Shown here: positions 1 through 64,000 of the stretch, one piece after another
How positions within the stretch are numbered: position 1 is the first letter of the stretch
How the letters are laid out: every line of letters begins with the position of its first letter
IMG/VR virus record: IMGVR_UViG_3300023184_000026
Coordinates: 233,259-297,258 of that record
DNA length: 64,000 nucleotides
Reading direction: 5' to 3' (one strand)
Program-made: the position numbers and the translations under genes
The notes under the pieces: generated by a model
What the model was told of the DNA's origin: nothing
Seen by the model: the letters and a program-made list of their open reading frames with translations, nothing else
Database searches by the model: none

Positions 1-223
1 TGCAAAAAATCCAATCCTCAATCAGATTCTGAATGAAACTGTCGGTGGAGTTCCATATGAAGAAGAATCCGCACCATCGGCAATGGATGTCATCAAAACT
101 CTTCCAATTGAAACATTGAATGAAAATAAAGAAATGGCGGCAGTTGCGAATGCACTGTCGCGCGATTATTCCAAATTACTAAAGGCTGTTGACGCCAAGG
201 CAACAGCAAAACGTCAGGTATAA
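1..223 (+). CDS. 3' end of a hypothetical protein (runs off the window start)
   Basis: Open frame from position 2 (AKNPILNQILNETVGGVP...KRQV) ends at TAA 221-223, immediately before the gp25-like ATG. Confidence 0.7.
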   Translation, partial: AKNPILNQILNETVGGVPYEEESAPSAMDVIKTLPIETLNENKEMAAVANALSRDYSKLLKAVDAKATAKRQV

Positions 224-225
224 AA

Positions 226-636
226 ATGGTAACTCCGTCACAGACATATGGAATATTATTGCCTATAACTCATGGGCCGCAGGGATTTTTTAATTCAAGC
301 TATGACATTCTCGAACAGATAAAAAGCAACCTTAATGTACTTTTGAGAACGAGAAAAGGCGAGCGTAGAATGAATCCGGAATTTGGATCTGGTTTGTGGA
401 ACATCTTGTTTGAAAATTATACAGATGATATTACCCCTATGGTAAAAAATTCCATACAAAGAGATATTGCAAAATGGATGAGTTATGTAAAAATTCAAGA
501 CATTCAAATTTATACCAGTAGCGCGGAATACAAAGACAAAAACAAAGTTGGAGTAAAAGTATTATTCACGGTACCAAGTGCGGGTATCAACAAAACACAA
601 ACCATCGAAGTTGCCGTAAATTCTGGAAATATATGA
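226..636 (+). CDS. gp25: Baseplate wedge protein, GPW/gp25 family
   Basis: 136 aa; IKSNLNVLLRTRKGERRMNPEFGSGL is the typical gp25/GPW motif; overlaps the next baseplate gene (ATATGA). Confidence 0.88.
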   Translation: MVTPSQTYGILLPITHGPQGFFNSSYDILEQIKSNLNVLLRTRKGERRMNPEFGSGLWNILFENYTDDITPMVKNSIQRDIAKWMSYVKIQDIQIYTSSAEYKDKNKVGVKVLFTVPSAGINKTQTIEVAVNSGNI

Positions 637-2588
637 TACTAGATACACCAAAATCATTTCAGCCGGATAAAAAAGATGTAAAATATCTCAATAAAGATTT
701 CACTCAGTTGAAACAATCGTTGATGGATTTTGCTAAAACATACTATCCAAACACATACAAGGATTTTAGCGATGCTTCTGCGGGCATGATGTTTATTGAA
801 ATGGCTGCATATGTTGGAGATGTGTTGTCGTATTATATAGATTATCAATTTAAAGAATCTATGTTGGTTAATTCGGAAGAACGTAAGAACATAATCGATG
901 CCGCTAGATCGATGGGATATAAGATGAAGCCAATATCACCATCAGTCACAAAGTTGGATGTATATCAACTTGTGCCATCGAAGATGAACACAGGCGGTCA
1001 AATGGTTCCCGACCTAAACTATTCTCAAATCATAAAAGCTGGTATGTCAACTACCAGTGATAGCGGAATATCATTTTTAACAAATTCTCCTGTAGATTTT
1101 ACAGTGGATACAAAAAACGATCCACTGGAGGTATCCGTGTTTCAACGCAATGCAGCCGGTCAACCCGATTTTTTTGTGTTAAAAAAGACGGTTGATGCAT
1201 TTTCTGGTAGAATTGTTACAAAAACGGTGTCTATTGGAAATCCGTCTCCATTCTTAAAAGTATATTTGGACGAACCAAATGTAATTGAGGTAATGGATAT
1301 ATACGATTCCGATGGAAATCGCTGGCATGAAACGGATTATCTCGCACAAGATCTTGTACCGGTCAACTACGAGAACATTTATAAAAACGATAATACTCTA
1401 TCGGTATACAGAGATACTTCTCCGTTTTTGTTGAGATACTTGCGCACAGCAAAAAGATTCGTGACAGGAGTTGGTGCCGACAATACCACATTTTTGGAAT
1501 TTGGGTCTGGCACAAGTATCAAAGAAGACGAACTCATTGTTCCAAACGCATTCACCGTTAGTAAGCCTACCACATTCAGAGCTGAAAATATTGCATATGA
1601 TCCATCTAACTTTCTGTCGTCAAAGTCATTCGGCCAGGCTCCATCAAACACCACCCTGACAATTAGATATGTTGTTGGTGGAGGAATAACTAGCAATATA
1701 AATTCCAACTCCATAAAAAATATTAGCTCGGTGGAATTTTTCGGAGATTTGACCGAGATAGGAAAGCTTGAATTGGATCTTACAAATCTCGTGCGCCGTT
1801 CCGTCAAAGTAAATAATCCCATTTCCGCGTCGGGTGGAAGAAGCGCCGAAACAAACGATGAAATAAGAAATAACGCACTTGCTTATTTCGCCGCACAAAA
1901 CAGAGTTGTTACTCAGGGAGATTACGAGGTAAGAACATTTGCAATGCCATCAAAATATGGATCTATAGCAAAAGTTTATGCAGTAACTGATACGCAACTT
2001 GATATGGCAAACATACAAGCGACTCCGACGGAAACTCAATCGGGCCGTTTTTCTCCGGGCACAATTAACAAAGTCAACCCAAATAAAAATAATCAGTTCG
2101 CTATAAATCTTTATATATTATGTTATGACAACAACCAGCGGTTAATCACATCAAACGAAGCTATTCGCCAAAATTTGAAAAATTATCTAAATCAATATAG
2201 AATGTTGACAGACAGTGTAAATATGATTGATGGATATATCATAAATATAGGAATAGATTTTACGGTAATTGTATACAAGAATTATAATAAACGAGAAGTT
2301 CTGGCAAATTGTTTAACATTGGTTCAACAATTTTTTGATATTAATAACATTAAATTCTGTCAACCTATTAATTTAAGTCGCCTTCAATTGGAAATCGCAA
2401 AAGTGGATGGAGTACAATCTGTGACATATTTGAATGTCAAGAATTTAACCTTAAAAGATGGGGATTATTCTCCGCATGAGTATAATATAGGAAAAGCTAC
2501 TGTCGATGGAGTTATATATCCATCAATTGATCCAAGTGTATTTGAAGTCCGCTTTCCATCAAAAGATATAGTGGGGCGTGTAGCGTAA
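633..2588 (+). CDS. gp6: Baseplate wedge subunit, gp6/baseplate-J-like
   Basis: YLNKDF...YYPNTYKDFSDASAGMMFIEMAAYVGDVLSYYID N-terminus; GGRSAETNDEIR...AQNRVVTQGDY motif; follows gp25. Confidence 0.88.
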   Translation: MILDTPKSFQPDKKDVKYLNKDFTQLKQSLMDFAKTYYPNTYKDFSDASAGMMFIEMAAYVGDVLSYYIDYQFKESMLVNSEERKNIIDAARSMGYKMKPISPSVTKLDVYQLVPSKMNTGGQMVPDLNYSQIIKAGMSTTSDSGISFLTNSPVDFTVDTKNDPLEVSVFQRNAAGQPDFFVLKKTVDAFSGRIVTKTVSIGNPSPFLKVYLDEPNVIEVMDIYDSDGNRWHETDYLAQDLVPVNYENIYKNDNTLSVYRDTSPFLLRYLRTAKRFVTGVGADNTTFLEFGSGTSIKEDELIVPNAFTVSKPTTFRAENIAYDPSNFLSSKSFGQAPSNTTLTIRYVVGGGITSNINSNSIKNISSVEFFGDLTEIGKLELDLTNLVRRSVKVNNPISASGGRSAETNDEIRNNALAYFAAQNRVVTQGDYEVRTFAMPSKYGSIAKVYAVTDTQLDMANIQATPTETQSGRFSPGTINKVNPNKNNQFAINLYILCYDNNQRLITSNEAIRQNLKNYLNQYRMLTDSVNMIDGYIINIGIDFTVIVYKNYNKREVLANCLTLVQQFFDINNIKFCQPINLSRLQLEIAKVDGVQSVTYLNVKNLTLKDGDYSPHEYNIGKATVDGVIYPSIDPSVFEVRFPSKDIVGRVA

Positions 2589-2618
2589 ATATAGCTCAAA
2601 TTTATTTGAGGCGGCGTA

Positions 2619-2626
2619 TATTTATA
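2619..2626 (+). promoter_or_regulatory. TATTTATA putative late-promoter motif
   Basis: 18 nt before ATG 2645. Confidence 0.55.
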
Positions 2627-2644
2627 ATGTGAATAATATAGCAC

Positions 2645-3931
2645 ATGCACTACTTTTTATATCCAACTAAAGACGCATACATAAGCAATCTTCCAGCCTA
2701 TATGTATAAAAATACAGGATTGGACGAACTGCTTGAAGTGGAAAAGCGAATATCTACCAACGGATGCTCCAGCGTAGTTCAATATACGGAACTGGTCGGA
2801 TACACGGCATCAAGTTGCGAATTGTTGAGTGGTTCATTTTCGGGATCATTTAATCCGGAGTCAACCAGTTCTGTTGTCATTTCCAGTTCATACGAACCAA
2901 GATACACCAACACAATGAGTTCGGTTGTTTCAAGAGCACTACTTCGTTTTGATTTGGACGATGTTGCAACCGCAATAACAAATAACGAAATAATAAACCC
3001 TAAATTTTACCTCAATCTGAAAATATGTGAGTCCGTTGAAGTTCCAACAAAATACACATTATTTGCTTATCCAATTTCTCAATCTTGGGATATGGGCACC
3101 GGTTATAAATATGACGGATCAACCTCACCGGATGGTGTAAATTGGAAATTCAGTAGAGCGGATCAGATTGAAAAGTGGTGGAGTACAGGATCATTCACGG
3201 ATTGTGGTGGCGGCGGTGTGTGGTGGATAGACAGCAATACCAAAAAATCCGGTTCAGCCATTGACACACATATATATATTTCTGGAAGCTATAGTGCCAA
3301 ACAGGACTTTGATTATCAAACAAGCGATGTTAAAATGGAAGTAACTAGCATGGTGCTTGGGTGGTTAAATGAAGAAATTCAAAATAATGGTTTAATTTTG
3401 ATGCACAGCGATGAATCAAGTTCTGTTGAATATGGAACTTTGAAATTCTTCAGCAAAGAAACAAATACTATATATTCACCATATCTGGATGTTGCGTGGG
3501 ATGACTCTGTTTTAAGTTGGGAGTCACCAGGATTTGATACAGGAAGTGCCAGCCCAATTCAAATTCGAGATGCCGTAGTTGGCATAAAAAACATGGCCAC
3601 GGAATATAAGTTTGGATCAATCATCAGACTGGATGTTAGTCCCAGAAAAAGATATCCTCAAAAGACATTTACGAACAAACTTTCCGATTATTTATCACAG
3701 TACTATCTACCATCATCTAGTTTTTATCAAATAAAGGACGCCGAGAGCGAGGAAAATATATTGCCATATGATAATTTTACTCGTTTGAGCTTTGATTCAA
3801 ATGGAAATTATTTCATGCTAGACACAACTGGTCTACCGTCAGAAAGATACTACAAGGTTCAAATAAGAACAGAGCAAAGCGGGTCTATAATGACATTTGA
3901 TATCCCAACACCATTTAAGATTTCAAGATGA
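2645..3931 (+). CDS. Baseplate-associated structural protein (DNRLRE-like beta domain)
   Basis: YPTKDAYI...SRALLRFDL...QNNGLIL...FFSKE...SPYL pattern resembles DNRLRE-type domains; located in the baseplate operon. Confidence 0.55.
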   Translation: MHYFLYPTKDAYISNLPAYMYKNTGLDELLEVEKRISTNGCSSVVQYTELVGYTASSCELLSGSFSGSFNPESTSSVVISSSYEPRYTNTMSSVVSRALLRFDLDDVATAITNNEIINPKFYLNLKICESVEVPTKYTLFAYPISQSWDMGTGYKYDGSTSPDGVNWKFSRADQIEKWWSTGSFTDCGGGGVWWIDSNTKKSGSAIDTHIYISGSYSAKQDFDYQTSDVKMEVTSMVLGWLNEEIQNNGLILMHSDESSSVEYGTLKFFSKETNTIYSPYLDVAWDDSVLSWESPGFDTGSASPIQIRDAVVGIKNMATEYKFGSIIRLDVSPRKRYPQKTFTNKLSDYLSQYYLPSSSFYQIKDAESEENILPYDNFTRLSFDSNGNYFMLDTTGLPSERYYKVQIRTEQSGSIMTFDIPTPFKISR

Positions 3932-4149
3932 ATCCAAACCCAACTTTGCAAGGATACAATCAAACCGACATAGAAAAAATAACTCGCAGCGGTTCGATCA
4001 TTCCAAATATTGATAGTAGTGGAAATTTGATAATACAGAATGCTCCTGATCAGATATATAGTTCATCTATTACAATAGAGTTGATAAATGCTGTGTATAT
4101 TCCAACTAAAGTAGAAACGAAGATTGATCCTACATTTTACGAATTATAA
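3928..4149 (+). CDS. Small hypothetical protein in baseplate operon
   Basis: 73-aa ORF, 4-nt overlap with the upstream gene and 5-nt gap to the downstream gene. Confidence 0.6.
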   Translation: MNPNPTLQGYNQTDIEKITRSGSIIPNIDSSGNLIIQNAPDQIYSSSITIELINAVYIPTKVETKIDPTFYEL

Positions 4150-4154
4150 GTTAT

Positions 4155-7100
4155 ATGGAAAATTTGAATAATAGTTTGCAATTCATATCATATCCCTCGA
4201 AATCTTTGGGTCATGGATCTACATTGTCTCGGTCGGACATTATTTTTTACACAGAAAATCAAACTTCCAGTAATTTTCCGTTCGGTAAATCGGAAAAAGA
4301 CATCATAAATGTTGGCGTATATGAGCTAAGTGGTGAATTTGTTGCTTCCACAACCATTTATTCCAGTGGTTCTTACACAAAACACACCGCGTCATATTAT
4401 GATTCTTTTAATCAGTATAATCAATACTCATACAAGAAATATAATAGTGATTTTTTCATTGTTGGTAGCGACCAAAAGTCACTGCTATTTGATGTAAGCA
4501 GATGCTTGAATTCTATTGGAGTGCAGGATGGAAACTACAAGCTATATGTTGAATTAAATAGAAATATTGTTGGAAATGAAAAACAAAACGGCGAGAGACT
4601 TATCATCAATACTATTTCTACCGGAAGACAAGAAATAACATTGATACCTCAAACGCTGAGAGGTACCGATTCGGAAATAAATCGAGAATATGATATATTT
4701 TCCAACAGTCGACTTCAATTGAAAGATGTTGTTGAAGAAATATCAACGAATATTTCCAATCCCCAAATATACAACATTTATAATCTAGTGATGGAATCCA
4801 ATCCAAGTGGATCGGCTGCTCTGAAGTATAATTATGGACTCAAAACGGACGTTGACGTAATAAACTTTTTGACCGACATATATTACGGAGTATCAACCGG
4901 AAATTACAAATCAAATAGACAAATTGCCAACAATAATATTCTTGGAATATATAATCAGTTCAATAATTGGATGTATCAGAATTATGAAGCTGGAGTTACA
5001 TTCCAAATTATACAGGATTATTATTACAGTTTGTTTTTGTTTATTGTTGATAGAGAACTCAACAATATCACAAACAAACGTCCAGATAGTTTTCCCCAAA
5101 TTGTTGAATTTTTACAAACTATATTTTACAACGAAATATTTTATCCCGCGATTTATGAGGCAGAACTCAAGCGAAATATAGATTTATCCGGGTATTTTAA
5201 GTATTACTTAAATTTTACAAATGGTCAAAAAATATCGATAATCAATCAAAAATTGATTCCAACTCAAGATCCAAGGTTCTATGATTATTTAGCACTTAAA
5301 ATAATAGATCCATTGCCACAAAATTTTGACTTGGGTGCAGAGGCGTGGATCACATGTGATTTTGGATTCTTGCCAATTGTACAGAATTTATTTTATTTTT
5401 CAAAGACGGAAATTAAAACAATACCGTTGAGAGGACCAAATTTTCTTGTAAAAATAGAAAATGAGGGAAATTCCACGCAAGCTTTGTCGATGGATGAGCT
5501 AATTTCTGTCACCGGAAGTGCATACAATGAATTGGCAAAGAAGATAAGTTCGCGTGAAAACCAACTGATTGATACTACGAATTACAGAAACTTTGAAAAT
5601 TTTGTAAATTTTTCTTCGGCGGATATTAGACTTCAAGCATTTGGTGGTAAAAGAAAGCAAATCGATTCTTTGTATTATGAAATAGACACCGTTAACGCCA
5701 AACTTGTTTCGAATCCAAATGATGCATTTTATTTAAAAGAAAAATCCGATGCAAATTCTCAAATAGATGAGTTGGAGGCTGGAATGGATGGATATGAAAG
5801 ATTTTTGTATGAAAATCCCGGTTGGTATATAAAACATGGAGAGGGAGTTGATGGATACACGTCGGCATCATTCTATGATAAAAATAATGGAGGTTCATTG
5901 ATAAATAATTTGCCACAGTTCATTATAGAGGATGCAAGCAACAATGCCGATTATATAAAGTTTGTGGCCATGGTTGGTCATTTTTTTGATAATATTTCAT
6001 TGACTATAAAACAGTTAACTGAAAAAAATAATTATTCAAGTTCTCCAAATTTTGGAATATCCTTGGATATTGTTGGAGATATGCTTCGTTCACTTGGGTG
6101 GGATGCGGAAATATCAAAAGATAACCTTCCGCTTATTCTGGCGTCATTCTCAAAAAACGATTTTGACCCAGAATCTGAATTTTATTCTCAAGCCAGAAAT
6201 CTTTCCGAAGAACAAAGAAACCAAATAATATGGAAAAGATTATTGAATAGTCTTCCTTTCATATACAAAGCAAAGGGGACGGAAGCATCATTGAATGCAT
6301 TAATTTCATGCTTTGGCGTTCCAAAGAATATCATTAAAATAAAAGAATATGGCGGAATATTAAATACGAGCAATCTTACCGATACTACAGAACATATCGT
6401 GGAAGAAGTAAAATACGAGCCATATTTCAGCGGAAGTTTTGAGTATTTCGTTCTTAATTGGACCGGTAGTGCAAAGACAATTGAATTCAATTTCAGATTT
6501 GATCCAGCAAAAACAAGTGAATCTGGTACGGTTTTTAGATTGGCAAATTGTTCTGATAATTGGGTGGTTGGTGCTGTTCGCGACAGAGGAAATGATTGGG
6601 GGAAATTATTTTTCAGTATAGATGATGGGTATGGAAATGTTAAGACCGCAGTTACATCACGCGCCCCAATATTTGATGGAAATTCTTACCACGCAATGGT
6701 AAAGAGAAACGATGTTGATGTTCATTTCAATGCAACTATAAATTTGGATGAATATCCAACCAGATATGACCTACTTCTTCAAAAATCGGAAGATGATAGA
6801 ATAACTTACAGTGTAACTTCCAGTATGTTCGTGAGTGGAAGTTTCAATAATTCTTTTGGTACTGGTGAGTATCTGTATATAGGAAATTACAATCAAAGTA
6901 CTGCGTCTTTAAATATCGACCCAGAGGCTTTTTTTGGAAATATTGACGATATACGAGTATGGGAAACTCCATTATCGACCGCACGTTTTGAGGCACACAC
7001 ACTTCATAGAAATGCATATGACCTCGAAGATCCTATGGAAATGATTTCTGATAATTTGTATAGAATATCATTTGAGCGACCAGTCGATCTTTATAGTACC

Positions 7101-8885
7101 GAATCATACGCGGTGAACTTGAATAATTTATCATTTAGAAAAGATTTTCCAACATTTGGAGCCGCAAACTTTCCAGAATCTTTTGGTAAATTGGAGAGAT
7201 TGTCATATTGCGACCCATCCGAAGGCCCGTCGTTTCCATATCAGTTTTCTCGCAAGGACGTGCGAATGATAATGAAAATTCCCGATTATGGGTCCAGTAA
7301 ATTCAGAAGTAATAAAATTAATTATGTAGAACAAGAACTTTCCACAAATCTTTCTCCAGATACACGAGCGTCATATATGACGAGTGAACTGATAAGTACA
7401 GATTCAAACAAGCTCGGAATATTTTTCTCTCCGTCGGAAATGCAAAATACGGAAATCATTAAGTTCTTTGGTGAATTTCCATTGGGAGATTTGATTGGAG
7501 ATCCAGCATCCGTTTACAAAAATTCTTACGATAAATTTGAAAGATTTAGACAGATATATTATGACCAAGGATTTGGAAATATTGATTTCACATTCTTCAT
7601 GAATATTGTTCGATTCTATTTTGACAAGGCAATGTTCAAATATATAAAGGGGATAATTCCGGCCAGAGCAAAATTGGTGGACGGTATATTGATTGAACCG
7701 AGCATACTGGAAAGACCAAAGTTACAATTGAAGCCGCTGGTGAAAGAGAACATAGATCAAAAAACTGGCGAAACTTATTCAAAAAGTAAAATTAGCGTTG
7801 TAAAAGATCCGGATAGAGTTGGAATATTGAGACAGGAATACAGAGGAATTGCAACATATTCGGATGTAAATCAAGTATTTTTTCCGGCGGAACAAGATCA
7901 ATATGGTTTTGAAATTTATGGAAATAACGGATTGACATATTATAATGGAAATTATTATAGGGCGGATGTAATACCATACACGAAAAAATATCAAGTGTCG
8001 CAAAAATACGTTGCTCCATATTCTCAATTGAATGAAAACCAGATAGTGAATGATTTTTCGGGAAAAACGGAAACAATCACAAACACTTATTATAAGGTTA
8101 ATATTGCAAAATTGCCGGTTGTGGACAGATATCCAATGACTGCATCGGTTTCTCCAAGAGGCCAAGCTATACCAAAAACATATTTCAGCGGAAGTTTATA
8201 TTTTGATGCCGGTATGCGCGGTTGGCAAGATTATGCTACAACCAATTCTCACAAGCTTATGGGAATAATATCCGGTTCGGTAAATGGATTGGATGTAGTG
8301 CAGTATCCTTACATAGATCCAATATACGGTGCAATTACGAATGGTACGATTGTAAATCCAGGAATTATTATATCGGGAAGTATGTTCCAAAATGGATGTC
8401 CAGTTACATATTCTGGATATTTTGATGTTGATGGTGGTGTTCAATCGTTTGAAGGCTATATATACGGGCATTTCAGTGGAAGTTTTTTTGCTGGGAATTA
8501 TTCAAGTTCAATATATGAACGAACGGTGTATAATATTCAATTTATATCAGAAGCTCCCACATCGTCGATATTTAATATATTTTCCACACATGGTTCGGGC
8601 GATTTATTTGCGCCGCTGGCTTCTGGTCTAAATTATCGCAAGATTTACTCCATGGAATACTATCCAACAAGCTCCAAATTATTGAATGGTTACATGGAAA
8701 CTCATCACAAATATAGCAAATTGCAGTTTTCTCAAAAAGAAATTAACGCATATCAAACAAATCCAATAACCAAAGTCCAAACCAATTATAAATGGAAACG
8801 TAGTAGTCAAAATAAAAAAACTACTGTAGATCCAAAGACTGGATTGACCGACAATACTGATGCGGTTATTGTGAAAACTATATAA
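4155..8885 (+). CDS. Large baseplate/tail protein with P2 tail-I/gp7-like motif and LamG-like domain
   Basis: 1576 aa; IWKRLLNSLPFIYKAKGTEASLNALISCFG (~6230-6315) resembles the tail-I/gp7 KGT motif; TIEFNFRF...LYIGN...FFGNIDDIRVWETPLS (~6480-6980) is LamG/concanavalin-like. Confidence 0.65.
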   Translation: MENLNNSLQFISYPSKSLGHGSTLSRSDIIFYTENQTSSNFPFGKSEKDIINVGVYELSGEFVASTTIYSSGSYTKHTASYYDSFNQYNQYSYKKYNSDFFIVGSDQKSLLFDVSRCLNSIGVQDGNYKLYVELNRNIVGNEKQNGERLIINTISTGRQEITLIPQTLRGTDSEINREYDIFSNSRLQLKDVVEEISTNISNPQIYNIYNLVMESNPSGSAALKYNYGLKTDVDVINFLTDIYYGVSTGNYKSNRQIANNNILGIYNQFNNWMYQNYEAGVTFQIIQDYYYSLFLFIVDRELNNITNKRPDSFPQIVEFLQTIFYNEIFYPAIYEAELKRNIDLSGYFKYYLNFTNGQKISIINQKLIPTQDPRFYDYLALKIIDPLPQNFDLGAEAWITCDFGFLPIVQNLFYFSKTEIKTIPLRGPNFLVKIENEGNSTQALSMDELISVTGSAYNELAKKISSRENQLIDTTNYRNFENFVNFSSADIRLQAFGGKRKQIDSLYYEIDTVNAKLVSNPNDAFYLKEKSDANSQIDELEAGMDGYERFLYENPGWYIKHGEGVDGYTSASFYDKNNGGSLINNLPQFIIEDASNNADYIKFVAMVGHFFDNISLTIKQLTEKNNYSSSPNFGISLDIVGDMLRSLGWDAEISKDNLPLILASFSKNDFDPESEFYSQARNLSEEQRNQIIWKRLLNSLPFIYKAKGTEASLNALISCFGVPKNIIKIKEYGGILNTSNLTDTTEHIVEEVKYEPYFSGSFEYFVLNWTGSAKTIEFNFRFDPAKTSESGTVFRLANCSDNWVVGAVRDRGNDWGKLFFSIDDGYGNVKTAVTSRAPIFDGNSYHAMVKRNDVDVHFNATINLDEYPTRYDLLLQKSEDDRITYSVTSSMFVSGSFNNSFGTGEYLYIGNYNQSTASLNIDPEAFFGNIDDIRVWETPLSTARFEAHTLHRNAYDLEDPMEMISDNLYRISFERPVDLYSTESYAVNLNNLSFRKDFPTFGAANFPESFGKLERLSYCDPSEGPSFPYQFSRKDVRMIMKIPDYGSSKFRSNKINYVEQELSTNLSPDTRASYMTSELISTDSNKLGIFFSPSEMQNTEIIKFFGEFPLGDLIGDPASVYKNSYDKFERFRQIYYDQGFGNIDFTFFMNIVRFYFDKAMFKYIKGIIPARAKLVDGILIEPSILERPKLQLKPLVKENIDQKTGETYSKSKISVVKDPDRVGILRQEYRGIATYSDVNQVFFPAEQDQYGFEIYGNNGLTYYNGNYYRADVIPYTKKYQVSQKYVAPYSQLNENQIVNDFSGKTETITNTYYKVNIAKLPVVDRYPMTASVSPRGQAIPKTYFSGSLYFDAGMRGWQDYATTNSHKLMGIISGSVNGLDVVQYPYIDPIYGAITNGTIVNPGIIISGSMFQNGCPVTYSGYFDVDGGVQSFEGYIYGHFSGSFFAGNYSSSIYERTVYNIQFISEAPTSSIFNIFSTHGSGDLFAPLASGLNYRKIYSMEYYPTSSKLLNGYMETHHKYSKLQFSQKEINAYQTNPITKVQTNYKWKRSSQNKKTTVDPKTGLTDNTDAVIVKTI

Positions 8886-8914
8886 AAAAATAAGAAAAAA
8901 GAGAATGGCGTATA

Positions 8915-8922
8915 TATTTATT
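8915..8922 (+). promoter_or_regulatory. TATTTATT variant of the putative late motif
   Basis: 16 nt before ATG 8939. Confidence 0.45.
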
Positions 8923-8938
8923 AGGAAAGTAACACTAT

Positions 8939-9568
8939 ATGGCGTATATCAATAATCAGACAATCACTGTGGATGCGGTTCTCACAAAAAAGGGCAGAGA
9001 ATTGCTGGCGGCAAAAGGCGGTCTTAATATCACATCGTATGCTCTTTCGGATGATGAAATTGATTATAGTTTGTATCAACCAAATCACCCACAGGGATCG
9101 GCATATTATGACCTCGCCGTTCGTAATACTCCGGTGTTTGAAGCATTCACAGATGAAACTCAAGCTTTAAAATATAAGCTAGTAACATTGCCTTCTGGAC
9201 AGACTTCAATCCCAGTTATCAGTCTTGGTCAAAGTTCCATCAACGTTGACAATGATTACAAAGGAGAGGTTGTTGTTGTTCCAAGCACAAATCCAGCGTA
9301 CAACACCACACTTGGATACACTGCAATTTTAGCTAATAAAACCGTTGGCACTATTGTTGGAGAGCAGCTTCAGACCGCAACAACTGCAACAATTCCAACA
9401 TTCATTGGGGATGTTTCGTCCACAACTGCACAAGTAGCACTTGGATTAAGATTTAGATTTGTACCAAATATGTCATTGACCACTACAACTGGAACTACTC
9501 TAACAATCATTGGCAACGAGAGTGGTGGGTCAATTTCGATCCCAGTCACTGTTAACGTAAGAAATTAA
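8939..9568 (+). CDS. Virion structural protein (baseplate/tail)
   Basis: 209 aa, Thr/Val-rich; N-terminal DAVLTKKGRELLA...ITSYALSDDEIDY; late-type motif upstream. Confidence 0.6.
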   Translation: MAYINNQTITVDAVLTKKGRELLAAKGGLNITSYALSDDEIDYSLYQPNHPQGSAYYDLAVRNTPVFEAFTDETQALKYKLVTLPSGQTSIPVISLGQSSINVDNDYKGEVVVVPSTNPAYNTTLGYTAILANKTVGTIVGEQLQTATTATIPTFIGDVSSTTAQVALGLRFRFVPNMSLTTTTGTTLTIIGNESGGSISIPVTVNVRN

Positions 9569-9578
9569 TTAAAATCAT

Positions 9579-10688
9579 ATGATCTTCAAGCAATTTGATC
9601 AAACGGACATAGTGGCGGGAAGATCCCAGCCAGTGTCCACCGGAATGTGGAGCGACGGCGAAACGAACTGGTCTCAGTTTTATACCAGCAGTATTCAAAC
9701 GACGCAGTCATCATCGCTGTATGAACCGTTAAATGGACTGTATTATACCAACGTTTATGATTATCCAGTAGCGTCCGCCAGTTCCGACGTATATTTTTCG
9801 ATTACGTATGGTCACTCCGCAGGATCGGGTTCTTCAACATTCGACAAAAACGCGTCACAGGGAAGTTTGATATATCCAACAAAGGCAATATACAATCAAT
9901 ACCGAAATTTACTGTTGGCACCCGGTGATTCTAAATTTACATTTGTTAAATCGGATAATAACGGAAACCAGACACAGATTGATTCTGATGATATTTACGC
10001 AATTTCATTTAGAGGCACAAAATACAAAGATCGTTTAGATCCCGGCCAATTTGAATTTACACTAAGTGGGTCCAGTGGAGCAAATGGAAAAATTACACTG
10101 ATAGATGATTCCAGAATTAATCCGGAAACTGGTGTGCAGACTGGTGGAAAGCGTTATAATCTTATACGAGGTTCGATTGAAAGCGGATCTTTGTCCACGA
10201 CAAAAAATTACGAAGCAATTGGATCTATATACCCAGACTTGGGAATAATCATATTGAACCCGACAGTTCTTCAGTCGTTGGTTGGAAATGTTGGTGGAAT
10301 ATCCTTGAACGATTATACTTCAAACTATTGGGGTGATGGATTTGCACGAATGCAGAATGTTCTCTTCGCATCTATAAAACAGGGTGCGGCTGCGTTGCCA
10401 ATGAAAGCGAGAGTAACTGAATATGTTCCCGCTCGTCATTATTTTGTGAGAGTAAAGAACCAAGAGTATAATTACAGCAACAATCCAACATTTATTATAT
10501 CTGACAAATCTAGTTCGGAGTATGGTAAATTGAGATTCACCGATTTTTATACCAATCCAAAAGTATATGTAACCTCGGTTGGTCTATATAATGAAACAAA
10601 CGACTTGGTTGCTGTTGCAAAACTGAGTCAGCCGTTATTAAAAGACTTTACCAACGAGTGTCTTATAAAAATTAAGATAGATGTTTAA
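9579..10688 (+). CDS. Virion structural protein, paralog of 10819-14181
   Basis: C-terminal EYNYSNNPT...VTSVGLYNETNDLVAVAKLSQP matches EFNYSTNPT...ITTVGLYDGNELVAVGKLGRP of the next gene; similar N-termini (MIFKQF/MIKQF). Confidence 0.6.
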   Translation: MIFKQFDQTDIVAGRSQPVSTGMWSDGETNWSQFYTSSIQTTQSSSLYEPLNGLYYTNVYDYPVASASSDVYFSITYGHSAGSGSSTFDKNASQGSLIYPTKAIYNQYRNLLLAPGDSKFTFVKSDNNGNQTQIDSDDIYAISFRGTKYKDRLDPGQFEFTLSGSSGANGKITLIDDSRINPETGVQTGGKRYNLIRGSIESGSLSTTKNYEAIGSIYPDLGIIILNPTVLQSLVGNVGGISLNDYTSNYWGDGFARMQNVLFASIKQGAAALPMKARVTEYVPARHYFVRVKNQEYNYSNNPTFIISDKSSSEYGKLRFTDFYTNPKVYVTSVGLYNETNDLVAVAKLSQPLLKDFTNECLIKIKIDV

Positions 10689-10805
10689 CTAATAAAAGTT
10701 AAATTTTACATTGTTTAAGTAGTGTGTTTTGGGATGGGTTATAAAGAAATGTTGTCAATTGTAAAAACTCGCTCTATCGGCAAGTGAATACTCAAACATT
10801 GATTA

Positions 10806-10813
10806 TATTTATC
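10806..10813 (+). promoter_or_regulatory. TATTTATC variant of the putative late motif
   Basis: 5 nt before ATG 10819. Confidence 0.45.
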
Positions 10814-10818
10814 TATAT

Positions 10819-13800
10819 ATGATAAAGCAGTTCTCCGCAGGAGATATCACAGTAAGACCATTTAAGACTTTCAAACACTGGAGCGTTCAGAGTGTACATC
10901 TTGGTCATAAGGATGCATATGGATTTAATACTTATTATGATAATCTGTGTGAAGTTAATGAGGGAATAAAAAATACTTCCATATTTTATCCATCTGGGAG
11001 TTCATATTATACAGCGTCAGTTGAATTGATTAATCCATCTGGAAAATATGCCAGAAATATATACAGCCTCACAGACTCCATGTTTTATCGCAACAAGAAA
11101 AATTTTATGGAGTTGTTTGGTGTTGAAAGTATTGTAACGGACACGGCAACTGGAAAAAAGGAAGTAAGAAATATACACGATAGAGTTGTTACTTTGGCAC
11201 TAAATCAAACAAATTTTGGTGAAAAAATAAGACCGGAAACCGTTGAAATAGTGGACAATTCCAATCCACATGCCACATATATCATCAAAGATGATGGATA
11301 TACCAATCTTTATATCACGGGATCACATTTTTCTGAATACACATATTTGAGTGCAATGAGGAACATATATCCTCGACCGTATTGGAACACTTCAAGTGGG
11401 GAATTTCATTTGAATTTATTAGACGGAGAATCCAAGCATATAGATGTTGATACCGCAAAAGAATATCTTAAACTTGGCATGAATGTTTCGTATACCGGTA
11501 CATCCGATTATTTATACGATTCAAGTTCGTTGGTTGATACATTTCAATCGGATAATGAACATTTTGGAGAAGCAGTTAGCTCGTGGTATAAATATGTTGT
11601 GGCCGGTTCATCTATAGACAAATATAATTTGAATACGGGAAGTCAAGGCTATGCGGCCATATTCAAATATGATGATAATTTGGGAATTCACAGACCAATA
11701 AAGAAATTTACATCGCCGTTGAGAGACGTTGGATTCTTGCAAGACTTTGATATAGACAAGACATTTCCATACACTGTGGAGAATTTGCAAAATAGTGGTT
11801 CGTATTTTACTGACACATTTGGACAGTCTGTGTCTGTCCGTGATAACTTTTTGGCAGTTGGGTCATCGTCCGGTTCAATATGTTTTCCAACCGGTTCATA
11901 TCCAGGATATGTGTTTGTGTATGATAAATACAAAGGCGGAACCGATAATTGGGGGTTGATAAATATTATACAAGGAAATTCAAATGGAGATAATTTTGGT
12001 AAATCGGTTTCATTGGACAGAGATACCCTCGCCATAGGCGCACCGGGAGTCAGCGGTTCGGGTGCCGTGTATATCTTCAGACGAAAACAATACATGAGCG
12101 GTGGATGCGATGCAATTGAAACAAGTTCGTTTTGGCAAACATTATCTCCGGAAACGGACTTGTGCGACGAAATTATATCAGAATCCGGTTCTTTGATTAT
12201 ATACAGCGAAAGACCAATTCCTTGGACATACTCGTCGATGGCATATACAAGTTCAAGCATCGAACTTTTAAGCGGATCAATGTCGGCATCTTATGATCCA
12301 AATTCTACGGATACAAGAAGAGTATCAAGTTCATATTATCGAGTCGAAAATGGCGCTTGGTCTGGAAGTTATAGTTGGGAATATGAAGCCATCCTCACTT
12401 CCAGTGTTTTATCACTGGGAGACAACTTTGGATGGTGCGTTGCACTTGATTCTGGCAGCTTGTTTGTTGGAACAAACAAGACCGGAAATGGATATGCAAC
12501 ATTGTTTACATGCTCTTATTACTCATCTTCCGTCGGCGATTGTCCAACGGCTTCTTGGGGAGAAGCAAAAACATTCAGAAGAGATGGTACATATGGTGAC
12601 TTGGATATGTCTTCTCAATTCTATTCAATTGACGTGACGGGTGTATCAATATCGGACGATGGATTTGGTACGTCGGTTGCGATTGGTGGAAAAAACCTTG
12701 TAATTGGATGTCTTCGCGACAAGGCATTTATTCCATATGCGTCATATACAGGATCACCGACCAGTCTGGGTTCTGCGTATTTTTATAGAAATGACTATCG
12801 CTGCGGTTCTCTGGGATATTGGCAAGTGTTGAAAACATTTGGCGATAGAAAATATCAGTATAATAATAATTTTGGGAAATCCGTGTCTCTGGGAGGATTA
12901 TATAGCGCGATCACTTCTTGGTCCGACAAAGTTGGAAGAAATGTTGATTACTTCAATGGTGAATATATCATAGACGATTTATTATACCAAGCAAGTTCAT
13001 CGGATGATCCAAATGGAGTGCTGGGTAGAGTTGCCATATACAAATACAGTGATGTAAATGAAACATGGCAATTGACAGAAACCATACGACGCAACAAAGA
13101 AGCAAATAAGCCATCAAATATTTATGGATATTCAGTTTGCTTATGCTCAGATTTCATGGTTGTGGGTGCGCCGGTTGTTCATTTTGCAACTGCGAGTGCC
13201 ACGGCTTCGGTGTACGATCCAAACAACCTTGTTGATTTTCCGGCAAATTGCTCCGGTTCTGTGTATGTTTACAACGTCACAAATCTTGAGGACAATCCGC
13301 TTATAGGAAATGTATTTTACAAAAATGGATATTTTGCACTTACTCACACGGGATCAAATTATCGCGATATATTTACAAAAACCGGATCGGGTGGGTTTGA
13401 CCTAACGTATCAAGGATCACATACAATCTATGAACACGAATATCTGACATCTATTCGACCGGGCGAATTTAATTATAGTACAAATCCAACATCATTGGTA
13501 AAAACTCCATTAATGTTTGACGTAAACCAAGATGGTGTGTTTGATTTTCTTGACGTTGATTTGATAATGAGATTTTTTCAAAAAAGAAAATTCTTTGAAG
13601 AATTTATTTTCGACGATAATGGTGTAGTACTTGAACAAAGTTCAAACGCTGATAATAGTTGGTGGGGAGATGATATTCTACAACTTGAATCCGAAGACGT
13701 ACTGCTTCAGGAACAAACAGGCAGTGCAGCTTATATTGCAAGTTCTTCATTCAATGCTTTCACAAAAACTGCATATGACTATATTCAGAGCAATCTTATT

Positions 13801-14181
13801 GACACGGAATTGCTTGATATAGATGGTGACGGTAAAATCAACATGAATGATGCGAACATACTTGCATTATATTATTTAGAACGACTTGTTCCACAAAATC
13901 TGATACCTTTATTATCACCGGCCTCAACAAGAAAATATGTAAGGGATATAAATGATTATCTCAATCCATATTGCCATACTGATATTCACAAGGTCAATCC
14001 ACATTTCTTGGAATATGAATATAGTTCATCATATGATCCCACCGGTTCATATCTGGCACCATTTATAACAACTGTTGGATTATATGATGGAAATGAGCTT
14101 GTGGCGGTTGGAAAATTGGGCAGACCTGTTAAAAATTTAATAGATTGGCCCGTTAATATCATTGTTCGTTTTGATACATGA
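10819..14181 (+). CDS. Virion protein with seven FG-GAP repeats (beta-propeller) and two dockerin/EF-hand-like Ca-binding loops
   Basis: Seven F/Y-G-x-[SAC]-V repeats (EHFGEAVS, DTFGQSVS, DNFGKSVS..AIGAP, DNFGWCVA, DGFGTSVA, NNFGKSVS, NIYGYSVC..VVGAP); DVNQDGVFDFLD and DIDGDGKINMND loops. Confidence 0.7.
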   Translation: MIKQFSAGDITVRPFKTFKHWSVQSVHLGHKDAYGFNTYYDNLCEVNEGIKNTSIFYPSGSSYYTASVELINPSGKYARNIYSLTDSMFYRNKKNFMELFGVESIVTDTATGKKEVRNIHDRVVTLALNQTNFGEKIRPETVEIVDNSNPHATYIIKDDGYTNLYITGSHFSEYTYLSAMRNIYPRPYWNTSSGEFHLNLLDGESKHIDVDTAKEYLKLGMNVSYTGTSDYLYDSSSLVDTFQSDNEHFGEAVSSWYKYVVAGSSIDKYNLNTGSQGYAAIFKYDDNLGIHRPIKKFTSPLRDVGFLQDFDIDKTFPYTVENLQNSGSYFTDTFGQSVSVRDNFLAVGSSSGSICFPTGSYPGYVFVYDKYKGGTDNWGLINIIQGNSNGDNFGKSVSLDRDTLAIGAPGVSGSGAVYIFRRKQYMSGGCDAIETSSFWQTLSPETDLCDEIISESGSLIIYSERPIPWTYSSMAYTSSSIELLSGSMSASYDPNSTDTRRVSSSYYRVENGAWSGSYSWEYEAILTSSVLSLGDNFGWCVALDSGSLFVGTNKTGNGYATLFTCSYYSSSVGDCPTASWGEAKTFRRDGTYGDLDMSSQFYSIDVTGVSISDDGFGTSVAIGGKNLVIGCLRDKAFIPYASYTGSPTSLGSAYFYRNDYRCGSLGYWQVLKTFGDRKYQYNNNFGKSVSLGGLYSAITSWSDKVGRNVDYFNGEYIIDDLLYQASSSDDPNGVLGRVAIYKYSDVNETWQLTETIRRNKEANKPSNIYGYSVCLCSDFMVVGAPVVHFATASATASVYDPNNLVDFPANCSGSVYVYNVTNLEDNPLIGNVFYKNGYFALTHTGSNYRDIFTKTGSGGFDLTYQGSHTIYEHEYLTSIRPGEFNYSTNPTSLVKTPLMFDVNQDGVFDFLDVDLIMRFFQKRKFFEEFIFDDNGVVLEQSSNADNSWWGDDILQLESEDVLLQEQTGSAAYIASSSFNAFTKTAYDYIQSNLIDTELLDIDGDGKINMNDANILALYYLERLVPQNLIPLLSPASTRKYVRDINDYLNPYCHTDIHKVNPHFLEYEYSSSYDPTGSYLAPFITTVGLYDGNELVAVGKLGRPVKNLIDWPVNIIVRFDT

Positions 14182-14186
14182 CATTA

Positions 14187-14194
14187 TATTTATA
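14187..14194 (+). promoter_or_regulatory. TATTTATA putative late-promoter motif
   Basis: 24 nt before ATG 14219. Confidence 0.55.
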
Positions 14195-14218
14195 ATAAAC
14201 AAATAGGAGAATATCATT

Positions 14219-14545
14219 ATGCCAGAAATACTAGGACCAACGCCAAGACCATCATCAACAGAATCGCTGCTTGATCTATATAAAAATATTCGCACCAGTC
14301 AACCATTTGGTATACGCTCACATCTTACACGAAATACTATAAACAGTATGGCTTGGGGTCTGGGCAAACAGGCAGGTGCTCCAAATTATATGACAACACG
14401 TCGTAATGCAGATACGCAGTATGAACGCACATTCCAGCCAAGTCAATTTTTAGTATATGCTCCACTAAGAGTCACATCATTCAATGGATATTCACTGAAA
14501 TATGCTCAAAATGCATACAATCACGATAATCGTAATTATTATTAA
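14219..14545 (+). CDS. Hypothetical protein
   Basis: 108-aa ORF preceded by TATTTATA (14187) and an AGGAGA Shine-Dalgarno-like site. Confidence 0.65.
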   Translation: MPEILGPTPRPSSTESLLDLYKNIRTSQPFGIRSHLTRNTINSMAWGLGKQAGAPNYMTTRRNADTQYERTFQPSQFLVYAPLRVTSFNGYSLKYAQNAYNHDNRNYY

Positions 14546-14565
14546 TTAAAATAAAAAAAGGTTAT

Positions 14566-15057
14566 ATGAAAGTATTGGGATTGGATTTATCCACCACAAC
14601 TTGTGGTTGGGCTGTAGCAGAAAATAAGATTATTATTGGTGCTGGATTTGTTGATATTTCTGATGTGATTGAGTATGCTGCCAAAGCAGAACTTATTATA
14701 ACTGCTTTAAAAGGTCAAACTTTTGAGAAAATAATGATTGAAGAAAGCTTGTTTGGATTTGCTGGCGGAGGCACTTCGCAGCAAGTTATAATCAAACTTG
14801 TGAAAAACAAGGCAGTTGTTGGTTATATCTTAGAAAACCATTATAAATTGAAAGTAGAAAGCATACATGCTCAAACAGCACGAAAGAAAGCATTTGGAAT
14901 TGCAAGAATCAAAGGAATAAAGTCAAAAGTGTTTGTAAAAGAGCAAGTTGAGAAACTATATGACATGAAGCCTTGGACTATTCTTAATAAAAAGGGCAAT
15001 GAAGAAAAAAGAATGGAGGACGTAAGAGACGCTATAGTATTAAGTTTAGCGGGTTGA
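14566..15057 (+). CDS. ruvC: RuvC-like Holliday junction resolvase
   Basis: MKVLGLDLSTTTCGWAV, IMIEE and C-terminal EDVRDAIVL give the RNase H-fold D/E/D/D catalytic pattern. Confidence 0.8.
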   Translation: MKVLGLDLSTTTCGWAVAENKIIIGAGFVDISDVIEYAAKAELIITALKGQTFEKIMIEESLFGFAGGGTSQQVIIKLVKNKAVVGYILENHYKLKVESIHAQTARKKAFGIARIKGIKSKVFVKEQVEKLYDMKPWTILNKKGNEEKRMEDVRDAIVLSLAG

Positions 15058-15128
15058 TATATATTTCGTTTTTTTTTGATATTATCATATACTTATTGAT
15101 ATAAGATTTAACAGATAAACATAATATT

Positions 15129-15695
15129 ATGAAAAGAAGCGAACTAAAACAATTGATCAGAGAAACGATTGAAGAGCAAATGATCCAAGAATCAGAAGCC
15201 GTTGACAACTTGATAAAACATATCCAAGCATTGTCAAAAGAAGAACAGGGAATTCTTCAAAATAAATTGACCAACTTGTTCAAAACATCAAAGTCTGGTT
15301 CCTTGCAGGACGCATATAATGAGCTTGCAAAAAATGGTAAGATAGTTATCATGCGCAGCGAAAAAAATAGAAATCAATTGATGGGATTTTTACAGTATAA
15401 AGATCAATTTTTGAACGACGAAAAATGCATAACCAGTAAAGAATACGTAAAATATAATGCAAACGCATTTGCAGAAGAATATCCAAACCTTGCGTTTGCG
15501 TTTAAAAATAATCCAGAATTGATGATTCCGTCGGTAGGTCTTGATGACGAAAGAGTTCCCAGCCCGCTCAGAGGACATGGCACTTCTATGAAAGACCAAA
15601 TAAGGGGTATCACGGGGTCTTGGAAAAAAAGACTTGGTGGGGCAGACATAAAAGTGGAACTTGATAAAAATCTTGAGCGCGACATGCCGAAGTAA
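15129..15695 (+). CDS. Hypothetical protein with putative capsid-targeting leader
   Basis: N-terminus MKRSELKQLIRETIEE is nearly identical to that of 41129-41440 (MTKSQLKQLIRETIND); followed by its own terminator. Confidence 0.6.
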   Translation: MKRSELKQLIRETIEEQMIQESEAVDNLIKHIQALSKEEQGILQNKLTNLFKTSKSGSLQDAYNELAKNGKIVIMRSEKNRNQLMGFLQYKDQFLNDEKCITSKEYVKYNANAFAEEYPNLAFAFKNNPELMIPSVGLDDERVPSPLRGHGTSMKDQIRGITGSWKKRLGGADIKVELDKNLERDMPK

Positions 15696-15737
15696 AAGCG
15701 CCGATATTATAACTTCTTAACAGCATTATCGGTTCAT

Positions 15738-15765
15738 AAACCCGCCAAAATACGGCGGGTTTTTT
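15738..15765 (+). terminator. Rho-independent terminator
   Basis: AAACCCGCC-AAAATAC-GGCGGGTTT stem-loop followed by a T run, downstream of 15129-15695. Confidence 0.85.
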
Positions 15766-15770
15766 ATTGG

Positions 15771-15798
15771 TTGACTGATTGAATGTTTTGTGTATAGT
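15771..15798 (+). promoter_or_regulatory. Sigma70-like promoter for the primase/Mre11-Rad50 operon
   Basis: TTGACT (15771-15776), 16-nt spacer, TATAGT (15793-15798); right after a terminator and 10 nt before the primase ATG. Confidence 0.6.
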
Positions 15799-15808
15799 GA
15801 CTATGTAA

Positions 15809-16780
15809 ATGTCGTCGCTAAAAACATCAGAACTCACAATTTTAGTAAATAATGTTCTAAAAGACACAGGACGACTGCGTAAAGGAAATAATTTACAATA
15901 TCATTGTCCAAAATGTCATCATCGCAAGCGAAAATTGGAAGTGTGTCTTGATGCTCCAAATGCTTGGCATTGTTGGACATGTAATATAAAAGGCAGAGGA
16001 TTATATTGGTTGTTGAAACTTGCACAAGCCACGCAAGAACAGTTCAACAAGTTGGAATCTCTTGTAGGAGCACATGTTTCTAAAAATAGTTTATCAGAGT
16101 TTGATAAAAAAATTGCGTCACTAACTTCAAATAAAGTATATGAAGATTATAGTGAAATATTATGTTTGCCAGATGAGTTTAAAAGTTTGGCGGAAAATGA
16201 TGCTAGTATAGAATATCGCATTGCATTGAACTATGCAAAAAAACGCAAACTATCATTTTGTGATATTATAAAATACAACATTGGATATTGCAGCAAAGGA
16301 CCATTTGCCAATCGTATTGTATTTCCGTCATATGATAAAAACAATAACTTAAACTTTTATAGTTGTCGCAGTTATTATGATGATGGTTACAAATACAAAA
16401 ACAGCGAGTTTAGTAAAAATATTGTAGGATTTGAAAACCTTGTTGATTTTGATTTTCCAATTTATTTATGCGAGGGTGCTTTGGATGCCATCTCAATAAA
16501 AAGAAATGCAATTCCACTTTTTGGAAAAACTTTGAGCGCAAAACTAAAAGCAACAATTGTACAAAGCAAATGTCCAGAAGTGAATATTGTGTTGGATGAT
16601 GATGCATTGAATAATGCAATTCGCATCGCAGAATATATAAACTCTATTGGTAAAGTATCCAAGTTGATACAACTGCAAGGCAAAGATCCAAATGTTTTGG
16701 GTTTTGCTGCAACAATGGAAAAGATTAGAAAAACAGATGTGCTTGACTTTAGAGCACTGACCATGCTAAGATTGGAATAA
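15809..16780 (+). CDS. dnaG: DNA primase (Zn finger + TOPRIM)
   Basis: CPKCHH...HCWTC zinc-binding domain; LCEGALDAISI and VLDDDA TOPRIM motifs. Confidence 0.88.
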   Translation: MSSLKTSELTILVNNVLKDTGRLRKGNNLQYHCPKCHHRKRKLEVCLDAPNAWHCWTCNIKGRGLYWLLKLAQATQEQFNKLESLVGAHVSKNSLSEFDKKIASLTSNKVYEDYSEILCLPDEFKSLAENDASIEYRIALNYAKKRKLSFCDIIKYNIGYCSKGPFANRIVFPSYDKNNNLNFYSCRSYYDDGYKYKNSEFSKNIVGFENLVDFDFPIYLCEGALDAISIKRNAIPLFGKTLSAKLKATIVQSKCPEVNIVLDDDALNNAIRIAEYINSIGKVSKLIQLQGKDPNVLGFAATMEKIRKTDVLDFRALTMLRLE

Positions 16781-16783
16781 CAT

Positions 16784-19700
16784 ATGATAGATACATACGA
16801 AAAACTGAATACATCCCTTACTCGCGTAGATTATATTGTTCATGTATCCGACATTCATATTCGATTGACCAAACGGCATGTAGAATATAGAGAAGTGTTT
16901 GCCAAACTATATGAAGAAATCAAAAAGACACCAGCAAACACAATCATTATAAATACAGGAGATAGTTTTCATTCAAAATGTGACCTTTCACCCGAGGCTG
17001 TGCAGATTGCAAGTGAGTTCTTCAAGGGTTTGTCTGATTTGCGTCCTACGATTGTTATTGCTGGTAATCATGATTGTTTGCTCACAAACACAACGAGATT
17101 AGATAGTTTGACTCCTATTGTAGATAATCTGGCACATGACAATCTTTATTATCTAAAAGAAAGCAAGTTGTATTCATTTGCTAATATTCTTATAAATAAC
17201 ATGTCTATTTTCACTGACCATACTTCATTCATAAAAATGAAAGATGTGACCAAGAAAATCAAGACAGAGTTTGATACAAAGATTGCTTTATTTCATGGTG
17301 GTGTATTTGACGCCAAGACTGATGTAGGTTATACTGTGACCAACAAGAGTATCATGAATGATATGTTTGATGGTCATGACATGGCACTGCTTGGAGATAT
17401 ACACATGGCACAAAATCTGCAAATGTATGATCCGGCAGCAGAAAAGCCAATCATTCGTTATGCTGGTTCGTGCATACAACAAAATCACGGCGAAGCATTG
17501 CTTGGCCACGGTATTTGTTTGTGGGACGTAAAGAACAAAGCATACAAGCATGTAGAAATACCAAATGATTATGGTTATTTTACTATTGATATTGATGACG
17601 GCAAGTTGATGACTGATATAATCACAATGCCCAAGAAGCCAAAACTTCGTGTGCGTTGCAAAGAAACCATTGCTACTGAACTAAAAAAGGTAGTAAATGA
17701 AATCAAAAAGACGCATGAAATCAGCGATATTATTTATATGCGAGTTGATGGCGATGACGCTTCTAAAGTCGTAAGTGTTCAAGCTGCTGCCAACTTGAGT
17801 CAGATTGGCAATGTTGATTATCAAAATAAACTTATTAGTGAAGCACTCAAAGCTAAATATCCAGATATTATGGATGATGACACACTTGAGTCTGTTCATA
17901 AAATCAATAAAGAACTCAATGCGGATTTGAGCAAAGATGATGCTTCACGCAACATTCGTTGGAAGCCAATCAAGTTTGAGTTTAGCAATATGTTTAGTTA
18001 TGGTGAAAACAATGTTATTGACTTTACCAAACTAGAATCTGTGTATGGATTGTTCGCAAATAATGCGAGCGGAAAATCATCATTGATGGACGCATTATGC
18101 TTTACAGCATTTGATAAAAGTGCCAGAGCATTCAAAGCAACTCATGTGATGAACTCACAAAAAATGTCTTTTCATGGCAAGTTTACATTTGAGATAAATG
18201 ACATACAATATGTTATTGAGCGCAAAGGCATCAGAGATAAAAAGGGCAATGTCAAAGTTGATGTAAACTTCTATAAGATGGAGAAAGAAGAAAAGATTAG
18301 CCTCAATAGTGAAGCTCGCAGAAGCACAAACGAAATCATTCGTGATTATATCGGCGATTATGATGACTTTGTACTCACTTCTCTTGCATTACAAGGAAAT
18401 CAAGGGTCGTTTGTTGAAATGGGTCAAACTGAACGCAAGGATTTGTTGTGTCAGTTCATTGGTCTGAATGTGTTTGATAAACTTGTGGCCAAGGGCAATG
18501 ACAAACTAAAAGAACTAACAGGTGCTATCAAGTCATTCAACAAAGAAAACAATCAAGTCAAGATTGAGTCCAATAAAAATGATTTGGGATTGGCAGAGTC
18601 CAAACTTATTGATTTGACTGGTCAACGCGATCAATATTCATCAAAAAAGAATGAACTTGATAATAAAATCGTTGAACAACAAGCCAAGATTATAAAACTT
18701 GAAAATGTGCCAACAAATGTATTTGCTCTAAAAAAAGAGCGCGAAACTTTAGAAACAAAAAATAGTCAAGCTGTTGATGCCATTTCAGTTATTGACACAA
18801 ACACAGAGTCAAAGAAAAAAGAATATGTGGATGCGTCTAATAAACTATCTGCATTTCCAGATGATCTAAAAGAAAAATCAGACAAGCATGCAAGTTTTGT
18901 TCGTCAAAAAACTCGTCTTGAGCAAGAATTGGAAAAATTTAAGCTCGTGGTCAAAGAAAAACTCAAGAAGATAGAACATCTATCCAACCACAAATATGAT
19001 CCAAATTGTGAATATTGCTGTGATAATGCGTTTGTAAAAGATGCTATATCTGCAAAAAATAGTTTGGAATCCGACAAAACTGATGCAAGAGAATTGTTTG
19101 ACGCCATATCAACCATAAAAACACAGATTATAGAAGTTGAACCATTTGTAGCTCAATATGAACAAAGTGTGCTGCTCAAAGAAACTATCAATACACTCAC
19201 AGCATTCATTTCCAAGAAAGAATTGGAAAAGTCTAATCTCAATAATTTAATTTCTAAAAACTCTAATAGAATAGTTGATATTGACAATCTGGTTGAGTTG
19301 TATGAAAAATCCAAAGAAATTGTAGAAAGCAACAAGATTGTTGAGGTTGTTTTATCCAAACTAAAGGATGAAAATACTGTCATTGTGTCAAAGCTAAAGA
19401 ATATTGAGCGAGAATATGTGGATGCGTATAGCCGCAAAGTGTCATTGACAGACCAAATAAAAAACATCGAAGAACAAATCAAGAAAATAGAAGAGCATGA
19501 AAACGAACTTGCTGCTTATCAATATTATCTAACTTCTATTGGAAAAGACGGCGTGCCATATAAAATTATTTCGGACGCCATTCCAAGAATTGAGCAAGAA
19601 GTAAATAATATATTGTCTCAGATGGTTGAGTTTAGTATGGGTATTGAAACAGATGGTAAGAATGTCAATGTATATATCAAATATGATGACAAAAAATGGC

Positions 19701-19990
19701 CATTGGAACTATGTTCTGGTATGGAAAAGTTTGTTAGTGCTTTGGCTTTACGAGTATCTTTGATCAACATCAGCAATCTACCGCGTTCCAACTTTTTGGT
19801 AGTTGACGAAGGAATGTCGGCTTTGGATGCGTCAAATCTTCCTATGCTACATACATTGTTTGACTATCTAAAGAGCAGCTTCGATTTCATTATTATAATA
19901 AGTCATCTTGATGCCATGAGAGACATGGTAGACAAACAACTGGAAATCAAAAAAGAAAACGGTTTTAGCAAGATTGATAACAGCGTCTAA
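16784..19990 (+). CDS. Fused Mre11/SbcD nuclease - Rad50/SbcC ATPase (gp47-gp46-like in one chain)
   Basis: Phosphoesterase motifs VHVSDIH, GDSFH, GNHD, FHG, GDIH; then Walker A ANNASGKSS, coiled coil with CEYCC zinc hook (~19007), CSGME signature, Walker B FLVVDEG, IISH; no stop between the halves. Confidence 0.9.
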   Translation: MIDTYEKLNTSLTRVDYIVHVSDIHIRLTKRHVEYREVFAKLYEEIKKTPANTIIINTGDSFHSKCDLSPEAVQIASEFFKGLSDLRPTIVIAGNHDCLLTNTTRLDSLTPIVDNLAHDNLYYLKESKLYSFANILINNMSIFTDHTSFIKMKDVTKKIKTEFDTKIALFHGGVFDAKTDVGYTVTNKSIMNDMFDGHDMALLGDIHMAQNLQMYDPAAEKPIIRYAGSCIQQNHGEALLGHGICLWDVKNKAYKHVEIPNDYGYFTIDIDDGKLMTDIITMPKKPKLRVRCKETIATELKKVVNEIKKTHEISDIIYMRVDGDDASKVVSVQAAANLSQIGNVDYQNKLISEALKAKYPDIMDDDTLESVHKINKELNADLSKDDASRNIRWKPIKFEFSNMFSYGENNVIDFTKLESVYGLFANNASGKSSLMDALCFTAFDKSARAFKATHVMNSQKMSFHGKFTFEINDIQYVIERKGIRDKKGNVKVDVNFYKMEKEEKISLNSEARRSTNEIIRDYIGDYDDFVLTSLALQGNQGSFVEMGQTERKDLLCQFIGLNVFDKLVAKGNDKLKELTGAIKSFNKENNQVKIESNKNDLGLAESKLIDLTGQRDQYSSKKNELDNKIVEQQAKIIKLENVPTNVFALKKERETLETKNSQAVDAISVIDTNTESKKKEYVDASNKLSAFPDDLKEKSDKHASFVRQKTRLEQELEKFKLVVKEKLKKIEHLSNHKYDPNCEYCCDNAFVKDAISAKNSLESDKTDARELFDAISTIKTQIIEVEPFVAQYEQSVLLKETINTLTAFISKKELEKSNLNNLISKNSNRIVDIDNLVELYEKSKEIVESNKIVEVVLSKLKDENTVIVSKLKNIEREYVDAYSRKVSLTDQIKNIEEQIKKIEEHENELAAYQYYLTSIGKDGVPYKIISDAIPRIEQEVNNILSQMVEFSMGIETDGKNVNVYIKYDDKKWPLELCSGMEKFVSALALRVSLINISNLPRSNFLVVDEGMSALDASNLPMLHTLFDYLKSSFDFIIIISHLDAMRDMVDKQLEIKKENGFSKIDNSV

Positions 19991-19994
19991 GTCA

Positions 19995-20002
19995 TATTTA
20001 TA
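19995..20002 (+). promoter_or_regulatory. TATTTATA putative late-promoter motif
   Basis: 22 nt before ATG 20025. Confidence 0.55.
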
Positions 20003-20024
20003 GCCATAGGCGTATATATAACCT

Positions 20025-22154
20025 ATGTCACAAATATTAGATTCGGAATATAACTCAAATTCATATTTTTTCCTGACAAACATCAGCGAAACGTTGAATG
20101 CTGGGCGGAATTCGTTCACAATAAACCCCACAAATTTAATTGTTCCAAATAAACCTATATTTGTAAAAGCATATGATCCGAATGGAAACGAGCTTCATTG
20201 CGGTGAAATAAAACCCACAAATGCCAGGTTTTTTGAACAAACCAATACAGGAAAGCTTTATTTTGTAAATATAGAAAAAGCAACGTTAAATGGAATAGGA
20301 AATATAAAAATACGAGCTATTGGGGTAGATTTGGCTGATTACACGGGCAGTATTGCTTATTACAAAGATCAAGCATACAAAGTGAGCGTGGACCAAAAAC
20401 TCCCACTTGTGTCTGCACCGTCTATGGGATTGCTGACAACTTCCGAGGTAATTTGGAATAGAAATTTCTTGATAGACACAACAAGAAAAACTGACTCGGA
20501 AGTCAGATTTTTTGATTCTCCATATACCCGAATTCGTTCGGAAATATATGCAGTGGCAAAATATCCAACATTATCATACTCACTGGCATCCGGAAATTTT
20601 TCTTCTGTAGCAGTATCTCCAAAGCACAATGATAATGGAGATTATGATTATCAGTTTGATGAAGCCATATATCAACTTCATTGGAAATCGGGAACCAAGT
20701 TTAGTTCATCAATGGAAGGACAATCAATTCGTTTAAAAAATCCAACAATTACAAAATTTAAATATGACGAATATCAAGATCCATATCAAGGAACATTAAA
20801 TACAGACTTTATAGCCACAATAAAAAAAGTAGTTAATGAAAATTCATTGTTGATTAATATACCATTCATTACCGTATTTGAACTTATTAATAGAACAAAT
20901 GAAGATTCTCCGTATTCAAAAAATAATTTGGTAAAAATTAAAGGATTTGCAGTAAATGACAATCCTTATAAACAAACAGTTTTTCATAAAAATAATTTTT
21001 ATGCACTGAGTATTACTGATGGTGAATTTGAAATATTTTATAACAACATTCCCATAGAGCTTCCAAGAGCTACGATATCTGGTTCAACTTATATGGCATC
21101 GTTGGTAAATATAGAGTTTAACAATACCAGAGTTTTGTGTGGTGCATTGGATTCATACAAGATATATGGTAGAAAACTTGATACGCCAGAATCCAAGCGA
21201 CTTTTAACACAGGGTAGGATATATGCCGATAGTTCTATAATATCCAATAAATTTGATAATGCGGTCAGGGGAAATCCCGCTGGATTTTATAGTCAAGCGT
21301 TTATGAACAAGCACTGGTTTATTTCTGGTGGATGTACATTTTACCAGGACAATACTCTTTTGATAGATGGTGCTGTCATAGGACATGGTGATAATTCCAA
21401 TCTTTTCGATTATGTTATATACAAAGATAATACAGACGCCGCGTCTTTAAATTCTACATATGTTTCTTATAATCTACTGCCAAGTTCATATTGGTATGGC
21501 AACGCAGACGCCTTTATAAATTATGCGCCCATGCCAACGGCGTCATATATGGGAATAACTGGGATATCACCACTTTCTGCATATACCAATTCTCAAGAAA
21601 ATCTATTGAGTGGAACTGCGCATGACAGCAATTCTATCAAACTGCGTGCCAATTCACTTTATAAATTTAGTATGAAAGTGAAAGCATTTCCAACCAACGT
21701 GGATTCATCCAAACTTTATTTTTATTATATTAGTGGAAAAAACAAAACTTTGATTGGATATGTGGATAATTCATATAGTTATGGCGCAAATGAGCTGTAT
21801 GAGAATACGTTCTTTTCGGACACAGAAACTTTTGGAACAATAATACTGGTGCCTTCGTATGGAAATTGGTATATATCTTCAATTGATTTAAAACCACATA
21901 TGAATATCGATTATTCGGTGGACAGTTTTGCAATCAAGGTTCCTATAAAACCGTCCACGGCAAACGAATTGTATGAAATAGAAGCTGAGTTGTATGATGT
22001 CAAAGGTGGTCTAGCATATGGAGAAAATTCATATACATTTACTTATAATAAAAAATTCATGCCGCTCAAGAATAATGTATTTATTGATCCGACTGGATTG
22101 GTGACGAGCGGCACTTCATTCACGCCAAGTATTATTGACGGTGGATATCCATGA
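20025..22154 (+). CDS. Hypothetical, probably virion structural protein
   Basis: 709-aa ORF rich in aromatic/Ser/Asn residues; TATTTATA motif upstream; no recognisable catalytic motif. Confidence 0.55.
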   Translation: MSQILDSEYNSNSYFFLTNISETLNAGRNSFTINPTNLIVPNKPIFVKAYDPNGNELHCGEIKPTNARFFEQTNTGKLYFVNIEKATLNGIGNIKIRAIGVDLADYTGSIAYYKDQAYKVSVDQKLPLVSAPSMGLLTTSEVIWNRNFLIDTTRKTDSEVRFFDSPYTRIRSEIYAVAKYPTLSYSLASGNFSSVAVSPKHNDNGDYDYQFDEAIYQLHWKSGTKFSSSMEGQSIRLKNPTITKFKYDEYQDPYQGTLNTDFIATIKKVVNENSLLINIPFITVFELINRTNEDSPYSKNNLVKIKGFAVNDNPYKQTVFHKNNFYALSITDGEFEIFYNNIPIELPRATISGSTYMASLVNIEFNNTRVLCGALDSYKIYGRKLDTPESKRLLTQGRIYADSSIISNKFDNAVRGNPAGFYSQAFMNKHWFISGGCTFYQDNTLLIDGAVIGHGDNSNLFDYVIYKDNTDAASLNSTYVSYNLLPSSYWYGNADAFINYAPMPTASYMGITGISPLSAYTNSQENLLSGTAHDSNSIKLRANSLYKFSMKVKAFPTNVDSSKLYFYYISGKNKTLIGYVDNSYSYGANELYENTFFSDTETFGTIILVPSYGNWYISSIDLKPHMNIDYSVDSFAIKVPIKPSTANELYEIEAELYDVKGGLAYGENSYTFTYNKKFMPLKNNVFIDPTGLVTSGTSFTPSIIDGGYP

Positions 22155-22256
22155 TATGGCACCAAACCGACCAACCCACTCTATCCAACACGGAATCCGC
22201 TAAATTATTATCCTTACTAATATAACGTATCCTTTATTTTTGAAGCTATATTTGTG

Positions 22257-22264
22257 TATTTATA
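22257..22264 (+). promoter_or_regulatory. TATTTATA putative late-promoter motif
   Basis: 13 nt before ATG 22278. Confidence 0.55.
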
Positions 22265-22277
22265 TATACTTATAGGC

Positions 22278-25200
22278 ATGGACATTTCTATAAAAAACCT
22301 AAAAAAGTATATTTTTGAGCCAAAAACAGAGTCACTGCGTCTAAAAAGAGCCAATGAAATACTAAGTCAGAACATGGTCATCACCGAAAAGGTAGATGGA
22401 ACAAAACTAACATTGGTACGTACACAGCAAGTTGATAAAGCAGATTATACCAAGAATTGGGTTGTGGCATATAAAGGAACTGTATTGTATGCCAAAGAGT
22501 TTGCTCATTTAAATGATAAAGAAAAGGGTGATATATCTCAATCTTCTGTTGGCATTGGTCAATATTCCATGATATTTGATCATTTGTCCAAGATAAACAA
22601 TAAGATTAACAGTATTCCAAAGAGCACTGAGTTTAGCGTTGAGTTTGCTCAAAACAAAGACACATTAACTCGTACATATGTCAACAAGGGTGGCTTGTTC
22701 TTGAGAAGTTATGGTGAAGTGCAGTATCGTGTGGTTGGTGGAGATTTGCATACCATTCCGAAACAAGAAATAACAGACTACAAATCTGTGAAAAAGATGG
22801 CAGACTTGTTGGAAATATCATCATTTCCCATATTCTTTCAAGGAAAACTCAGCAAGGAAAATCTGCTGAAGAATCCTTTATTTGGATCAAAACTAACAAA
22901 TGTTGATTGGACCAATCCGACTGATGTTGTAACAAAATTTTCGGAGGCTATTCTGGCTGTTCCATCTACATTGGGTGGCACAACAGAAGGTGTGGTAATG
23001 AAGCTTGATAATGGAGAGTTCTTCAAGTTGGTGCAAGCCGATCAATATGATGCTGGAGTTCGTGGTGCAAAGAAGGACGCATATAAACTTGAACCAGAAG
23101 CCGCTTCAGCATACTTTCAACAAATCAGAGCATTGATACAAAATATTTTTGCTGCAATTGGTACTGAAGGAAAATCCGAAGAAGACGTTATTTCAGATTC
23201 AAATTTTTATGTTGCCAAGAATCAACCAAAGTTAAAAAAGTTCTTTGATGCTCTAAAACAGATTGCTGGTGACAAAAAGAATATTGTTCAAATCAAAGAT
23301 GATATTCATGATACAATTCGTTTGATGACATCCAAACAAGGTCTGTTGGGATCAACCAACAAAACGCTTGGTCTTATTCCAATTGCTGGCAAGCCATTGC
23401 ACATTGGTCATTGGAAGCTTATTGAAAAAGCAGCCAATGAAAATGATCGAGTCATTGTTTATACATCATCTTCCGACAGAATAAAGAAGGGTGAGTTTCC
23501 TATAAAGGGCGATGACTTTGTAAAACTATGGAGTGATGTGTTTATTCCATCTTTGCCAAAAAATGTAAAAGTAAAGTTTGTTGATTCTCCTGTTCGAGCT
23601 ATTATGCATGAACTTGGATGGTTGGAACAAAGATTGACTCAAGACGCCGCAGATATGCCAACCATAAATTTGTATTCTGACAAAGATGATGTTGAAATAA
23701 ACTTCAAAGACGAAGATTTAAAAAAGTATCCAGAGTTGTTGGCTGCTAATAAAATTAAAAAAATTGGTGTTGAAAGAACTACCACAGTGAATGTAAGTGG
23801 CACAAAAATGCGTGAATTTTTGATGAACAATGATAAAGAATTATTCTTGAAAAATCTTCCACCGGTCGGCAACAAAGACAAAGAAGAAATTTGGAATACT
23901 CTCATAGCAAACAAGCCAGAGCCGGTATCAGAAGTTAATCCATATATAAACTTTGCTGAGGAAGTTATAAATGAAATGGAAAAAGAAATGTTTAATGAAG
24001 GTGGTTGGAGATCTACTGCCACACAATCAACTATTATAACTCCAAAAAAAGTATCAAATATTTTGAGTGCAATGGATAAATTTGTATCAGAATTCAATTC
24101 ATATTCAAATCTTCCTCCAATAAAATCCAATGGACCGGTAGGTTCAGCAATGTATTATAAACAAGATTTGGAAAAAGATGATGTAGAATATGGTGATATA
24201 GATATTCAAATTATATTACCAGAAGAAACTAATGATAGAACATCACAACTAGCATCTAATAAAAAATATTCGGAAAAGATTATTCAATTTATTCAAGAAA
24301 AAAAACCAAGTTATATATATCCAAACTTTCAAGACGAAGACTTTGGTACGGGATATTTAATATTCAACGTTGGTGGTGAAAAAATTCAAGTTGATTTAGT
24401 TTTGTCATATAAAGTATCAGCAGAATGGACAAAAATTAGAACAACTCCGGAAAAAGGACTAAAAGGATTTGTTACTGGAAATCTATTGAGTGCATTATCC
24501 GATGCTCTTAATGTTGTGTTGGGATCAAACACCAATCCGTATGTAAATACGATAGATAATAAAGTTGCGTCATCTCTGATTAAAACAAACTCAAAGCATG
24601 TGTTCTTTAATCCAAATCAAGTATTTTTGGATATATTGAAGTTCTATGGCAATCTTGCTGGCGTTTCAAAAATAAATTCATCATTATTACAAGGTCATTA
24701 TGGATTGGATGCAAATGATCCATCATTAAAGAAAAAATGCGAAACCGTGGTTGCTTTGAGTAAAGCACTTGATAATAATAGAGCATTTGATAATGGAGTT
24801 GTTGTATCAAAAAATGGAACAACATTTAAATCCAGAGAAGAATTTGTAAAATATGTGCTGGATACATTCATAAAAAATATGAAATCGGCCAGCACTGCAA
24901 AAAAATTAGAAAAAGCAGAAACACCAGAAGCTATGAAAAATATTGAAAAGATAAAACGTGACGCAAATCTTGGTATAGAACTGGCCAAGCAACTTATTCG
25001 TGAAGAAATTGCATTATTGAATGAATCCGGTCAATCTGTTGCTGCTGTAGATGACAAAACGTCAAAGACCGTAAATGGTCAACCAGCCCAAGCCACCACC
25101 AAACTCAAGATTGTTGATCCACAAGGTAAAGACATTCGTTCTTCTGTATCTGCCGACATAAAAGAACTTATATATGCACTAAATAATAAGGTGGGTTTTT

Positions 25201-26198
25201 GGAAGAAAAATAATCCATATATTGAAAACGGATTTGTTTTCAATGGAAGTTCTCAATATCTAATGAGCGGCGATGAAAAATATAAAGATTTGTCCAAATA
25301 TAAATCTGGATTCGGTGATGTTGATGTGATTGTTCCAAAAGAAAAGTTGGACACAATGGAAGCATACCTAGATAGCATTGATGACAAGAAAGTTGAATGG
25401 AATGCAACATCAAAAAATAAAGTAAGCAAGAATTTTTATTATGTTGGTCGTACAAAAAATCAACGTGCCTTAGCCGGTCAAACAGTCACATTGTGGTATT
25501 ATGCTCCAGTAAAACAGGTTGTTCAAATTGACTTTGAAGGAGATGAAATGACATTGGACCCGCAAGGCTATGAAAAGCCATCTGAGTGGAACAAGTTTAT
25601 CAAAGATTCTCCATGGCAAGATTTGACAGCTGGCATCAAAGGATTGGCAGGAGCTATTTTATTACGCGGTTTGACACGAGCAGCAACCGCACTACCAAAT
25701 GCAGTGTATGTCACCAACTCAACTGCACTCAAGATACAATCTGGTCAGTTGAAGAGTTTGGTTGATGCCAAAGGCAAGAGTGTTGTATCAGTCAATGCTA
25801 CACATGCTCTACCAGCAGAATATACCCTCAATACAAGCGGTTCTGGTCATGCTGGTGTGCGCAAGGCATATCGTCTTGTAGCCAAGAATATGGACTATCA
25901 AGGTAAAAAAGTAGATGTTTATACCGACATTGCTGCCAGTGAAAGCAAACCAGAAGACCGTATCAACAGCGTAAATAAAGTATTTGAATTAATTTTTAAA
26001 CGCAAGCCAAGTGGTCAAGATATTGAAAATTTCAGAAGTTATGTTGGATTGCTAACACTCATGAAGACTCTACCAAAAGATGTTCAAGTAAAAGCACTGG
26101 AAAGAGCCAAAGAAGGTCTTGCTCAAGCGGGGTTGGAACCAGCAGAATATGCTCCAATTCAAAAAGCGGCTAAAACTATACTGGGAATATCCATATAA
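22278..26198 (+). CDS. Multi-domain nucleotidyltransferase: ligase/capping-like + HIGH cytidylyltransferase-like + two Pol-beta-type NTase domains
   Basis: TEKVDG (K at 22389) and EGVVMK..FKLV; PLHIGH (23400) and SGTKMR; GS...GDIDI (24141-24203)..QVD; GS...GDVDV (25245-25325)..QID. Start placed at ATG 22278 rather than the GTG at 22254. Confidence 0.75.
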   Translation: MDISIKNLKKYIFEPKTESLRLKRANEILSQNMVITEKVDGTKLTLVRTQQVDKADYTKNWVVAYKGTVLYAKEFAHLNDKEKGDISQSSVGIGQYSMIFDHLSKINNKINSIPKSTEFSVEFAQNKDTLTRTYVNKGGLFLRSYGEVQYRVVGGDLHTIPKQEITDYKSVKKMADLLEISSFPIFFQGKLSKENLLKNPLFGSKLTNVDWTNPTDVVTKFSEAILAVPSTLGGTTEGVVMKLDNGEFFKLVQADQYDAGVRGAKKDAYKLEPEAASAYFQQIRALIQNIFAAIGTEGKSEEDVISDSNFYVAKNQPKLKKFFDALKQIAGDKKNIVQIKDDIHDTIRLMTSKQGLLGSTNKTLGLIPIAGKPLHIGHWKLIEKAANENDRVIVYTSSSDRIKKGEFPIKGDDFVKLWSDVFIPSLPKNVKVKFVDSPVRAIMHELGWLEQRLTQDAADMPTINLYSDKDDVEINFKDEDLKKYPELLAANKIKKIGVERTTTVNVSGTKMREFLMNNDKELFLKNLPPVGNKDKEEIWNTLIANKPEPVSEVNPYINFAEEVINEMEKEMFNEGGWRSTATQSTIITPKKVSNILSAMDKFVSEFNSYSNLPPIKSNGPVGSAMYYKQDLEKDDVEYGDIDIQIILPEETNDRTSQLASNKKYSEKIIQFIQEKKPSYIYPNFQDEDFGTGYLIFNVGGEKIQVDLVLSYKVSAEWTKIRTTPEKGLKGFVTGNLLSALSDALNVVLGSNTNPYVNTIDNKVASSLIKTNSKHVFFNPNQVFLDILKFYGNLAGVSKINSSLLQGHYGLDANDPSLKKKCETVVALSKALDNNRAFDNGVVVSKNGTTFKSREEFVKYVLDTFIKNMKSASTAKKLEKAETPEAMKNIEKIKRDANLGIELAKQLIREEIALLNESGQSVAAVDDKTSKTVNGQPAQATTKLKIVDPQGKDIRSSVSADIKELIYALNNKVGFWKKNNPYIENGFVFNGSSQYLMSGDEKYKDLSKYKSGFGDVDVIVPKEKLDTMEAYLDSIDDKKVEWNATSKNKVSKNFYYVGRTKNQRALAGQTVTLWYYAPVKQVVQIDFEGDEMTLDPQGYEKPSEWNKFIKDSPWQDLTAGIKGLAGAILLRGLTRAATALPNAVYVTNSTALKIQSGQLKSLVDAKGKSVVSVNATHALPAEYTLNTSGSGHAGVRKAYRLVAKNMDYQGKKVDVYTDIAASESKPEDRINSVNKVFELIFKRKPSGQDIENFRSYVGLLTLMKTLPKDVQVKALERAKEGLAQAGLEPAEYAPIQKAAKTILGISI

Positions 26199-26255
26199 TA
26201 ATATTCTTGTCCAATTATTGTGCGAGTTTCCGCATATATATGTAAAAGGTTATAT

Positions 26256-26897
26256 ATGAAACACGCAAAAAATACATCAAACATAGATATAGTTCGCTCA
26301 TATTTGAATAATGAGCGACCATTTTTACAAGTCGGATATACCGGAGATCATGACAAATATATAATCCGTAAAGAGGGAGAAAAATGGTCCGATTCGAGCG
26401 GCAAGCAGTGGATACAAACTGCGACCGGCCCACGCTCTGTTACGCGAGTAATGGATATAATACGAGATGAGGTTGATGATAAATGCTCTTGCTGTGGAAG
26501 AGAAATACGATGGGGTACGAAGCAAGACAGAAAGATGTTTCATAAAACCAAAAAATGTCTTGATTGTGTTTCCGAAGAAGAAACATCTCTTAGAATAAAA
26601 GGACAATTCAAATTGTATGAAACTAAAAAAATGATTGAGAACGAAATTTCATATTTAGCCGACATTAAACAAAAACTACGAGAAAGTAAGGATTATCTCG
26701 AAAGCGATGATTCAAAAATTCTCACGTGGGCAAACCAAACCGGCATGGTGGAGGAATGGAGCAATGAAGCGAGAGGAGAATTGAAAGAACGTATTCAAAA
26801 AGATTGGTCCACTTGCCTTAAAAAAATAAAAACTGCCGAAAAAGAATTGAAAAAAGTGAACGAAAAAATAAATGAAATTTTAAAAGAAAAAAATTGA
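26256..26897 (+). CDS. Hypothetical protein with two CxxC pairs and C-terminal coiled coil
   Basis: KCSCCG...KKCLDC; start placed at ATG 26256 (MKHAK) rather than the GTG at 26220. Confidence 0.6.
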   Translation: MKHAKNTSNIDIVRSYLNNERPFLQVGYTGDHDKYIIRKEGEKWSDSSGKQWIQTATGPRSVTRVMDIIRDEVDDKCSCCGREIRWGTKQDRKMFHKTKKCLDCVSEEETSLRIKGQFKLYETKKMIENEISYLADIKQKLRESKDYLESDDSKILTWANQTGMVEEWSNEARGELKERIQKDWSTCLKKIKTAEKELKKVNEKINEILKEKN

Positions 26898-26927
26898 CAT
26901 AATAAATAAATATCTCAATATACGGTT

Positions 26928-28862
26928 ATGAAGATTCTTTATATAGCACCTCACCTTTCAACCGGTGGATGTCCCCAGTTCTTGCTCAAGAAAATACAAG
27001 TTTTACACAAAGATCATGAAATTTATTGTGTTGAATACTCAAATCATGGCGGCTTTACTGTTCAAAGAAACCAAATAAAGGAGATTCTTGGAAACAGATT
27101 CATAGAACTTGGTGAAGATAAAATGAATCTTCCGAATATCATAGACCGAATAAATCCGGAAATTGTTCATTTGGAAGAAATGCCAGAATATTTCATGGAT
27201 GGCAATTTGGCAGTAAAATTGTATGACAAAAACAGAAAATATAAAATAATTGAAACATCCCACGACAGCAGTTTCGACGCAAGAAATAAAACATTTTTCC
27301 CTGATAAGATACTGTTCGTAAGCAAGTATCAACTTGAATCTTTGAAATCATTGGATGTAGCAATGGATGTGTGTGAATATCCAATAGTAATTAAGCCAAG
27401 AAAGCCTCGGGCGGAAGCGTTGAAGGTACTTGGACTTGACCCAAATAAGAAACATATTATAAATGTTGGATTATTTACTCCAAGAAAAAATCAAGCTGAG
27501 ATAATTAGGTATGCTAAGATGTTGAAGGACTATCCAGTCCAGTTTCATTTCATCGGCAATCAGGCGGATAATTTTAAGTTTTATTGGGAACCATTGATGA
27601 AAGATTTTCCGAGCAATTGTGTGTGGTGGAACGAACGTAAAGACGTTGAAAATTTTTACCAAATTGCGGATCTTTTTCTATTCACTTCGCGAGGAACCAT
27701 ACATGATAAAGAAACAAGTCCTCTTGTGATTAGAGAAGCTATATCGTTCAATGTTACGTCGTTAATATATAATCTACCAGTGTATCTTGGAATGTATGAC
27801 AAATATGAAAATATAAACTATCTCAATTTTGAAAGTATGCAAGACAACTGCTCAAAAATACTAAACTCTCTGAAAATTAAACCAAACAATATTATGCCAG
27901 AATTTATAGAAAAACAAGAAGATATCAAGATAGGATACGACCGTTCAGAAAACAAGATTGAATATCTGTCCAAACACGATATTCCAAATGCAATCGTGTC
28001 GGTAAAGGACATAGACTCAAAAACGGTGTTGTATGCAGCACAACATGAAATTTTGAACGCCAATATAAATTATTGGATTATTCCCGTACACAAGAGTCAT
28101 AGAGATTTTGAAACAGATATCCTTTTTGGTGGAATGACTGTTGATGTATATAGTGGAGAAAATTTATTACACTCCAAAGATTTCAGAATACGGGTCGTCA
28201 ATGTAGAAAAGCCAGTACTGAAAACAAAGAATAATATCACTCCAACATATAATAACTATATGGAGTTTTTTGTTCACGGTGAATACAATGAATATTTGAA
28301 AGGAAAAGAGTTTAACACCGTTGTTGATGTTGGTGCCAACGCCGGTATCTGGGTTGAATATATCAAGTATGTAGCCAAATGCAAAAAGATATATGCAATA
28401 GAACCAAACACACAAGCATTAAAAACATTGAGAGATACATATACATCGGATGAATTGACCATAATAGACAAAGCATTGTGTGATAAAGATGGTGAATTGG
28501 AGTTTTTCATAGATCCCAGCAATTCTACCATAGGATCAATCAAGAAAAATCATCAAGACAGTTTGGTTGTTTCTCACAAAATACAAGGAATTTCATTTCG
28601 CACTTTTATCAAGGAAAATAATATTGATCATATAGATTTGATGAAAATGGACATAGAAGGTGGCGAATATCCATTTTTTGATAGCATGCAGAAAGAAGAT
28701 CTGGATAAAATTGGAACAATATTGGTTGAATATCACATGCAAGGTGGTCAAACCATAGACAAAGAAGTTGCAATATTATTGGCATTGTTGCGCGGGTCTG
28801 GATTCAAATACACCATAAAACATCAACACTCTGGCGGTGGGTTTATAGTTGCAACCAAATAA
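26928..28862 (+). CDS. GT4-family glycosyltransferase fused to FkbM-family methyltransferase
   Basis: GT-B: LYIAPHLSTGG, NVGLFTPRKNQ, ETSPLVIREA; C-terminal VVDVGANAG, YAIEPN, LMKMDIEGGE. Confidence 0.85.
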   Translation: MKILYIAPHLSTGGCPQFLLKKIQVLHKDHEIYCVEYSNHGGFTVQRNQIKEILGNRFIELGEDKMNLPNIIDRINPEIVHLEEMPEYFMDGNLAVKLYDKNRKYKIIETSHDSSFDARNKTFFPDKILFVSKYQLESLKSLDVAMDVCEYPIVIKPRKPRAEALKVLGLDPNKKHIINVGLFTPRKNQAEIIRYAKMLKDYPVQFHFIGNQADNFKFYWEPLMKDFPSNCVWWNERKDVENFYQIADLFLFTSRGTIHDKETSPLVIREAISFNVTSLIYNLPVYLGMYDKYENINYLNFESMQDNCSKILNSLKIKPNNIMPEFIEKQEDIKIGYDRSENKIEYLSKHDIPNAIVSVKDIDSKTVLYAAQHEILNANINYWIIPVHKSHRDFETDILFGGMTVDVYSGENLLHSKDFRIRVVNVEKPVLKTKNNITPTYNNYMEFFVHGEYNEYLKGKEFNTVVDVGANAGIWVEYIKYVAKCKKIYAIEPNTQALKTLRDTYTSDELTIIDKALCDKDGELEFFIDPSNSTIGSIKKNHQDSLVVSHKIQGISFRTFIKENNIDHIDLMKMDIEGGEYPFFDSMQKEDLDKIGTILVEYHMQGGQTIDKEVAILLALLRGSGFKYTIKHQHSGGGFIVATK

Positions 28863-28868
28863 AATATT

Positions 28869-29498
28869 ATGGCAAACGGAGTATACAGAATAACAGAAGA
28901 GTTTGAGGAAAAATTGGCAAAATATACTGGTGCTCCATATGTAGTCACCGTGGATAATCAAAGCAATGCTTTGTTTTTATCATTATATTATCAAAATATA
29001 AAAGGACAGTCTATTAGCATTCCTTCCCGCACGTACCCGAGTGTACCATGTGAGATCATACATGCTGGCGGAAAGGTAAACTTTGAACCGGTTGAAGGCA
29101 AGACCATCAAGGGTGCATATCAGCTCAAGCCCACGCGCACGTGGGACAGCGCATTGCGCTTTACTGCCAACATGTATATTCCAAATTCGTTCATGTGCAT
29201 ATCTTTTACCGGTCCATATAAGCACTTCAAATTAAGCAAGGGTGGTGCTATTCTTACAGACGATCTTCATGCATATCATTGGTTTAAGCGTGCCAGATAC
29301 AGCGGCAGAAGAGAATGTTCATATCATGATGACAATCTGGATATGCTAGGTTGGAATTTTTACATGATGCCGGAACTTGCTGCCAGAGGATTGTTGCTTA
29401 TGGGTCAGTTTTATAACATGGACGGCACACCAAAACATAATGAAGATTTGGAGCTACCATATCCAGACTTATCCAAATTTGATGTGTATAAGCAATGA
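28869..29498 (+). CDS. Short DegT/DnrJ/EryC1/StrS-type PLP sugar aminotransferase
   Basis: FEEKLAKYTGAPYVVTV..NALFLSL, IPSRTYPSV, WDSA, SFTGPYKHFKLSKGGAILTDD, GWNFYM; only 209 aa. Confidence 0.75.
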   Translation: MANGVYRITEEFEEKLAKYTGAPYVVTVDNQSNALFLSLYYQNIKGQSISIPSRTYPSVPCEIIHAGGKVNFEPVEGKTIKGAYQLKPTRTWDSALRFTANMYIPNSFMCISFTGPYKHFKLSKGGAILTDDLHAYHWFKRARYSGRRECSYHDDNLDMLGWNFYMMPELAARGLLLMGQFYNMDGTPKHNEDLELPYPDLSKFDVYKQ

Positions 29499-30052
29499 TT
29501 AGAAAATTCCAAAACTATACAGAGGATGAAATGAATGAGTCTGGTATGACTTTTGGTAAAAATGTATATATTGCCAATGATGTTATCATTCATAATGCCC
29601 AGAATATAATCATAGGAGACAATGTTCGCATAGATACTCAATGTGTATTGATTGCTGGAAAAAATCACAAAATAAAAATTGGAAATAGCGTACATATTTC
29701 GGCAGGATGCTATTTTTATGGCAATTCCGGAAATATAACTCTGGGAGATTGTTGTTGCACTTCCGGTCGCTGCATTCTTTATACCGCAAATGATGATTAT
29801 ACAGACGGCTATATGGCCAATTCTGTGATAGATGATAAGTACAAAAAGGTGGTTGCTGGAAACATAGAGTTAAAAAAACATGCGTTGGTTGGATGTTATA
29901 CAGTAATACTTCCAAATGTTGTTTTGGAGCATGCCACGTCTGTAGGCGCACACTCGCTGATTACAAAATCTACTTCTCATTTTGATGTTGTGGCGGGTTG
30001 CCCAGCTAAATTTATAAAGAAAAGAAAAAATGTTTATTTGACAGATGTATAA
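29495..30052 (+). CDS. Hexapeptide-repeat (left-handed beta-helix) acetyltransferase
   Basis: FGKNVYI, IGDNVRI, IGNSVHI, LGDCCC repeats; VGAHSLI..DVVAGCPAKFIKKR C-terminus. Confidence 0.85.
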   Translation: MIRKFQNYTEDEMNESGMTFGKNVYIANDVIIHNAQNIIIGDNVRIDTQCVLIAGKNHKIKIGNSVHISAGCYFYGNSGNITLGDCCCTSGRCILYTANDDYTDGYMANSVIDDKYKKVVAGNIELKKHALVGCYTVILPNVVLEHATSVGAHSLITKSTSHFDVVAGCPAKFIKKRKNVYLTDV

Positions 30053-30845
30053 AGGAAAAAAAGTCATACTTACTACGACAGCGTGCAAAAGAATAAATCT
30101 TCTTAAAGCCGCAATACAAAGTTTTAGTATATTCTGCCAAGATAAGAATATAATAGATGAAATACACTATTATGACGACTCTTCGCAGCCACACGAAAGA
30201 TCAACGGCGATTGAGTATTATCATAAGCATATACCAAGTGCCAATTTGATATTCAGATTTTTTGAGAAGGAGACATTTCCAGACAACTATAGACATGCGA
30301 GAGTATTGAACTTCTGGAGAAATGGTATAGAAAGTTCAAATGCCGATTATGTATTTCATCTGGAAGATGATCATCAGTTTTATAATATGTTTAATATAGG
30401 TGAAGCTATAGATATTATGGAACAATATCCAGAGTATGCTTATATGGGCTATTGTCAAAGTTGGAAAAATTTTCCAGTTGATATGATGCCAAAGAAAATA
30501 ATAGGGAACTTTTGGGAGACGATTTATCTTGACAACAGGCCAATGAATGATTTATTATTCTTGGATGATGTTATGGCTATGCATACTGGACTAGATTGGT
30601 GGATGTATTATATTAATTGGCCGTATTTTTCTTTGCGGCCTGGAGTACATCATGTCAAGAAGCTGCTTTCCGTGGGAGATTTTTCCACAACATATGATCG
30701 TGAAAAAACAAGCGTTGAGTTGGAGTTTGCCATACGATGGAAAAATATGGGGTACAAAAGCATGATGTGCAAGTATTTTACTTCTCTACACACTGGTCAA
30801 GATCCAGAACTTAGCGCATACAAAATCAACAACTCAGCAAGATGA
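30045..30845 (+). CDS. GT-A fold glycosyltransferase (GT2-like)
   Basis: ILTTTACKR, HYYDDSS and YVFHLEDD (DXD-like) motifs; inside the glycosylation island. Confidence 0.65.
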   Translation: MYKGKKVILTTTACKRINLLKAAIQSFSIFCQDKNIIDEIHYYDDSSQPHERSTAIEYYHKHIPSANLIFRFFEKETFPDNYRHARVLNFWRNGIESSNADYVFHLEDDHQFYNMFNIGEAIDIMEQYPEYAYMGYCQSWKNFPVDMMPKKIIGNFWETIYLDNRPMNDLLFLDDVMAMHTGLDWWMYYINWPYFSLRPGVHHVKKLLSVGDFSTTYDREKTSVELEFAIRWKNMGYKSMMCKYFTSLHTGQDPELSAYKINNSAR

Positions 30846-32149
30846 ACGAACAAACATTTCAAAATATATGGACAGAATGCCTTGGGTTCAATATTGAACA
30901 AAAGCCAGAAGAATATAAACAGCTGCTTTCACTGCTTGATGATAGAAAGAACAAGCGTTATGCTCTTGAAATAGGCTCAAATTATGGCGGAACCACTGCT
31001 GGATTTTGTCAGTTATTTGATACGGTAATAACAATAGACATCAAACACCATATCAATTTTGATAGACTTAAACGGAAGCATCCCACATACCAATATATTA
31101 TTTCGGATTCCAAGAGCAATGATACATTGGAATATATCAAAAGTCTTGGAATTAAATTTGATTTCATCTTTATTGATGGCGACCATTCATACAATGGGGC
31201 AAAAAATGATTATGACAAATATAAGCAATTTTTGGCATATGATGGGCATATAGGATTTCATGACATCATCTCAAGCGACCTTAATCGCCAATACGACATA
31301 AATGTGGACATTCTTTGGAAAGAAATAAAAGACACATATAACGATGTTCACGAATTTGTGGCTACATCAAAACACTCTGATTATAGCAGGCAGAATGAAT
31401 TTCATGAAATAGTTGGAAAAAACGATTATTCACAATGGGGAGGTATTGGAGTATTAAAAAATACACCAATTGGAGTTTTTTCTCATAACTATCTTACCAA
31501 TCATTGGTATGACATTGTTAATAGCCAGCTTTTAAAACTGAGCAATTCTGGTCTATACAAGCGAGCGGACAAAATTGTTTATGGAGTCAATGTTGATAAG
31601 GATGACGTATATCATAGTTTTATTGGGCTGTTGGACAAATATGATATAGACAGAAAGATAGAAGTATATCGTTATACAAAAAACATGTATGAGTTTCCCA
31701 CACTTATTCATCTACAGAATTATTGTGCCAACAATCCAAATGCATCCGTAGTGTATTATCACGCAAAAGGAACATCTCGCTCGTATGATCGCAACATAGA
31801 GTCTTGGAGAGAATGTCTTGAATATTTTAACATAGAACAATGGAAAAAATGTCACACTGAAATTATTACAGGAAAACACGATGTGTGTGGAGCATTGCAT
31901 GTTGATAAATTTGAGTTTTTGGATAAAGTACTTACAAACTATTATTCTGGCAATTTCTGGTGGGCAAGTGCAAAGTATATAAATACACTTGACAATATAA
32001 CCGCAAAAATGATAGAAGTAAATATGGAAAGAGCCGAAGCTGAAAGATGGATAGGTAGAAAACCACATCGCTGGGCCAGCCTATATAATGAAAATATATC
32101 GGATTGGTATATGCATTACTTTGATCCAAAATTATATAAACGACCATGA
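30842..32149 (+). CDS. Class I SAM methyltransferase fused to a putative glycosyltransferase-like domain
   Basis: ALEIGSNYGG, FDFIFIDGDHSY, IGFHD (Methyltransf_24-like); C-terminal VVYYHAKG...WRECLEYF...YSGNFWWA domain. Confidence 0.7.
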   Translation: MNEQTFQNIWTECLGFNIEQKPEEYKQLLSLLDDRKNKRYALEIGSNYGGTTAGFCQLFDTVITIDIKHHINFDRLKRKHPTYQYIISDSKSNDTLEYIKSLGIKFDFIFIDGDHSYNGAKNDYDKYKQFLAYDGHIGFHDIISSDLNRQYDINVDILWKEIKDTYNDVHEFVATSKHSDYSRQNEFHEIVGKNDYSQWGGIGVLKNTPIGVFSHNYLTNHWYDIVNSQLLKLSNSGLYKRADKIVYGVNVDKDDVYHSFIGLLDKYDIDRKIEVYRYTKNMYEFPTLIHLQNYCANNPNASVVYYHAKGTSRSYDRNIESWRECLEYFNIEQWKKCHTEIITGKHDVCGALHVDKFEFLDKVLTNYYSGNFWWASAKYINTLDNITAKMIEVNMERAEAERWIGRKPHRWASLYNENISDWYMHYFDPKLYKRP

Positions 32150-33909
32150 AACTATCCGTCATAATCACATCATATAAGTTTAAAGATTTCATTTCACAAT
32201 GTATTGATAGTATATTGTCACAAAAAACCGACTTTGGATTTGAAGTGTTGATCAGAGATGACGGCACAAATGATGGTACATTTGAATTGTTAAATGAGAA
32301 ATACAAAGCAAATACCAATATCAGAATATTGGACTCTTCCACGAATGTGGGTGCAGTCGAAAATCTTCTTATATTGGTCAATGAAGCCAAGGGTAAATAT
32401 ATCGCACATATAGATGGCGACGATTATCTCACAGACGATGGATATTATCAGCGTTCTATTAATTATTTGGATGAAAATCCATCATATGCCTTATACTGCT
32501 CCGGTTGTAGATATCTTGAAAATGGAGTTGTGTCGCCCGAAAACCATTGGATAGTGAGTGCCAAACCAGATATTGAGTTAAAAGATTTACTTGTTGAAAA
32601 CTATGTGTCATTTGCGCGAGTATTTAAAAAAACAGAATTTAGAAGAGAGATATTCAAAGACATTATATATCCCGACTGGGTTTTTAACTTTGAAATATTA
32701 AAATACGGTAAAGGTTATTGTGATACCAATCATTGTGCAGGAATGTATAGAATACATAAAAATGGAATGTTTTCTATGACGCCAGCCGAAGAAAAGTTGG
32801 AAAATAAAAATATTATTAAATCGGAGTTGAAAAAAAGATATGCAAGATTTCAACACAAGGTTATTACCATAGTTGATAGTTTTGTATACAACGACTCAAT
32901 TCGGTCCAAATTATTGAATACAATAAATTGGATGAAAGAAGATGGTCACGAAGTATTGCTTGTATCCAATACCATGGTAGACAAGGAGATTTTAAAATAT
33001 GTAAAGTTTTATTTGTATGATAGTCGCAATCAACTATTTCAAGAAAAGTATGACGATGTTGGTCTTGTAGATTTTTGGAAATCTCTCGCTGATGGATTTT
33101 ATATACACGACGTTGTTCCAGTATTACAAAAGCACGGACTGTCTGTGATGATAAATCTTTTTAATGCATTATTATACGCAAAGTCGCAAGGATATACACA
33201 TTTTCAAAGATTTGAAGTTGATGATCTATTTGGAGAAAAATCGAGAGAATATATAAAGCAGGTTCCATATGTGTGCGCAAATGAAAATAAACACGGGTTG
33301 TTCTATTACAACGAAGGTAATAATCCACCGGATATGTCGTTTCATTATTTTTATTGCAACATAGATGAATTTTTATCCAAAGTTCCGAGATTATCCAACG
33401 AGCAAGATTATGTGAATTATCTAAGACAATATCACGATGACAATAAGTTCCGTATAGTTGAGGTTTATGTATATGAAAGTTTAAAAAGAAATAATGACTC
33501 AAAGTTTTTAATAAAGTTTGATGAAAATGCCATGACATTGGACTTTCCAGACACACGTTGGAATACAGAAACATCTATCAGCAGTTTTGATCCCAAATAC
33601 GGAAAGTGTACTACTCGACTTTATTATATCAACGAACACAATAAAGAAACTAATACATTCAATCGCGGATCATCGTATGCCGTTTACACGCACTCATATC
33701 ACTCCGGATCTACGTTTAGAAAAATAGTTGTAGAAAAGATTGATGGTGGAAAATACGAATTTATTCACAATACAGAAGTAGCGAATGGCTGGGCGTGGAA
33801 TGAAGTTTTTTCGGATGTTAAATCCATTTCTGTATATGAAGATGATAAGTTTTTATATAGAGAGCATGTTGCGGATTGTATATCATATATCAATCTAATA
33901 AGAAAATGA
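32146..33909 (+). CDS. GT2-family glycosyltransferase with unknown C-terminal domain
   Basis: LSVIITSY..FISQCIDSILSQ..EVLIRDDGTND..YIAHIDGDD. Confidence 0.85.
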   Translation: MKLSVIITSYKFKDFISQCIDSILSQKTDFGFEVLIRDDGTNDGTFELLNEKYKANTNIRILDSSTNVGAVENLLILVNEAKGKYIAHIDGDDYLTDDGYYQRSINYLDENPSYALYCSGCRYLENGVVSPENHWIVSAKPDIELKDLLVENYVSFARVFKKTEFRREIFKDIIYPDWVFNFEILKYGKGYCDTNHCAGMYRIHKNGMFSMTPAEEKLENKNIIKSELKKRYARFQHKVITIVDSFVYNDSIRSKLLNTINWMKEDGHEVLLVSNTMVDKEILKYVKFYLYDSRNQLFQEKYDDVGLVDFWKSLADGFYIHDVVPVLQKHGLSVMINLFNALLYAKSQGYTHFQRFEVDDLFGEKSREYIKQVPYVCANENKHGLFYYNEGNNPPDMSFHYFYCNIDEFLSKVPRLSNEQDYVNYLRQYHDDNKFRIVEVYVYESLKRNNDSKFLIKFDENAMTLDFPDTRWNTETSISSFDPKYGKCTTRLYYINEHNKETNTFNRGSSYAVYTHSYHSGSTFRKIVVEKIDGGKYEFIHNTEVANGWAWNEVFSDVKSISVYEDDKFLYREHVADCISYINLIRK

Positions 33910-34004
33910 TAAGTTTTTGATTGAAATTGGGTCAAATAAGTTTCATCATGATAAATTAGAAATATTTGCAGATTCAAATAAAAGTTTTATAAAATTAAAA
34001 TAAT

Positions 34005-36125
34005 ATGAAAGTAATTAATGTAAATCCTGGCATACTTCCTATTCCACCAAATGGTTGGGGCGCTGTTGAAAAGATAATTTGGGACTATCACCAAGAAATT
34101 TTAAAAGTTGGCATTCGCAGCGAAATCAAATATCTCGATGATATAAAATATGACGAAAGTATGGTTGTTCATGTGCACGTCGCCAATTTGGCAATTATAT
34201 GCCATGAGCGCGGCATTCCTTATATTTTTAGTATTCATGATCATCATGCATATTTGTATGGTAAAGATTCCGATGTATTTAGAAAAAATTTACAAGCAAT
34301 TGAAAACAGCGTATTTTCATTGTCGCCTTGCAAATATCTTATTCCATATTTTGGAAGCAAGAAGCTTCGTTACTTCAGTCACGCTGTTAACACGGATATA
34401 TTTAAGTTCAATGGTCATCAGAGACGACATGTGCCAAGACTGTTGTGTGTTGCAAATAACGGATATGCATATGATCAAAGCATAGACCGAAAAGGTTTCA
34501 AAATAGCTATTGAGTCGGCAATGAAACTAGCGTTGCCTATTACTATAGCCGGACCCAGCAACAACAAGAATTTTTTTAAAACAATGTCTCCGGAAATTAA
34601 CGGATATACAGGTCTCACAAAGTTATTCGACCTTGATGAAAAATGGCTTGTTGATCTTTATAACGAAAATGATATATTCCTCCATTTTTCGGAATTAGAA
34701 GCCGGACATCCAAACCTAACACTGCTTGAGGCAATGTCATGCGGTTTGCCGGTTGTTGGTACGTTCGAAGAGGTATTGTATAAAGGAATGTATGTGACTG
34801 ATAGAAATCTTGATAATGCAGTCGCCGGAATAAAAACTGTCGTGGGTAGTTTTGACCAATATCGACAGGATGCTTTAAATACTGCAAATTCCAATTCATA
34901 TGGAATCAGAGTAAATGAACTTGCAAAATTGTATAGTGAATATCGCGAACAGATATTTGCCAATGGAATAATAAATCATTATCAAACTTCTCAACAAACA
35001 CTAAAAGAACCAAAAAATAAAATAAATATATCGTTTTTGCGTGGACCAAAAGTAGAAATACTTGGACCAGTCAATAAAAAATATAAAGTCAAGTTTTATG
35101 ATATGGATACAAATAGTGTCATATACGAAACGACACTCAGAAATAATATGTGGTCCGTTTCAAATAAAAGATATTTTGTAAAATGGAAAATTGAAGTTTA
35201 TGAAGTTGTGAATGAAAATTGGGAAATGCTTATTGAAACCCGCGTTTTGGATTTAGCTAAAAAGTCGATAAAAGTGGTATTTGATACCAATAGCTTGGGA
35301 GATATTATTTCATATATTGGCACAACCGATGCCTTCCAGAAAAAACACAATTGCGAACTTACGTGTGTTGTTTTTAATACGGAACTAGTTGAATTATTCA
35401 GCAAAAATTACAAAAATATAAAGTTCTCAAGAACAAACGACGGCGATGACAATTATTACTCCACGTATTATATTGGTTATTATGATCAAGAAAATTGGGA
35501 CGGTAATATGAAAAAAAATCCAAAGCATTTATCACTTGCGTTGGTGGCGGCAAATATACTGGGATTGCCAGAGGTGGAAATTCCACCATCTTTGAATATA
35601 ACCCCTTTGAAGCATAATAAAAAATATGTATGTATTGCAACACAAAGCACTACACAGGCAAAATATTGGAACAATCCAAATGGCTGGAACCTTGTTGTGG
35701 ATTATATCAAATCCAAAGGATATGAAGTGTGGTGCATAGATTTACACAACAGTTTTGGGTCTGGTGGTAAAATGAATTATATGCCAGCGGGTGCCATCGA
35801 TAAGACTGGAAAATTCCCGTTGGAAGAAAGAATGTCTCAGGTTGCAGGTGCGGAGTTTTTTATTGGACTTGGATCTGGATTATCTTGGCTGGCATGGGGA
35901 GTTCATCAAAAAGTTATACTTATCAGTGGATTTAGCGAGGAGTTTGCCGAATTCAAAAATCCTTATAGAGTTATCAATAAAAACGTGTGTCATGGATGTT
36001 GGAATGATGCAAGTTGTATATTTGACAAATCCGATTGGAACTGGTGCCCCAGAAATAAAGATTTTGAATGTACTAAAGAGATATATCCAGAGGATGTTAT
36101 AAAAATGATAGACAAAATAATTTGA
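34005..36125 (+). CDS. GT4 glycosyltransferase fused to a TibC/Aah-like (BAHT) protein O-heptosyltransferase
   Basis: N-terminal IPPNGWGAVE..EAGHPNLTLLEAMSCGLPVV (GT4); from ~35020 GPKVEI..YFVKWKI, SLGDI..FQKKHNC, YVCIATQST..KYWNNPNGW, FIGLGSGLSWLAW, ISGFS, CHGCWND..WCP..ECTK. Confidence 0.82.
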   Translation: MKVINVNPGILPIPPNGWGAVEKIIWDYHQEILKVGIRSEIKYLDDIKYDESMVVHVHVANLAIICHERGIPYIFSIHDHHAYLYGKDSDVFRKNLQAIENSVFSLSPCKYLIPYFGSKKLRYFSHAVNTDIFKFNGHQRRHVPRLLCVANNGYAYDQSIDRKGFKIAIESAMKLALPITIAGPSNNKNFFKTMSPEINGYTGLTKLFDLDEKWLVDLYNENDIFLHFSELEAGHPNLTLLEAMSCGLPVVGTFEEVLYKGMYVTDRNLDNAVAGIKTVVGSFDQYRQDALNTANSNSYGIRVNELAKLYSEYREQIFANGIINHYQTSQQTLKEPKNKINISFLRGPKVEILGPVNKKYKVKFYDMDTNSVIYETTLRNNMWSVSNKRYFVKWKIEVYEVVNENWEMLIETRVLDLAKKSIKVVFDTNSLGDIISYIGTTDAFQKKHNCELTCVVFNTELVELFSKNYKNIKFSRTNDGDDNYYSTYYIGYYDQENWDGNMKKNPKHLSLALVAANILGLPEVEIPPSLNITPLKHNKKYVCIATQSTTQAKYWNNPNGWNLVVDYIKSKGYEVWCIDLHNSFGSGGKMNYMPAGAIDKTGKFPLEERMSQVAGAEFFIGLGSGLSWLAWGVHQKVILISGFSEEFAEFKNPYRVINKNVCHGCWNDASCIFDKSDWNWCPRNKDFECTKEIYPEDVIKMIDKII

Positions 36126-36144
36126 TACGCAATATATATAGGAT

Positions 36145-36531
36145 ATGGAATTGCAGCAGTTTATACCGTCAGATCAAATTATTTTAGCTATTGCCGAAAA
36201 AGTTAAAAAAAAATTTCCGTCCTCAAATGGCAAGTGTGAATTTATGTCGCAAGAACTGGTTTCTGATTTGAATAAAAAAGGAATACGATCCAATCATGTA
36301 ATGGGAATATTCACACTTGATGAACCCGGTGCATGGAAATACAGATCAGAAGAGGATGAAGAATTTGATGAGTATCAAGTTAATCATGATTGGGTAAATG
36401 TGGAAGGAAAAATATTAGACATATCCGCCGATCAATTTAAAAAGTACGTAAATCAAAATATACCAAATGTAGTATATATAAGATACTCAGATCCATTATA
36501 TAAATATTACACGGAGATGGGTTATGTCTGA
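36145..36531 (+). CDS. Small transglutaminase/papain-like fold protein
   Basis: Candidate triad GKCEF (C 36235), NHDWV (H 36385), ILDIS (D 36418). Confidence 0.5.
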   Translation: MELQQFIPSDQIILAIAEKVKKKFPSSNGKCEFMSQELVSDLNKKGIRSNHVMGIFTLDEPGAWKYRSEEDEEFDEYQVNHDWVNVEGKILDISADQFKKYVNQNIPNVVYIRYSDPLYKYYTEMGYV

Positions 36532-38179
36532 GTCTAGCACTCAAAATTTAAAGGACATAATCAAGATAGAATATGTCAAGTGTTTGAAAGATCCGATATA
36601 CTTCATGAAGAAGTATGTGAAAATTCAACATCCTATTCGCGGTACACTATCATTTCTTACTTATCCATTTCAAGACAAAACTTTGGCCGACTTGATCAAG
36701 TATGACCAAAACATTATTCTCAAGAGTCGTCAGATGGGTATTACTACACTGGTTGCTGCGTATTCATTGTGGCTCATGACGTTTCATGAAAACAAAGAAA
36801 TCATTTGTTTGAGTATCACGCAAGAAACATCCAAAGCAATTGTAACCAAGGTTCGTTTTGCCAATGACAATCTACCAAGTTGGTTGAAACTGAAAGAATC
36901 GGAAGACAATCGACTATCATTGAAACTATCCAACGGTTCAAAGATTGTTGCTATTTCATCGGCAGGTACAGCGGGTCGTTCGGGTGCCGCATCTTTGTTG
37001 ATAATCGACGAAGCCGCGTTCATCGACAATATTGACGAAATATGGTTGTCTTCTCAATACACTTTGGCTACTGGTGGTAAAGCGGTTGTGCTATCTACAC
37101 CAAATGGCGTAGGTAATTGGTTTCACAAAATGTGGACAGAAAGCGAATCTGGACTAAACAACATGAATCGTATCAGTTTGCCTTGGCATCATCATCCAGA
37201 ACGCAACCAAAAATGGCGTGACGATCAAACAAAGTTGTCTGGAGAAAAAGGTGCAGCACAAGAATGCGATTGTGAATTTAGCACATCAGGTAATACCGTT
37301 ATTGATATTTCACTACTTCAATGGTATGAAAAAAATCACGCGATTGATCCAATAGAAAAGCGTGGAATCGACAAAGGTTATTGGATATTCAAGTATCCAG
37401 TTGCCGGTAAATCATATATGGTTAGTGCGGACGTTGCTCGTGGAGATGCATCGGACTTTAGTGCCGCCCAGATATTTGATATAGAAACAATGGAACAAGT
37501 TGCAGAATATAAAGGAAAAATTCCAACAAAGGAATATGCCAGAGCATTGATGACGATGGCAACCGAGTACAACAACGCGCTACTTGTTATAGAAAATGCC
37601 AATGTTGGATGGGCTGTGATACAAGAAGTGTTAGATAATAATTATCCAAACTTATTTTATAGTTCTTCAGATTTGCAATATGTCGATGTAGAAACGCAAA
37701 TGACCAACAAAATAAACGCGTTGGAGAAAAAAATGACTCCCGGATTTACGACATCAAATAAAACCAGACCACTTGTTATATCAAAGTTGGAAAGTTATTT
37801 TAGAAATAAAGAAGTTATCGTACACAGCAAGCGTCTTATTGAGGAACTTCAGGTCTTTATATGGAAGTCTGGTGCTGTTTCCGCAAAAGCCGAAGCAATG
37901 GACGGATATAATGACGATCTTGTAATGGCAATTGGAATTGGATTGTGGATCAGAGATGTTGCATTGCGTCTCAGAAAAGAATCAAATGCCGCAACCATGG
38001 CAATTGTTGATCGAATAGGCACCAGCCAAGCGCAACAGGCATACAATAACATAAAGCTTATAAATGCAGGAAAAAGTGTCAATCCATTTGGAGTATACAA
38101 CAATCCGTGGCAAATGCATATTGGCGGACCCAGTATTCATGGTTCAAAGGCAGAAGATCTCACATGGTTATTGCATTAA
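36524..38179 (+). CDS. terL: Terminase large subunit
   Basis: Walker A ILKSRQMGITT, Walker B LLIIDEAAFI, STPNG coupling motif, nuclease ADVARG..DFS and DDLVMA. Confidence 0.95.
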   Translation: MSESSTQNLKDIIKIEYVKCLKDPIYFMKKYVKIQHPIRGTLSFLTYPFQDKTLADLIKYDQNIILKSRQMGITTLVAAYSLWLMTFHENKEIICLSITQETSKAIVTKVRFANDNLPSWLKLKESEDNRLSLKLSNGSKIVAISSAGTAGRSGAASLLIIDEAAFIDNIDEIWLSSQYTLATGGKAVVLSTPNGVGNWFHKMWTESESGLNNMNRISLPWHHHPERNQKWRDDQTKLSGEKGAAQECDCEFSTSGNTVIDISLLQWYEKNHAIDPIEKRGIDKGYWIFKYPVAGKSYMVSADVARGDASDFSAAQIFDIETMEQVAEYKGKIPTKEYARALMTMATEYNNALLVIENANVGWAVIQEVLDNNYPNLFYSSSDLQYVDVETQMTNKINALEKKMTPGFTTSNKTRPLVISKLESYFRNKEVIVHSKRLIEELQVFIWKSGAVSAKAEAMDGYNDDLVMAIGIGLWIRDVALRLRKESNAATMAIVDRIGTSQAQQAYNNIKLINAGKSVNPFGVYNNPWQMHIGGPSIHGSKAEDLTWLLH

Positions 38180-38207
38180 TATATTTTTATAAAATATAAT
38201 GGCTTTA

Positions 38208-38215
38208 TATTTATA
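38208..38215 (+). promoter_or_regulatory. TATTTATA putative late-promoter motif
   Basis: 25 nt before the portal ATG. Confidence 0.55.
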
Positions 38216-38240
38216 CTTTATGCTCTCATATATATAGACT

Positions 38241-40202
38241 ATGGCAAACACAAAAGATTTATTTGGTAGACTGAAGAAAATGTTCAGCACGGACGTTATC
38301 GTTCGTAATGTGGGTGGCAAGAAGCTTAAGATAATAGATACCGATGAAATTCAGTATGCAACGGATAGGAATAGTTTGCGTGATCGTTTTAATAGATTAA
38401 GAAGCAGTACATACAATTTGCATAATCGCGATATGTCTATGGCATATCAAGCAAGTCGTTTGGAACTGTTCAGAGATTATGATGTTATGGACATGGACCC
38501 AATCATTGCCTCTGCATTGGACATTTACTCAGATGAGTGCCTCGTCCCGTCAGAATATGGCAAAGTTCTCACCATTAAATCTAATAATGAAAATATTAAA
38601 AAGATTTTAGAAAATTTGTTTTATGATATTTTGAATGTTGAATTCAACATGTGGAGTTGGACAAGAAACATGTGTAAGTATGGAGATTTTTTCTTGAGGT
38701 TGGAAATATCACCAGAATATGGTGTATTTCTTGTACATCCAATCAGTCCATATGAATTGACTCGCATTGAAGGTAGCGATCCAAAAAATCTAAACTATGT
38801 CAAATATCAACATGATGGTATGGGTGGTGGTATGGAATATGAAAACTTTGAAATTGCTCATTTTAGATTATTGAGCGATAGTAATTTCTTACCATATGGT
38901 AAGAGTATGATTGAGCCAGCACGTCGTGTGTGGAAGCAATTGAGCCTCATGGAAGATGCCATGTTGATTCATCGTATCATGCGTGCGCCAGAAAAGCGTA
39001 TTTTTTCCATAGACGTAGGTAATATTCCACCGGCGGATATTGATGCCACGATGCAAAAAATAATGGGACAGGTAAAAAAGATGCCGTATATTGACGAGAG
39101 AACTGGAGATTATAATCTTCGTTTCAATTTAAACAACATGGTTGAAGATTTTTATCTACCGGTTCGTGGCAGCGACAGTGGAACAAAAATCGATACATTG
39201 CCAGGTATGGAATTTACTGGTATAGATGACTTGGAATATGTTCGTAATAAAATGATGGCGGCGCTAAAGATTCCAAAGGCGTTTCTGGGATATGAAGAAG
39301 GATTATCTGGCAAAGCCACGTTGGCTGCTGAAGATGTTCGATTCTCACGCACCATTGGTCGTATACAGCGCATTTTAGTTTCAGAACTTACTAAAATTGC
39401 CATTGTACATTTGTATGTACAAGGATATCAAGATTCATCGCTTGTTGATTTTGAACTAGAACTAAGTAATCCATCCACAATTTTTGAACAAGAAAAGTTG
39501 GAGATTTGGAAAAATAAAATTAATCTGTCCACGGACATGATGGAAAGTACCATGTTTAGTAGAAATTGGATATATGAAAATGTATTCAAACTGTCTGAGG
39601 ATGAGATTGAATATATCAAAAAAGATGTTGTGCAGGATAAAAAAGATATTTGGAGATTTAAACAAATTGAGGAAGAAGGAAGTGATCCAGCATTTGCCTC
39701 AAGTGAAGAAGGTGGTGGGGGTGACGGTGGAGATATGGGCGGTGGGGGTGGTGAACTTCCAGACCTCGGCGGTGGTGAAGACTCTGGTGGTGGAGGTGGA
39801 GACTCTGGCGGCGAAAACGCTGGTGGTGAAGAAGCCGGTGGTTTGCCACCTTTGGAAGAAGAAAAGAACGCAGATGAACCAGTTCTGGACGAAGAAACTC
39901 GCAAAGAGCGCGAACTCGGAATTCGTCCAAGTCAGGACGGAAAAAAAGAAGAATATAGTGACACATTCACAAAAACACGCGGCGAAGATATTCTTGGCAA
40001 CGGACAAAACAAAGAAAAGTCTAAATCTGATCGCAGAACGACTCATATATATAGAGGAGGCGCTTTGAGCATGGACGAAGATTTGAAACGTATAAAAAAG
40101 TCATTGATGGACAAGTATAATAATAAAAACAAGAAAATAATAACCGAAAAAAAATCTATTATGGATGAGTCTAATATAATTGATGATGATAAACCACTCT
40201 AA
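38241..40202 (+). CDS. gp20: Portal protein, T4 gp20-like, with acidic Gly-rich C-terminal tail
   Basis: YGKSMIEPARRVWKQLSLMEDAMLIHRIMRAPEKRIFSIDVGNIP; EDFYLPVRG..IDTLPG; LKIPKAFL. Confidence 0.95.
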   Translation: MANTKDLFGRLKKMFSTDVIVRNVGGKKLKIIDTDEIQYATDRNSLRDRFNRLRSSTYNLHNRDMSMAYQASRLELFRDYDVMDMDPIIASALDIYSDECLVPSEYGKVLTIKSNNENIKKILENLFYDILNVEFNMWSWTRNMCKYGDFFLRLEISPEYGVFLVHPISPYELTRIEGSDPKNLNYVKYQHDGMGGGMEYENFEIAHFRLLSDSNFLPYGKSMIEPARRVWKQLSLMEDAMLIHRIMRAPEKRIFSIDVGNIPPADIDATMQKIMGQVKKMPYIDERTGDYNLRFNLNNMVEDFYLPVRGSDSGTKIDTLPGMEFTGIDDLEYVRNKMMAALKIPKAFLGYEEGLSGKATLAAEDVRFSRTIGRIQRILVSELTKIAIVHLYVQGYQDSSLVDFELELSNPSTIFEQEKLEIWKNKINLSTDMMESTMFSRNWIYENVFKLSEDEIEYIKKDVVQDKKDIWRFKQIEEEGSDPAFASSEEGGGGDGGDMGGGGGELPDLGGGEDSGGGGGDSGGENAGGEEAGGLPPLEEEKNADEPVLDEETRKERELGIRPSQDGKKEEYSDTFTKTRGEDILGNGQNKEKSKSDRRTTHIYRGGALSMDEDLKRIKKSLMDKYNNKNKKIITEKKSIMDESNIIDDDKPL

Positions 40203-40229
40203 AATATGAGTTTTTATTACCCACACACA

Positions 40230-40237
40230 TATTTATA
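40230..40237 (+). promoter_or_regulatory. TATTTATA putative late-promoter motif
   Basis: 14 nt before ATG 40252; part of the palindrome TATTTATAAATA. Confidence 0.55.
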
Positions 40238-40251
40238 AATAATAAAACCGT

Positions 40252-41127
40252 ATGAAGAAGCTGAAACACTCTAAGTATAAGAATGCCGGAATACTATTTG
40301 AACTGTTGGTGCGTCAAGTAACCGCCGACATTCTTAACGGTCAGGGGGATTCAAAAGCCAACGCAATATTGCGTGATTATTTTTCAGAATCTACTGAACT
40401 TGGTAGAGAAAATAGATTATATCGCATAATCATGGAAGATAAGACCAAGGATCAAACTTCCGCTGATAGATTGCTTGAACAAATTATTCGCACTCGCAAA
40501 AAATTGGATGAACGCGCATTAAATTTACAAAAGTATAATTTGATAAAAGAAATTCGTGAAAACTATCCATTGGATGATTTTCTCAAAGGTAGTATTTCAA
40601 ACTATAAATTGCTTGCTAGTATTTATAAAGTATTTGAAGAAAGTGTAAATTCGGTTGATTGTGATCCTCGTGAAATTTTTAAAGCACGCACATGTATTGT
40701 AGAAAGCATTGCCGCACCAAAAACACCAACTCGTTTGGTTAGTGAAGATGAAAAGAAAGATTTGGTCAAAGTATATCAGCAACAAAATGAAGATGTTCGT
40801 TTGCTTGCTTATAAATTGCTTGTTGATTCATTCAATGAAAAATATAAAGGATTGGATGAAAAGCAAAAAATTCTTATTCGCGAATATATCAATAATATCA
40901 GCAACACAAACTCGTTGCGTCAATATATCAACAATGAAGTTCCTTTGGTTCGCAAAGAAATCAATGAACTCAAATCATATGTGAACAATGATGTTGTTCG
41001 CATCAAATTGGATGAAACATTGAATCAATTGGACAAGATATCCAAGGGTACATTGGTCAAAGAAAATCAAATCATGGCTCTCATGTTGAGTTATGAACTT
41101 GTAAAAGAACTAAAAAACCTAAAGTAA
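40252..41127 (+). CDS. Hypothetical helical head-morphogenesis protein
   Basis: 291 aa, immediately downstream of portal; TATTTATA upstream. Confidence 0.6.
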   Translation: MKKLKHSKYKNAGILFELLVRQVTADILNGQGDSKANAILRDYFSESTELGRENRLYRIIMEDKTKDQTSADRLLEQIIRTRKKLDERALNLQKYNLIKEIRENYPLDDFLKGSISNYKLLASIYKVFEESVNSVDCDPREIFKARTCIVESIAAPKTPTRLVSEDEKKDLVKVYQQQNEDVRLLAYKLLVDSFNEKYKGLDEKQKILIREYINNISNTNSLRQYINNEVPLVRKEINELKSYVNNDVVRIKLDETLNQLDKISKGTLVKENQIMALMLSYELVKELKNLK

Positions 41128-41128
41128 T

Positions 41129-41440
41129 ATGACAAAATCACAACTAAAACAACTAATCAGAGAAACAATAAATGATTATGAATCCACACAGCCACAAAAG
41201 GTTGTTGGAAAATACATCTATTTTGTTGATTCTAAAGAGTTGTATAGTTTAAAGCCGTATAAACTTGTCAAAGATGGTGGATGCGATATATCTCTGTCAA
41301 ATAATTGGACAAAAGCAACAGTGATGCAAGGACAAGATGTTAGAGATATGGGAATCGACAGCGTTACAGACATATCGGCTTGGTATATTGTAAACAATGC
41401 TCCATCAGATCATGCATATACTGCATATATTGGAAAATAA
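41129..41440 (+). CDS. Small protein with putative capsid-targeting leader
   Basis: MTKSQLKQLIRETIND N-terminus; in the head operon. Confidence 0.6.
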   Translation: MTKSQLKQLIRETINDYESTQPQKVVGKYIYFVDSKELYSLKPYKLVKDGGCDISLSNNWTKATVMQGQDVRDMGIDSVTDISAWYIVNNAPSDHAYTAYIGK

Positions 41441-41443
41441 AAA

Positions 41444-41935
41444 ATGAACGACACCAAGCAAATCATCCGTGAATTAGTTGAAGAAGTCATTGAAGAAATG
41501 ACATCAACGGGTGCTGTTGCTGGTTATCAAACACCAGCAGCATTTCGTGGTCATAAAAGCAAAAAGAAATCAGCAGAACGTAGTATGCCAGGTGGCAAAG
41601 TTGTAGGCAAAGAAGACACAGATAATACAACAGTTGGCGAAGGTGAAACACTAACATTGCGTCGTGATATTGGTATTATGGAAGGTCGCAGCCGCTATCG
41701 TAATTTTAAAGATAGTGACATGATGAAAAATCATGCTAAAATTTCGTATGGTATCAATCAAGCAAAAAAAATGCTTGGTGAAGTTGAATATCTATTAAAC
41801 ATCTGTGAACGTCTCAAGACCGAAGCAGATGTTCCAGCCACAAGTTTGTGGGCACGTACTCAACCAGACATGAAAGAAATTCATGGTCGATTGAAAGAAA
41901 TTGCCAAAAGAATCAACAGAATGGGAAAAAAATAA
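41444..41935 (+). CDS. Putative prohead core/internal protein
   Basis: MNDTKQIIRELVEEVIEE N-terminus; internal IME-GR site; in the head operon. Confidence 0.6.
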   Translation: MNDTKQIIRELVEEVIEEMTSTGAVAGYQTPAAFRGHKSKKKSAERSMPGGKVVGKEDTDNTTVGEGETLTLRRDIGIMEGRSRYRNFKDSDMMKNHAKISYGINQAKKMLGEVEYLLNICERLKTEADVPATSLWARTQPDMKEIHGRLKEIAKRINRMGKK

Positions 41936-41940
41936 AATTT

Positions 41941-42489
41941 ATGAATCTAACAGACATTGCTAAAAAGATTTTGAAAGAGGACAGCTGGGGGAACAAAACG
42001 TCCGATGCTGGTGGTATGTCACTTGGACGAACACCAACTGCCGTTCAACCACCACCGGCTCAAAGTGGAAATATTGTTGATATTTCTCAATCGTTCAGAA
42101 ACTTCAAACTTGAATTAGAAAAGCAAGAAGATGTCACTATCAAGAAGTTTACCGAACAACTCAAGAAACAATTTCTAAAAAAAATAGCTACCGTAAAAGC
42201 CTCCAAAGGCAGTATTGGTCAAATTGAGAAAGAATATACTATCACAGTCACCAACGTCGAGACTCGTTATATGAAAGATAAGTACTATGTAGTATTTGTC
42301 GGAAAAGAAGGCAATGCTGGCGAGTCTGAATATTATCTAGATGATTCACAAATTAAAGTAAATCCGGCAACATCGCAGACCTCTGCGGGGGCGCAACAGT
42401 CTGCACTGAAGAATGTTGGTGGCGTTATTCCAATGCAGCCAAGCAATCAACCGGTACAAACCGCAAAAAACATTCTTCCACAAGGATAA
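41941..42489 (+). CDS. Putative internal head protein
   Basis: Start placed at ATG 41941 (MNLTDIAKKILKE-DS) to avoid a long overlap with the upstream gene. Confidence 0.6.
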   Translation: MNLTDIAKKILKEDSWGNKTSDAGGMSLGRTPTAVQPPPAQSGNIVDISQSFRNFKLELEKQEDVTIKKFTEQLKKQFLKKIATVKASKGSIGQIEKEYTITVTNVETRYMKDKYYVVFVGKEGNAGESEYYLDDSQIKVNPATSQTSAGAQQSALKNVGGVIPMQPSNQPVQTAKNILPQG

Positions 42490-42494
42490 TACAC

Positions 42495-43121
42495 ATGAGC
42501 AAACAACTATTAGTAGATTTTATTCCATTTGACATCACTCCGCAGATGCTTACAGAAGCAAAAGCAAATACTGGTGGTCCATTGGTTCTCAAAGGTCCAT
42601 TACAAAAAGCCGGTGAAAAGAATCACAATGGTCGTGTATATCCACGCGAAGTATTGGAGCGTGAAGTTGAAAAATATCAACAAATCATCAAAGAACGTCG
42701 TGCTTTGGGTGAACTTGATCATCCAGAATCCAGTATCATCAATCTAAAGAATGTATGTCACAATGTTACAGAATGTCACTGGGAAGGTGATACTGTGGTT
42801 GGTACTATTGAAATTCTAACCACACCAAGTGGTAATATTGCAAGAGATTTGATTAAAAACAATATTCGCATTGGTATTAGCAGTCGCGGTTTGGGAAGTG
42901 TTCGCAATGTGAATGAAAATACTGTTGAAGTACAAGATGACTTTGAACTATTGTGTTTTGACCTTGTATCTTCACCAAGCACACGTGGTGCTTATATGAA
43001 TCTTGCCGAAGGCATAAATCGTGAAAAACAATTGATTGGTGGCAATCAAGATCGCAAAGACATCAACAAATATTTAAAAATTGAAAATATCATTCGTGAT
43101 ATATTATCAGAAACCCGTTAA
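42495..43121 (+). CDS. gp21: Prohead core protease, T4 gp21-like
   Basis: KNHNGRVYP, ALGELDHP (His), GISSRGLGS (Ser), FDLVSSPS (Asp). Confidence 0.93.
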   Translation: MSKQLLVDFIPFDITPQMLTEAKANTGGPLVLKGPLQKAGEKNHNGRVYPREVLEREVEKYQQIIKERRALGELDHPESSIINLKNVCHNVTECHWEGDTVVGTIEILTTPSGNIARDLIKNNIRIGISSRGLGSVRNVNENTVEVQDDFELLCFDLVSSPSTRGAYMNLAEGINREKQLIGGNQDRKDINKYLKIENIIRDILSETR

Positions 43122-43127
43122 AAAATT

Positions 43128-44255
43128 ATGAACGAAGCAACAATACCAAACGAAACAGAAATCAAGAAAATTGTGCAATATCTTGCTATAGAAGCCACCA
43201 AGTACCAAGATATGATTGGTCTTGATGCTGCACACGACATTGATATTTCTGGGCTAGAATCTGCAATTGAAGATTCCAACAACAAGAAGATTCTAAATTT
43301 TTGGAACAAATTGAGCAGCAAGCAGAAGAACGAAATACATGATATGGTGTCAACATATTTGTATAATAAAGCACTGAAAGCAGACCCAGATTATTATGGT
43401 GACGACCAACCAACTCCAGTAAATTACAAACTTTCATCAAAAACAACAACTCCAACCAAGGCTCCTGCTGGTGGTAATGAAGCCAAGTTGATAAAATCTC
43501 TTGCAAAAAAAGCAGAAGATTGGATGAACTATGTTGATGTAGATTCTCCAGAAAACATATCTTATGATGATTTCGAGGAATTTGTCATAAACGATCCAAA
43601 AAACAAAAAGCTTCAAGCATTTTGGAATTCAATGGGAAATAAAAAACAAGAAAATTTGTTCTATAAAGTAGTTGATGTTTTGGAAAAAAAATATGGAGAT
43701 GGCGATGACATGTATGAGGGTCGCAATCTTTCCAACATCGCAAAGAAGATGATCAAAGAAAATAAATCAACACCTCTTATGCTAAATGGCAAAGAAGTTG
43801 ATGAAAAATCAATTGAAATTGACGGAGTTGATCGTAGAGATTATCCAGATTTTTCTGATGCTTATATCTCTGCTGCAAATTATATGGACGGTACACCACT
43901 CAGCGATAAAGAAATTGAAGAGTTGGATGCTCAAAATAATGAATTGGTTCATGAAAAAATTCAAGACGATCAATTGTATATGCAAGAAGGTGAAGAAGAA
44001 AAACTTGGCAGTTCTGCATATGACAAAGAAGACAAAGAAGAAAGAGGGCAATACTCCAACAAACCAAAGATGGCTGGTATTACATTTTTCAATGTTCCGT
44101 CTGGTAAAGAATCAATTGCTACACAATATGGTTTGACTCAATTCAAGAGTGGCAAATGGGGAATCAAACATAAAATTGGTAGAGACTATACTAGTGCAGT
44201 TTCTGCGGCTGAAAGAATACTTGGTAAAGGTCGTTATTGGCAACCAAATAACTAA
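43128..44255 (+). CDS. Modular hypothetical protein with an internal ~70-aa duplication; putative internal head protein
   Basis: NKKILNFWNKLSSKQK vs NKKLQAFWNSMGNKKQ; internal MYE-G, IAKKMIKE-N and MQE-G sites; DYPDFSDAYI module. Confidence 0.6.
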   Translation: MNEATIPNETEIKKIVQYLAIEATKYQDMIGLDAAHDIDISGLESAIEDSNNKKILNFWNKLSSKQKNEIHDMVSTYLYNKALKADPDYYGDDQPTPVNYKLSSKTTTPTKAPAGGNEAKLIKSLAKKAEDWMNYVDVDSPENISYDDFEEFVINDPKNKKLQAFWNSMGNKKQENLFYKVVDVLEKKYGDGDDMYEGRNLSNIAKKMIKENKSTPLMLNGKEVDEKSIEIDGVDRRDYPDFSDAYISAANYMDGTPLSDKEIEELDAQNNELVHEKIQDDQLYMQEGEEEKLGSSAYDKEDKEERGQYSNKPKMAGITFFNVPSGKESIATQYGLTQFKSGKWGIKHKIGRDYTSAVSAAERILGKGRYWQPNN

Positions 44256-44275
44256 TTTTTATACCACCGCATATA

Positions 44276-44283
44276 TATTTATA
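44276..44283 (+). promoter_or_regulatory. TATTTATA putative late-promoter motif
   Basis: 5 nt before ATG 44289. Confidence 0.55.
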
Positions 44284-44288
44284 ACAAT

Positions 44289-45158
44289 ATGAGCAACAAA
44301 ATCACAAATCCATTTCTAAAACAACTTATCTCTGGTATATCTCAAAAAGCTACTCAAGGTCGTATAACAGGTGTTGACTGGAATATTCTTGAAGAAGCCA
44401 AGAAAAATAAAAAAGTTGCAAAGAAAACTTTGAAAAAAGAAAGTGATGAAAAAAAACCATCACAACAACCAGAAGACAGATATGAATGGGAAAATGATCC
44501 ATATCATTCAAGACAATTTGAAAAGTCTGATGTGTCTTGGAAAGAATATGACAAGAAAATGAATCCTGAAAGCTATCGTGTAAAAGAAGCAGATGAAAAA
44601 AAGAATCCAGAGGATGATGCTGGTAAAGAAGATGCTGGCGGATTACCACCACTGGGAGGCAAAGATGAAGCACCGGCTGGCGACCAAGATTCCAAAAAAT
44701 CTCTACCACCATTGAACAAAAAGTCCGGTGGAATTGAAAAAAAACCAAATCCTGTTGCAGAACCATCCGAGAAGCCAGTTGACGATACTTCCCCAGAAGA
44801 TGTTGAAAAAGCAAAGCAGGACGCAACAAAGGCAAAGGCCGAACTTGAAAAATCAAAAGCCGAAACTTCCGCCGCTGAAAAAGAGCTTAAAAAACATGGA
44901 TATATAAGACTTGCATCTCAAGGTGGAATAACATTTTTATTAAACAAACTTGTAGCACCGGCGGTTATGAAAAATACTCTTGATGCTCTTGTTCCAGAGA
45001 TGATGGCGGGGCTCAATATCAAAACAAAAAAAGATGTTGATGCATTCAAAGCAGACTCTGCGCTTCATATGACAGTTGATGGCATGCCAGAACTAATTGA
45101 AAAGATGGAATTATTGGCTGAAGAAACTCCCGAAAATACAGAAGAAGTTCCTGAATAA
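44289..45158 (+). CDS. Highly charged hypothetical protein (putative prohead core)
   Basis: Lys/Glu/Asp/Pro-rich centre; TATTTATA 5 nt upstream of the ATG. Confidence 0.6.
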   Translation: MSNKITNPFLKQLISGISQKATQGRITGVDWNILEEAKKNKKVAKKTLKKESDEKKPSQQPEDRYEWENDPYHSRQFEKSDVSWKEYDKKMNPESYRVKEADEKKNPEDDAGKEDAGGLPPLGGKDEAPAGDQDSKKSLPPLNKKSGGIEKKPNPVAEPSEKPVDDTSPEDVEKAKQDATKAKAELEKSKAETSAAEKELKKHGYIRLASQGGITFLLNKLVAPAVMKNTLDALVPEMMAGLNIKTKKDVDAFKADSALHMTVDGMPELIEKMELLAEETPENTEEVPE

Positions 45159-45167
45159 TATATAATT

Positions 45168-45617
45168 ATGAATACACTCAAACTCAAATATTTAATTGAA
45201 AGAATTGTTGACGAGCAATCAAATAGTGTTCATCAAGAAACCGAATGGAGTAATGAAGAGAAGAAAGTCGCACTTGAGGCTATTGGTCGATATAATGAAT
45301 ATGGTGGTCAACTTCGCCGCGAATATAATTTAATGGAAATTGCGCACACTCTGGCAAAAATTACAGAATCTGCTGAAAAATTTACTATGACCGAAACCGA
45401 GGACTGGTTTGATAAACGAACTGTTTCTGAAAATATGAAACAACTTCGCAAAGTTTCAGATGAATTTAATAAGTTGGCCAAAGATGCACATGTTATGCAG
45501 CAGCGCATGGAGTCTTTGTATGAAGATGCTGGGCATTTACTGGGTCGTTATTTTGAGATTAATGATCTCAATGAGGGACTTGCACCTGCAATTTCCAAAA
45601 TTAAAAAGGCTGAATAA
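45168..45617 (+). CDS. Helical hypothetical head protein
   Basis: MNTLKLKYLIERIVDE N-terminus; C-terminal LNE-G. Confidence 0.6.
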   Translation: MNTLKLKYLIERIVDEQSNSVHQETEWSNEEKKVALEAIGRYNEYGGQLRREYNLMEIAHTLAKITESAEKFTMTETEDWFDKRTVSENMKQLRKVSDEFNKLAKDAHVMQQRMESLYEDAGHLLGRYFEINDLNEGLAPAISKIKKAE

Positions 45618-45662
45618 ATTATAAAATAAGTAAATAATTTATATTTTTCGTACATATCTATA

Positions 45663-45670
45663 TATTTATT
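45663..45670 (+). promoter_or_regulatory. TATTTATT variant upstream of the scaffold-MCP operon
   Basis: 91 nt before ATG 45762, followed by hairpins. Confidence 0.45.
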
Positions 45671-45761
45671 TATTATAAAATGCGTCATTCTTTGATGCGA
45701 AGATAATAACAACCATCTTGAAACTCTAATAGTTTCATCAACCAAAAAGATAAAAACTATT

Positions 45762-47147
45762 ATGTCAGATCTATTAAAACAAGCTATCGCAGACGCAAAA
45801 GCGGTGCGTGCTACTGCCCTAGCCAATGCCAAAGCTGCATTGGAAGAAGCATTCACACCAAAAATACAAAGCATGCTGGCTGAAAAGCTAAAGCAAGAAA
45901 TTGAAGGGGACGAAGAAGCTCCCGAAACCACACAAGCCCCAGCACCGGAAGCTCCATTGCCAACCGACGATATGGGTGGCGAAGAAGTTCACGCCGATGC
46001 CGCGCAAGATATGGCTATGGCAGCGGGCGGCGCACCAGAAGGTCACGCCGATGCTGCTCAAGACGCAGCTATGGGTGCTCCAGTTGAAGAACCATCGGCT
46101 GAGATGTCGTCCACACCTGTTGGTGACGAAGCTGAATTGTCCGAACTGGAAGGCGAAATTGGCGAAGACGCTGGATATATGGCTGAAGGCGAAAAGGCTT
46201 CTGGTGATTACAAGAAGACCACCAAGGGTCACAATACCGAAGATCCGGGTAAAAATATGGTAAAGTCGGTTGGAACCGCAATCGGCGGAACCAAGGGTTC
46301 TTTATCAGCTACCAAGAAAAACGCAAAAGCGTCTTCAGACTACACCAAGACCACAACTGGTCACAAGACTGATGACCCACAAGGTCAAGGAAATGAAGTA
46401 TCCAAAGGTGGATATGACAATGACACAGCAGCCTTGAAGGAAAACGAAGAAGTTGATGAAGCTTCTTTAGATGAAATCCTAAAGGAATTGGAAGACGGCT
46501 TAAATAACGATAATGACATGCAAGAAATGCACGGTGTAGAAACCACAGAAGCCCACGAAACGGGGGCCGAAGAAGAAATTGACCTAAACGAACTTCTATC
46601 CGAAACGGACGACGATGACGATGACGAAGAAATCGAAGAAGGCAAACTTCCAAAAGGTCTGGCCGATTACCAAGCTAAGAAAGCTGGTAAATCAAAAGAC
46701 GACGATGAAGAAAAAGAAACCGTCAAAGAAAATATTTCGTTGAAAAAGGAACTAGCAGAATACCGTAGCGCAGTCGAATATCTACGGACCCAGATCAATG
46801 AAGTGAATCTGCTCAATGCAAAGCTTCTCTACACGAACAAATTGTTCAAACAGACTAGCCTAAACAATGCGCAGAAAATGAAAGTAATCGAAAGCTTTGA
46901 TCTCACGAAATCAATTCGTGAAGCAAAGCTTGTTTATGCTACACTGGCCGAATCATTTAATTTCGGTGGAAAAAAGACCGTACAAGCTGCTCCTGTAAAG
47001 AAGCAAATGTCTGGTACAGTCAAAACCATCACCGAAGGACTTGCCAGCAAACCAATTGCATCAACAAAGCCTACAAAACCAATAGTTCTTACAGAAGGTG
47101 CCGAAATGGCCAACCGCTTTAAGAAGTTGGCGGGTATTCGCAGTTAA
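45762..47147 (+). CDS. gp22: Prohead scaffold protein, T4 gp22-like
   Basis: Acidic low-complexity centre, C-terminal coiled coil (EVNLLNAKLLYTNKLFK), directly upstream of the MCP; many L/I-x-E sites. Confidence 0.8.
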   Translation: MSDLLKQAIADAKAVRATALANAKAALEEAFTPKIQSMLAEKLKQEIEGDEEAPETTQAPAPEAPLPTDDMGGEEVHADAAQDMAMAAGGAPEGHADAAQDAAMGAPVEEPSAEMSSTPVGDEAELSELEGEIGEDAGYMAEGEKASGDYKKTTKGHNTEDPGKNMVKSVGTAIGGTKGSLSATKKNAKASSDYTKTTTGHKTDDPQGQGNEVSKGGYDNDTAALKENEEVDEASLDEILKELEDGLNNDNDMQEMHGVETTEAHETGAEEEIDLNELLSETDDDDDDEEIEEGKLPKGLADYQAKKAGKSKDDDEEKETVKENISLKKELAEYRSAVEYLRTQINEVNLLNAKLLYTNKLFKQTSLNNAQKMKVIESFDLTKSIREAKLVYATLAESFNFGGKKTVQAAPVKKQMSGTVKTITEGLASKPIASTKPTKPIVLTEGAEMANRFKKLAGIRS

Positions 47148-47179
47148 AAAATCAACAACAAAAATTACAGGATAATATT

Positions 47180-48793
47180 ATGTCAATTAAATCATTACTA
47201 ACTGAGACAACCAATCCAATGGTTAAGCTCATGACCGAAACTCGCGGTCTTGTCTCCAAGTGGGAAAAGACCGGACTTCTAGAAGGCATCAAGAGCGACA
47301 TGGAAAAGTCACACATGTCCATCCTTCTGGAAAATCAAGCAAAACAACTGATCGACGAAGCAACCCGCACGGGTACTTCATCGAACTCCGAACAATGGGC
47401 TGGCGTTGCTCTCCCACTAGTTCGCCGTGTTTTCGCAGAAATCGCCGCGAAGGAATTCGTGTCGGTTCAACCAATGAATCTTCCTTCTGGTCTGGTGTTC
47501 TATCTGGACTTCAAGTATGGTTCTGGCCAATCTGGCAAGCCAAGTTTCAAGGACAATTCTTTGTTCGGTGGAACAGGTACTAAATTGGGTTCTACCGACA
47601 GCGCAACCAACGGTCTATATGGCCAAGGTCGTTTCGGTTACACCATCAATGATGTTCTCGCAACACCAGCTATGGTCACAGGTTCTCTTAGCACAGCAAA
47701 TGCTCCAACTTGGGAAAACATCAACTTCACTGAAGAACTGAGTGCTTCATTGTCAAACGGCGGAATCCAATCCGTTACTGTATCGTTGAGTGGAACAAAC
47801 TTCGACGCCAATGGCGCTCGTGCGTTTACCGTTTCTGGTTCGGGCATCGTCGATTTCTATCCTGCGTTTACACGAGTTTCTGGTACAAGCGTAATCTTTT
47901 ACGTTTCTGGATCAGCCATCAGTGGAAACTCTCTGGTTGGATATCACAAACAACCGGGCGACGCAAGTCGTGGCGACTTCGAAGATAAAGGTGACGGATT
48001 GCCAAACACCACGGGTGTTGCGGACGACATCGGAATTCCAGAAGTTAACTTGGAACTGAAGAGCGAAGCTATTGTAGCTAAGACCCGCAAGCTGAAAGCC
48101 GTCTGGACACCAGAATTGGCCCAAGACTTGAATGCATACCACAGCATCGATGCTGAAGCCGAATTGACGGCTCTTCTATCGGAATACGTTTCAATGGAAA
48201 TCGACCTAGAAATCCTTGACATGTTGATCACCAATGCTCCGGCGACCACAACCGACTTCTGGTCTGCACGCATTGGATCTGAATATGACGTGACAACCCG
48301 TCTGTTCAAGGACACAGCTGCTAACCGCACTGCATATGTCAAGAGCACATGGTTCCAAACCTTGGGCAACAAGATCCAAAAGGTCTCGAACAAGATTCAC
48401 CAATTGACACTGCGCGGTGGTGCAAACTTCCTAGTTTGCTCCCCAGACGTTGCTACAATCATTGAATCCATTCCAGGCTTCAGCACCAACACGGACGGCG
48501 ACCAAGCCAAGTTCGCAATGGGTGTGGCCAAAGTTGGCGCTCTGAGCAACCGTTGGACAGTATACAAGAACCCATACATGACAGACAATGTTATGTTGGT
48601 AGGTTTCCGTGGAACAAACTTCCTAGAAACCGGCGCTGTGTACGCTCCATACATCCCACTGATTCAAACACCGTTGGTGTATGACCCAGTGAACTTTACA
48701 CCACGTCGTGGCGTAATGACACGTTATGCCAAGAAGATGATAAGACCTGAGTTCTACGGCAAGATCATCATTGGCAACTTAAACGAAGTCTAA
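47180..48793 (+). CDS. gp23: Major capsid protein, T4 gp23-like
   Basis: FVSVQPMNLPSGLVFYLDFKY; AKTRKLKAVWTPELAQDL..H.IDAEAEL; YAPYIPL..FTPRRGVMTRYA. Confidence 0.97.
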   Translation: MSIKSLLTETTNPMVKLMTETRGLVSKWEKTGLLEGIKSDMEKSHMSILLENQAKQLIDEATRTGTSSNSEQWAGVALPLVRRVFAEIAAKEFVSVQPMNLPSGLVFYLDFKYGSGQSGKPSFKDNSLFGGTGTKLGSTDSATNGLYGQGRFGYTINDVLATPAMVTGSLSTANAPTWENINFTEELSASLSNGGIQSVTVSLSGTNFDANGARAFTVSGSGIVDFYPAFTRVSGTSVIFYVSGSAISGNSLVGYHKQPGDASRGDFEDKGDGLPNTTGVADDIGIPEVNLELKSEAIVAKTRKLKAVWTPELAQDLNAYHSIDAEAELTALLSEYVSMEIDLEILDMLITNAPATTTDFWSARIGSEYDVTTRLFKDTAANRTAYVKSTWFQTLGNKIQKVSNKIHQLTLRGGANFLVCSPDVATIIESIPGFSTNTDGDQAKFAMGVAKVGALSNRWTVYKNPYMTDNVMLVGFRGTNFLETGAVYAPYIPLIQTPLVYDPVNFTPRRGVMTRYAKKMIRPEFYGKIIIGNLNEV

Positions 48794-48821
48794 TCTTTAG
48801 ACTGAAAATCAATGCTATCAG

Positions 48822-48852
48822 AGGGGCCACTCTTTCGAGTGGCCCCTTTTTT
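48822..48852 (+). terminator. Rho-independent terminator after the MCP gene
   Basis: AGGGGCCACTC-TTTC-GAGTGGCCCCT perfect 11-bp stem followed by a T run. Confidence 0.92.
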
Positions 48853-48906
48853 GTCAAAATATTTTGATGTTTGAGATTTATGATTGATATATATAGATAT
48901 AATTCT

Positions 48907-49659
48907 ATGGATAAATCAGGCATATATAAAATAACAAACATCATAAATGGCAAATTCTACATCGGATCTTCTATTGATATATCACGCAGATTAAATGCTC
49001 ACAAATCAATGTTGATAAATAACACACATCGAAACCCGATATTGCAGCGGGCATGGAATAAATATGGCTCTGACAAATTTACATTTGAGATAATAGAAGA
49101 ATGTGCCAATGACCAAAAAATTTGTTTTGAACGAGAACAATATTACTTGGATTTGTTGAAACCATATTTGGCAATTGGATATAATATAGAAACGAAGGCT
49201 TCGGGGGGTGATACTTTTACTCTCAATCCAAACAAAGAAGCTATACGAGAAAAGATGCGTATATTGAACGCGGGTGATAAGAATGGAATGTTTGGCAGAA
49301 CTCACAATGATTCTACAAAAAATGGAATGAAAAACAAAGCAAAGGGTCGTTTTTCTCTTGAATGGTTTGTAGAACGAAATGGTCAAGAATTTGGTACTCA
49401 AAAATATCAAGAACGTCGTAAAATGCTATCATCTCGTAAAATCAATTATAAACACGATAATGGGCTAAAAGGAAAATCACGTGTGGTTGAATCTACCAGA
49501 GGTTCTAGTGTAAGTCGTGGAAGAAATGCACTAAAAGGTAGAAAAGAAGAATTTTTACTTGATATATCTAATCAAGAAATATCCAGTAAACAGATTGCTG
49601 ATAAATATACAATATCAACTGCGGCAGTAAAGTATCACAGAAACAAGTTGAAAAAGTAA
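48907..49659 (+). mobile_element. Free-standing GIY-YIG homing endonuclease (Seg-like) with NUMOD3-like and HTH segments
   Basis: SGIYKITNIINGKFYIGSS..RL..H..REQYYLD; NGMFGRTH; C-terminal KQIADKYTISTAAV; start placed at ATG 48907. Confidence 0.85.
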
Positions 49660-49684
49660 CCGTATATATAATATATATTGTACC

Positions 49685-50479
49685 ATGCTTATGAAGAAAA
49701 TATATTACTATTCATTGTGTTTGTTAACATTGGTTACTGTTTTGGTTGCCAATCCAATTGATGACAAGGCATCTCAATTTGTTGTGAATGGTGCGCCAAT
49801 CAGCAAAATTGTAAAAGATACTCAGTATATAATCAAAAAGAATTATGCTATACATTATCGCTATGATACCAAAACAGCTGAGTATGTTGTAGAACATCCA
49901 ACACTTGAAAAGATTAATGGAAAATCAAAACGTAAAGATGATTTTAGACCAGATCCAGAAATAGCAAAGCAACATCAATCATTATTAAGTGATTATTCCG
50001 GTCAACCATTTGATCGCGGCCATCTTGTGCCTGCTGGAGACAATACTCAAAATGATGATGTTATGAGTGAAAGTTTTTTTCTTTCTAATATGGTTCCTCA
50101 AGTTCCAAATCATAATAGAGGAATTTGGAAACAATTGGAAACTGCTGTCAGAAACTGGGTAATTGAAGGCAAAGATGTGTATGTTATAACTGGCACATTT
50201 TATAACAAAGGATATAAAGAAATTGGTAATAACAAAGTTGGTATTCCAGATTATATGTGGAAAGTTATTGTAGATGCAAAGTCAAATAAAGCTATTGCAT
50301 TTATGTTTCCCAATGCTCCACTACCCGTTGAAGACCTTCATAAATATATTGTATCCATATCAGAGATAGAAGTCAAGACTGGAATAAATTTCAATCCAAA
50401 ATTATCAGAAAAACAACAAAATGAATTGGAAAAGTCAAAAGCAGATCAAAAAGATTGGTCTAGCTTAACAAAGAAATAA
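49685..50479 (+). CDS. DNA/RNA non-specific endonuclease (NucA/Serratia family) with N-terminal signal peptide
   Basis: FDRGHLVPAGD, SFFLSNMVPQ, NRGIWKQLE motifs; MKKIYYYSLCLLTLVTVLVA leader. Confidence 0.9.
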   Translation: MLMKKIYYYSLCLLTLVTVLVANPIDDKASQFVVNGAPISKIVKDTQYIIKKNYAIHYRYDTKTAEYVVEHPTLEKINGKSKRKDDFRPDPEIAKQHQSLLSDYSGQPFDRGHLVPAGDNTQNDDVMSESFFLSNMVPQVPNHNRGIWKQLETAVRNWVIEGKDVYVITGTFYNKGYKEIGNNKVGIPDYMWKVIVDAKSNKAIAFMFPNAPLPVEDLHKYIVSISEIEVKTGINFNPKLSEKQQNELEKSKADQKDWSSLTKK

Positions 50480-50480
50480 T

Positions 50481-51140
50481 TTAACCAGCTGCTTTAAATA
50501 CAGCAGCGTTCCAGTCCATACGTTTTTTTACACCACGATTGTTTGTGCTGCGATATTCTCCGTGGTTTAAATATTCCTTTGCAGCATCAGCAAACTTGTT
50601 TTGGTTCAACAACTTTATTGTTTTTGGTCCTATATCACCGCGATATAATGCATTGATTGTTGCAATTCTCACGGTCAATGGCAAACTATCAAATTTTTCT
50701 ATATGTTTTTTAGCAACATCAATCTTTTTATTAGCGTCTTTTTCAAGTAATTTCAATGCATCATCGTCAGTTATTCCCTTGCTAAAATCTTCATTTGGTT
50801 GAATTTTGTGACCATAAGCAATTGTGTCACTGCCACCTTCAACACTTTTATGTGGAAACCACAATTTCTTGACTTTATTATATCCACCTTTTGGATTGTT
50901 GATGTTGTTTTCAAATTGCTTGATTATATTCACAGCGCGAGTATTTAAGTTGCCTGTGTCTCCAGTATCGCTAAAATCAATATTATGCTGAGTATATGGC
51001 TTTCCTGCACCATCCCCTGCTGGCTGTGCATATGCATGTTGTGCGGGTGGCATAACAAACGTTACTGGAGGCGGTTGGTCTGCCATGGCTTCTTTTAATT
51101 GAATTTCATGCAACAAATCTCTCAGCTTTATTATACTCAT
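50481..51140 (-). CDS. GH24/T4-lysozyme-like muramidase with N-terminal extension
   Basis: IIKQFE...EGGSDTIAYGH..GITDDDALKLLEKD..FADAAKEY; N-terminus MSIIKLRDLLHEIQLKE-A; the only substantial minus-strand gene. Confidence 0.75.
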   Translation of the reverse strand: MSIIKLRDLLHEIQLKEAMADQPPPVTFVMPPAQHAYAQPAGDGAGKPYTQHNIDFSDTGDTGNLNTRAVNIIKQFENNINNPKGGYNKVKKLWFPHKSVEGGSDTIAYGHKIQPNEDFSKGITDDDALKLLEKDANKKIDVAKKHIEKFDSLPLTVRIATINALYRGDIGPKTIKLLNQNKFADAAKEYLNHGEYRSTNNRGVKKRMDWNAAVFKAAG

Positions 51141-51144
51141 ATAT

Positions 51145-51152
51145 TATAAATA
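51145..51152 (-). promoter_or_regulatory. TATTTATA putative late motif on the minus strand
   Basis: 4 nt before the lysozyme start codon (51140). Confidence 0.55.
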
Positions 51153-51214
51153 TAAGCCAGCCGGTTATTATCCTTCTATAATAAATATTGCGGCACAAAC
51201 ACACAGCATCTACA

Positions 51215-51222
51215 TATTTATA
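51215..51222 (+). promoter_or_regulatory. TATTTATA putative late-promoter motif
   Basis: 4 nt before ATG 51227. Confidence 0.55.
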
Positions 51223-51226
51223 TAAT

Positions 51227-52444
51227 ATGGCAGATACATCGATTAATTACAATATTGACCAAGATAGAAACCGCTGGCCCGGTTCTGGTTCCTTAATCAC
51301 AACCGGCAGCACTCCATTTGGTTTTTATGAAACCGACTTGCAGTTCAAAATAGAAGCACCAAATGCTGCAAAATGGGCAGCAACTCGTTTGGGCTATCCT
51401 ATTGTTGATATTGAAATGATAGATGTAAATTTTTATGCATGTTTTGAAGAAGCTGTGAATGAATATGGCGCACAAGTAAATCAATTTAATATTCGTAATA
51501 ATATTGGTGTATTACAGGGTAGTAATGCAAATGTAAATCTTACTCAAACAAATGTGGCTGGAAGCGGATTGCCACAACTCATAAAATTGACACAAGGTTA
51601 TGGTACAGAATTTGGTGTGGGTGGAAATGTTGATTGGAAAAAAGGTTATGTTCATGTGCAACAAGGACAACAATCATATGACCTGCAAGCATTGTGGGGA
51701 GATGTGAGTGAAAGTTTTGATAGAATTGAAATTCGCAGAATTTTTCACAATGCTCCTCCGGCGGCTGCTCGTATATATGATCCATTCAGCATGACAGGCA
51801 TGAGCTATAGTAATGTTCTTAATGAAATGGGATTTGCTGGTTATTCTCCCGCTACTCAATTCTTGATGACTCCAATCTTTGAAGACTTGCTGCGCATGCA
51901 AGCAATTGAATTCAATGACTTGGTACGTAAATCCGGATATGGATTTGAACTTGTAAATAATAAAGTTAAAATATTTCCAATTCCTACATATGATTTTAAG
52001 ATGTATTTTGAATATCTGCTTGTTAAAGACAGAGATAGTCAGGGCATTTATAACTCCGGTTCATTTTACAATTCAAGTGGATCGTATATTGGCTCAAATA
52101 CTATTGGTGATTATAGTAATGTTCCGTATAATAATATTCCATACAGTGGCATCAACAGTGTTGGCAAGCAATGGATTCGTAAATACTTTTTAGCATTGTG
52201 CAAAGAACTGCTGGGAAGTGTTCGTCAAAAATATTCAACCATTCCAATACCTGGTGCAGAAGTTACATTGGATGGTGCCGAATTGAGACAAGAAGCATCT
52301 GCTGAAAAAACAGATTTGATTACACAGTTGAGAGAGAATTTGGAAGCAACAGGTCGCAAAGCTCAAATGGAATTGCGTGCAGAAGAGTCTCGACAAATTC
52401 AAGAAACACTTACGCGCGTTCCAATGGGAATTTATATTGGTTAA
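51227..52444 (+). CDS. gp13: Neck protein, T4 gp13-like
   Basis: RLGYPIVDIEM..ACFEEAV; WIRKYFLALCKELLGSVRQKY..GAEVTLDG..L; start placed at ATG 51227 (MADTS), 4 nt after TATTTATA. Confidence 0.8.
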   Translation: MADTSINYNIDQDRNRWPGSGSLITTGSTPFGFYETDLQFKIEAPNAAKWAATRLGYPIVDIEMIDVNFYACFEEAVNEYGAQVNQFNIRNNIGVLQGSNANVNLTQTNVAGSGLPQLIKLTQGYGTEFGVGGNVDWKKGYVHVQQGQQSYDLQALWGDVSESFDRIEIRRIFHNAPPAAARIYDPFSMTGMSYSNVLNEMGFAGYSPATQFLMTPIFEDLLRMQAIEFNDLVRKSGYGFELVNNKVKIFPIPTYDFKMYFEYLLVKDRDSQGIYNSGSFYNSSGSYIGSNTIGDYSNVPYNNIPYSGINSVGKQWIRKYFLALCKELLGSVRQKYSTIPIPGAEVTLDGAELRQEASAEKTDLITQLRENLEATGRKAQMELRAEESRQIQETLTRVPMGIYIG

Positions 52445-52447
52445 AAA

Positions 52448-52855
52448 ATGAAACCTTTTTCTATATTAGATCAGATATTTTCTAAAAATGAACGAAGACA
52501 TCTCAAGCATGTTGGTATAAAAAAAACATTAAAGCCAAGTTCAAATTTCACATCTCTTGAAATAAAATATTACGCTATGCTCAAAGAAATTGGAGTTTAT
52601 TATGTTCCTCAATATCCAATGGGTGGTAGATTTTATGATGCTTATTTACCAGATGAAAATATTTTATTTGAATTTGATGGATCTTTTTGGCATCCAAAGA
52701 ATGAAGCGGCGTGTAAATATCCATTTCAAAAAAGAAGTATTGTGGTTGATAAGTTGAAGAATGAAATGGCACTTAAAAAAGGAATCAAAATAATTCGCAT
52801 CCGAGAAGATGAGCCTATTACAACAGAACAAATGAAGGGTCTTATATGGGATTAA
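52448..52855 (+). CDS. Vsr/DUF559-like PD-(D/E)xK endonuclease
   Basis: SLEIKYYAML..QY..FYDAYLPDENILFEFDGSFWH..DKLKN..GIKIIRIRE. Confidence 0.8.
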   Translation: MKPFSILDQIFSKNERRHLKHVGIKKTLKPSSNFTSLEIKYYAMLKEIGVYYVPQYPMGGRFYDAYLPDENILFEFDGSFWHPKNEAACKYPFQKRSIVVDKLKNEMALKKGIKIIRIREDEPITTEQMKGLIWD

Positions 52856-53319
52856 GAGGTAGATATTTCTCACAAAGAGATTTAAACTTGATTGCACAGT
52901 TCAACGGTGAACTCATGGGCGATATTATTGAAAATCTAATTCAGATATTTAAAATTGCGCCAAATGAAACAAAAACAAATATATATGGTGAAACTGCCGC
53001 AGAAACTGGTAAATGGTATTTTCCAGCTATTCAAATATCCGCACTTATAGAAAGATCCGAAATGACTGCTGAGATGGACGACTTTGGACCAAGTCGTAAT
53101 CAAGATCATATATTCAAAATGCGTGAAAAAATGCTGCGTCAATTGGAATTTTATCCAGAAATTGGCGACGTAGTATCTTGGAATGATAGATATTATGAAA
53201 TTGATAATGTAATACAAGAACAACTACTTGGCGGTCAGGCTGAAAAGAGTCATAGCATTATTTGCAATACTCACTACACAAAATATACATCACTCAATAT
53301 AATGGAGAGAAATAATTAA
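52846..53319 (+). CDS. gp14: Head-completion/neck protein, T4 gp14-like
   Basis: TNIYGE..D.FG..YPEIGDVV..YYEI; position between gp13-like and gp15-like genes. Confidence 0.6.
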   Translation: MGLRGRYFSQRDLNLIAQFNGELMGDIIENLIQIFKIAPNETKTNIYGETAAETGKWYFPAIQISALIERSEMTAEMDDFGPSRNQDHIFKMREKMLRQLEFYPEIGDVVSWNDRYYEIDNVIQEQLLGGQAEKSHSIICNTHYTKYTSLNIMERNN

Positions 53320-53324
53320 TATTT

Positions 53325-54641
53325 ATGGCATGGCGTGGACCAACAGTTAAACCGATACTAAATAGACCACCGAACAAAGTAAGTTCTGGTCCAGAAATGT
53401 CGGACAAGAAACAGGAAGTTTCATCAATTTCCGGACCACCTATATTTGGTCCAGAAGCAAATCGTGGCAGAGAACATAATATTCGAAGAGACACTGATGA
53501 TAGAAAAGATTTTGCCATCAAACTCATAGATATTGATGCGGCCATACTTGGTCATATGGACAATGTTATAAGTCCAACGATAGTAGATTCTGGCAGACAG
53601 ATAAAAGTTCCTATAAATTATGCTTCTCCGGAACGCTGGAAAGCTATTCGCAAAGATGGCTCACTTCGCGACAAAAATGGAAAAGTACAAACTCCTGCTA
53701 TTGCATTTCGTCGCAGCACTGTGCAAAGAAACGACAATTTGATAACATTAAATCGCTATCTTCAATATCCAGTGATGAGAAAGTTCAGCGAAAAAAATAA
53801 ATATGACAAATTTTCAGTAATGAACGGATTTGCGCCACGAAAAGAAATTTATAGTGTGGCAATGCCAGATCATGTGATAATAAATTACGAATTTATCATC
53901 TGGACAGAATTGGTTGAACAATGCAACTCAGTCATAGAAGCAATAAATTTTGCTACTGAAGATTACTGGGGAGATAAAAATAGATTTAAATTCAGAACAA
54001 GCATCAGCGATTATAATTTTGAAACAACAAATGATGCTGGTCAAGACAGAATTGTCAAAGCTACTTTTGGTTTAATATGCAATGCATATCTACTTCCGGA
54101 AAAATTTGAGAATTATAAATCTACTACACAAAAAGCATTTACACCAAGAAAAGTTGTATTTGATGTTCATGAAAAGATTATGAATGGAACAGCCGAAAGA
54201 GCCGTCGGTGCAGCTGTTTCTATTAATGATGGTAATACAATTCCGGCTGTGATATCACCAACCATAACTTATAATATTATAAATCAAAACAGTACATTGG
54301 AAGTATTGAATATTGTTGGTGGAGGAGATGGTGGAGCTACTGGATCATTCACCGCAAACTCTGTAACAATTTCTGGTTCTGCTGATATAGATTCTCAATT
54401 GATTGGTGATGGAAATGCAGCAAGATGGTTGGTTTCTATTTCTAATGGATCTGACATCAAAGTTAATGAAGTTATGTCAAGTTGGAACAATGTGTCTTCC
54501 AGTTTTTATGTAACAGAAGTAAGTCAAATTGGATATGTGCCAGTATCATTATCTGTAAATAATGTGGGTGGTAGCATACACTTGTTGGCCACTCCTTTAT
54601 CTGGAACATGGACACTTAAATATATAAAGATGGTTGTATGA
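53325..54641 (+). CDS. gp15: Tail completion/sheath stabiliser (gp15-like) with C-terminal beta-rich extension
   Basis: IKVPINYASPERW..TPAIAFRR..INYEFIIWT..QCNSVIEAI; extension from ~54230. Confidence 0.6.
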   Translation: MAWRGPTVKPILNRPPNKVSSGPEMSDKKQEVSSISGPPIFGPEANRGREHNIRRDTDDRKDFAIKLIDIDAAILGHMDNVISPTIVDSGRQIKVPINYASPERWKAIRKDGSLRDKNGKVQTPAIAFRRSTVQRNDNLITLNRYLQYPVMRKFSEKNKYDKFSVMNGFAPRKEIYSVAMPDHVIINYEFIIWTELVEQCNSVIEAINFATEDYWGDKNRFKFRTSISDYNFETTNDAGQDRIVKATFGLICNAYLLPEKFENYKSTTQKAFTPRKVVFDVHEKIMNGTAERAVGAAVSINDGNTIPAVISPTITYNIINQNSTLEVLNIVGGGDGGATGSFTANSVTISGSADIDSQLIGDGNAARWLVSISNGSDIKVNEVMSSWNNVSSSFYVTEVSQIGYVPVSLSVNNVGGSIHLLATPLSGTWTLKYIKMVV

Positions 54642-57600
54642 TTCAAAACGCATTTATAGCTTCAAATGGCTTGATTGTAAATGGAAATGCCGAAATTAAC
54701 GGAGATTTGACCGTGAGCGGCTTTGCATATGCTTCATCAAGTTATGCTATCACAGCATCATATGCACTAAATTTTTCAGGAACTAGCGGCATAAATGGTA
54801 CTGATGGAACTTCCGGAACGAGCGGTCAAAATGGTACAAGTGGTACAGGTGGAAATTCTGGCACAGATGGCACGTCCGGATCAAGTGGAGAATCTGGCAC
54901 CAGTGGAACAAACGGCTTGTCGGGAACAAGTGGTACGAGTGGAGAAAGTGGTACCAGTGGAACAACTGGCACAAGCGGAACGAGTGGAGCGACTGGCTCA
55001 TCTGGTCAATCTGGTAGCGATGGTACCAGTGGTACAAGTGGTACGAGTGGGGTAAGCGGGGCGACTGGTTCTTCTGGCACGAGTGGTACTGATGGCACGA
55101 GCGGCTCTTCTGGTTCTACAGGAATAAGTGGCACAAGCGGAACGAGCGGAGCGACTGGCTCATCTGGTCAATCTGGTAGCGATGGTACCAGTGGTACGAG
55201 TGGTACAAACGGTGCCAGTGGCACGAGCGGAATAAATGGTACATCCGGTTCTTCCGGAACAAGCGGAACGAGTGGAGAAACAGGTACAAGTGGTACAAGT
55301 GGCGCTACTGGTTCTTCTGGCACGAGTGGCACGGATGGCATTAGCGGTACAACGGGTGCAAGTGGCACATCAGGTTCAAGTGGCACCAGCGGTGCAACAG
55401 GCTCAAGTGGCACAAGCGGTGCAACTGGCGCATCAGGTTCAAGTGGCACAAGCGGTGCAACTGGCGCATCAGGTTCAAGTGGCACAAGCGGTGCAACTGG
55501 CGCATCAGGTTCAAGTGGCACCAGCGGTGTAACGGGTGCAAGTGGCACATCGGGTTCAAGTGGCACCAGCGGTGCAACTGGCGCATCAGGTTCAAGTGGC
55601 ACCAGCGGCACATCAGGTTCAAGTGGCACCAGCGGCACATCAGGCTCAAGTGGCACCAGCGGTGCAACTGGCGCATCAGGTTCAAGTGGCACCAGCGGTG
55701 TAACGGGTGCAAGTGGCACATCAGGTTCAAGTGGCACCAGCGGCACATCAGGTTCAAGTGGCACCAGCGGTGCATCGGGTTCAAGTGGCACCAGCGGCAC
55801 ATCAGGTTCAAGTGGCACCAGCGGTGCGGGAACCATTTCTGGCGGCACAGCAAATTATGTTGCAAGATTTACTGGCGCAACAACACTAACTACTGGTTCA
55901 ATATTTGACAATGCAACAAATGTGGGAATTGGAAAAGCAACGCCAAACGCAAATCTTGATGTATATGGTGATACAATAATTACAGGTAGTTTATCAGTGA
56001 CTGGTAACATTACTAATATAGGTAATGTCAGTGCAAACAGCATAACGGTTGCTGGGCAACCAACAACTTATGGTACAGTAAATCCTGATTATATTAACGC
56101 AGGTAGAATAACTTCCGACCAAACCGGTGCAGGTTCAGGTAGTGATATTATATTTAATTATGCACCTGTAAGTAGTGGTATATCTCTTAACACATCAACG
56201 GGTGTATTCACATTAACCGCAGGTAAAACATACAGTTTATTTGCAGAATTAAGTTTCAGCAATTTTAGTGATACAGCAAATGGTTATGAAATATACGATT
56301 GGGTAGATGCAACAACAAATACTAGATTAGTCACAACTGGTATAGGTGCTGGTATAGGTGAGAATATCAATAGAAATACAAATGAATTTAATGCAACATC
56401 TACTACTTTAATTTATACCCCAACTACAAACCAAACTGTAAAAGTTCGTATTGTAGAGGCGGCGGGAACAGTAACTGTCAGAGCAGGTATTGGAACAAAA
56501 GCAATTATTCAACAAATAAATCCCGTCATAGCGGTTCAAGCAACTGCTACTGGTACGGTTAGCACGAACTATGCAAAATACACAAGGTCTGCACAACAAA
56601 CTGGGTTATCAAATGGATCGGTTGTTGTTTGCAATGTAATAGAAAATACAGGTGGATCAGCAATATCAGTCAATACAGGAAGTGGTCAAGTTACATTGGC
56701 CGCTGGTAAAACTTATAGATTAAAAGGAATGATTCCCGGTTTCACTACTAGCGGTGCGAACGTAAGACCACAGTTCTGTTGGTATAATGAAACTACATTA
56801 ACATATATAGGTTCGTCTGCCGAATCGTACAGTCCGAGCGATGCTGTTGGATACGGAGCATTTGGCGGCGCAGCTGAAGCAATTATTACCACAGCTGCAA
56901 CAACCGTGACATCGTTTAGATTATTAGCAGGTGCGACCAATTTAGCAGGTATAGGCGGTAATACCGATTTTTCTACTACAGGAAGTTATCCGTGGATTGA
57001 CATACAAGAAATAGGAGCAACCTTCGCACTCAACGCACTTGACACAATGACTCTAACCGGCGCTGTTTCAGCCAGCGGTAATGTAACCGGACAAAACTTA
57101 ATATCATCAAACGCAAGTGGTAATGAAGGTGGAGAAATACAACTTGCTAAATCTCCAAATAGTACCTTATCTGGAAGTAATGTTGTCATTGATCAATACA
57201 TTGATAGAATTAGATTTTTTGAAAGCGGCGGTAGCTCAAGAGGTGCATATATTGATCTATCAACAGCACCGGCGGGGGTAGGTTTTTTAATTAATAATAG
57301 AGCAAGTGGCATTGTTGATGCCGGTACAGACGTTACATTAGGAAATTTGAAAGTAAGATTATCAACATCGGGAAATAGAAGTTTGCAAGTATCAACTGTT
57401 TCAGGAACATATTCAGTTTATGGCAGTAGTGTATATAGTACGGGAGGTCCAGGCGGTACATCAATAACAGACAATGCGCCATTAACAATTACAACCACGC
57501 CCACATATATTAATGCGGCATATAGTTTTGGTCTGGGAGGATATACTGATACTTGGTTGCTTATGTCCACGGCCAGTAACATTGCTTGGAGAATAACATT

Positions 57601-57655
57601 GATAGTTGGTAGTAGTTACAACAACAATATGATATGTATTGAAAGATTGGTATAA
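54638..57655 (+). CDS. Fibre protein with a proline-free Gly-X-Y collagen-like stalk and Thr/Gly-rich head domains
   Basis: SASYA-type leader, ~116 G-X-Y triplets, then two related beta domains (VFTLTAGKTYSL / QVTLAAGKTYRL). Confidence 0.8.
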   Translation: MIQNAFIASNGLIVNGNAEINGDLTVSGFAYASSSYAITASYALNFSGTSGINGTDGTSGTSGQNGTSGTGGNSGTDGTSGSSGESGTSGTNGLSGTSGTSGESGTSGTTGTSGTSGATGSSGQSGSDGTSGTSGTSGVSGATGSSGTSGTDGTSGSSGSTGISGTSGTSGATGSSGQSGSDGTSGTSGTNGASGTSGINGTSGSSGTSGTSGETGTSGTSGATGSSGTSGTDGISGTTGASGTSGSSGTSGATGSSGTSGATGASGSSGTSGATGASGSSGTSGATGASGSSGTSGVTGASGTSGSSGTSGATGASGSSGTSGTSGSSGTSGTSGSSGTSGATGASGSSGTSGVTGASGTSGSSGTSGTSGSSGTSGASGSSGTSGTSGSSGTSGAGTISGGTANYVARFTGATTLTTGSIFDNATNVGIGKATPNANLDVYGDTIITGSLSVTGNITNIGNVSANSITVAGQPTTYGTVNPDYINAGRITSDQTGAGSGSDIIFNYAPVSSGISLNTSTGVFTLTAGKTYSLFAELSFSNFSDTANGYEIYDWVDATTNTRLVTTGIGAGIGENINRNTNEFNATSTTLIYTPTTNQTVKVRIVEAAGTVTVRAGIGTKAIIQQINPVIAVQATATGTVSTNYAKYTRSAQQTGLSNGSVVVCNVIENTGGSAISVNTGSGQVTLAAGKTYRLKGMIPGFTTSGANVRPQFCWYNETTLTYIGSSAESYSPSDAVGYGAFGGAAEAIITTAATTVTSFRLLAGATNLAGIGGNTDFSTTGSYPWIDIQEIGATFALNALDTMTLTGAVSASGNVTGQNLISSNASGNEGGEIQLAKSPNSTLSGSNVVIDQYIDRIRFFESGGSSRGAYIDLSTAPAGVGFLINNRASGIVDAGTDVTLGNLKVRLSTSGNRSLQVSTVSGTYSVYGSSVYSTGGPGGTSITDNAPLTITTTPTYINAAYSFGLGGYTDTWLLMSTASNIAWRITLIVGSSYNNNMICIERLV
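54779..55825 (+). repeat. Coding 9-nt-period repeat (GTS/GSS/GAT/GAS) with 27- and 36-bp higher-order units
   Basis: 1044 nt between the first Gly (54779) and Gly 55823; near-identical TCAGGTTCAAGTGGCAC(C/A)AGCGG units from ~55370 to 55825. Confidence 0.95.
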
Positions 57656-57770
57656 TCAAACATATTCAAATACTGAGAACATTCTCAGTTAAATAACTGA
57701 CGCCACATTGTTTGTATAATTTCTTCGTAATATTATAAATAATTTCCAGAGCATATGTGTTTCTTGGAGA

Positions 57771-57778
57771 TATTTATA
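57771..57778 (+). promoter_or_regulatory. TATTTATA putative late-promoter motif
   Basis: 13 nt before ATG 57792. Confidence 0.55.
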
Positions 57779-57791
57779 TAATATAAAACTT

Positions 57792-60155
57792 ATGCCTACT
57801 TCACTTCCAACAAAAATGTCCATGTTTGAGAATGCAGTTTCACTCTCAACTTCGAGTTATATAATAGGATTGGATATGTATGGTGGGCAACTATCCAACG
57901 TAAAAGTTTCTGCATCAATTGCTGGATATGAACTTTCAAGAAAAAGATGGATACTTAATCCACCGGTAACATCATCAAACGATGTTCGCGGAGATGATGG
58001 TGCGGAATCGTATAATAGTGGTCAATATTGGATAAAATCTGGCAGTGTTTGGTTGGAGCTTGTTGTGACTGGTTCGAACAGTAGCGGCACAATTTCAAGC
58101 AGTTATCAGCTGTCAGATGGTGGTGGAGAAGAATTTGGAGCGGGAAATAATGTAACTTTTGGTAGAGCAAATATTGGTGCCATAACTGGCTCAAAAATCA
58201 ACATTGTAGCACAGGCAAATATCGGCACTAGTATATTAGATGAACATTTTGTTACTGGCAGCTTGAACGTTTCTGGTTCGTTGAGAACCACTGGAACAGC
58301 AACCATACGAGCAAAAACATATATAAAATTTGACGCTGCTGCCGACGGAATATATTTCATAAGTGGCAGCGGTTTTACTCAGGCTGCGTCCATAATCTTG
58401 GCAAATTCAAGAGTAAACTTCAGTTCCACTGCGGGTACTACGCCAAATGGTTTCACGTTCAATACAGGTACTGTTAGCAATGCAGTTTTGGTACGAGACA
58501 ACGGTTCGTTGAATGTTTTTGGTAGCGGAAGTTTTGGTAAAACTACATCAAATGCGGTATTGGATGTTAATGGAAATACAATAGTAACAGGGTCATTGAC
58601 TGTGACTACCGGAAGTATTGTAATAACCGGTTCTTCTGTATATCCTTTGGATATAACATCTACAACCGGTAACGCTAATTTTAGAGTCATAGACACCAAT
58701 AACTCAACTGCGTTTGGATATTTTACAAATGGATTTGGTACTGGAAGAGTTGGCGTGGGTAATCTGAGTATGTTTGTCGGTGGGCAAGCTGGTATGTCAA
58801 CGATAATACAAGCTGGCAACATCATTTCCATGATAATCAATACATCTGGCAGCGTTGTCATTGGAAACGCGGCATCAAGTGCAAGATTGAACATAAGCGG
58901 AAGTGCTGTTGTTACGGGTTCAATATACATAAATAACGGAACATTAATTGGAACTGCGTCATATGCATTAAATGCAAAATCAAATAATGTATATAATGTT
59001 AAAGATTATGGAGCCGTTGGAGATGGAACAACTAATGACACGACCGCAATACAAACTGCAATTAACGCAGTCAAAGTTGCTGGCTTTGGAACAGTATATT
59101 TTCCGGATGGTACATTTGTAATAACCGGTTCATTGACCATTCCATCAAATCCACAATGTGATATTTCTTTGGAAGGTGAAGGTTCAAACATATCTATTAT
59201 CAAACAAACATCAAATGCAAATGCAATTTACTTTGATATGAATGATGGTAGTGGTTGGGCGAATGATTATCAAGTAGCAATAAAGAGTCTTGCATTCAAA
59301 ACTTCTGGACAAGCCAGCACAGCAATACATGTTACATATGGCACTTTACAGTACTCACAGCACTCAAATATATCAGTTGATATAAATGATGTTCATATCT
59401 ATTCCGATGGTTCAAATTATTGGAACAATGGAATTGTTCTTGAGTCGGCATGGAATTTTAGAATTTCAAACACGATGGTGATTGGAAAAACGGGATCGTC
59501 TCCATATAATGGCACAGGGTTGGAAATACGCAGAATGTGCGTAAATGGATCAATTAATCAATCGCAGTTCAATTTTTGGAAAACTGGAATATTTGTAAAT
59601 ACTGTAGATTATACATCAGCTGGAATGAACACAGAAGGATTGTTCCTTGATCAAATATATATGGTGCCTGTTAATTATGGGGTGTATGTAAAAGGCAATA
59701 AAACATTCTACAATGCTCCATTTAATTCAAATGATTGGGCGGGCAGACCAATTGCTGGAAGAATGGTGTTGTTTTCGTTCAATGACAGTCACATCGATTC
59801 GCGAGATTCTGGTAATGCACTGTTGCTTGAAAACGTACAAAGCCATTATATATCAAATAATCTTATGATATCAGATGGTACTGGTTCCGTGGTTTATGGT
59901 TCAAATGCATATGAAGGAACATTTACCGGAAATACATTATTTAATGCAGGCAGTGCGCCGTCAATTTATATTGGTGGATACAGCGGATCTGCTAATATAG
60001 TAACAGGAAATGTATTTCGCGGAGGATCTACACATGTATTACTTGAATCAAGTTCAATATACAATAAAGTGTATGGAAATATTGCATATGATGCTCTTAA
60101 TATTTCCGTGACCAATGCTGGTTCAAATAATTTGGTTGGAAGTGTAGGCAACTAA
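57792..60155 (+). CDS. Tail fibre/tailspike with pectate-lyase-like beta-helix (putative depolymerase)
   Basis: VYNVKDYGAVGDGTTNDTTAIQTAI..TVYFPDGTF (~58990) followed by right-handed beta-helix-like repeats. Confidence 0.8.
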   Translation: MPTSLPTKMSMFENAVSLSTSSYIIGLDMYGGQLSNVKVSASIAGYELSRKRWILNPPVTSSNDVRGDDGAESYNSGQYWIKSGSVWLELVVTGSNSSGTISSSYQLSDGGGEEFGAGNNVTFGRANIGAITGSKINIVAQANIGTSILDEHFVTGSLNVSGSLRTTGTATIRAKTYIKFDAAADGIYFISGSGFTQAASIILANSRVNFSSTAGTTPNGFTFNTGTVSNAVLVRDNGSLNVFGSGSFGKTTSNAVLDVNGNTIVTGSLTVTTGSIVITGSSVYPLDITSTTGNANFRVIDTNNSTAFGYFTNGFGTGRVGVGNLSMFVGGQAGMSTIIQAGNIISMIINTSGSVVIGNAASSARLNISGSAVVTGSIYINNGTLIGTASYALNAKSNNVYNVKDYGAVGDGTTNDTTAIQTAINAVKVAGFGTVYFPDGTFVITGSLTIPSNPQCDISLEGEGSNISIIKQTSNANAIYFDMNDGSGWANDYQVAIKSLAFKTSGQASTAIHVTYGTLQYSQHSNISVDINDVHIYSDGSNYWNNGIVLESAWNFRISNTMVIGKTGSSPYNGTGLEIRRMCVNGSINQSQFNFWKTGIFVNTVDYTSAGMNTEGLFLDQIYMVPVNYGVYVKGNKTFYNAPFNSNDWAGRPIAGRMVLFSFNDSHIDSRDSGNALLLENVQSHYISNNLMISDGTGSVVYGSNAYEGTFTGNTLFNAGSAPSIYIGGYSGSANIVTGNVFRGGSTHVLLESSSIYNKVYGNIAYDALNISVTNAGSNNLVGSVGN

Positions 60156-60162
60156 TATTATT

Positions 60163-60873
60163 ATGGGTGCAAGAACAGACGAATTCAATAAAAAATTTTT
60201 ATACACGGAAACTAATCCGGAAGGAATAATTGCGGGCAAAAAAGGAATATTCTTTTTTAGAAAAGGTAACGAATTTTTTGTAAATTATAGTGGAAATCTT
60301 GAATCCGGTGCTTGGGAAAAATTATCATATCGAACAGTCATTATACCCGTTCCACCAGCTTCTAAAGTCATACAATATAAGAAACCGCATGAAATATGGT
60401 TAAAAACCACTGATGGATTTTATAGTAATGAAACTAATAAAATCATGCCAAAAACTGGCTGGAAGTTTTTTTCGTACGATGATGCATTTGCAATGTTGGT
60501 GTTCAGAAAAATTACTTGGCACTTTCCAGTACCAACATCTTCATATTATTTGGGTGGAGTGGATGGAAACAGAAGCTACGATGATGACTTCTTTTATGCT
60601 AAAATAGGCGGAATATGGTATAGAACTCCAGTTACACTATGGAATTTTTTAGACACTCCTGCTCCTGTCGAAGATCCAAGTATATCAACAAGTCTTCCTT
60701 TTGTTGATCTTCCCCTCGCTGGTATTGGTTTGAATTCATATGACACGGGGTGTTCTCAAGTGGGCGACCAAACATACGACGTTGGATTTTTCTACATAAA
60801 AGTAAATAAAACAAACTGGAAAAGATCTAGACTAAGTTTATACAAAATATTACCGAAAATGGCTTTATTCTAA
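60163..60873 (+). CDS. Tail-fibre-associated protein
   Basis: NPEGIIAGKKG..FFRK..TGW motif and two YD..FFY.K....W.R repeats of the type common in phage tail proteins. Confidence 0.5.
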   Translation: MGARTDEFNKKFLYTETNPEGIIAGKKGIFFFRKGNEFFVNYSGNLESGAWEKLSYRTVIIPVPPASKVIQYKKPHEIWLKTTDGFYSNETNKIMPKTGWKFFSYDDAFAMLVFRKITWHFPVPTSSYYLGGVDGNRSYDDDFFYAKIGGIWYRTPVTLWNFLDTPAPVEDPSISTSLPFVDLPLAGIGLNSYDTGCSQVGDQTYDVGFFYIKVNKTNWKRSRLSLYKILPKMALF

Positions 60874-60890
60874 TAATTATATAAAACTAA

Positions 60891-63104
60891 ATGAGCATTA
60901 ATCCAAAAGATATTTATTTTACACAGAGAAATGCAGCAAATACTGCATTTACCGAAGTGTATGTCAGTGGAAGTAATTTATTAATACAGACCAATGCTGA
61001 TGGTATAATAACCGGTTCTAACGTATTACCGGCCAACATAAGCGCAGTCAGTGCTTCATATGCTCTCACGGCATCGTATGTTTTGGGTGGATCAATTTCT
61101 GGATCTATTGATTCGGCATCATATGCAGTAAGTGCGTCGTATTCTGCGTATGCACTAACTGCGTCGTATGTTTTGGGTGGATCAATTTCCGGTTCTGTTG
61201 ATTCGGCTTCATATGCGTTAAGTGCATCGTATGCATCAACTGCATCAAAAGCCGAGTCGTTGATTGCTGGAATAAATATAAATGTTGGCCAAATAACTGC
61301 GTCTTCAATATTGGTTGATAAATTGACCGTAAATATTGTCACCAGCAGCATTGCATATATAACTGGCAGTACAATTTTTGGAAGTAGTCTTTCTGATACT
61401 CATCGATTCACAGGCAGTGTGTCAATCACTGGATCAATTTCATTTGCGGGTTTGCTTGAGGGAGATGGTAGTAAATTGCGCAATGTTGGTGAAATTGATA
61501 AAATATTTTATGTGGCAGAAGATGGCAGCGATTCCAACGATGGAAAAACATTAAATACTCCATTCAGAACAATCAAACACGCATCTATTGTAGTGTCTTC
61601 GTCAATTGTGCTATATGGAACTGGGTCGGCTCCTTGGAGAAGCACAATCAGAATACAAAGCGGATATTATATTGAAGAGGCTCCGGTAATTATTCCACAA
61701 TGGACTTCTATTGTTGGAAATGATCTTAGAACAACAGTTATTCGCCCAACCGCCGGTACAAAAACTGAAAATATGTTTTTGATGAATAACGGAACATACG
61801 CATATAATCTGCGCTTTGAAGGTTCAACAATTGACAATCTTGAAGATCCGCGCAAAGGATTTTTCTTTGCATTTCAACCCGGAGCATTCATAACAACATC
61901 CCCGTATATTCAAAACTGCTCTTGTATCAACACTCCGTTTGATAAGTTTTATGTACCATTAAGTCCAAATTCAAGTCCTCCAAATTATCTAGTTGGAAAT
62001 GGTCCAGGTGGCATGATCGTGGATGACAGCGTACTAGATCCATATAGTCCATTGAAATCAATGATTGTTGACGCATACACACAAGTTGCGTTCAATGGTA
62101 TTGGATTGTGTGTTCGCGGCAGAGGTTATGCACAACAAGTTTCGTTCTTCACAAATTTTAGCAGAGTAGGTATATTTGCCATGGATGGCGGTCATGCTTC
62201 TTTGCTGAACTCCAATACAACATTTGGTGATTATGGATTAAGAGCATCTGGTTCTCGTATAATAATTGTACCTAATATAAATCCTATAAGCTCTTCTGTG
62301 GACGCTTCTGCATCTGTTCTTCTTTTGTCAAATGCGTCGGCCATTCAAGATTATATGATGGACCAGCTTAAAATTCATGGCTGGTATAGTTCATCATATC
62401 TTATACCAACATCATCGGCATATCTTTCTACAATTAAAGACAGCAGTATTCTTATATCATCTCTTGCATCAGACTTGCTTGTTGAAAAAGCTGCTTTAAC
62501 ATCTACATTCCTTCAAGGACAATTTAAAGGACAAGATATATCGGGCGACAAAAGATATACGCTTCCCACGGCATCTGCTGACTTTAGAAAAGGTGCTATA
62601 GCTGCCTTTAGAGTCAACGATGGCAAAAAGATGGCAATGGACTATACATCATCATATCTGTATATAAAGGAATATATCAACAGTGATCCAGATATACTTT
62701 TTGCAACCATGACTTCTCAAGCCAAGGATAAAGTAAATCAAATGCTTGATCTTGCCATTGATGTTATAAGAAGCGTTGCTATTGATGTTGAGCCTACATA
62801 TCTACAAGAATTTGGTTCACTTATTACAGCAACTTCTCAAGATCTTTCATACGCAGGATCTGGAGTCAATTTTCTTGGATTGCCTGTGAATCAGGGCGGC
62901 ATAGGTCAAACAAACTATGATATTCGCATATATGAAGAAGCAGGTGGAAGAGTATATCATACAGCAGGAGATGAAACAGGAGACTTTTTTGCTGGTACGG
63001 ATTTTGTAATAAGACAAGCAACTGGTACAATAGAAGGCAGAACATTTGATAAAGCGATGGCCGCGAGAATTGTTCCATTAAATTTAGCGTTGGAGAGCGT
63101 TTAA
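60891..63104 (+). CDS. Fibre/spike protein with SASYA repeats and beta-helix domain
   Basis: Repeated [ST]ASY[AV]; IFYVAEDGSDSNDGKTLNTPFRTIKHA (DUF1565-like start of a beta-helix). Confidence 0.7.
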   Translation: MSINPKDIYFTQRNAANTAFTEVYVSGSNLLIQTNADGIITGSNVLPANISAVSASYALTASYVLGGSISGSIDSASYAVSASYSAYALTASYVLGGSISGSVDSASYALSASYASTASKAESLIAGININVGQITASSILVDKLTVNIVTSSIAYITGSTIFGSSLSDTHRFTGSVSITGSISFAGLLEGDGSKLRNVGEIDKIFYVAEDGSDSNDGKTLNTPFRTIKHASIVVSSSIVLYGTGSAPWRSTIRIQSGYYIEEAPVIIPQWTSIVGNDLRTTVIRPTAGTKTENMFLMNNGTYAYNLRFEGSTIDNLEDPRKGFFFAFQPGAFITTSPYIQNCSCINTPFDKFYVPLSPNSSPPNYLVGNGPGGMIVDDSVLDPYSPLKSMIVDAYTQVAFNGIGLCVRGRGYAQQVSFFTNFSRVGIFAMDGGHASLLNSNTTFGDYGLRASGSRIIIVPNINPISSSVDASASVLLLSNASAIQDYMMDQLKIHGWYSSSYLIPTSSAYLSTIKDSSILISSLASDLLVEKAALTSTFLQGQFKGQDISGDKRYTLPTASADFRKGAIAAFRVNDGKKMAMDYTSSYLYIKEYINSDPDILFATMTSQAKDKVNQMLDLAIDVIRSVAIDVEPTYLQEFGSLITATSQDLSYAGSGVNFLGLPVNQGGIGQTNYDIRIYEEAGGRVYHTAGDETGDFFAGTDFVIRQATGTIEGRTFDKAMAARIVPLNLALESV
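61059..61238 (+). repeat. Imperfect 90-bp tandem duplication (YALTASYVLGGSISGS[IV]DSASYA[VL]SASY)
   Basis: Units start at 61059 and 61149; mostly synonymous differences. Confidence 0.85.
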
Positions 63105-63108
63105 AGTA

Positions 63109-63116
63109 TATTTATA
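63109..63116 (+). promoter_or_regulatory. TATTTATA putative late-promoter motif
   Basis: 6 nt before ATG 63123. Confidence 0.55.
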
Positions 63117-63122
63117 TAAACC

Positions 63123-63479
63123 ATGCCTACAAATCCTATACCACTTAATAAATTTCGTTTGATTGCAAAAACATTAGATAGCGGAAGCAATCTTATATAC
63201 AGAGAAAATCTGGAAGTTGCTTCTATTTTACTTTCAGCACAAATTACTAATACAACGTCCAGTATCATGAGCACAGATGTGAAAATATTAAAGAGTGGCT
63301 CATTGTCAGATAGTGATGCTATTGCATTATTAAAAGATGCAAAAATTCCACCGGGTGATTCACTAAATCCAATATCTGGAAAAATAGTTCTTGAAAAATA
63401 CGATGCTTTTATAATTACATCTACTGAATCAGGATCATTACAAGTAATATTATCTATATTAGAAAACGCAATTAATTAA
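63123..63479 (+). CDS. Small beta-rich virion protein
   Basis: 118 aa; ILLSAQITN..IPPGDSL..IVLEKYD..LQVILSILE; TATTTATA 6 nt upstream. Confidence 0.6.
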   Translation: MPTNPIPLNKFRLIAKTLDSGSNLIYRENLEVASILLSAQITNTTSSIMSTDVKILKSGSLSDSDAIALLKDAKIPPGDSLNPISGKIVLEKYDAFIITSTESGSLQVILSILENAIN

Positions 63480-63499
63480 CCTCATAGTATCCATACACA

Positions 63500-64000
63500 A
63501 TGTCCAAACTAGTAGGCAGACAACCAATAGAAGTAAAGTTAATTGACAAGGTACATGGATATGTACCAATATATGACAGCGCGTCTGGATATTGGACAAC
63601 AACCGACCTTTATGCTGCTATAACAAGCAGTGTGTCTTCCACCGCAAGTTTTGCAATCAGTGCTTCATATGCACTTACAGCAAGTTATGCATTGAGTTTT
63701 AGCGGAACAAGTGGAACATCTGGTACAAGTGGAACATCCGGTGCCAATGGATCGTCTGGCACAAGTGGAACCAGTGGCACAAGTGGTTCAAGCGGCACAG
63801 CGGGAACAAGTGGCTCTTCTGGTACATCAGGCACGTCTGGTATAGACGGCACAAGCGGTTCAAGTGGAACCAGTGGCACAAGTGGTTCAAGCGGCACAGC
63901 GGGAACAAGTGGCTCTTCTGGTACATCAGGCACGTCTGGTATAGACGGCACAAGCGGTTCAAGTGGAACCAGTGGCACAAGTGGTTCAAGCGGCACAGCG
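63500..64000 (+). CDS. Second Gly-Thr-Ser collagen-like fibre protein (5' part; runs off the window; absent from the ORF track)
   Basis: ATG 63500 MSKLVGRQ..ISASYALTASYALSFSGTSGTSG..; frame stays open to the window end; G-X-Y starts at 63704. Confidence 0.85.
   Translation, partial: MSKLVGRQPIEVKLIDKVHGYVPIYDSASGYWTTTDLYAAITSSVSSTASFAISASYALTASYALSFSGTSGTSGTSGTSGANGSSGTSGTSGTSGSSGTAGTSGSSGTSGTSGIDGTSGSSGTSGTSGSSGTAGTSGSSGTSGTSGIDGTSGSSGTSGTSGSSGTA
63764..64000 (+). repeat. Perfect 99-bp tandem repeat (33 codons)
   Basis: Identical units start at 63764, 63863 and 63962. Confidence 0.92.

What the first reader, a model, noticed from the sequence alone, without database searches (positions are those of the whole stretch)
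22278..26198. Four nucleotidyl-transfer domains from three superfamilies in one protein, joined by protease-type linkers: a putative packaged NTase polyprotein
Seen, in order: (1) ligase/capping-enzyme fold with motif I TEKVDG and motifs IV/V EGVVMK..FKLV; (2) HIGH-class transferase PLHIGH..SGTKMR; linker VINEMEKEMFNE-GG (to 24005); (3) Pol-beta NTase GS..GDIDI..QVD..GLKG; linker LAKQLIREEIALLNE-SG (to 25031); (4) a paralogous Pol-beta NTase GS..GDVDV..QID..GIKG. The linkers match the leader/cleavage motif of the head proteins and the gene has the late motif. Established: these folds perform RNA/DNA ligation or capping, NMN/CTP-type adenylyl/cytidylyl transfer, and template-independent addition (CCA, cyclic oligonucleotide synthesis, protein AMPylation). 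Inference: made late, packaged, cut by gp21 into three products and injected at infection. It could repair host-defence damage (tRNA/RNA repair, NAD+ restoration) or AMPylate host targets. I do not know this four-domain combination as a described system.
Basis: partly seen in the sequence, partly recalled or inferred. Interest (0 to 1): 0.85.

Follow-up and report, generated by a model that had tools for sequence, protein, structure and literature searches.

The report
Head-packaged polyprotein of four nucleotidyltransferases
A T4-type phage encodes one 146-kDa late protein that strings together an RNA-ligase-like enzyme, an NMN-adenylyltransferase-like enzyme and two polymerase-beta-like enzymes, joined at sites that look like prohead-protease cuts, so it is probably chopped inside the capsid and injected with the DNA as an enzyme kit.

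Summary
ORF 22278-26198 (+) is an uninterrupted 1306-aa gene. Structure prediction and fold search confirm four nucleotidyl-transfer modules: D1 resembles T4 RNA ligase 2, D2 is a HIGH-motif adenylyltransferase fold, and D3 and D4 are homologous Pol-beta-fold domains with no Pfam family.

The two linkers behave like cleavage sites of a T4 gp21-type protease, which the window encodes (Peptidase_S77).
- In 38 full-length relatives both junctions keep [L/I/F/V]-x-E followed by GG or SG.
- Relatives drop or split modules exactly at these bonds.
- One relative encodes D4 as a separate gene with its own 20-aa leader ending LIKE|SG.
- Across hundreds of distant homologues, D3 and D4 either start MGGW/MGGN or follow a leader or upstream domain ending [ILV]-x-E.
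- The same KQLI[RD]E motif marks the capsid protein's propeptide site and the N-termini of small head-module proteins.

Published proteomics of Campylobacter phage IBB_35 virions detected the D1-D2 and D4 homologues.

Packaging and cleavage of this particular protein, its injection and its substrates are untested. My best functional guess is an injected RNA-end repair kit (ligase plus 3'-end-restoring NTases). It is a new variant of known kinds: internal/ejection proteins, polyvalent proteins and ligase-NTase repair.

The parts
22257..22264 (+). Upstream motif TATTTATA, 13 nt before the ATG. It is shared with the portal gene and other structural genes and is a putative late promoter element.
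   Evidence: 13 copies on the + strand, 9-10 of them 5-30 nt upstream of starts (2645, 20025, 22278, 38241, 40252, 44289, 57792, 63123...).
22278..26198 (+). Polyprotein gene: 1306 aa, 145.8 kDa, no internal stop.
   Evidence: There are 37 full-length relatives at 51-97% identity.
22278..23348 (+). D1 (aa 1-357): covalent nucleotidyltransferase of the ATP-dependent ligase type, Rnl2-like, with a helical C-terminal part. Motif I K38, III E122, IV E237-G238, V K250.
   Evidence: Pfam RNA_ligase E 3.5e-4, below cutoff. AF2 pLDDT 89. Foldseek: T4 Rnl2 2hvr E 1e-7, 1s68, Trl1 ligase domain 9qw7, Naegleria RNA ligase 5cot. Motif residues invariant.
23349..23912 (+). D2 (aa 358-545): HIGH-signature Rossmann-type nucleotidylyltransferase (H375-x-G377-H378; S507-G-T-x-M-R512).
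   Evidence: Weak Pfam, NCBIfam and PHROG hits to pantoate ligase, cytidylyltransferase-like and NMNAT families. Foldseek: archaeal NMNAT 1m8k/4yp5, NadM 2r5w, PPAT, ATP sulfurylase, E about 1e-4. D1 and D2 model as one rigid unit, pTM 0.84.
23913..23999 (+). Linker 1 (aa 546-574): variable helix ending F-N-E574, with the putative scissile bond E574|G575.
   Evidence: Low pLDDT at 551-554 and 574-576. P1 E 38/38, P3 L/F/V/M/I 37/38, P1'P2' GG 38/38.
24000..25025 (+). D3 (aa 575-916): Pol-beta-fold NTase-like module with mature N-terminus GGWR. G622-S623, D640-x-D642, D706, K729-G730.
   Evidence: AF2 pLDDT about 90. Foldseek hits are all Pol-beta superfamily. BFVD top hit is a phage ParB-containing multidomain protein, E 1.5e-17. 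No Pfam family. Hundreds of standalone homologues.
24987..25025 (+). Linker 2 (aa 904-916): KQLIRE909-EIALLNE916, two conserved [LI]-x-E sites, with the putative scissile bond E916|S917.
   Evidence: Model residues 335-342 (aa 909-916) have pLDDT below 50. P3 L/I and P1 E in 36/36 and 38/38. The two sites merge in P0036 and P0040. The same KQLI[RD]E motif occurs in the MCP propeptide and in head-protein leaders.
25026..26195 (+). D4 (aa 917-1306): second Pol-beta-fold NTase-like module, homologous to D3. G990-S991, D1014-x-D1016, D1085, K1121-G1122. Matches PHROG 19290.
   Evidence: hhalign of the D3 family against the D4 family: probability 91%, E 1e-6. Separate leader-bearing gene in L004. 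The homologue is a virion protein of phage IBB_35.
42495..43121 (+). T4 gp21-type prohead protease, the presumed processing enzyme.
   Evidence: PHROG 207 E 9e-53. Pfam Peptidase_S77 89 bits against a cutoff of 27.
47342..47359 (+). Major capsid protein residues 55-60, KQLIDE|A: propeptide cleavage-type site carrying the same motif as linker 2.
   Evidence: The Pfam Gp23 match starts only at residue 71.
41129..42489 (+). Three small head-module ORFs whose N-termini carry the same leader (MTKSQLKQLIRE.., MNDTKQIIRE.., MNLTDIAKKILKE..).

Best explanation
The gene encodes a late, capsid-targeted polyprotein.

During head maturation the phage's gp21-type serine protease (Peptidase_S77) would cut after E574, after E916 and probably also after E909. 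This releases three enzymes:
1. A 65-kDa two-domain unit in which an Rnl2-like ligase is packed against a HIGH-motif adenylyltransferase.
2. A 38-kDa Pol-beta-fold NTase beginning GGWR.
3. A 43-kDa homologous NTase beginning SGQS.

The three products would stay in the head and enter the cell with the DNA.

Shown here: the ORF, the folds, intact catalytic motifs, the conserved junction motif, module shuffling at the junctions, leader-bearing single-domain relatives, and the S77 protease in the same genome. Taken from the literature: virion presence of the D1-D2 and D4 homologues in a cultured phage. Inferred: cleavage, packaging and ejection of this protein.

Most likely function (a weaker inference, about 0.35): an RNA-end repair kit that is ready before any phage gene is expressed. 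The Pol-beta-type enzymes would restore nucleotides at damaged 3' ends and the ligase would seal the break, by analogy with RNA ligase plus RlaP or CCA-adding enzymes. This would blunt host RNase-based immunity. The substrate of D2 is unknown.
For: Folds:
- D1-D2 model: pLDDT 89.3, pTM 0.84. Best PDB matches are T4 Rnl2 (E 1e-7), the Trl1 ligase domain and Naegleria RNA ligase for D1, and archaeal NMNAT, NadM and PPAT for D2.
- D3-D4 model: pLDDT 85.6. All 50 best PDB matches belong to the Pol-beta superfamily: Pol mu, Pol beta, cGAS, OAS1, PAP, TUT7.
- Catalytic residues are invariant in the family.

Processing:
- Junction statistics.
- D1-D2-D4 and D1-D2-D3 variants break exactly at the junctions.
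- In L004 the D4 gene is separate and starts MNNYTQLFWESVKKSFLIKE|SGQSVAAVD.
- Distant D1 homologues carry 17-35-aa leaders ending [LIF]-x-E just before the domain.
- Among cluster representatives, the residue before GGW is E in 62/66 and P3 is I/L/V in 61/66, with 16 leaderless MGGW starts. Before GGN the residue is E in 18/20 and P3 is L/I in 19/20, with 19 leaderless MGGN starts.
- The motif K-Q-L-I-[RD]-E occurs in the window only in linker 2, at MCP residues 55-60 and at the N-termini of four small ORFs.
- The protease is Peptidase_S77. gp21-type proteases cut C-terminal to Glu and remove CTS propeptides (PMC5694885, PMC9026906).

Packaging:
- IBB_35 virion MS found gene 1-56 (the D4 homologue, 17% coverage) and genes 2-25 and 2-24 (a split D1-D2 homologue, 2.9% and 23.7% coverage) (PMC3322345 Table S2).
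- In relatives the gene sits next to TerL and portal.

Function:
- D1-D2 and D4 co-occur in every isolate that has D1-D2.
- The pairing of an RNA ligase with a Pol-beta NTase is an established RNA-repair theme (PMC7824862, PMC12776372).
Against: - No direct data exist for this phage, which is uncultured and known only from metagenomes.
- The window protein lacks an N-terminal CTS. It starts MDISIK inside the D1 fold, and E14 is not conserved. Targeting would therefore have to use internal linkers or another route.
- P3 at junction 1 is often F, which is outside the classical T4 L/I preference.
- The IBB_35 proteomics used gel bands of a purified lysate, with low coverage for the D1 piece, so contamination is not excluded.
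- Foldseek E-values for D3 and D4 against the PDB are only about 1e-2. No hit to RlaP (PF10127) or to CCA-adding families was found.
- No end-healing kinase or phosphatase is present in the protein, and the window has no tRNA genes.
- The RNA-repair reading does not explain D2.
Confidence: 0.7

Rival explanations
1. DNA-end or nick repair kit rather than RNA repair. After ejection the PolX-like modules would fill or tail the termini or nicks of the incoming genome, possibly with ribonucleotides. The Rnl2-like ligase would then seal them, protecting or circularising the DNA. This is analogous to the PolX-ligase repair enzymes of giant viruses and to bacterial LigD.
For: - The best PDB and BFVD fold matches of D3/D4 are family X DNA polymerases: Pol mu, Pol beta, and the PolX of Catovirus, Harvfovirus and Pithovirus.
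- Atlas structural neighbours of a D3-like cluster include giant-virus PolX-ligase fusions.
- Rnl2-type ligases seal nicks in duplexes (own knowledge).
Against: - D1 matches RNA ligases, not DNA ligases, and has no OB domain.
- TM-scores to PolX are low, 0.34-0.47.
- There is no 8-kDa lyase or finger domain evidence.
- D2 is unexplained.
Confidence: 0.15
2. Packaged host-takeover or anti-defence effectors acting on proteins or small molecules. D3 and D4 would nucleotidylylate (AMPylate) host or defence proteins, or make or deplete signalling nucleotides. D2 would regenerate NAD+ or another adenylylated cofactor.
For: - Pol-beta NTases occur in predicted virion-delivered polyvalent proteins (PMC5512222).
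- In other phage proteins D3 is fused to ParB/Srx, Amidoligase_2, GGACT and DUF6267 modules, which are typical of conflict proteins.
- D2 folds like NMNAT/NadM.
Against: - No PADLOC or anti-defence family hit.
- D2 lacks the GxFxPxHxGH spacing of NMNATs (AGKPLHIGH).
- NMNAT alone cannot rebuild NAD+ from ADPR plus nicotinamide.
- The obligatory fusion of D2 to a ligase is unexplained.
Confidence: 0.12
3. Not packaged and not cleaved. It would be a large cytoplasmic multifunctional enzyme, for RNA repair or for nucleotide or nucleotide-sugar metabolism linked to the neighbouring glycosyltransferase block. On this reading the conserved E-GG and E-SG are structural features of domain starts.
For: - There is no N-terminal leader on this protein.
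- Glycosyltransferase genes lie beside it in the window and in L007.
- The Campylobacter and Vibrio D1-D2 proteins have no leader.
Against: - Leaderless homologues start exactly at MGG, while others carry variable leaders ending [ILV]-x-E.
- D4 is a separate leader-bearing gene in L004.
- Homologues were detected in virions.
- The glycosyltransferase block is absent next to the gene in L009 and L010.
- The motif is shared with the MCP propeptide site.
Confidence: 0.1

Closest known systems
T4 internal proteins (IPI-III) and Alt: CTS-bearing, gp21-processed, injected head proteins
   Same: - A gp21-family protease is encoded in the genome.
- Short leaders end hydrophobic-x-Glu.
- The cargo is diverse, and the only shared element is the leader.
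- Delivery is with the DNA (PMC3012670, PMC9026906, PMC5694885).
   Different: - Here several enzymes are concatenated, so internal linkers would be cut and more than one mature product kept.
- The window protein has no N-terminal CTS.
- The cargo consists of nucleotidyltransferases, not a restriction inhibitor or an ADP-ribosyltransferase.
Polyvalent proteins of phages and conjugative elements (Iyer, Burroughs, Anand, de Souza, Aravind 2017, PMC5512222)
   Same: - Many effector domains lie in one polypeptide.
- They are predicted to be packaged and injected.
- Pol-beta NTases are among the listed domains.
- D3 homologues occur with ParB/Srx, amidoligase and similar modules.
   Different: - Those proteins are usually anchored by MuF or portal fusions and released by embedded peptidases.
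- Here no peptidase, MuF or portal domain is present, and release would be in trans by the prohead protease at CTS-like linkers.
- A ligase plus HIGH-NTase unit is not among the architectures I found described there.
Ejection (E) / inner-body proteins of phiKZ, 201phi2-1 and SPN3US
   Same: - Large sets of head proteins are cut C-terminal to Glu at a short motif by a gp21-related protease.
- Multiple sites per substrate are common.
- Enzymes (vRNAP) are delivered to the host.
   Different: - The motif differs: S/A-x-E there, I/L/F-x-E here.
- The phage lineage differs: this one is a far-T4 relative (closest capsid proteins: Microcystis phage Mel-JY01 and Flavobacterium phage immuto).
- The enzymes differ.
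RNA ligase plus RlaP (PF10127) or CCA-adding Pol-beta NTase RNA-repair modules
   Same: An ATP-dependent RNA ligase is associated with template-independent Pol-beta NTases. RlaP adds 1-2 NMP to damaged RNA 3' ends before ligation (PMC12776372, PMC7824862).
   Different: - D3 and D4 do not match PF10127 or any Pfam NTase family.
- The association here is a fusion in a virion protein.
- No healing kinase or phosphatase is present.
- There is an extra HIGH-type NTase.
T4 RNA ligase 2 (Rnl2)
   Same: It is the best structural match. All covalent NTase motifs are present, and there is a helical C-terminal part.
   Different: - Sequence identity is about 14%.
- The protein scores below the Pfam PF09414 cutoff.
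- Motif V has a single Lys (K250).
- D1 is permanently fused to a HIGH-type NTase.
- T4 Rnl2 is not known as a virion protein (own knowledge).

Membership tests
Covalent nucleotidyltransferases (ATP-dependent ligase/capping), Rnl2-like RNA ligases | Motif I KxDG with the catalytic Lys, plus motifs III, IV and V | tested here: met
   K38-V-D40-G41, E122, E237-G238 and K250 are all invariant in 37 sequences.
Covalent nucleotidyltransferases (ATP-dependent ligase/capping), Rnl2-like RNA ligases | Adenylyltransferase fold | tested here: met
   Foldseek: 2hvr E 1e-7, 1s68 7.5e-6, 9qw7, 5cot. The model has pLDDT 89.
Covalent nucleotidyltransferases (ATP-dependent ligase/capping), Rnl2-like RNA ligases | Pfam PF09414 RNA_ligase at the gathering score | tested here: not met
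   21.2 bits against a cutoff of 27 for the window protein. Several relatives do carry a precomputed PF09414 hit.
Covalent nucleotidyltransferases (ATP-dependent ligase/capping), Rnl2-like RNA ligases | Lysyl-AMP formation and strand sealing | not testable with these tools
   Needs an enzyme assay.
HIGH-signature nucleotidylyltransferases (cytidylyltransferase-like / NMNAT / PPAT) | (H/T)xGH motif after strand 1, and a second ISxTxxR-type motif | tested here: met
   H375-I-G377-H378 and S507-G-T509-K-M-R512 are invariant.
HIGH-signature nucleotidylyltransferases (cytidylyltransferase-like / NMNAT / PPAT) | Rossmann-type fold of the family | tested here: met
   Foldseek: 1m8k, 4yp5, 2r5w, PPAT and ATP sulfurylase, E 1e-4 to 1e-3, TM on target 0.55-0.65.
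NMN adenylyltransferase specifically | GxFxPxHxGH signature and a family score above the curated cutoff | tested here: not met
   The sequence is AGKPLHIGH. The TIGR01526, TIGR01527 and PF01467 scores are far below their cutoffs.
Pol-beta superfamily nucleotidyltransferases (D3 and D4) | hG[GS] helix-turn, [DE]x[DE] on the next strand, and a third carboxylate on a later strand | tested here: met
   D3: G622-S623, D640/D642, D706. D4: G990-S991, D1014/D1016, D1085. All are invariant, and the predicted strands and helices are in the expected order.
Pol-beta superfamily nucleotidyltransferases (D3 and D4) | Significant structural similarity to solved members | tested here: inconclusive
   All top-50 PDB hits are superfamily members with probability up to 1.0, but the best E-value is 9.5e-3 and TM on target is about 0.35. 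The output does not say which of the two domains matched.
RlaP (PF10127), NTP_transf_2 and other Pfam NTase families | Match to the family HMM | tested here: not met
   0 of 42 D3-family members and 0 of 40 D4-family members hit any NTase Pfam family at E <= 0.01.
gp21-processed internal head proteins (T4 type) | Peptidase_S77 prohead protease encoded by the phage | tested here: met
   ORF 42495-43121 scores 89 bits against a cutoff of 27.
gp21-processed internal head proteins (T4 type) | Accessible hydrophobic-x-Glu site at the boundary of the mature part | tested here: met
gp21-processed internal head proteins (T4 type) | N-terminal capsid targeting sequence | tested here: not met
   The window protein starts inside D1 (MDISIK). 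Leaders exist only in distant relatives and in single-domain homologues.
gp21-processed internal head proteins (T4 type) | Presence of processed protein in virions | not testable with these tools
   Only homologues are known: IBB_35 genes 1-56, 2-25 and 2-24 were found in virions.
Polyvalent proteins (Iyer et al. 2017) | Two or more unrelated effector domains in one phage polypeptide, in a virion-gene context | tested here: met
   Four enzymatic modules. In relatives the gene is next to TerL and portal.
Polyvalent proteins (Iyer et al. 2017) | MuF or portal anchor, or an embedded peptidase | tested here: not met
   No such Pfam or PHROG hit.

The most novel reading that the evidence does not exclude
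D3 and D4 define a large, unannotated family of capsid-delivered Pol-beta-fold nucleotidyltransferases. Their mature N-terminus (GGW... or GGN...) is always exposed, whether by Met removal, by leader removal or by cleavage out of a polyprotein. More than 600 clusters at 50% identity were found. In this lineage they have been concatenated with an Rnl2-like ligase/HIGH-NTase unit into a prohead-protease-processed polyprotein. Together the products would form an injected nucleic-acid end-repair system that acts before phage transcription and defeats RNase-based immunity. This would be a counter-defence delivery mode not described for T4-type phages.
Probability: 0.3. Interest if true: 0.8.

Novelty: new variant of a known kind. 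Interest (0 to 1): 0.66.

Why it matters
If correct, T4-type heads deliver not only small inhibitors and Alt but whole sets of nucleotidyl-transfer enzymes. The prohead protease would then also work as a polyprotein-processing enzyme, much like the proteases of RNA viruses.

The finding gives a testable function to a very common family of phage 'hypothetical proteins' (PHROG 19290 and its D3 relatives, also present in Campylobacter and Vibrio phages considered for biocontrol).

It also offers a simple sequence rule for predicting injected proteins in metagenomic phages: [ILV]-x-E followed by GG at the start of a module.

Finally, it links the long-unexplained Rnl2-type ligases of phages to a possible time-zero repair role.

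Tried and rejected
- Nucleotide search of cultured phages: no match.
- Sequence and profile searches of the PDB for D3/D4: nothing. For D1-D2, only the HIGH segment matched.
- NCBIfam and PADLOC gave nothing for D1, D3 or D4.
- Genes next to the D1-D2 homologues in Campylobacter phage CPt10 (CPt10_0261) and Vibrio phage Va1 (Va1_167) are not D3/D4 homologues.
- Pairwise BLASTP of D3 against D4 was not significant. Only the profile comparison showed the homology.
- A possible N-terminal site I-F-E14|P was rejected because E14 is not conserved and the segment is part of the D1 fold.
- DUF6267, which is fused to D3 in P0084 and P0095, was compared with D1. The result was probability 1.5%, with only a motif IV/V-like stretch, so no conclusion can be drawn.
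- The genomic context of a standalone D3-like gene (L006) was uninformative.
- tblastn of a standalone D3-like protein found no cultured phage.
- ESM Atlas leads for D4 (viral poly(A) polymerase catalytic domains, scores 0.87-0.91, low recognition) were treated as weak.
- Reading D2 as a sugar-activating enzyme for the neighbouring glycosyltransferase block was rejected as the main reading, because that block is absent next to the gene in relatives L009 and L010.

Full report
**What is there.** The window is part of a large phage with a T4-type head module.
- It encodes a terminase large subunit, a portal (Pfam Portal_T4), a Peptidase_S77 (gp21-type) prohead protease and a Gp23-family capsid protein.
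- The nearest cultured relatives by capsid protein are Microcystis phage Mel-JY01 (59%), Flavobacterium phage immuto (55%) and Rhodothermus phage RM378 (38%).
- ORF 22278-26198 (+) is uninterrupted and encodes 1306 aa, 145.8 kDa.
The putative scissile bonds are E574|G575 and E916|S917.

**The four modules.** Library HMMs see little.
- RNA_ligase matches below its cutoff. There are short HIGH-region matches. PHROG 19290 (unknown function) matches D4.
- With alignments of 37 and 28 relatives, AlphaFold2 gave confident models: D1-D2 pLDDT 89.3 and pTM 0.84, D3-D4 pLDDT 85.6.
- D1 matches T4 RNA ligase 2 (E 1e-7), the fungal Trl1 ligase domain and Naegleria RNA ligase.
- D2 matches archaeal NMNAT, NadM, PPAT and ATP sulfurylase.
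- For D3-D4, all 50 best PDB matches are Pol-beta-superfamily enzymes (Pol mu, Pol beta, cGAS, OAS1, poly(A) polymerases, TUT7). The E-values are weak, about 1e-2.
- Among viral models, the best match is a phage multidomain protein annotated ParB/Srx (E 1.5e-17), followed by giant-virus family X polymerases.
- The catalytic residues expected for each fold are invariant in the family.
- D3 and D4 are not similar by BLASTP, but their family profiles align with 91% probability (E 1e-6). The alignment covers the N-terminal GG, the GS, DxD and third-Asp motifs, and G[LI]KG.
- Neither domain belongs to any Pfam family, including RlaP PF10127.
- D1 and D2 model as one rigid body. They are also one gene in Campylobacter Firehammervirus phages and Va1-like Vibrio phages. 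I therefore treat them as a single enzyme.

**The linkers.** A search of 5.8 billion proteins found 76 relatives, in three architectures:
- D1-D2-D3-D4, about 1300 aa, down to 51% identity.
- D1-D2-D4, about 950-1030 aa.
- D1-D2-D3, about 910 aa.

In the 38 full-length sequences:
- Junction 1 is always E|GG, with P3 = L/F/V/M/I in 37.
- Junction 2 is always E|SG, with P3 = L/I in 38.
- A third site, Q[LI][ILV][RK]E, lies seven residues upstream of junction 2. It merges with junction 2 in two sequences.
- Only seven positions in the whole protein keep [LIVMF]-x-E in at least 90% of sequences. Three of them are these junction sites.
- Both linkers are low-confidence or helix-then-coil segments in the models.

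The three-domain variants join or end exactly at these bonds. In contig L004, the D1-D2-D3 gene is followed at once by a separate D4 gene whose product begins MNNYTQLFWESVKKSFLIKE|SGQSVAAVD. That is D4 with its own 20-residue leader. Distant D1-D2 relatives carry 17-35-residue N-terminal leaders that end [LIF]-x-E just before the first strand of D1.

**The pattern is general.** A profile search of 1.84 billion cluster representatives found 652 hits. These are mostly single-domain D3-like proteins (about 340 aa) and D4-like proteins (about 400 aa), plus other fusions.
- These proteins either begin MGGW or MGGN, or carry a short leader ending [ILV]-x-E directly before GGW or GGN. Examples are MRAKEFIIE|GGW, MKQTEFISE|GGW and MKSFKQFLLE|GGN.
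- Before GGW the residue is E in 62 of 66 cases and P3 is I/L/V in 61. Sixteen proteins are leaderless.
- Before GGN the residue is E in 18 of 20 and P3 is L/I in 19. Nineteen are leaderless.
- In multidomain proteins, where D3 follows DUF6267, a HIGH-type NTase, amidoligase, GGACT or other modules, it is preceded by the same motif.
- That the mature start is kept fixed whether or not a leader exists is hard to explain unless the leader or upstream domain is removed.

**Within the window.** The motif K-Q-L-I-[RD]-E occurs only in three kinds of place:
- in linker 2;
- at residues 55-60 of the capsid protein, where a gp23-type propeptide would be cut (the Pfam Gp23 match starts at residue 71);
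- at the N-termini of three small ORFs just upstream of the protease gene and of ORF 15129.

gp21-type proteases cut C-terminal to Glu and remove capsid-targeting propeptides (PMC5694885, PMC9026906, PMC3012670). The L/I-x-E consensus and the T4 leader MKTYQEFIAE are from my own knowledge.

**Packaging.**
- The gene carries the upstream motif TATTTATA, shared with the portal gene and other structural genes.
- In relatives it lies directly before a 206-aa gene, a small gene, TerL and portal.
- Independent experimental support comes from Campylobacter phage IBB_35. Its virion mass spectrometry table lists gene 1-56 (17% coverage), which is the D4 homologue and begins MKLSELMFILE|GGN.
- The same table lists genes 2-25 and 2-24 (2.9% and 23.7% coverage). 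Together these are a split copy of the D1-D2 gene, 98-99% identical to CPt10_0251 (PMC3322345).
- Every cultured phage that has D1-D2 also has a D4-like gene.

**Mechanism.** I conclude, at about 0.7, that this is a late polyprotein that is loaded into proheads and cut by the S77 protease into a 65-kDa ligase/HIGH-NTase, a 38-kDa NTase and a 43-kDa NTase, which are then delivered with the DNA.
- Weak points: there are no data on this phage; the window protein has no N-terminal leader; F is frequent at P3 of junction 1; and the IBB_35 data are modest in quality.
- What the enzymes do is open.
- The recurrent pairing of an RNA ligase with template-independent Pol-beta NTases in RNA repair makes an injected RNA-end repair kit my first choice, at about 0.35. 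RlaP adds 1-2 nucleotides to damaged 3' ends (PMC12776372; PMC7824862).
- D3 and D4 are not RlaP members, there is no end-healing domain, and D2 is unexplained.
- Alternatives are repair or protection of DNA ends and nicks (PolX-like fold, giant-virus PolX-ligase analogy) and protein or small-molecule nucleotidylylation.

**Novelty.** The parts of the idea are known: CTS-bearing, gp21-processed injected proteins; multiply cleaved ejection proteins of phiKZ-like phages; polyvalent proteins (PMC5512222); and ligase-NTase repair. I found no description of the following:
- this ligase/HIGH-NTase/2x Pol-beta architecture;
- prohead-protease processing used to release several enzymes from one chain in a T4-type phage;
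- the D3/D4 family itself (no Pfam family; all cultured-phage members are annotated hypothetical).

I rate it a new variant of a known kind, with interest 0.66.

Noticed in passing
window 15129-15695 (+): A 188-aa ORF with no family hit starts MKRSELKQLIRETIEE. This is the same leader as the small head-module ORFs, although it lies between a RuvC-like resolvase and the primase gene. It may be another capsid-targeted protein encoded outside the head module.
   Followed up: partly
window 26928-36125 (+): A block of about 9 kb encodes glycosyltransferase, methyltransferase, aminotransferase-like and GtrB-like genes. It sits between the conserved 213-aa gene (26256-26897) and the terminase genes. 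In relatives L007-L010 that position is empty or differently filled, so the block looks like an inserted glycan-modification cassette.
   Followed up: partly
window 2619, 14187, 19995, 22257, 38208, 40230, 44276, 57771, 63109 (+): The octamer TATTTATA lies 5-30 nt upstream of many structural-gene starts. It is the reverse complement of the T4 late -10 box TATAAATA, yet it is read on the coding strand here. It is probably this lineage's late promoter element.
   Followed up: partly
window 48871-49659 (+): The ORF directly after the capsid gene reads like a GIY-YIG homing endonuclease (GIYKITN...KFYIGSS). This was judged by eye only.
   Followed up: no
window 49685-50479 (+): This ORF has a signal-peptide-like N-terminus and a DRGH-type non-specific nuclease motif. 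This was judged by eye only.
   Followed up: no
window 16784-19990 (+): A single 1068-aa ORF matches SbcD-like (aa 16-333) and SbcC-like (aa 295-1066) PHROGs, so the two nuclease subunits are fused.
   Followed up: no
L009/L010 11269-14082: The portal gene of a relative that carries the D1-D2-D4 variant contains an intein (Pfam Intein_splicing plus Portal_T4).
   Followed up: no
P0084, P0095 (about 950-990 aa): A second polyprotein type has the order DUF6267 - IDE|GGW D3 - LITE|GGN D4-like. The end of DUF6267 has a ligase motif IV/V-like stretch (GEGYVF..KYVSRSKF), which hints that DUF6267 may be another ligase-like NTase. The hhalign probability was only 1.5%.
   Followed up: partly
L002 (Vibrio phage Va1) 1512-2666 and 3986-5440: In Va1-like Vibrio phages the leaderless D4-like gene (Va1_161, MGGN...) lies only 1.3 kb upstream of the D1-D2 gene (Va1_166). 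In Campylobacter phages the two genes are far apart.
   Followed up: partly

What the first reader, a model, noticed from the sequence alone, without database searches (positions are those of the whole stretch)
35020..36125. Phage-encoded TibC/Aah-type protein O-heptosyltransferase fused to a GT4
Seen: the N-terminal beta segment, the LGD motif, the IGLGSGLSWLAW motif and four C-terminal Cys (35988, 35997, 36045, 36069) in CHGCWND..WCP..EC. Established: TibC/Aah are iron-containing dodecameric enzymes that hyper-heptosylate Ser-rich repeats of bacterial autotransporter adhesins, with the Fe bound by four such Cys. Inference: the strongest sign that the island targets proteins. The GT4 partner could extend the first sugar, and the nearby Ser/Thr-rich fibres are the obvious substrates.
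Basis: partly seen in the sequence, partly recalled or inferred. Interest (0 to 1): 0.8.

Follow-up and report, generated by a model that had tools for sequence, protein, structure and literature searches.

The report
Phage TibC-like protein glycosyltransferase fused to GT4
A lake-water T4-like phage carries a well-preserved relative of the bacterial enzymes that coat adhesins with heptose, fused to a second sugar transferase; it belongs to a large, unstudied virus-only branch of that family, and probably glycosylates phage particle proteins, though the target and the sugar are not shown.

Summary
ORF 34005-36125 (+, 706 aa) has an N-terminal GT4-type domain (aa 1-334) and a C-terminal TibC/Aah domain (aa 335-706). 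The C-terminal domain scores 352.9 bits on TIGR04414 (cut-off 200) and E 1e-74 against TibC structures. The predicted fold matches TibC (TM 0.86), and no WaaC-type LPS heptosyltransferase is among the 50 best fold matches.

New here:
- The domain falls in a virus-only sister clade (SH-aLRT 100). At least 593 IMG/VR loci carry a relative, and the best bacterial genome match is 41% identical.
- The GT4 and TibC-like parts form a conserved module: fused in 47 ORFs and encoded as adjacent genes in 10 loci.
- The gene lies in an accessory island of soluble sugar enzymes inside the late structural module.
- The hydrophobic thumb tip that TibC needs to form its dodecamer is not kept.
- A few related phage islands carry heptose-pathway genes; this window has none.

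Protein O-glycosylation with an ADP-sugar is the best reading but rests on homology and context. That the Ser/Thr-rich fibres are the substrates is untested. The enzyme is a new variant of a known kind. Databases already label such proteins automatically, but I found no study of them.

The parts
34005..36125 (+). Complete ORF, 706 aa: bifunctional GT4 + TibC-like glycosyltransferase, predicted soluble
   Evidence: AlphaFold2 model with pLDDT 89. The highest Kyte-Doolittle 19-residue mean is 1.42, so no membrane segment is expected.
34005..35006 (+). GT4-type (retaining GT-B) domain, aa 1-334, ending in a long linker helix (aa 299-328)
   Evidence: Pfam Glycos_transf_1 at 27.2 bits. Foldseek matches to MshA, BshA and PimA at E 1e-11 to 1e-9. 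The same GT4 is a separate gene just upstream of stand-alone TibC-like genes in 10 viral loci, at 38-48% identity (8 full-length at 45-48%).
35019..35282 (+). N-terminal beta-barrel of the TibC-like domain (aa 339-426)
   Evidence: Pfam TibC_1st at 27.9 bits. Strands E339-426 in the model. TibC residues 1-97 form this barrel.
35301..35303 (+). D433, equivalent of the TibC catalytic base D110 (LGD motif)
   Evidence: Alignment; the paper. Invariant in 51/51 viral and 50/50 bacterial sequences.
35649..35663 (+). T549 and K553, equivalents of T226 and K230 (beta-phosphate contacts)
35751..35780 (+). Beta-hairpin 'thumb' (aa 583-592). The tip is G588-K589 where TibC has F265-V266
   Evidence: Strands E583-586 and E589-592. 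Tip residues. In TibC, the F265D and V266D mutants are dimers and inactive.
35829..35888 (+). R609 (= R286, adenine contact), G623 (= P300, heptose C6 stereoselectivity site) and W628 (= W305, sugar O4 contact)
35988..36071 (+). Cys4 'iron-finger' region: C662, C665, C681, C689, plus F687 (= F368)
   Evidence: Cys in 49/51 viral and 50/50 bacterial sequences at each position. Metal binding was not tested.
26928..33909 (+). Rest of the accessory sugar island: GT4+FkbM methyltransferase (26928-28862), truncated DegT-like aminotransferase (28869-29498), hexapeptide acetyltransferase (29495-30052), GT-A-like protein (30045-30845), CmcI/Methyltransf_24 methyltransferase + DUF8361 (30842-32149), GT2 + unknown C-terminal part (32146-33909)
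   Evidence: DUF8361 is inferred from the homologue in L001. All are predicted soluble. The island is absent from the syntenic Flavobacterium phage immuto.
19994..20002 (+). ATATTTATA motif, a candidate late promoter. It is the only copy upstream of the block 20025-38179 that contains the island and the terminase gene
   Evidence: 13 hits against 2.66 expected. Nine of them lie on the + strand; eight sit just upstream of + strand genes and one (51214) inside an annotated ORF start. No convincing + strand terminator lies inside the block. That it acts as a promoter is inferred.
57792..60155 (+). Candidate acceptor (untested): tailspike with a pectate-lyase-like right-handed beta-helix (aa 401-603)
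   Evidence: Pfam PF12708 at 57.5 bits. PHROG tail spike families.
54638..57655 (+). Candidate acceptor (untested): collagen-like tail fibre, about 390 aa of G-X-Y repeats rich in Ser and Thr
   Evidence: Pfam Collagen at 160.8 bits. Composition S 18%, T 16%, G 20%.

Best explanation
The ORF encodes a soluble two-domain glycosyltransferase made by a freshwater T4-like phage.

Shown:
- The C-terminal domain is a structurally complete homologue of TibC/Aah, with beta-barrel, GT-B core, thumb hairpin and Cys4 finger.
- Its catalytic Asp and all named ADP-heptose contacts except the stereoselectivity site are kept.
- It belongs to a virus-only sister clade of the bacterial autotransporter heptosyltransferases.
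- It is coupled to one particular GT4, either by fusion or by adjacency.
- It sits in an accessory island of soluble sugar enzymes inside the late structural gene module.

Inferred mechanism: late in infection, in the host cytoplasm where virions assemble, the TibC-like domain transfers a first sugar from an ADP-activated donor onto Ser/Thr of folded, beta-structured phage particle proteins. The donor is most likely host ADP-heptose. The acceptors are probably tailspike or fibre proteins, or the tail sheath in related phages. The fused GT4 and the other island transferases (GT2, GT-A-like, GT4+FkbM) then extend the glycan, and the methyltransferases and the acetyltransferase decorate it. The result would be a glycan coat on exposed virion parts. 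The oligomer is probably not the TibC-type dodecamer.
For: - Family and fold.
- Conserved residues: D433, T549, K553, R609, W628, C662, C665, C681, C689 and F687.
- Known family members act in the cytoplasm on folded or partly folded beta-helices. They recognise a structural motif, not a sequence, and use ADP-heptose from the LPS pathway.
- Virus-only clade at SH-aLRT 100. The best bacterial genome match is 41% identical, and at least 593 IMG/VR loci carry a relative.
- GT4/TibC fusion-fission pair.
- Gene order: the TibC-like gene lies upstream of the tail sheath gene, often directly, in 26 of 82 viral loci, and near the terminase (33 loci) and portal (30 loci) genes.
- The island is missing in the syntenic immuto phage.
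- All seven island proteins lack membrane segments, and there is no flippase, polymerase or lipid-carrier transferase.
- Heptose-pathway genes in related islands: an rfaE_dom_I-like kinase and a split transketolase in L100/L104, and an HldD-like epimerase (38-50% identical to the E. coli enzyme) with a GT9 domain in L121.
- A beta-helix tailspike and other fibre proteins are encoded in the window.
- Contigs from lake metatranscriptome libraries cover the gene.
Against: - No acceptor was identified. Fibre homologues lie within 10 kb in only 5 of 82 loci, which is uninformative because the fibres are about 18 kb away.
- There is no autotransporter, the only known substrate class of the family.
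- The window has no heptose-pathway gene, and the host and its ADP-heptose supply are unknown.
- The adenine-contact Arg is lost in 17 of 51 viral-clade sequences, although it is kept here. Donor use may therefore vary in the clade.
- The thumb tip is not hydrophobic, so the dodecamer-dependent mechanism of TibC may not apply.
- Fusions to methyltransferase and SDR domains would also fit a pathway that builds a free or carrier-bound glycan.
- The RNA-library coverage may be carried-over DNA.
Confidence: 0.5

Rival explanations
1. The module acts on a non-protein acceptor. The TibC-like domain has been re-used in phages to add a sugar to an oligosaccharide, a small molecule or a carrier-bound glycan, and the island builds a methylated, acetylated glycan that is not attached to virion proteins. 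One such product would be an altered host envelope glycan.
For: - In viral genomes the domain is usually fused to sugar-tailoring domains (FkbM methyltransferase, SDR, other GTs), as in polysaccharide or natural-product pathways.
- The island holds five GT domains plus methyl- and acetyltransferases.
- The thumb tip and, in a third of the clade, the adenine-contact Arg have diverged.
- No protein substrate was identified.
Against: - The parts that set TibC apart from LPS heptosyltransferases are all kept: the beta-barrel, the thumb hairpin and the Cys4 finger. In TibC the finger contributes to binding the protein substrate.
- The fold matches TibC (TM 0.86), and no WaaC-type enzyme is in the top 50.
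- The island has no membrane protein, flippase, polymerase, ligase or polyprenyl-phosphate transferase.
Confidence: 0.2
2. The enzyme glycosylates a host protein rather than a virion protein. The target could be a surface adhesin, an autotransporter or the phage receptor on its way to export. The effect would be to block superinfection or change the infected cell's surface.
For: All characterised family members modify bacterial surface proteins in the cytoplasm before export. Phage-encoded surface modification is a known strategy (mentioned in PMC12619734).
Against: - The virus-only clade is separate from all bacterial autotransporter-linked enzymes.
- The gene lies in the late structural module of a T4-like phage, not in an early or lysogeny-type region.
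- Modifying host surface proteins late in a lytic cycle brings little obvious gain (inference).
Confidence: 0.12
3. The module glycosylates phage DNA, for example hydroxymethylated cytosines, as other phage GT clusters do.
For: Phage GT clusters can add hexose, HexNAc, heptose or Kdo to 5hmC, and some lie near structural genes (Pyle et al. preprint).
Against: Those DNA enzymes are T4 beta-glucosyltransferase-like GT-B or GT-A proteins, not TibC-like. No cytosine methyltransferase, TET or hydroxymethylase gene was seen in the window's annotated ORFs. The TibC-specific protein-binding parts are conserved.
Confidence: 0.03

Closest known systems
TibC (ETEC H10407) and Aah (AIDA system): bacterial autotransporter heptosyltransferases (BAHT, TIGR04414; PDB 4RAP/4RB4)
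   Same: - Domain plan: beta-barrel, atypical GT-B core, beta-hairpin thumb and Cys4 finger.
- 36-41% identity; predicted fold TM 0.86.
- Catalytic Asp, Thr/Lys phosphate contacts, Arg adenine contact, Trp sugar contact and all four metal cysteines are kept.
- Soluble and cytoplasmic.
   Different: - Encoded by a lytic-type T4-like phage and fused to a GT4.
- Lies in a virus-only sister clade.
- No autotransporter gene next to it, whereas aah and the C. rodentium gene sit directly upstream of their AIDA-type substrates.
- Thumb tip is G-K instead of F-V, so the dodecamer contact is not kept.
- Gly at the P300/S294 stereoselectivity site.
- Sugar, metal and acceptor are untested.
Uncharacterised viral TibC-like proteins: Microcystis phage Mel-JY01 gene annotated 'methyltransferase FkbM' (1226 aa), huge-phage records LR756501/LR756503/LR756504, UniProt A0A6J5SVC1 'Glycosyltransferase Aah/TibC [uncultured Caudovirales phage]', and many IMG/VR and metagenome proteins
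   Same: Same virus-only clade and the same habit of fusing the domain to GT4, FkbM or SDR domains. Often placed near the sheath, terminase and portal genes.
   Different: Architectures vary: stand-alone genes, tandem TibC-like domains, proteins up to 1900 aa. None has been studied. The names come from automatic annotation only.
LPS heptosyltransferases WaaC/WaaF (GT9)
   Same: Distant GT9 relationship (Pfam Glyco_transf_9 at 22.7 bits) and an ADP-heptose type donor site.
   Different: NCBIfam heptosyltransferase I scores only 12.5 bits against a cut-off of 185. No such structure is among the 50 best fold matches. They lack the beta-barrel and the Cys4 finger, and they act on lipid A-Kdo, not on protein.
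Virion glycosylation in mycobacteriophages (Freeman et al. 2023, cited in PMC12619734)
   Same: The proposed outcome is the same: phage-encoded transferases put glycans on exposed virion proteins.
   Different: The enzyme family and host group differ. There the glycans were demonstrated on capsid and tail-tube C-termini; here nothing has been demonstrated. I could not read that paper.

Membership tests
BAHT / TibC-Aah family (TIGR04414) | Full-length match to the family model above its trusted cut-off | tested here: met
   352.9 bits against a cut-off of 200, profile positions 7-374 of 374. TibC structures at E 1e-74.
BAHT / TibC-Aah family (TIGR04414) | TibC protomer fold: N-terminal beta-barrel, GT-B core with a reduced N-lobe, beta-hairpin thumb and finger insertion | tested here: met
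   AlphaFold2 pLDDT 89. Foldseek against 4rap/4rb4 gives E 2e-30 and TM 0.84-0.86. Pfam TibC_1st at 27.9 bits.
BAHT / TibC-Aah family (TIGR04414) | Catalytic base Asp110 and the donor contacts Thr226, Lys230, Arg286 and Trp305 | tested here: met
   D433, T549, K553, R609 and W628.
BAHT / TibC-Aah family (TIGR04414) | Four cysteines of the 1Fe-0S finger | tested here: met
   C662, C665, C681 and C689 align with C339, C342, C358 and C370.
BAHT / TibC-Aah family (TIGR04414) | Iron actually bound and required for activity | not testable with these tools
   Needs metal analysis of purified protein. A Cys4 site could also hold zinc.
   G588 and K589 stand at these positions. The tip is hydrophilic across the viral clade. 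In TibC, F265D and V266D give inactive dimers.
BAHT / TibC-Aah family (TIGR04414) | Ring-shaped dodecamer | not testable with these tools
   No multimer prediction or experiment is available here. The thumb-tip result argues against the same interface.
BAHT / TibC-Aah family (TIGR04414) | Partner substrate is an AIDA-type autotransporter, often encoded next to the enzyme | tested here: not met
   aah and the C. rodentium gene lie directly upstream of AIDA-type genes. The window and 82 viral loci show phage genes instead, with no autotransporter.
BAHT / TibC-Aah family (TIGR04414) | Groups with the bacterial enzymes in a tree | tested here: not met
   The window sequence lies in a virus-only clade, separated from all 48 bacterial sequences in the tree (46 genome loci plus two plasmid genes) by a branch with SH-aLRT 100. 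Caveat: only the best 80 loci per collection were used.
BAHT / TibC-Aah family (TIGR04414) | Transfers heptose from ADP-heptose to Ser/Thr of a protein | not testable with these tools
   Only indirect evidence: conserved contacts and heptose-pathway genes in a few related islands, none in the window.
GT4 (retaining GT-B glycosyltransferases) | GT-B fold with a Glycos_transf_1 C-terminal lobe and an E-x7-E-like acidic motif | tested here: met
   Pfam PF00534 at 27.2 bits (cut-off 26.4). Foldseek matches to MshA, BshA and PimA at E 1e-11 to 1e-9. E230, E232 and E242 are invariant in 45 homologues, with slightly longer spacing than E-x7-E.
LPS heptosyltransferase (WaaC/WaaF, GT9) | Match to the heptosyltransferase I/II models, and a fold closest to WaaC | tested here: not met
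   TIGR02193 scores 12.5 bits against a cut-off of 185.3. No WaaC-type structure is in the top 50 fold matches.

The most novel reading that the evidence does not exclude
A large virus-only branch of the TibC/Aah family, always coupled to one GT4, is the initiating enzyme of a widespread system. With it, aquatic T4-like phages would coat their own tail proteins (spikes, fibres, sheath insertions) with heptose-based, methylated glycans in the host cytoplasm. This would be the first viral protein-heptosylation system. It would work without the dodecamer ring of the bacterial enzymes.
Probability: 0.3. Interest if true: 0.8.

Novelty: new variant of a known kind. Interest (0 to 1): 0.62.

Why it matters
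The text available to me describes demonstrated virion glycosylation only for mycobacteriophages. If this module does what its homology suggests, protein glycosylation of phage particles would be common in freshwater and marine T4-like phages. At least 593 IMG/VR loci carry a relative, and the family spans 1464 clusters at 50% identity, most of them multidomain.

That would bear on phage adsorption, particle stability and recognition by hosts and grazers. It would also show that the TibC fold is not tied to autotransporters or to a dodecamer. The soluble fused GT4-TibC enzymes could be useful for cytoplasmic glycoengineering.

The claim is directly testable with a handful of synthetic genes in a laboratory E. 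coli strain.

Tried and rejected
- **Tail sheath as the substrate by adjacency.** The TibC-like gene lies upstream of the sheath gene, often directly, in 26 of 82 viral loci. One lineage has a 1304-aa sheath with a Ser/Thr-rich insertion. In the window's own lineage the neighbours are other genes, and no sheath gene was detected among the window's proteins. I treat this as module synteny and at most a lead.
- **The 1314-aa protein (22254-26198) as a sheath or an ADP-heptose synthase.** It does not match the sheath. It carries a ligase-type KxDG motif, an HxGH nucleotidyltransferase/NMNAT-like region and an unknown C-terminal part. It is not part of the sugar system.
- **An acceptor motif.** [IVL][ST]GS[LIVAMF].[IVLF] occurs in the window only in the four fibre or spike proteins. 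It also occurs in structural proteins of the TibC-less immuto phage, so it is not specific.
- **Heptose-pathway genes in the window.** None was found with the E. coli GmhA, GmhB, HldE and HldD proteins as queries.
- **Near-identical DNA in the phage collection.** None.
- **tRNA genes as a host clue.** None. One homologue is filed under a Bacteroidota MAG on a 3.6-kb contig, which is too weak to name a host.
- **Literature on phage TibC-like enzymes or on Mel-JY01.** Nothing found. The Freeman 2023 paper is not held.
- **Sigma-70 promoter scan.** Not above chance.
- **Metatranscriptome contigs.** They cover the gene, but DNA carry-over cannot be excluded and strain differences confuse the upstream part.
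Full report
**1. The observation**

ORF 34005..36125 on the + strand is intact and encodes 706 aa.

- That domain matches NCBIfam TIGR04414 (hepto_Aah_TibC, an equivalog model) at 352.9 bits against a cut-off of 200, over nearly the whole profile.
- It matches the two TibC crystal structures at E 1e-74.
The LGD motif is at aa 431-433 and IGLGSGLSWLAW is at aa 620-631. The four cysteines are C662, C665, C681 and C689, with codons starting at nt 35988, 35997, 36045 and 36069.
- Using the residue roles from the TibC paper (PMC4358343), the alignment gives: D110 (catalytic base) = D433; T226 and K230 (beta-phosphate) = T549 and K553; R286 (adenine N1) = R609; W305 (heptose O4) = W628; C339, C342, C358 and C370 (ferric ion) = the four cysteines; F368 = F687.
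- Two positions differ. The stereoselectivity residue P300 (S294 in Aah) is G623. The thumb-tip pair F265/V266 is G588/K589.

The N-terminal half is a GT4. Pfam Glycos_transf_1 is only just above threshold (27.2 against 26.4 bits). An AlphaFold2 model built on 45 homologues (pLDDT 89) settles it. Foldseek against the PDB returns the TibC chains first (E 2e-30, TM 0.84-0.86 normalised to TibC). For the N-terminal half it returns retaining GT4 enzymes such as MshA, BshA and PimA (E 1e-11 to 1e-9). No WaaC-type LPS heptosyltransferase is among the 50 best matches.

**2. The setting**

The window is part of a distant T4-like phage.

- It encodes a T4-type large terminase (36524-38179), portal (38241-40202), prohead protease, major capsid protein, baseplate wedge proteins, a collagen-like fibre and a tailspike.
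- The terminase is 52% identical to that of Microcystis phage Mel-JY01 and 51% to Flavobacterium phage immuto.
- The DNA occurs in at least 16 lake and freshwater metagenome runs.
- The host is unknown. There are no tRNA genes, and only a weak Bacteroidota hint.

Upstream of the gene lies an island of sugar enzymes, 26928-33909:

- GT4 fused to an FkbM methyltransferase;
- a truncated DegT-type aminotransferase;
- a hexapeptide acetyltransferase;
- a GT-A-like protein;
- a CmcI/Methyltransf_24 methyltransferase;
- a GT2.

None of the seven island proteins has a membrane segment. There is no flippase, polymerase, ligase or lipid-carrier transferase. The syntenic immuto phage has the same flanking genes but no island, so the island is accessory. 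A related metagenome contig keeps most of the island in the same order.

A motif, ATATTTATA, is enriched (13 hits against 2.66 expected). Eight of its nine + strand copies sit 14-35 nt upstream of + strand genes, among them the portal and tailspike genes. The only copy before the island is at 19994, and no convincing terminator follows until past the terminase gene. This fits late co-transcription of the island with structural genes, but it is an inference. Contigs from four lake metatranscriptome libraries cover most of the GT4-TibC gene. DNA carry-over cannot be excluded.

**3. Relatives**

The word-indexed search found 3766 proteins at E <= 1e-5. Many share the 700-716 aa architecture. Others are fused to FkbM, SDR or further GT domains, or carry two TibC-like domains in tandem. 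The exhaustive search of 50%-identity representatives found 1464 clusters (748 at E <= 1e-30), mostly multidomain proteins of up to 1900 aa.

- In species-representative bacterial genomes the best matches are only 35-41% identical. They come from Burkholderia, Caballeronia and Paraburkholderia, from Victivallales/Lentisphaerota and from Negativicutes. They are stand-alone genes of about 400-450 aa.
- In IMG/VR at least 593 loci encode a relative, up to 98% identical.
- A maximum-likelihood tree of 101 domain sequences splits cleanly, with SH-aLRT 100. One side holds the 46 sequences from bacterial genome loci, the AIDA-linked aah gene, the C. rodentium gene and two IMG/VR contigs that look bacterial. 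The other side holds 48 IMG/VR sequences, Mel-JY01, the metagenome contig and the window.

Site by site, D110 and W305 are invariant on both sides, and K230, the four cysteines and F368 are nearly so. R286 is invariant in the bacterial clade but kept in only 34 of 51 viral sequences. The thumb tip is often hydrophobic in the bacterial clade (G-[FIL]-V-W in the TibC-like members) and hydrophilic in viruses.

The GT4 half is itself coupled to the TibC-like domain. The same GT4 is fused to it in 47 ORFs. In 10 loci it is a separate gene directly upstream of a stand-alone TibC-like gene, at 38-48% identity (8 full-length at 45-48%).

In 82 viral loci the gene lies near the terminase (33 loci) and portal (30 loci) genes, and upstream of the tail sheath gene, often directly, in 26.

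**4. The donor sugar**

All residues that the TibC paper names as ADP-heptose contacts are kept here except the stereoselectivity site. ADP-heptose is therefore the economical inference.

The window has no heptose-pathway gene, so the host would have to supply the donor. Some related viral islands do carry such genes:

- L100 and L104, the sister lineage of the window's group, have a Zn-dependent dehydrogenase, a split transketolase and a kinase downstream of the TibC fusion. The kinase's best match is the heptose-7-phosphate kinase domain of HldE (99.8 bits, below the model's cut-off of 345). Transketolase can make sedoheptulose-7-phosphate, which is established biochemistry.
- L121 has an epimerase 38-50% identical to E. 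coli HldD, next to a GT8-GT9 fusion.
- L124 carries a small cytidylyltransferase-type gene.

This supports heptose use somewhere in the clade. It does not prove it for this phage.

**5. The acceptor**

[quoted passage not shown] Phage particles assemble in the cytoplasm, so the enzymology fits.

The window encodes a tailspike with a pectate-lyase-type right-handed beta-helix (57792-60155). It also encodes a collagen-like fibre whose Ser/Thr richness is a G-X-Y repeat (54638-57655). The tailspike is the closer structural analogue of TibA. The collagen-like fibre has no precedent as a substrate of this family. I found no evidence that singles out either, and two leads (sheath adjacency and a fibre motif) did not hold up (see tried and rejected).

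**6. Judgement**

The dodecamer contact is contradicted at the sequence level.

The best explanation is cytoplasmic O-glycosylation of virion proteins, started by the TibC-like domain and extended by the fused GT4 and the rest of the island (confidence 0.5). The main rival is a non-protein acceptor (0.2).

Databases already label such phage proteins 'Aah/TibC' or 'autotransporter strand-loop-strand O-heptosyltransferase' by automatic annotation. I found no study of them. I rate it a new variant of a known kind, with interest 0.62.

Noticed in passing
window 22254-26198 (+): A 1314-aa protein, 74% identical to a 1306-aa protein in a related contig. It combines a ligase-type KxDG motif (weak RNA_ligase hit), an HxGH nucleotidyltransferase/NMNAT-like region (aa 370-555) and an unknown C-terminal family (phrog_19290). 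It may be an RNA-repair or NAD-related multi-enzyme. It has no PDB sequence match.
   Followed up: partly
window, + strand copies at 2618, 14186, 19994, 38207, 40229, 44275, 51214, 57770, 63108: The motif ATATTTATA is enriched (13 hits against 2.66 expected). Eight of its nine + strand copies sit 14-35 nt upstream of + strand genes, several of them structural. It is probably this phage's late promoter element; it is the reverse complement of the T4 late consensus TATAAATA extended by one base.
   Followed up: partly
window 28869-29498 (+): A DegT/PseC-type aminotransferase ORF of only 209 aa that matches just profile positions 25-97 of 360. It looks like a truncated remnant inside the sugar island.
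   Followed up: no
window 16784-19990 (+): A single 1068-aa polypeptide with an Mre11-type phosphoesterase domain at the N-terminus and a Rad50/SMC-type ATPase at the C-terminus. These are usually two genes in T4-like phages. The fusion is conserved in many related viral loci.
   Followed up: no
window 38241-40202 (+), about aa 470-540: The portal protein carries a long Gly/Asp/Glu-rich low-complexity stretch in its C-terminal part. This coincides with the high GC skew of the 38-40 kb bin.
   Followed up: no
window 10819-14181 (+): A 1120-aa protein with FG-GAP repeats (84 bits) and a dockerin-type motif, lying among baseplate and tail genes. It may be a calcium-binding adhesion module on the virion.
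   Followed up: no
window 48871-50479 (+): A GIY-YIG homing-type endonuclease (48871-49659) and a non-specific DNA/RNA endonuclease (49685-50479) sit directly after the major capsid gene and its terminator.
   Followed up: no
L107-L120 and L127, e.g. L108:11196-15110: A related phage lineage has a giant tail sheath protein of about 1304 aa, roughly twice the usual size. Its insertion at aa 120-560 is 25-29% Ser+Thr. The gene lies immediately downstream of the GT4-TibC gene.
   Followed up: partly
L100:11306-15036 and L104:9831-12823: Downstream of a TibC-FkbM-SDR fusion, a phage island encodes a Zn-dependent dehydrogenase, a split transketolase and an HldE-kinase-like protein. This may be a phage-encoded route to a heptose or higher sugar.
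   Followed up: partly
window 36145-36531 (+) and 26220-26897 (+): Two small conserved proteins of 128 and 225 aa always lie just before the large terminase gene in related loci (16 and 27 loci). One may be the small terminase. The 128-aa protein gives a weak papain-like-fold toxin hit (18 bits, below cut-off), which is probably chance.
   Followed up: no

What the first reader, a model, noticed from the sequence alone, without database searches (positions are those of the whole stretch)
54779..55825. About 116 uninterrupted Gly-X-Y triplets with no proline, nearly all Ser/Thr
Seen: GTS, GSS, GAT, GAS, GES triplets and zero Pro; a second such gene begins at 63500. Established: triple helices normally rely on Pro/Hyp or charge pairs, but glycosylated Thr stabilises vent-worm cuticle collagen, and Bacillus BclA collagen repeats are O-glycosylated. 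At about 0.29 nm per residue this stalk would be about 100 nm. Inference: a glycan-stabilised collagen fibre dependent on the island, offering roughly 200 potential acceptor residues per chain. Alternatives are a polyproline-II bundle (snow-flea antifreeze-like Gly-X-X) or a disordered glyco-brush.
Basis: partly seen in the sequence, partly recalled or inferred. Interest (0 to 1): 0.72.

Follow-up and report, generated by a model that had tools for sequence, protein, structure and literature searches.

The report
Sugar-linked proline-free collagen phage fibre
A giant bacterial virus encodes a roughly 100 nm fibre built from 117 proline-free, serine/threonine-rich collagen triplets, and across many phages such fibres are inherited together with a phage-specific relative of the protein-sugar transferase TibC, which suggests an undescribed kind of sugar-coated collagen.

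Summary
ORF 54638-57655 (+, 1005 aa) carries 117 uninterrupted Gly-X-Y triplets (54779-55831). They contain no Pro, Lys or Arg, and 185 of 351 residues are Ser or Thr. A second such gene starts at 63500.

The protein is a virion fibre of a 297-kb T4-like phage. Its parts are a short N-terminal anchor, the collagen stalk, two tandem C1q/BclA-like heads (Z 15-18) and a distal beta-sandwich.

The window also encodes a 706-aa GT1 fusion to a true TibC homologue (34005-36125, E 1e-74 to PDB 4RB4). The catalytic Asp, the sugar-binding residues and the four iron-finger Cys are all kept.

The new evidence is comparative:
- TibC-like genes occur in 4 of 50,697 reference phage records.
- They occur in 22 of 28 viral contigs chosen only for Ser/Thr-rich GXY DNA.
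- They occur in 1 of 14 contigs chosen for Gly-Pro-X collagen, and that one also has a Ser/Thr run.
- In 10 of 17 lineages the transferase lies within 3 kb of such a gene (2.4 expected).
- The phage enzymes form their own clade, apart from bacterial autotransporter heptosyltransferases.

Glycosylation of the stalk is therefore well supported genomically but not shown. Glycan-dependent helix stability is untested. The cultured Microcystis phage Mel-JY01 has the same pairing and is a test system.

The parts
54638..57655 (+). Fibre gene 1 (1005 aa). Its ATG overlaps the stop of the upstream gene (ATGA).
   Evidence: ORF list; Pfam Collagen 6.5e-48; PHROG tail-fibre families down to 6.7e-58; 183 metagenomic homologues of the C-terminal part.
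54638..54778 (+). N-terminal 47 residues ending in the motif ASSSYAITASYAL. This is the presumed virion-attachment or registration segment.
   Evidence: Sequence. Similar [ST]ASYA[IL]xAS[YF][AV]L motifs occur in the genes at 57792, 60891 and 63500 and just before the collagen run of L009. The function is inferred.
54779..55831 (+). Collagen-like stalk: 117 uninterrupted Gly-X-Y triplets, proline-free, 53% Ser+Thr.
   Evidence: A near-identical phage lacks exactly 4 triplets here.
55832..56077 (+). Neck after the stalk (residues 399-480). It begins with the junction GAGTISGGTANYVARFT, which is shared with the third collagen gene of the genome.
   Evidence: 49% identity to the equivalent part of the L009 fibre. 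The model confidence is low here.
56078..56527 (+). C1q/TNF-like jelly-roll head domain 1 (residues about 481-630).
   Evidence: AlphaFold model. VIA-align Z 15.6 to the BclA C-terminal domain 1wck, 16.6 to BxpB and 15.9 to the Caprin-2 C1q domain. Foldseek gave the same families.
56561..57022 (+). C1q/TNF-like jelly-roll head domain 2 (residues about 642-795).
   Evidence: VIA-align Z 16.8, rmsd 2.0, 21% identity to the F-BclA C-terminal domain 9h38. Domains 1 and 2 together give Z 18.6 to the single-chain C1q head 5hzf.
57176..57652 (+). Distal beta-sandwich domain (residues about 847-1005), the presumed receptor-binding tip.
   Evidence: Model secondary structure, pLDDT 50-77. No fold was assigned. 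The role is inferred from its position.
63500..64000 (+). Start of fibre gene 2: a 68-residue N-terminus with ASFAISASYALTASYAL, then at least 99 residues of Ser/Thr GXY. It is cut by the end of the contig.
   Evidence: a perfect 99-base tandem unit. The genome starts in frame inside a GXY run of 89 triplets.
34005..36125 (+). Bifunctional glycosyltransferase (706 aa): an N-terminal GT1/GT4 domain fused to a TibC-like (BAHT family) protein O-heptosyltransferase domain (residues about 341-706).
   Evidence: Pfam TibC_1st, Glyco_transf_9 and Glycos_transf_1. phmmer E 1.3e-74 to TibC 4RB4/4RAP over residues 33-385. Key residues are conserved.
26928..33909 (+). Rest of the glycosylation island: GT1+FkbM methyltransferase (26928-28862), short DegT-like ORF (28869-29498), hexapeptide acyltransferase (29495-30052), unknown ORF (30045-30845), CmcI-like methyltransferase (30842-32149) and GT2 (32146-33909).
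   Evidence: Pfam. The same GT1, FkbM and methyltransferase functions are fused to the TibC-like domain in other phages.
57792..63104 (+). Neighbouring fibre and spike genes: a pectate-lyase-fold tailspike-like protein (57792-60155), an unknown ORF (60163-60873) and a fibre with ASYA repeats (60891-63104).
   Evidence: Pfam Pect-lyase_RHGA_epim 2.2e-15; PHROG tail spike and tail fibre families.
55168..55865 (-). Antisense open frames (226 and 174 aa) across the repeat. They are by-products of the GXY codon periodicity, not genes.
   Evidence: The equivalent antisense frames are annotated as CDS in the GenBank record of Mel-JY01.

Best explanation
ORF 54638-57655 encodes a homotrimeric virion fibre of a T4-like jumbo phage.

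Proposed assembly and function: A short N-terminal segment anchors the fibre to the particle. The gene follows, and overlaps, weakly gp13-15-like neck genes, so it may be a neck or tail fibre. Two tandem C1q/BclA-like heads trimerise and nucleate a roughly 100 nm collagen triple helix of 117 proline-free Gly-Thr/Ser/Ala-Ser/Thr triplets. A distal beta-sandwich binds the host.

Proposed glycosylation: While still in the cytoplasm, the stalk is O-glycosylated on its many Ser (and possibly Thr) residues by the phage's own TibC-like transferase, which uses a host-made ADP-heptose-type donor. The glycan is then extended and methylated by the fused GT1 domain and the other island enzymes. It would hydrate, stiffen and/or protect a helix that lacks Pro/Hyp and charge pairs.

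Shown: the sequence, the domain folds, an intact transferase, and the genomic coupling of the two gene types.

Inferred: the triple helix, glycosylation of the stalk, the identity of the sugar, and the stabilising role.
For: Fibre and collagen nature:
- Collagen Pfam match and PHROG tail-fibre matches.
- Structural-module context: terminase, gp20 portal, prohead protease and gp23 upstream.
- C1q/BclA-like heads right after the stalk, Z 15-18.6. This is the architecture of C1q, collagens VIII/X and BclA.
- Gly codons are invariant at bases 1-2 while the third base is saturated.
- An indel of exactly 4 triplets separates this gene from that of a near-identical phage.

Transferase:
- E 1e-74 to TibC over its full length.
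- D110, T226, K230, R286, W305, F368 and all four iron-finger Cys are conserved here.
- D110, K230, W305 and the Cys are conserved in 32 of 32 phage-type homologues.

Coupling:
- 15 of 27 transferase lineages have a proline-free Ser/Thr GXY ORF within 10 kb, 12 within 3 kb and 7 within 650 bp.
- Placement test on 17 lineages with long records: 10 within 3 kb against 2.4 expected, P about 1e-5.
- The neighbouring proteins share only the repeat: 18 of 120 pairs have any other similarity.
- 29 of 33 long TibC+ records carry collagen.
- 22 of 28 records picked only by Ser/Thr GXY DNA carry TibC, against 1 of 14 picked by (GPX)5. That one also has a Ser/Thr run. Fisher p 1.2e-5.
- Background: 4 of 50,697 reference phage records.
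- Among capsid relatives, TibC-negative phages lack collagen, including two complete 354-369 kb genomes, Flavobacterium phage immuto and LR756508.
- Phage-type enzymes form a clade with 100% support, apart from 48 bacterial BAHTs. Two bacterial-MAG contigs inside that clade have the repeat 50 bp away.
- The nearest cultured relative, Mel-JY01, has the same pairing.

Plausibility: TibC-type enzymes act in the cytoplasm on serines. Phage particles assemble in the cytoplasm, and 75% of Y positions here are Ser.
Against: - There is no direct evidence of any glycan.
- In this genome the transferase is 18.5 kb from the nearest Ser/Thr collagen gene, with the head module in between.
- 6 of 28 Ser/Thr-collagen records lack TibC, one of them a complete genome.
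- 4 of 33 TibC+ records, and LR756504, lack collagen.
- The phage enzymes are a single clade. Much of the co-occurrence could therefore be co-inheritance within related phages, and some contigs are near-duplicates.
- Known BAHT substrates are beta-helices, not collagen.
- The thumb-tip residues needed for the TibC dodecamer are not conserved.
- Arg-286 is replaced in 25 of 32 phage-type enzymes. The stereoselectivity position is Gly, so the donor sugar may differ.
- The phage encodes no ADP-heptose pathway and the host is unknown. Its nearest cultured relative infects a cyanobacterium.
- The trimer could not be modelled.
Confidence: 0.55

Rival explanations
1. The fibre is an ordinary unglycosylated collagen-like phage fibre. 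Its helix is held by its length, by Ser/Thr hydration networks and by the C1q-like clamp. The TibC-like enzyme and the island act on something else: another virion protein, host surface proteins or polysaccharide, or superinfection exclusion. They travel with fibre genes only because both sit in the variable host-recognition part of related genomes.
For: - The transferase is not adjacent to a fibre gene here (18.5 kb).
- Exceptions exist in both directions.
- The phage enzymes are a single clade.
- Published readings of glycosyltransferases in phage fibre regions favour LPS or DNA modification.
- A recombinant E. coli prophage collagen is stable at 42 C without any glycan.
- Polar-residue hydration networks are described for bacterial collagens.
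Against: - The association is specific to Ser/Thr-type collagen: 22 of 28 against 1 of 14.
- Capsid relatives without TibC still have fibres, such as immuto, but no collagen.
- The only element shared by the adjacent genes is the repeat.
- The stable E. coli example relies on about 50% Pro in X and on charge pairs. Both are absent here.
Confidence: 0.27
2. The repeat is not a triple helix. It is a flexible, mucin-like Gly/Ser/Thr linker, with or without sugars, that simply spaces the heads from the particle.
For: There is no Pro, Hyp or charge pairs. No model or experiment shows a helix. The sequence is of low complexity and has tandem DNA repeats.
Against: - Gly at every third residue for 351 residues has invariant codon bases 1-2 despite saturated synonymous change.
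- Runs of up to 695 triplets in relatives are uninterrupted.
- Indels come in whole triplets.
- A C1q-like trimerisation domain follows directly, as in true collagens.
Confidence: 0.1
3. The repeat folds into a bundle of antiparallel polyproline-II or polyglycine-II helices, like snow-flea antifreeze or the phage S16 gp38 adhesin, rather than an extended trimer.
For: Gly-X-X periodicity with small residues is compatible with such bundles (general knowledge, not tested here).
Against: There are no turn-forming interruptions in 351 residues. Repeat number varies freely between relatives, from 4-triplet indels to runs of 20 to 695 triplets. The domain context is collagen plus C1q-like head.
Confidence: 0.03

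Closest known systems
BclA and F-BclA of the Bacillus cereus group (exosporium nap and ENA tip fibrils)
   Same: The architecture matches: a short N-terminal anchor, a Thr-rich collagen-like region of variable triplet number, and a C-terminal C1q/TNF-like trimerising domain. Fold match Z 15.6 to 1wck and 16.8 to 9h38. BclA's collagen region is O-glycosylated.
   Different: BclA triplets are mostly GPT, with Pro in X and Thr in Y. Here there is no Pro and Y is 75% Ser. BclA's glycan is rhamnose-based and is built by unrelated enzymes. This protein has two tandem heads plus a third domain and is a phage virion protein. Sequence identity is only 15-21%.
TibC/AAH bacterial autotransporter heptosyltransferases (BAHT) with TibA/AIDA-I
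   Same: The transferase domain is a full-length homologue, E 1e-74. It keeps the catalytic Asp, the sugar-binding residues and the 1Fe-0S iron finger. As with tibC-tibA, enzyme and presumed substrate genes are often adjacent. Both involve cytoplasmic hyperglycosylation of Ser in a repetitive fibre-like protein.
   Different: The phage enzymes are a separate clade. They are usually fused to GT1, FkbM or other methyltransferase domains and lack the hydrophobic thumb tip. The linked protein is a collagen-like repeat, not an autotransporter beta-helix. No autotransporter is involved.
Collagen-like tail fibre and decoration proteins of phages (E. coli prophage EPclA/B, SPP1 gp12, PRD1 P5)
   Same: These are trimeric GXY stalks in phage host-recognition or decoration proteins, flanked by trimerisation modules.
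   Different: Those repeats are short or rich in Pro and charged residues. EPclA has about half Pro in X and GPK/GER triplets, and is demonstrably unglycosylated with a Tm of 42 C. Here there are 117 triplets with no Pro and almost no charge.
Glycosylated-threonine cuticle collagen of the vent worm Riftia ('sweet is stable')
   Same: It is the precedent that O-glycosylated hydroxy-amino acids in Y can replace Hyp in stabilising a triple helix. Bann et al. 2000 is cited as ref. 40 in PMC3368898.
   Different: It is an animal extracellular collagen with Gal on Thr in Gly-Pro-Thr. There is no relation in enzymes or sequence, and the parallel is untested here.
C1q, collagens VIII/X, adiponectin (collagen stalk plus gC1q/NC1 head)
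   Same: The stalk-plus-head plan is the same, and the head fold matches with Z 14-18.6.
   Different: Those are eukaryotic, Pro/Hyp-rich, single-head proteins. The match is fold-level only, with 10-13% identity.

Membership tests
Collagen triple-helix repeat proteins (Pfam PF01391) | Uninterrupted Gly-X-Y periodicity that scores above the family threshold | tested here: met
   117 triplets; 160.8 bits against a cut-off of 27.2.
Collagen triple-helix repeat proteins (Pfam PF01391) | Stabilising residues: Pro/Hyp in X/Y, or charge pairs | tested here: not met
   0 Pro, 0 Lys/Arg and 9 acidic residues in 351.
Collagen triple-helix repeat proteins (Pfam PF01391) | Adjacent trimerisation or nucleation domain | tested here: met
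   Two C1q/TNF-like domains follow the stalk, Z 15-18.6. Trimer formation itself was not tested.
Collagen triple-helix repeat proteins (Pfam PF01391) | Actual formation of a right-handed triple helix | not testable with these tools
CD, EM or a solved structure is needed.
BAHT family (TibC/AAH protein O-heptosyltransferases) | Full-length sequence homology, including part of the N-terminal barrel and the GT-B core | tested here: met
   E 1.3e-74. Query residues 351-704 align to TibC 33-385 of 406. Pfam TibC_1st and GT9 are just above their cut-offs.
BAHT family (TibC/AAH protein O-heptosyltransferases) | Catalytic base Asp-110 and sugar-binding Thr-226, Lys-230, Arg-286, Trp-305 | tested here: met
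   All five are identical in the window's enzyme. Across 32 phage-type enzymes, D, K and W are 32/32 and T is 31/32, but R is only 7/32.
BAHT family (TibC/AAH protein O-heptosyltransferases) | Iron-finger Cys-339, 342, 358 and 370 | tested here: met
   All four are conserved here and in 32 of 32 phage-type enzymes.
BAHT family (TibC/AAH protein O-heptosyltransferases) | Hydrophobic thumb tip (Phe-265/Val-266) needed for the dodecameric ring | tested here: not met
   Gly and Lys at these positions here; mostly Tyr and Met in the phage clade. The oligomeric state is therefore open.
BAHT family (TibC/AAH protein O-heptosyltransferases) | Substrate is a self-associating autotransporter beta-helix encoded nearby | tested here: not met
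   The neighbours are Ser/Thr collagen-like genes. Of the 53 BAHT loci found in bacterial genome records, 51 have no such repeat. The other 2 are MAG contigs (L197, L199) whose enzymes fall in the phage-type clade.
BAHT family (TibC/AAH protein O-heptosyltransferases) | Transfer of heptose from ADP-heptose to Ser | not testable with these tools
   No ADP-heptose pathway genes are in the phage. The stereoselectivity position is Gly.
BclA-type glycosylated collagen-like surface fibres | Collagen-like region followed by a C1q-like C-terminal domain | tested here: met
BclA-type glycosylated collagen-like surface fibres | Sequence-level membership (recognisable homology to BclA or Pfam C1q PF00386) | tested here: not met
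   No Pfam C1q hit in this protein. No PDB sequence hit for residues 398-1005. Some homologues do carry PF00386.
BclA-type glycosylated collagen-like surface fibres | O-glycans on the collagen-like region | not testable with these tools
   Only genomic coupling to glycosyltransferases is available.
T4-like phages (context) | gp23-type capsid protein, gp20 portal, T4-type large terminase, prohead protease | tested here: met
   Pfam Gp23 1.8e-77, Portal_T4 1.9e-70, Terminase_6N and Peptidase_S77. The nearest cultured capsid is Microcystis phage Mel-JY01, 58.6% identity.

The most novel reading that the evidence does not exclude
These fibres are a new class of collagen. They would be proline-free, Ser-rich triple helices whose folding or stability depends on dense cytoplasmic O-glycosylation by a dedicated, phage-specific clade of TibC-like (BAHT) enzymes fused to glycan-extending and methylating domains. 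That would be the first viral BAHTs, the first BAHT substrate that is not an autotransporter, and a widespread 'glyco-collagen' on environmental phages, including a cultured Microcystis phage.
Probability: 0.3. Interest if true: 0.9.

Novelty: new variant of a known kind. Interest (0 to 1): 0.76.

Why it matters
- **Collagen chemistry.** If the coupling reflects enzyme and substrate, it gives a third solution to stabilising a collagen helix without hydroxyproline, alongside charge pairs and Pro-rich sequences.
- **Enzyme family.** It extends a virulence-associated glycosyltransferase family to viruses and to a completely different substrate fold.
- **Phage glycosyltransferases.** It explains why glycosyltransferase islands sit beside fibre genes in large aquatic phages. 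These are usually read as LPS or DNA modification genes.
- **Biomaterials.** Glycosylated, Pro-free recombinant collagens made in the E. coli cytoplasm would interest biomaterials work.
- **Annotation.** Antisense frames across these repeats are already deposited as genes in a reference phage. Assemblies also break inside the repeats.
- **Testability.** A cultured system, Mel-JY01 on Microcystis, makes the idea directly testable.

Tried and rejected
- **Reference phage searches.** Megablast of 50000-64000 and tblastn of the fibre's C-terminal 608 residues against the phage collection found nothing. A first tblastn failed on a frame error.
- **PDB sequence search.** Searching with residues 398-1005 gave only noise. 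The fold search was needed instead.
- **Capsid-anchored control.** Capsid-anchored loci were meant as a neutral neighbourhood control. They are not neutral, because the fibre module lies 6-9 kb downstream of the capsid gene. They showed instead that Ser/Thr collagen fibres are conserved in the closest relatives. I replaced this control with a random-placement test on whole records.
- **Over-strict threshold.** One collagen scan used too strict an E-value and had to be partly repeated. For G050 there are 16 unconfirmed candidates.
- **ADP-heptose pathway.** Searches of the genome with SIS_2, PfkB and CTP_transf_like found nothing above cut-off.
- **Cytidylyltransferase lead.** The 1314-aa protein upstream of the island is not similar to Mel-JY01's 'cytidylyltransferase-like' protein.
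- **Literature.** Searches found no paper linking heptosyltransferases with collagen-like proteins or phage virions, and nothing on Mel-JY01. The term 'TibC' alone matched unrelated words.
- **Chance or non-coding repeat.** I rejected this reading because of the codon evidence.
Full report
**1. The observation**

The window is the last 64 kb of a 297,258-bp IMG/VR virus record with 37% G+C, estimated complete. ORF 54638-57655 on the + strand encodes 1005 residues.

Residues 48-398 (54779-55831) are 117 uninterrupted Gly-X-Y triplets:
- There is no Pro, Lys or Arg. There are six Asp and three Glu.
- Ser is 112 and Thr 73 of 351 residues.
- X is mostly Thr, Ser or Ala (57/24/21). Y is mostly Ser (88) or Thr (16).
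- Pfam Collagen scores 160.8 bits against a cut-off of 27.2.

The periodicity is selected, not a fresh DNA repeat. Bases 1 and 2 of all 117 Gly codons are invariant, while the third base differs in 64% of unit pairs. Ser uses both codon families (63 AGY, 49 TCN). Tandem-repeat identity is only 63-82%.

A near-identical phage on a 289,958-bp contig differs by the loss of exactly four triplets.

The contig also begins inside a GXY run, so the assembly broke in this repeat. A third gene at genome 4712-9262 has 362 triplets.

**2. What the protein is**

The surroundings are the late module of a T4-like phage: large terminase, gp20 portal, prohead protease and gp23 capsid protein. After these come weakly neck-like genes, a tailspike-like protein and further fibres. 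PHROGs places the ORF in tail-fibre families.

An AlphaFold model of residues 398-1005 has a mean pLDDT of 63, with domains at 70-90. It shows three beta-sandwich domains. The first two (about 481-630 and 642-795) are C1q/TNF-like jelly rolls:
- Z 15.6 to the BclA C-terminal domain.
- Z 16.8 to F-BclA.
- Z 14-18.6 to C1q heads and the collagen VIII/X NC1 domains.

The protein therefore has the classic plan of a collagen stalk followed by a trimerising C1q-like head. The closest comparison is BclA of Bacillus spores. This supports a true triple helix of about 100 nm, although I could not model the trimer.

The C-terminal part has 183 metagenomic homologues in mosaic combinations and none in the reference phage set.

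**3. The island**

Positions 26928-36125 encode the following:
- a GT1+FkbM methyltransferase
- a short DegT-like ORF
- a hexapeptide acyltransferase
- a CmcI-like methyltransferase
- a GT2
- a 706-aa GT1 fusion whose C-terminal half is a genuine TibC homologue, E 1.3e-74 to PDB 4RB4/4RAP over TibC residues 33-385

I compared this homologue with the published structure-function map of TibC (PMC4358343). The catalytic Asp-110, the sugar-binding Thr-226, Lys-230, Arg-286 and Trp-305, Phe-368 and all four iron-finger cysteines are conserved. The hydrophobic thumb tip is not. The stereoselectivity position is Gly.

The phage has no recognisable ADP-heptose pathway, so it would depend on the host for the donor.

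**4. The link between transferase and repeat**

Seven lines of evidence bear on it.

*(a) Neighbourhood.* A viral-contig scan with the TibC-like half returned 80 loci. In 39 of them a GXY run of at least 10 triplets lies within 10 kb. All but one are proline-free and Ser/Thr-rich.

I collapsed the loci to 27 transferase lineages at 75% identity. Of these, 15 have such an ORF within 10 kb, 12 within 3 kb and 7 within 650 bp, on either strand.

*(b) Placement test.* I fetched whole records of at least 75 kb for 17 lineages, chosen regardless of adjacency. The transferase lies within 3 kb of a Ser/Thr GXY ORF in 10 of them. Random placement predicts 2.4 (P about 1e-5). In this genome the distance is 18.5 kb.

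*(c) What the neighbours share.* The neighbouring proteins have diverse N- and C-terminal domains. Only 18 of 120 pairs share anything besides the repeat.

*(d) Reverse direction.* I picked 28 records of at least 50 kb only by a Ser/Thr GXY DNA pattern. Of these, 22 encode a TibC-like protein (E 1e-47 to 1e-133), as do five of the six complete ones.

*(e) Specificity.* I picked 14 records by a (Gly-Pro-X)5 pattern. Only one has the transferase, and that record also carries a 79+12-triplet Ser/Thr run. Fisher p is 1.2e-5.

*(f) Background.* Only 4 of 50,697 reference phage records have a TibC-like gene.

*(g) Capsid relatives.*
- Four of the five TibC-positive records show collagen. It is confirmed in three and rests on unconfirmed candidates in G050. 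The fifth is a fragment.
- Fourteen of the 15 TibC-negative records have no collagen, including two complete 354-369 kb genomes.
- Flavobacterium phage immuto and LR756508 lack both genes.

There are exceptions in both directions. Among the 28 Ser/Thr-collagen records, six lack the transferase: G070, which is complete, and five fragments. LR756504, G004 and three other TibC-positive records lack collagen.

**5. Phylogeny and fusions**

On a tree of 81 TibC-like domains, all phage sequences but one form a clade with 100% support, separate from 48 bacterial homologues.

The single 'viral' sequence in the bacterial clade comes from a record with no collagen at all.

Two bacterial-MAG contigs, from Polaromonas and a betaproteobacterium, fall inside the phage clade. 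They carry a Ser/Thr GXY run 50 bp from the transferase. None of the other 51 bacterial loci has such a run.

Because the phage enzymes are one clade, the association may stem from one old acquisition that was then kept together. That still indicates selection, but the counts above are not independent events.

The phage enzymes are repeatedly fused to GT1, FkbM, other methyltransferase, DXD-glycosyltransferase or dehydrogenase domains. The same functions appear in the window's island as separate genes. This suggests a methylated oligosaccharide rather than a single sugar.

Arg-286 is replaced in 25 of 32 phage enzymes, though not in this one. The donor may therefore differ among them.

**6. 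A cultured example**

The nearest cultured capsid relative is Microcystis phage Mel-JY01, at 58.6% identity. Its record shows the same pairing:
- The TibC-like domain is the C-terminus of a 1226-aa protein annotated 'methyltransferase FkbM'. As here, the gene lies upstream of the terminase.
- A Ser/Thr collagen ORF of at least 202 triplets lies 1.7 kb upstream, at record positions 2-3049.
- A second, shorter Ser/Thr run lies 0.7 kb downstream.
- GenBank annotates antisense frames across the first repeat instead.

**7. Mechanism and rivals**

The best reading is a trimeric fibre whose C1q-like heads nucleate a proline-free triple helix. The helix is O-glycosylated in the cytoplasm on Ser/Thr by the TibC-like enzyme and then elaborated by the island.

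BAHT enzymes act in the cytoplasm on serines of repetitive fibre-like proteins. Phage particles assemble in the cytoplasm, and three quarters of the Y positions here are Ser.

Known bacterial and prophage collagens rely on Pro and charge pairs. This stalk has neither, which makes a compensating modification plausible but not proven.

The main rival is that the helix needs no sugar and the enzymes act elsewhere. The exceptions and the 18.5-kb distance keep this rival alive. A disordered brush or a polyproline-II bundle fits the codon and domain evidence poorly.

**8. Novelty**

Collagen-like phage fibres, glycosylated bacterial collagen-like fibres (BclA) and BAHT enzymes are each known. I found no paper connecting BAHT enzymes with phages or collagen.

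The fibre is therefore a new variant of a known kind. The enzyme-repeat coupling is the part worth following up.

Noticed in passing
window 63500-64000 and genome positions 1-1661 (outside the window): The contig ends and begins inside Ser/Thr GXY repeats. The two ends do not overlap and are out of frame by two bases if joined. The assembly therefore probably broke, and lost sequence, inside fibre gene 2. Its C-terminal 286 residues are full of TASYV/SASFA repeats.
   Followed up: partly
genome 4712-9262 (outside the window): There is a third collagen-like fibre gene of about 1515 aa with 362 triplets and 3 Pro. It shares the post-stalk junction GAGTISGGTANYVAKFT. Its C-terminus looks like an intramolecular-chaperone (Peptidase S74-type) domain; I judged this by eye and did not test it.
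   Followed up: partly
window 54638-54778, 57792-60155, 60891-63104, 63500-63703: A motif of the form [ST]ASYA[IL]xAS[YF][AV]L recurs in four fibre genes, twice directly before a collagen run. A 90-base tandem duplication of it lies at 61059-61232. It may be a shared attachment or registration module.
   Followed up: no
window 55168-55865 and 63685-63996, minus strand; Mel-JY01 PP395634 positions 1-2298: Long antisense open frames (PLVPLEPD... type) run across the repeats. In the GenBank record of Mel-JY01 such antisense frames are annotated as two hypothetical proteins, while the 1016-codon collagen frame on the other strand is not annotated.
   Followed up: yes
window 28869-29498: The DegT/DnrJ-type aminotransferase ORF is only 209 aa and matches profile positions 25-97 of 360. 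It may be truncated, split or a remnant.
   Followed up: no
window 22254-26198: A 1314-aa protein lies just upstream of the island. It has weak RNA-ligase and HIGH-type nucleotidyltransferase matches, all below the curated cut-offs. It is not similar to Mel-JY01's 'cytidylyltransferase-like' protein.
   Followed up: partly
window 49685-50479 and 52448-52855: A DNA/RNA non-specific endonuclease with a hydrophobic N-terminus (Pfam 1.4e-51) sits inside the structural module. A small ORF that looks like a Vsr/DUF559-type endonuclease also sits there, between neck genes. The second was judged by eye only.
   Followed up: no
G071 (IMG/VR record of 163,945 bp), 85362-86378: The TibC-like match in this record is read through 7 in-frame TGA codons. 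This suggests a phage with TGA recoded as a sense codon.
   Followed up: no
L197 and L199 (Polaromonas and betaproteobacterial MAG contigs), about 10001-11300: Phage-type TibC-like genes with a Ser/Thr GXY run 50 bp away sit on contigs binned into bacterial genomes. These may be prophages or mis-binned phage contigs, and may hint at the hosts of some of these phages.
   Followed up: partly
L477 (G083, 170 kb), 6351-13773: One phage carries a huge GPQ/GPI-type collagen gene. Directly beside it is a separate proline-free Ser/Thr run. The record also has a TibC-like gene. Both collagen chemistries therefore occur in one genome.
   Followed up: partly
window 10819-14181: A 1120-aa protein has FG-GAP repeats (6e-24) and a dockerin-like segment. 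This is unusual cargo for a phage and is unrelated to the finding.
   Followed up: no
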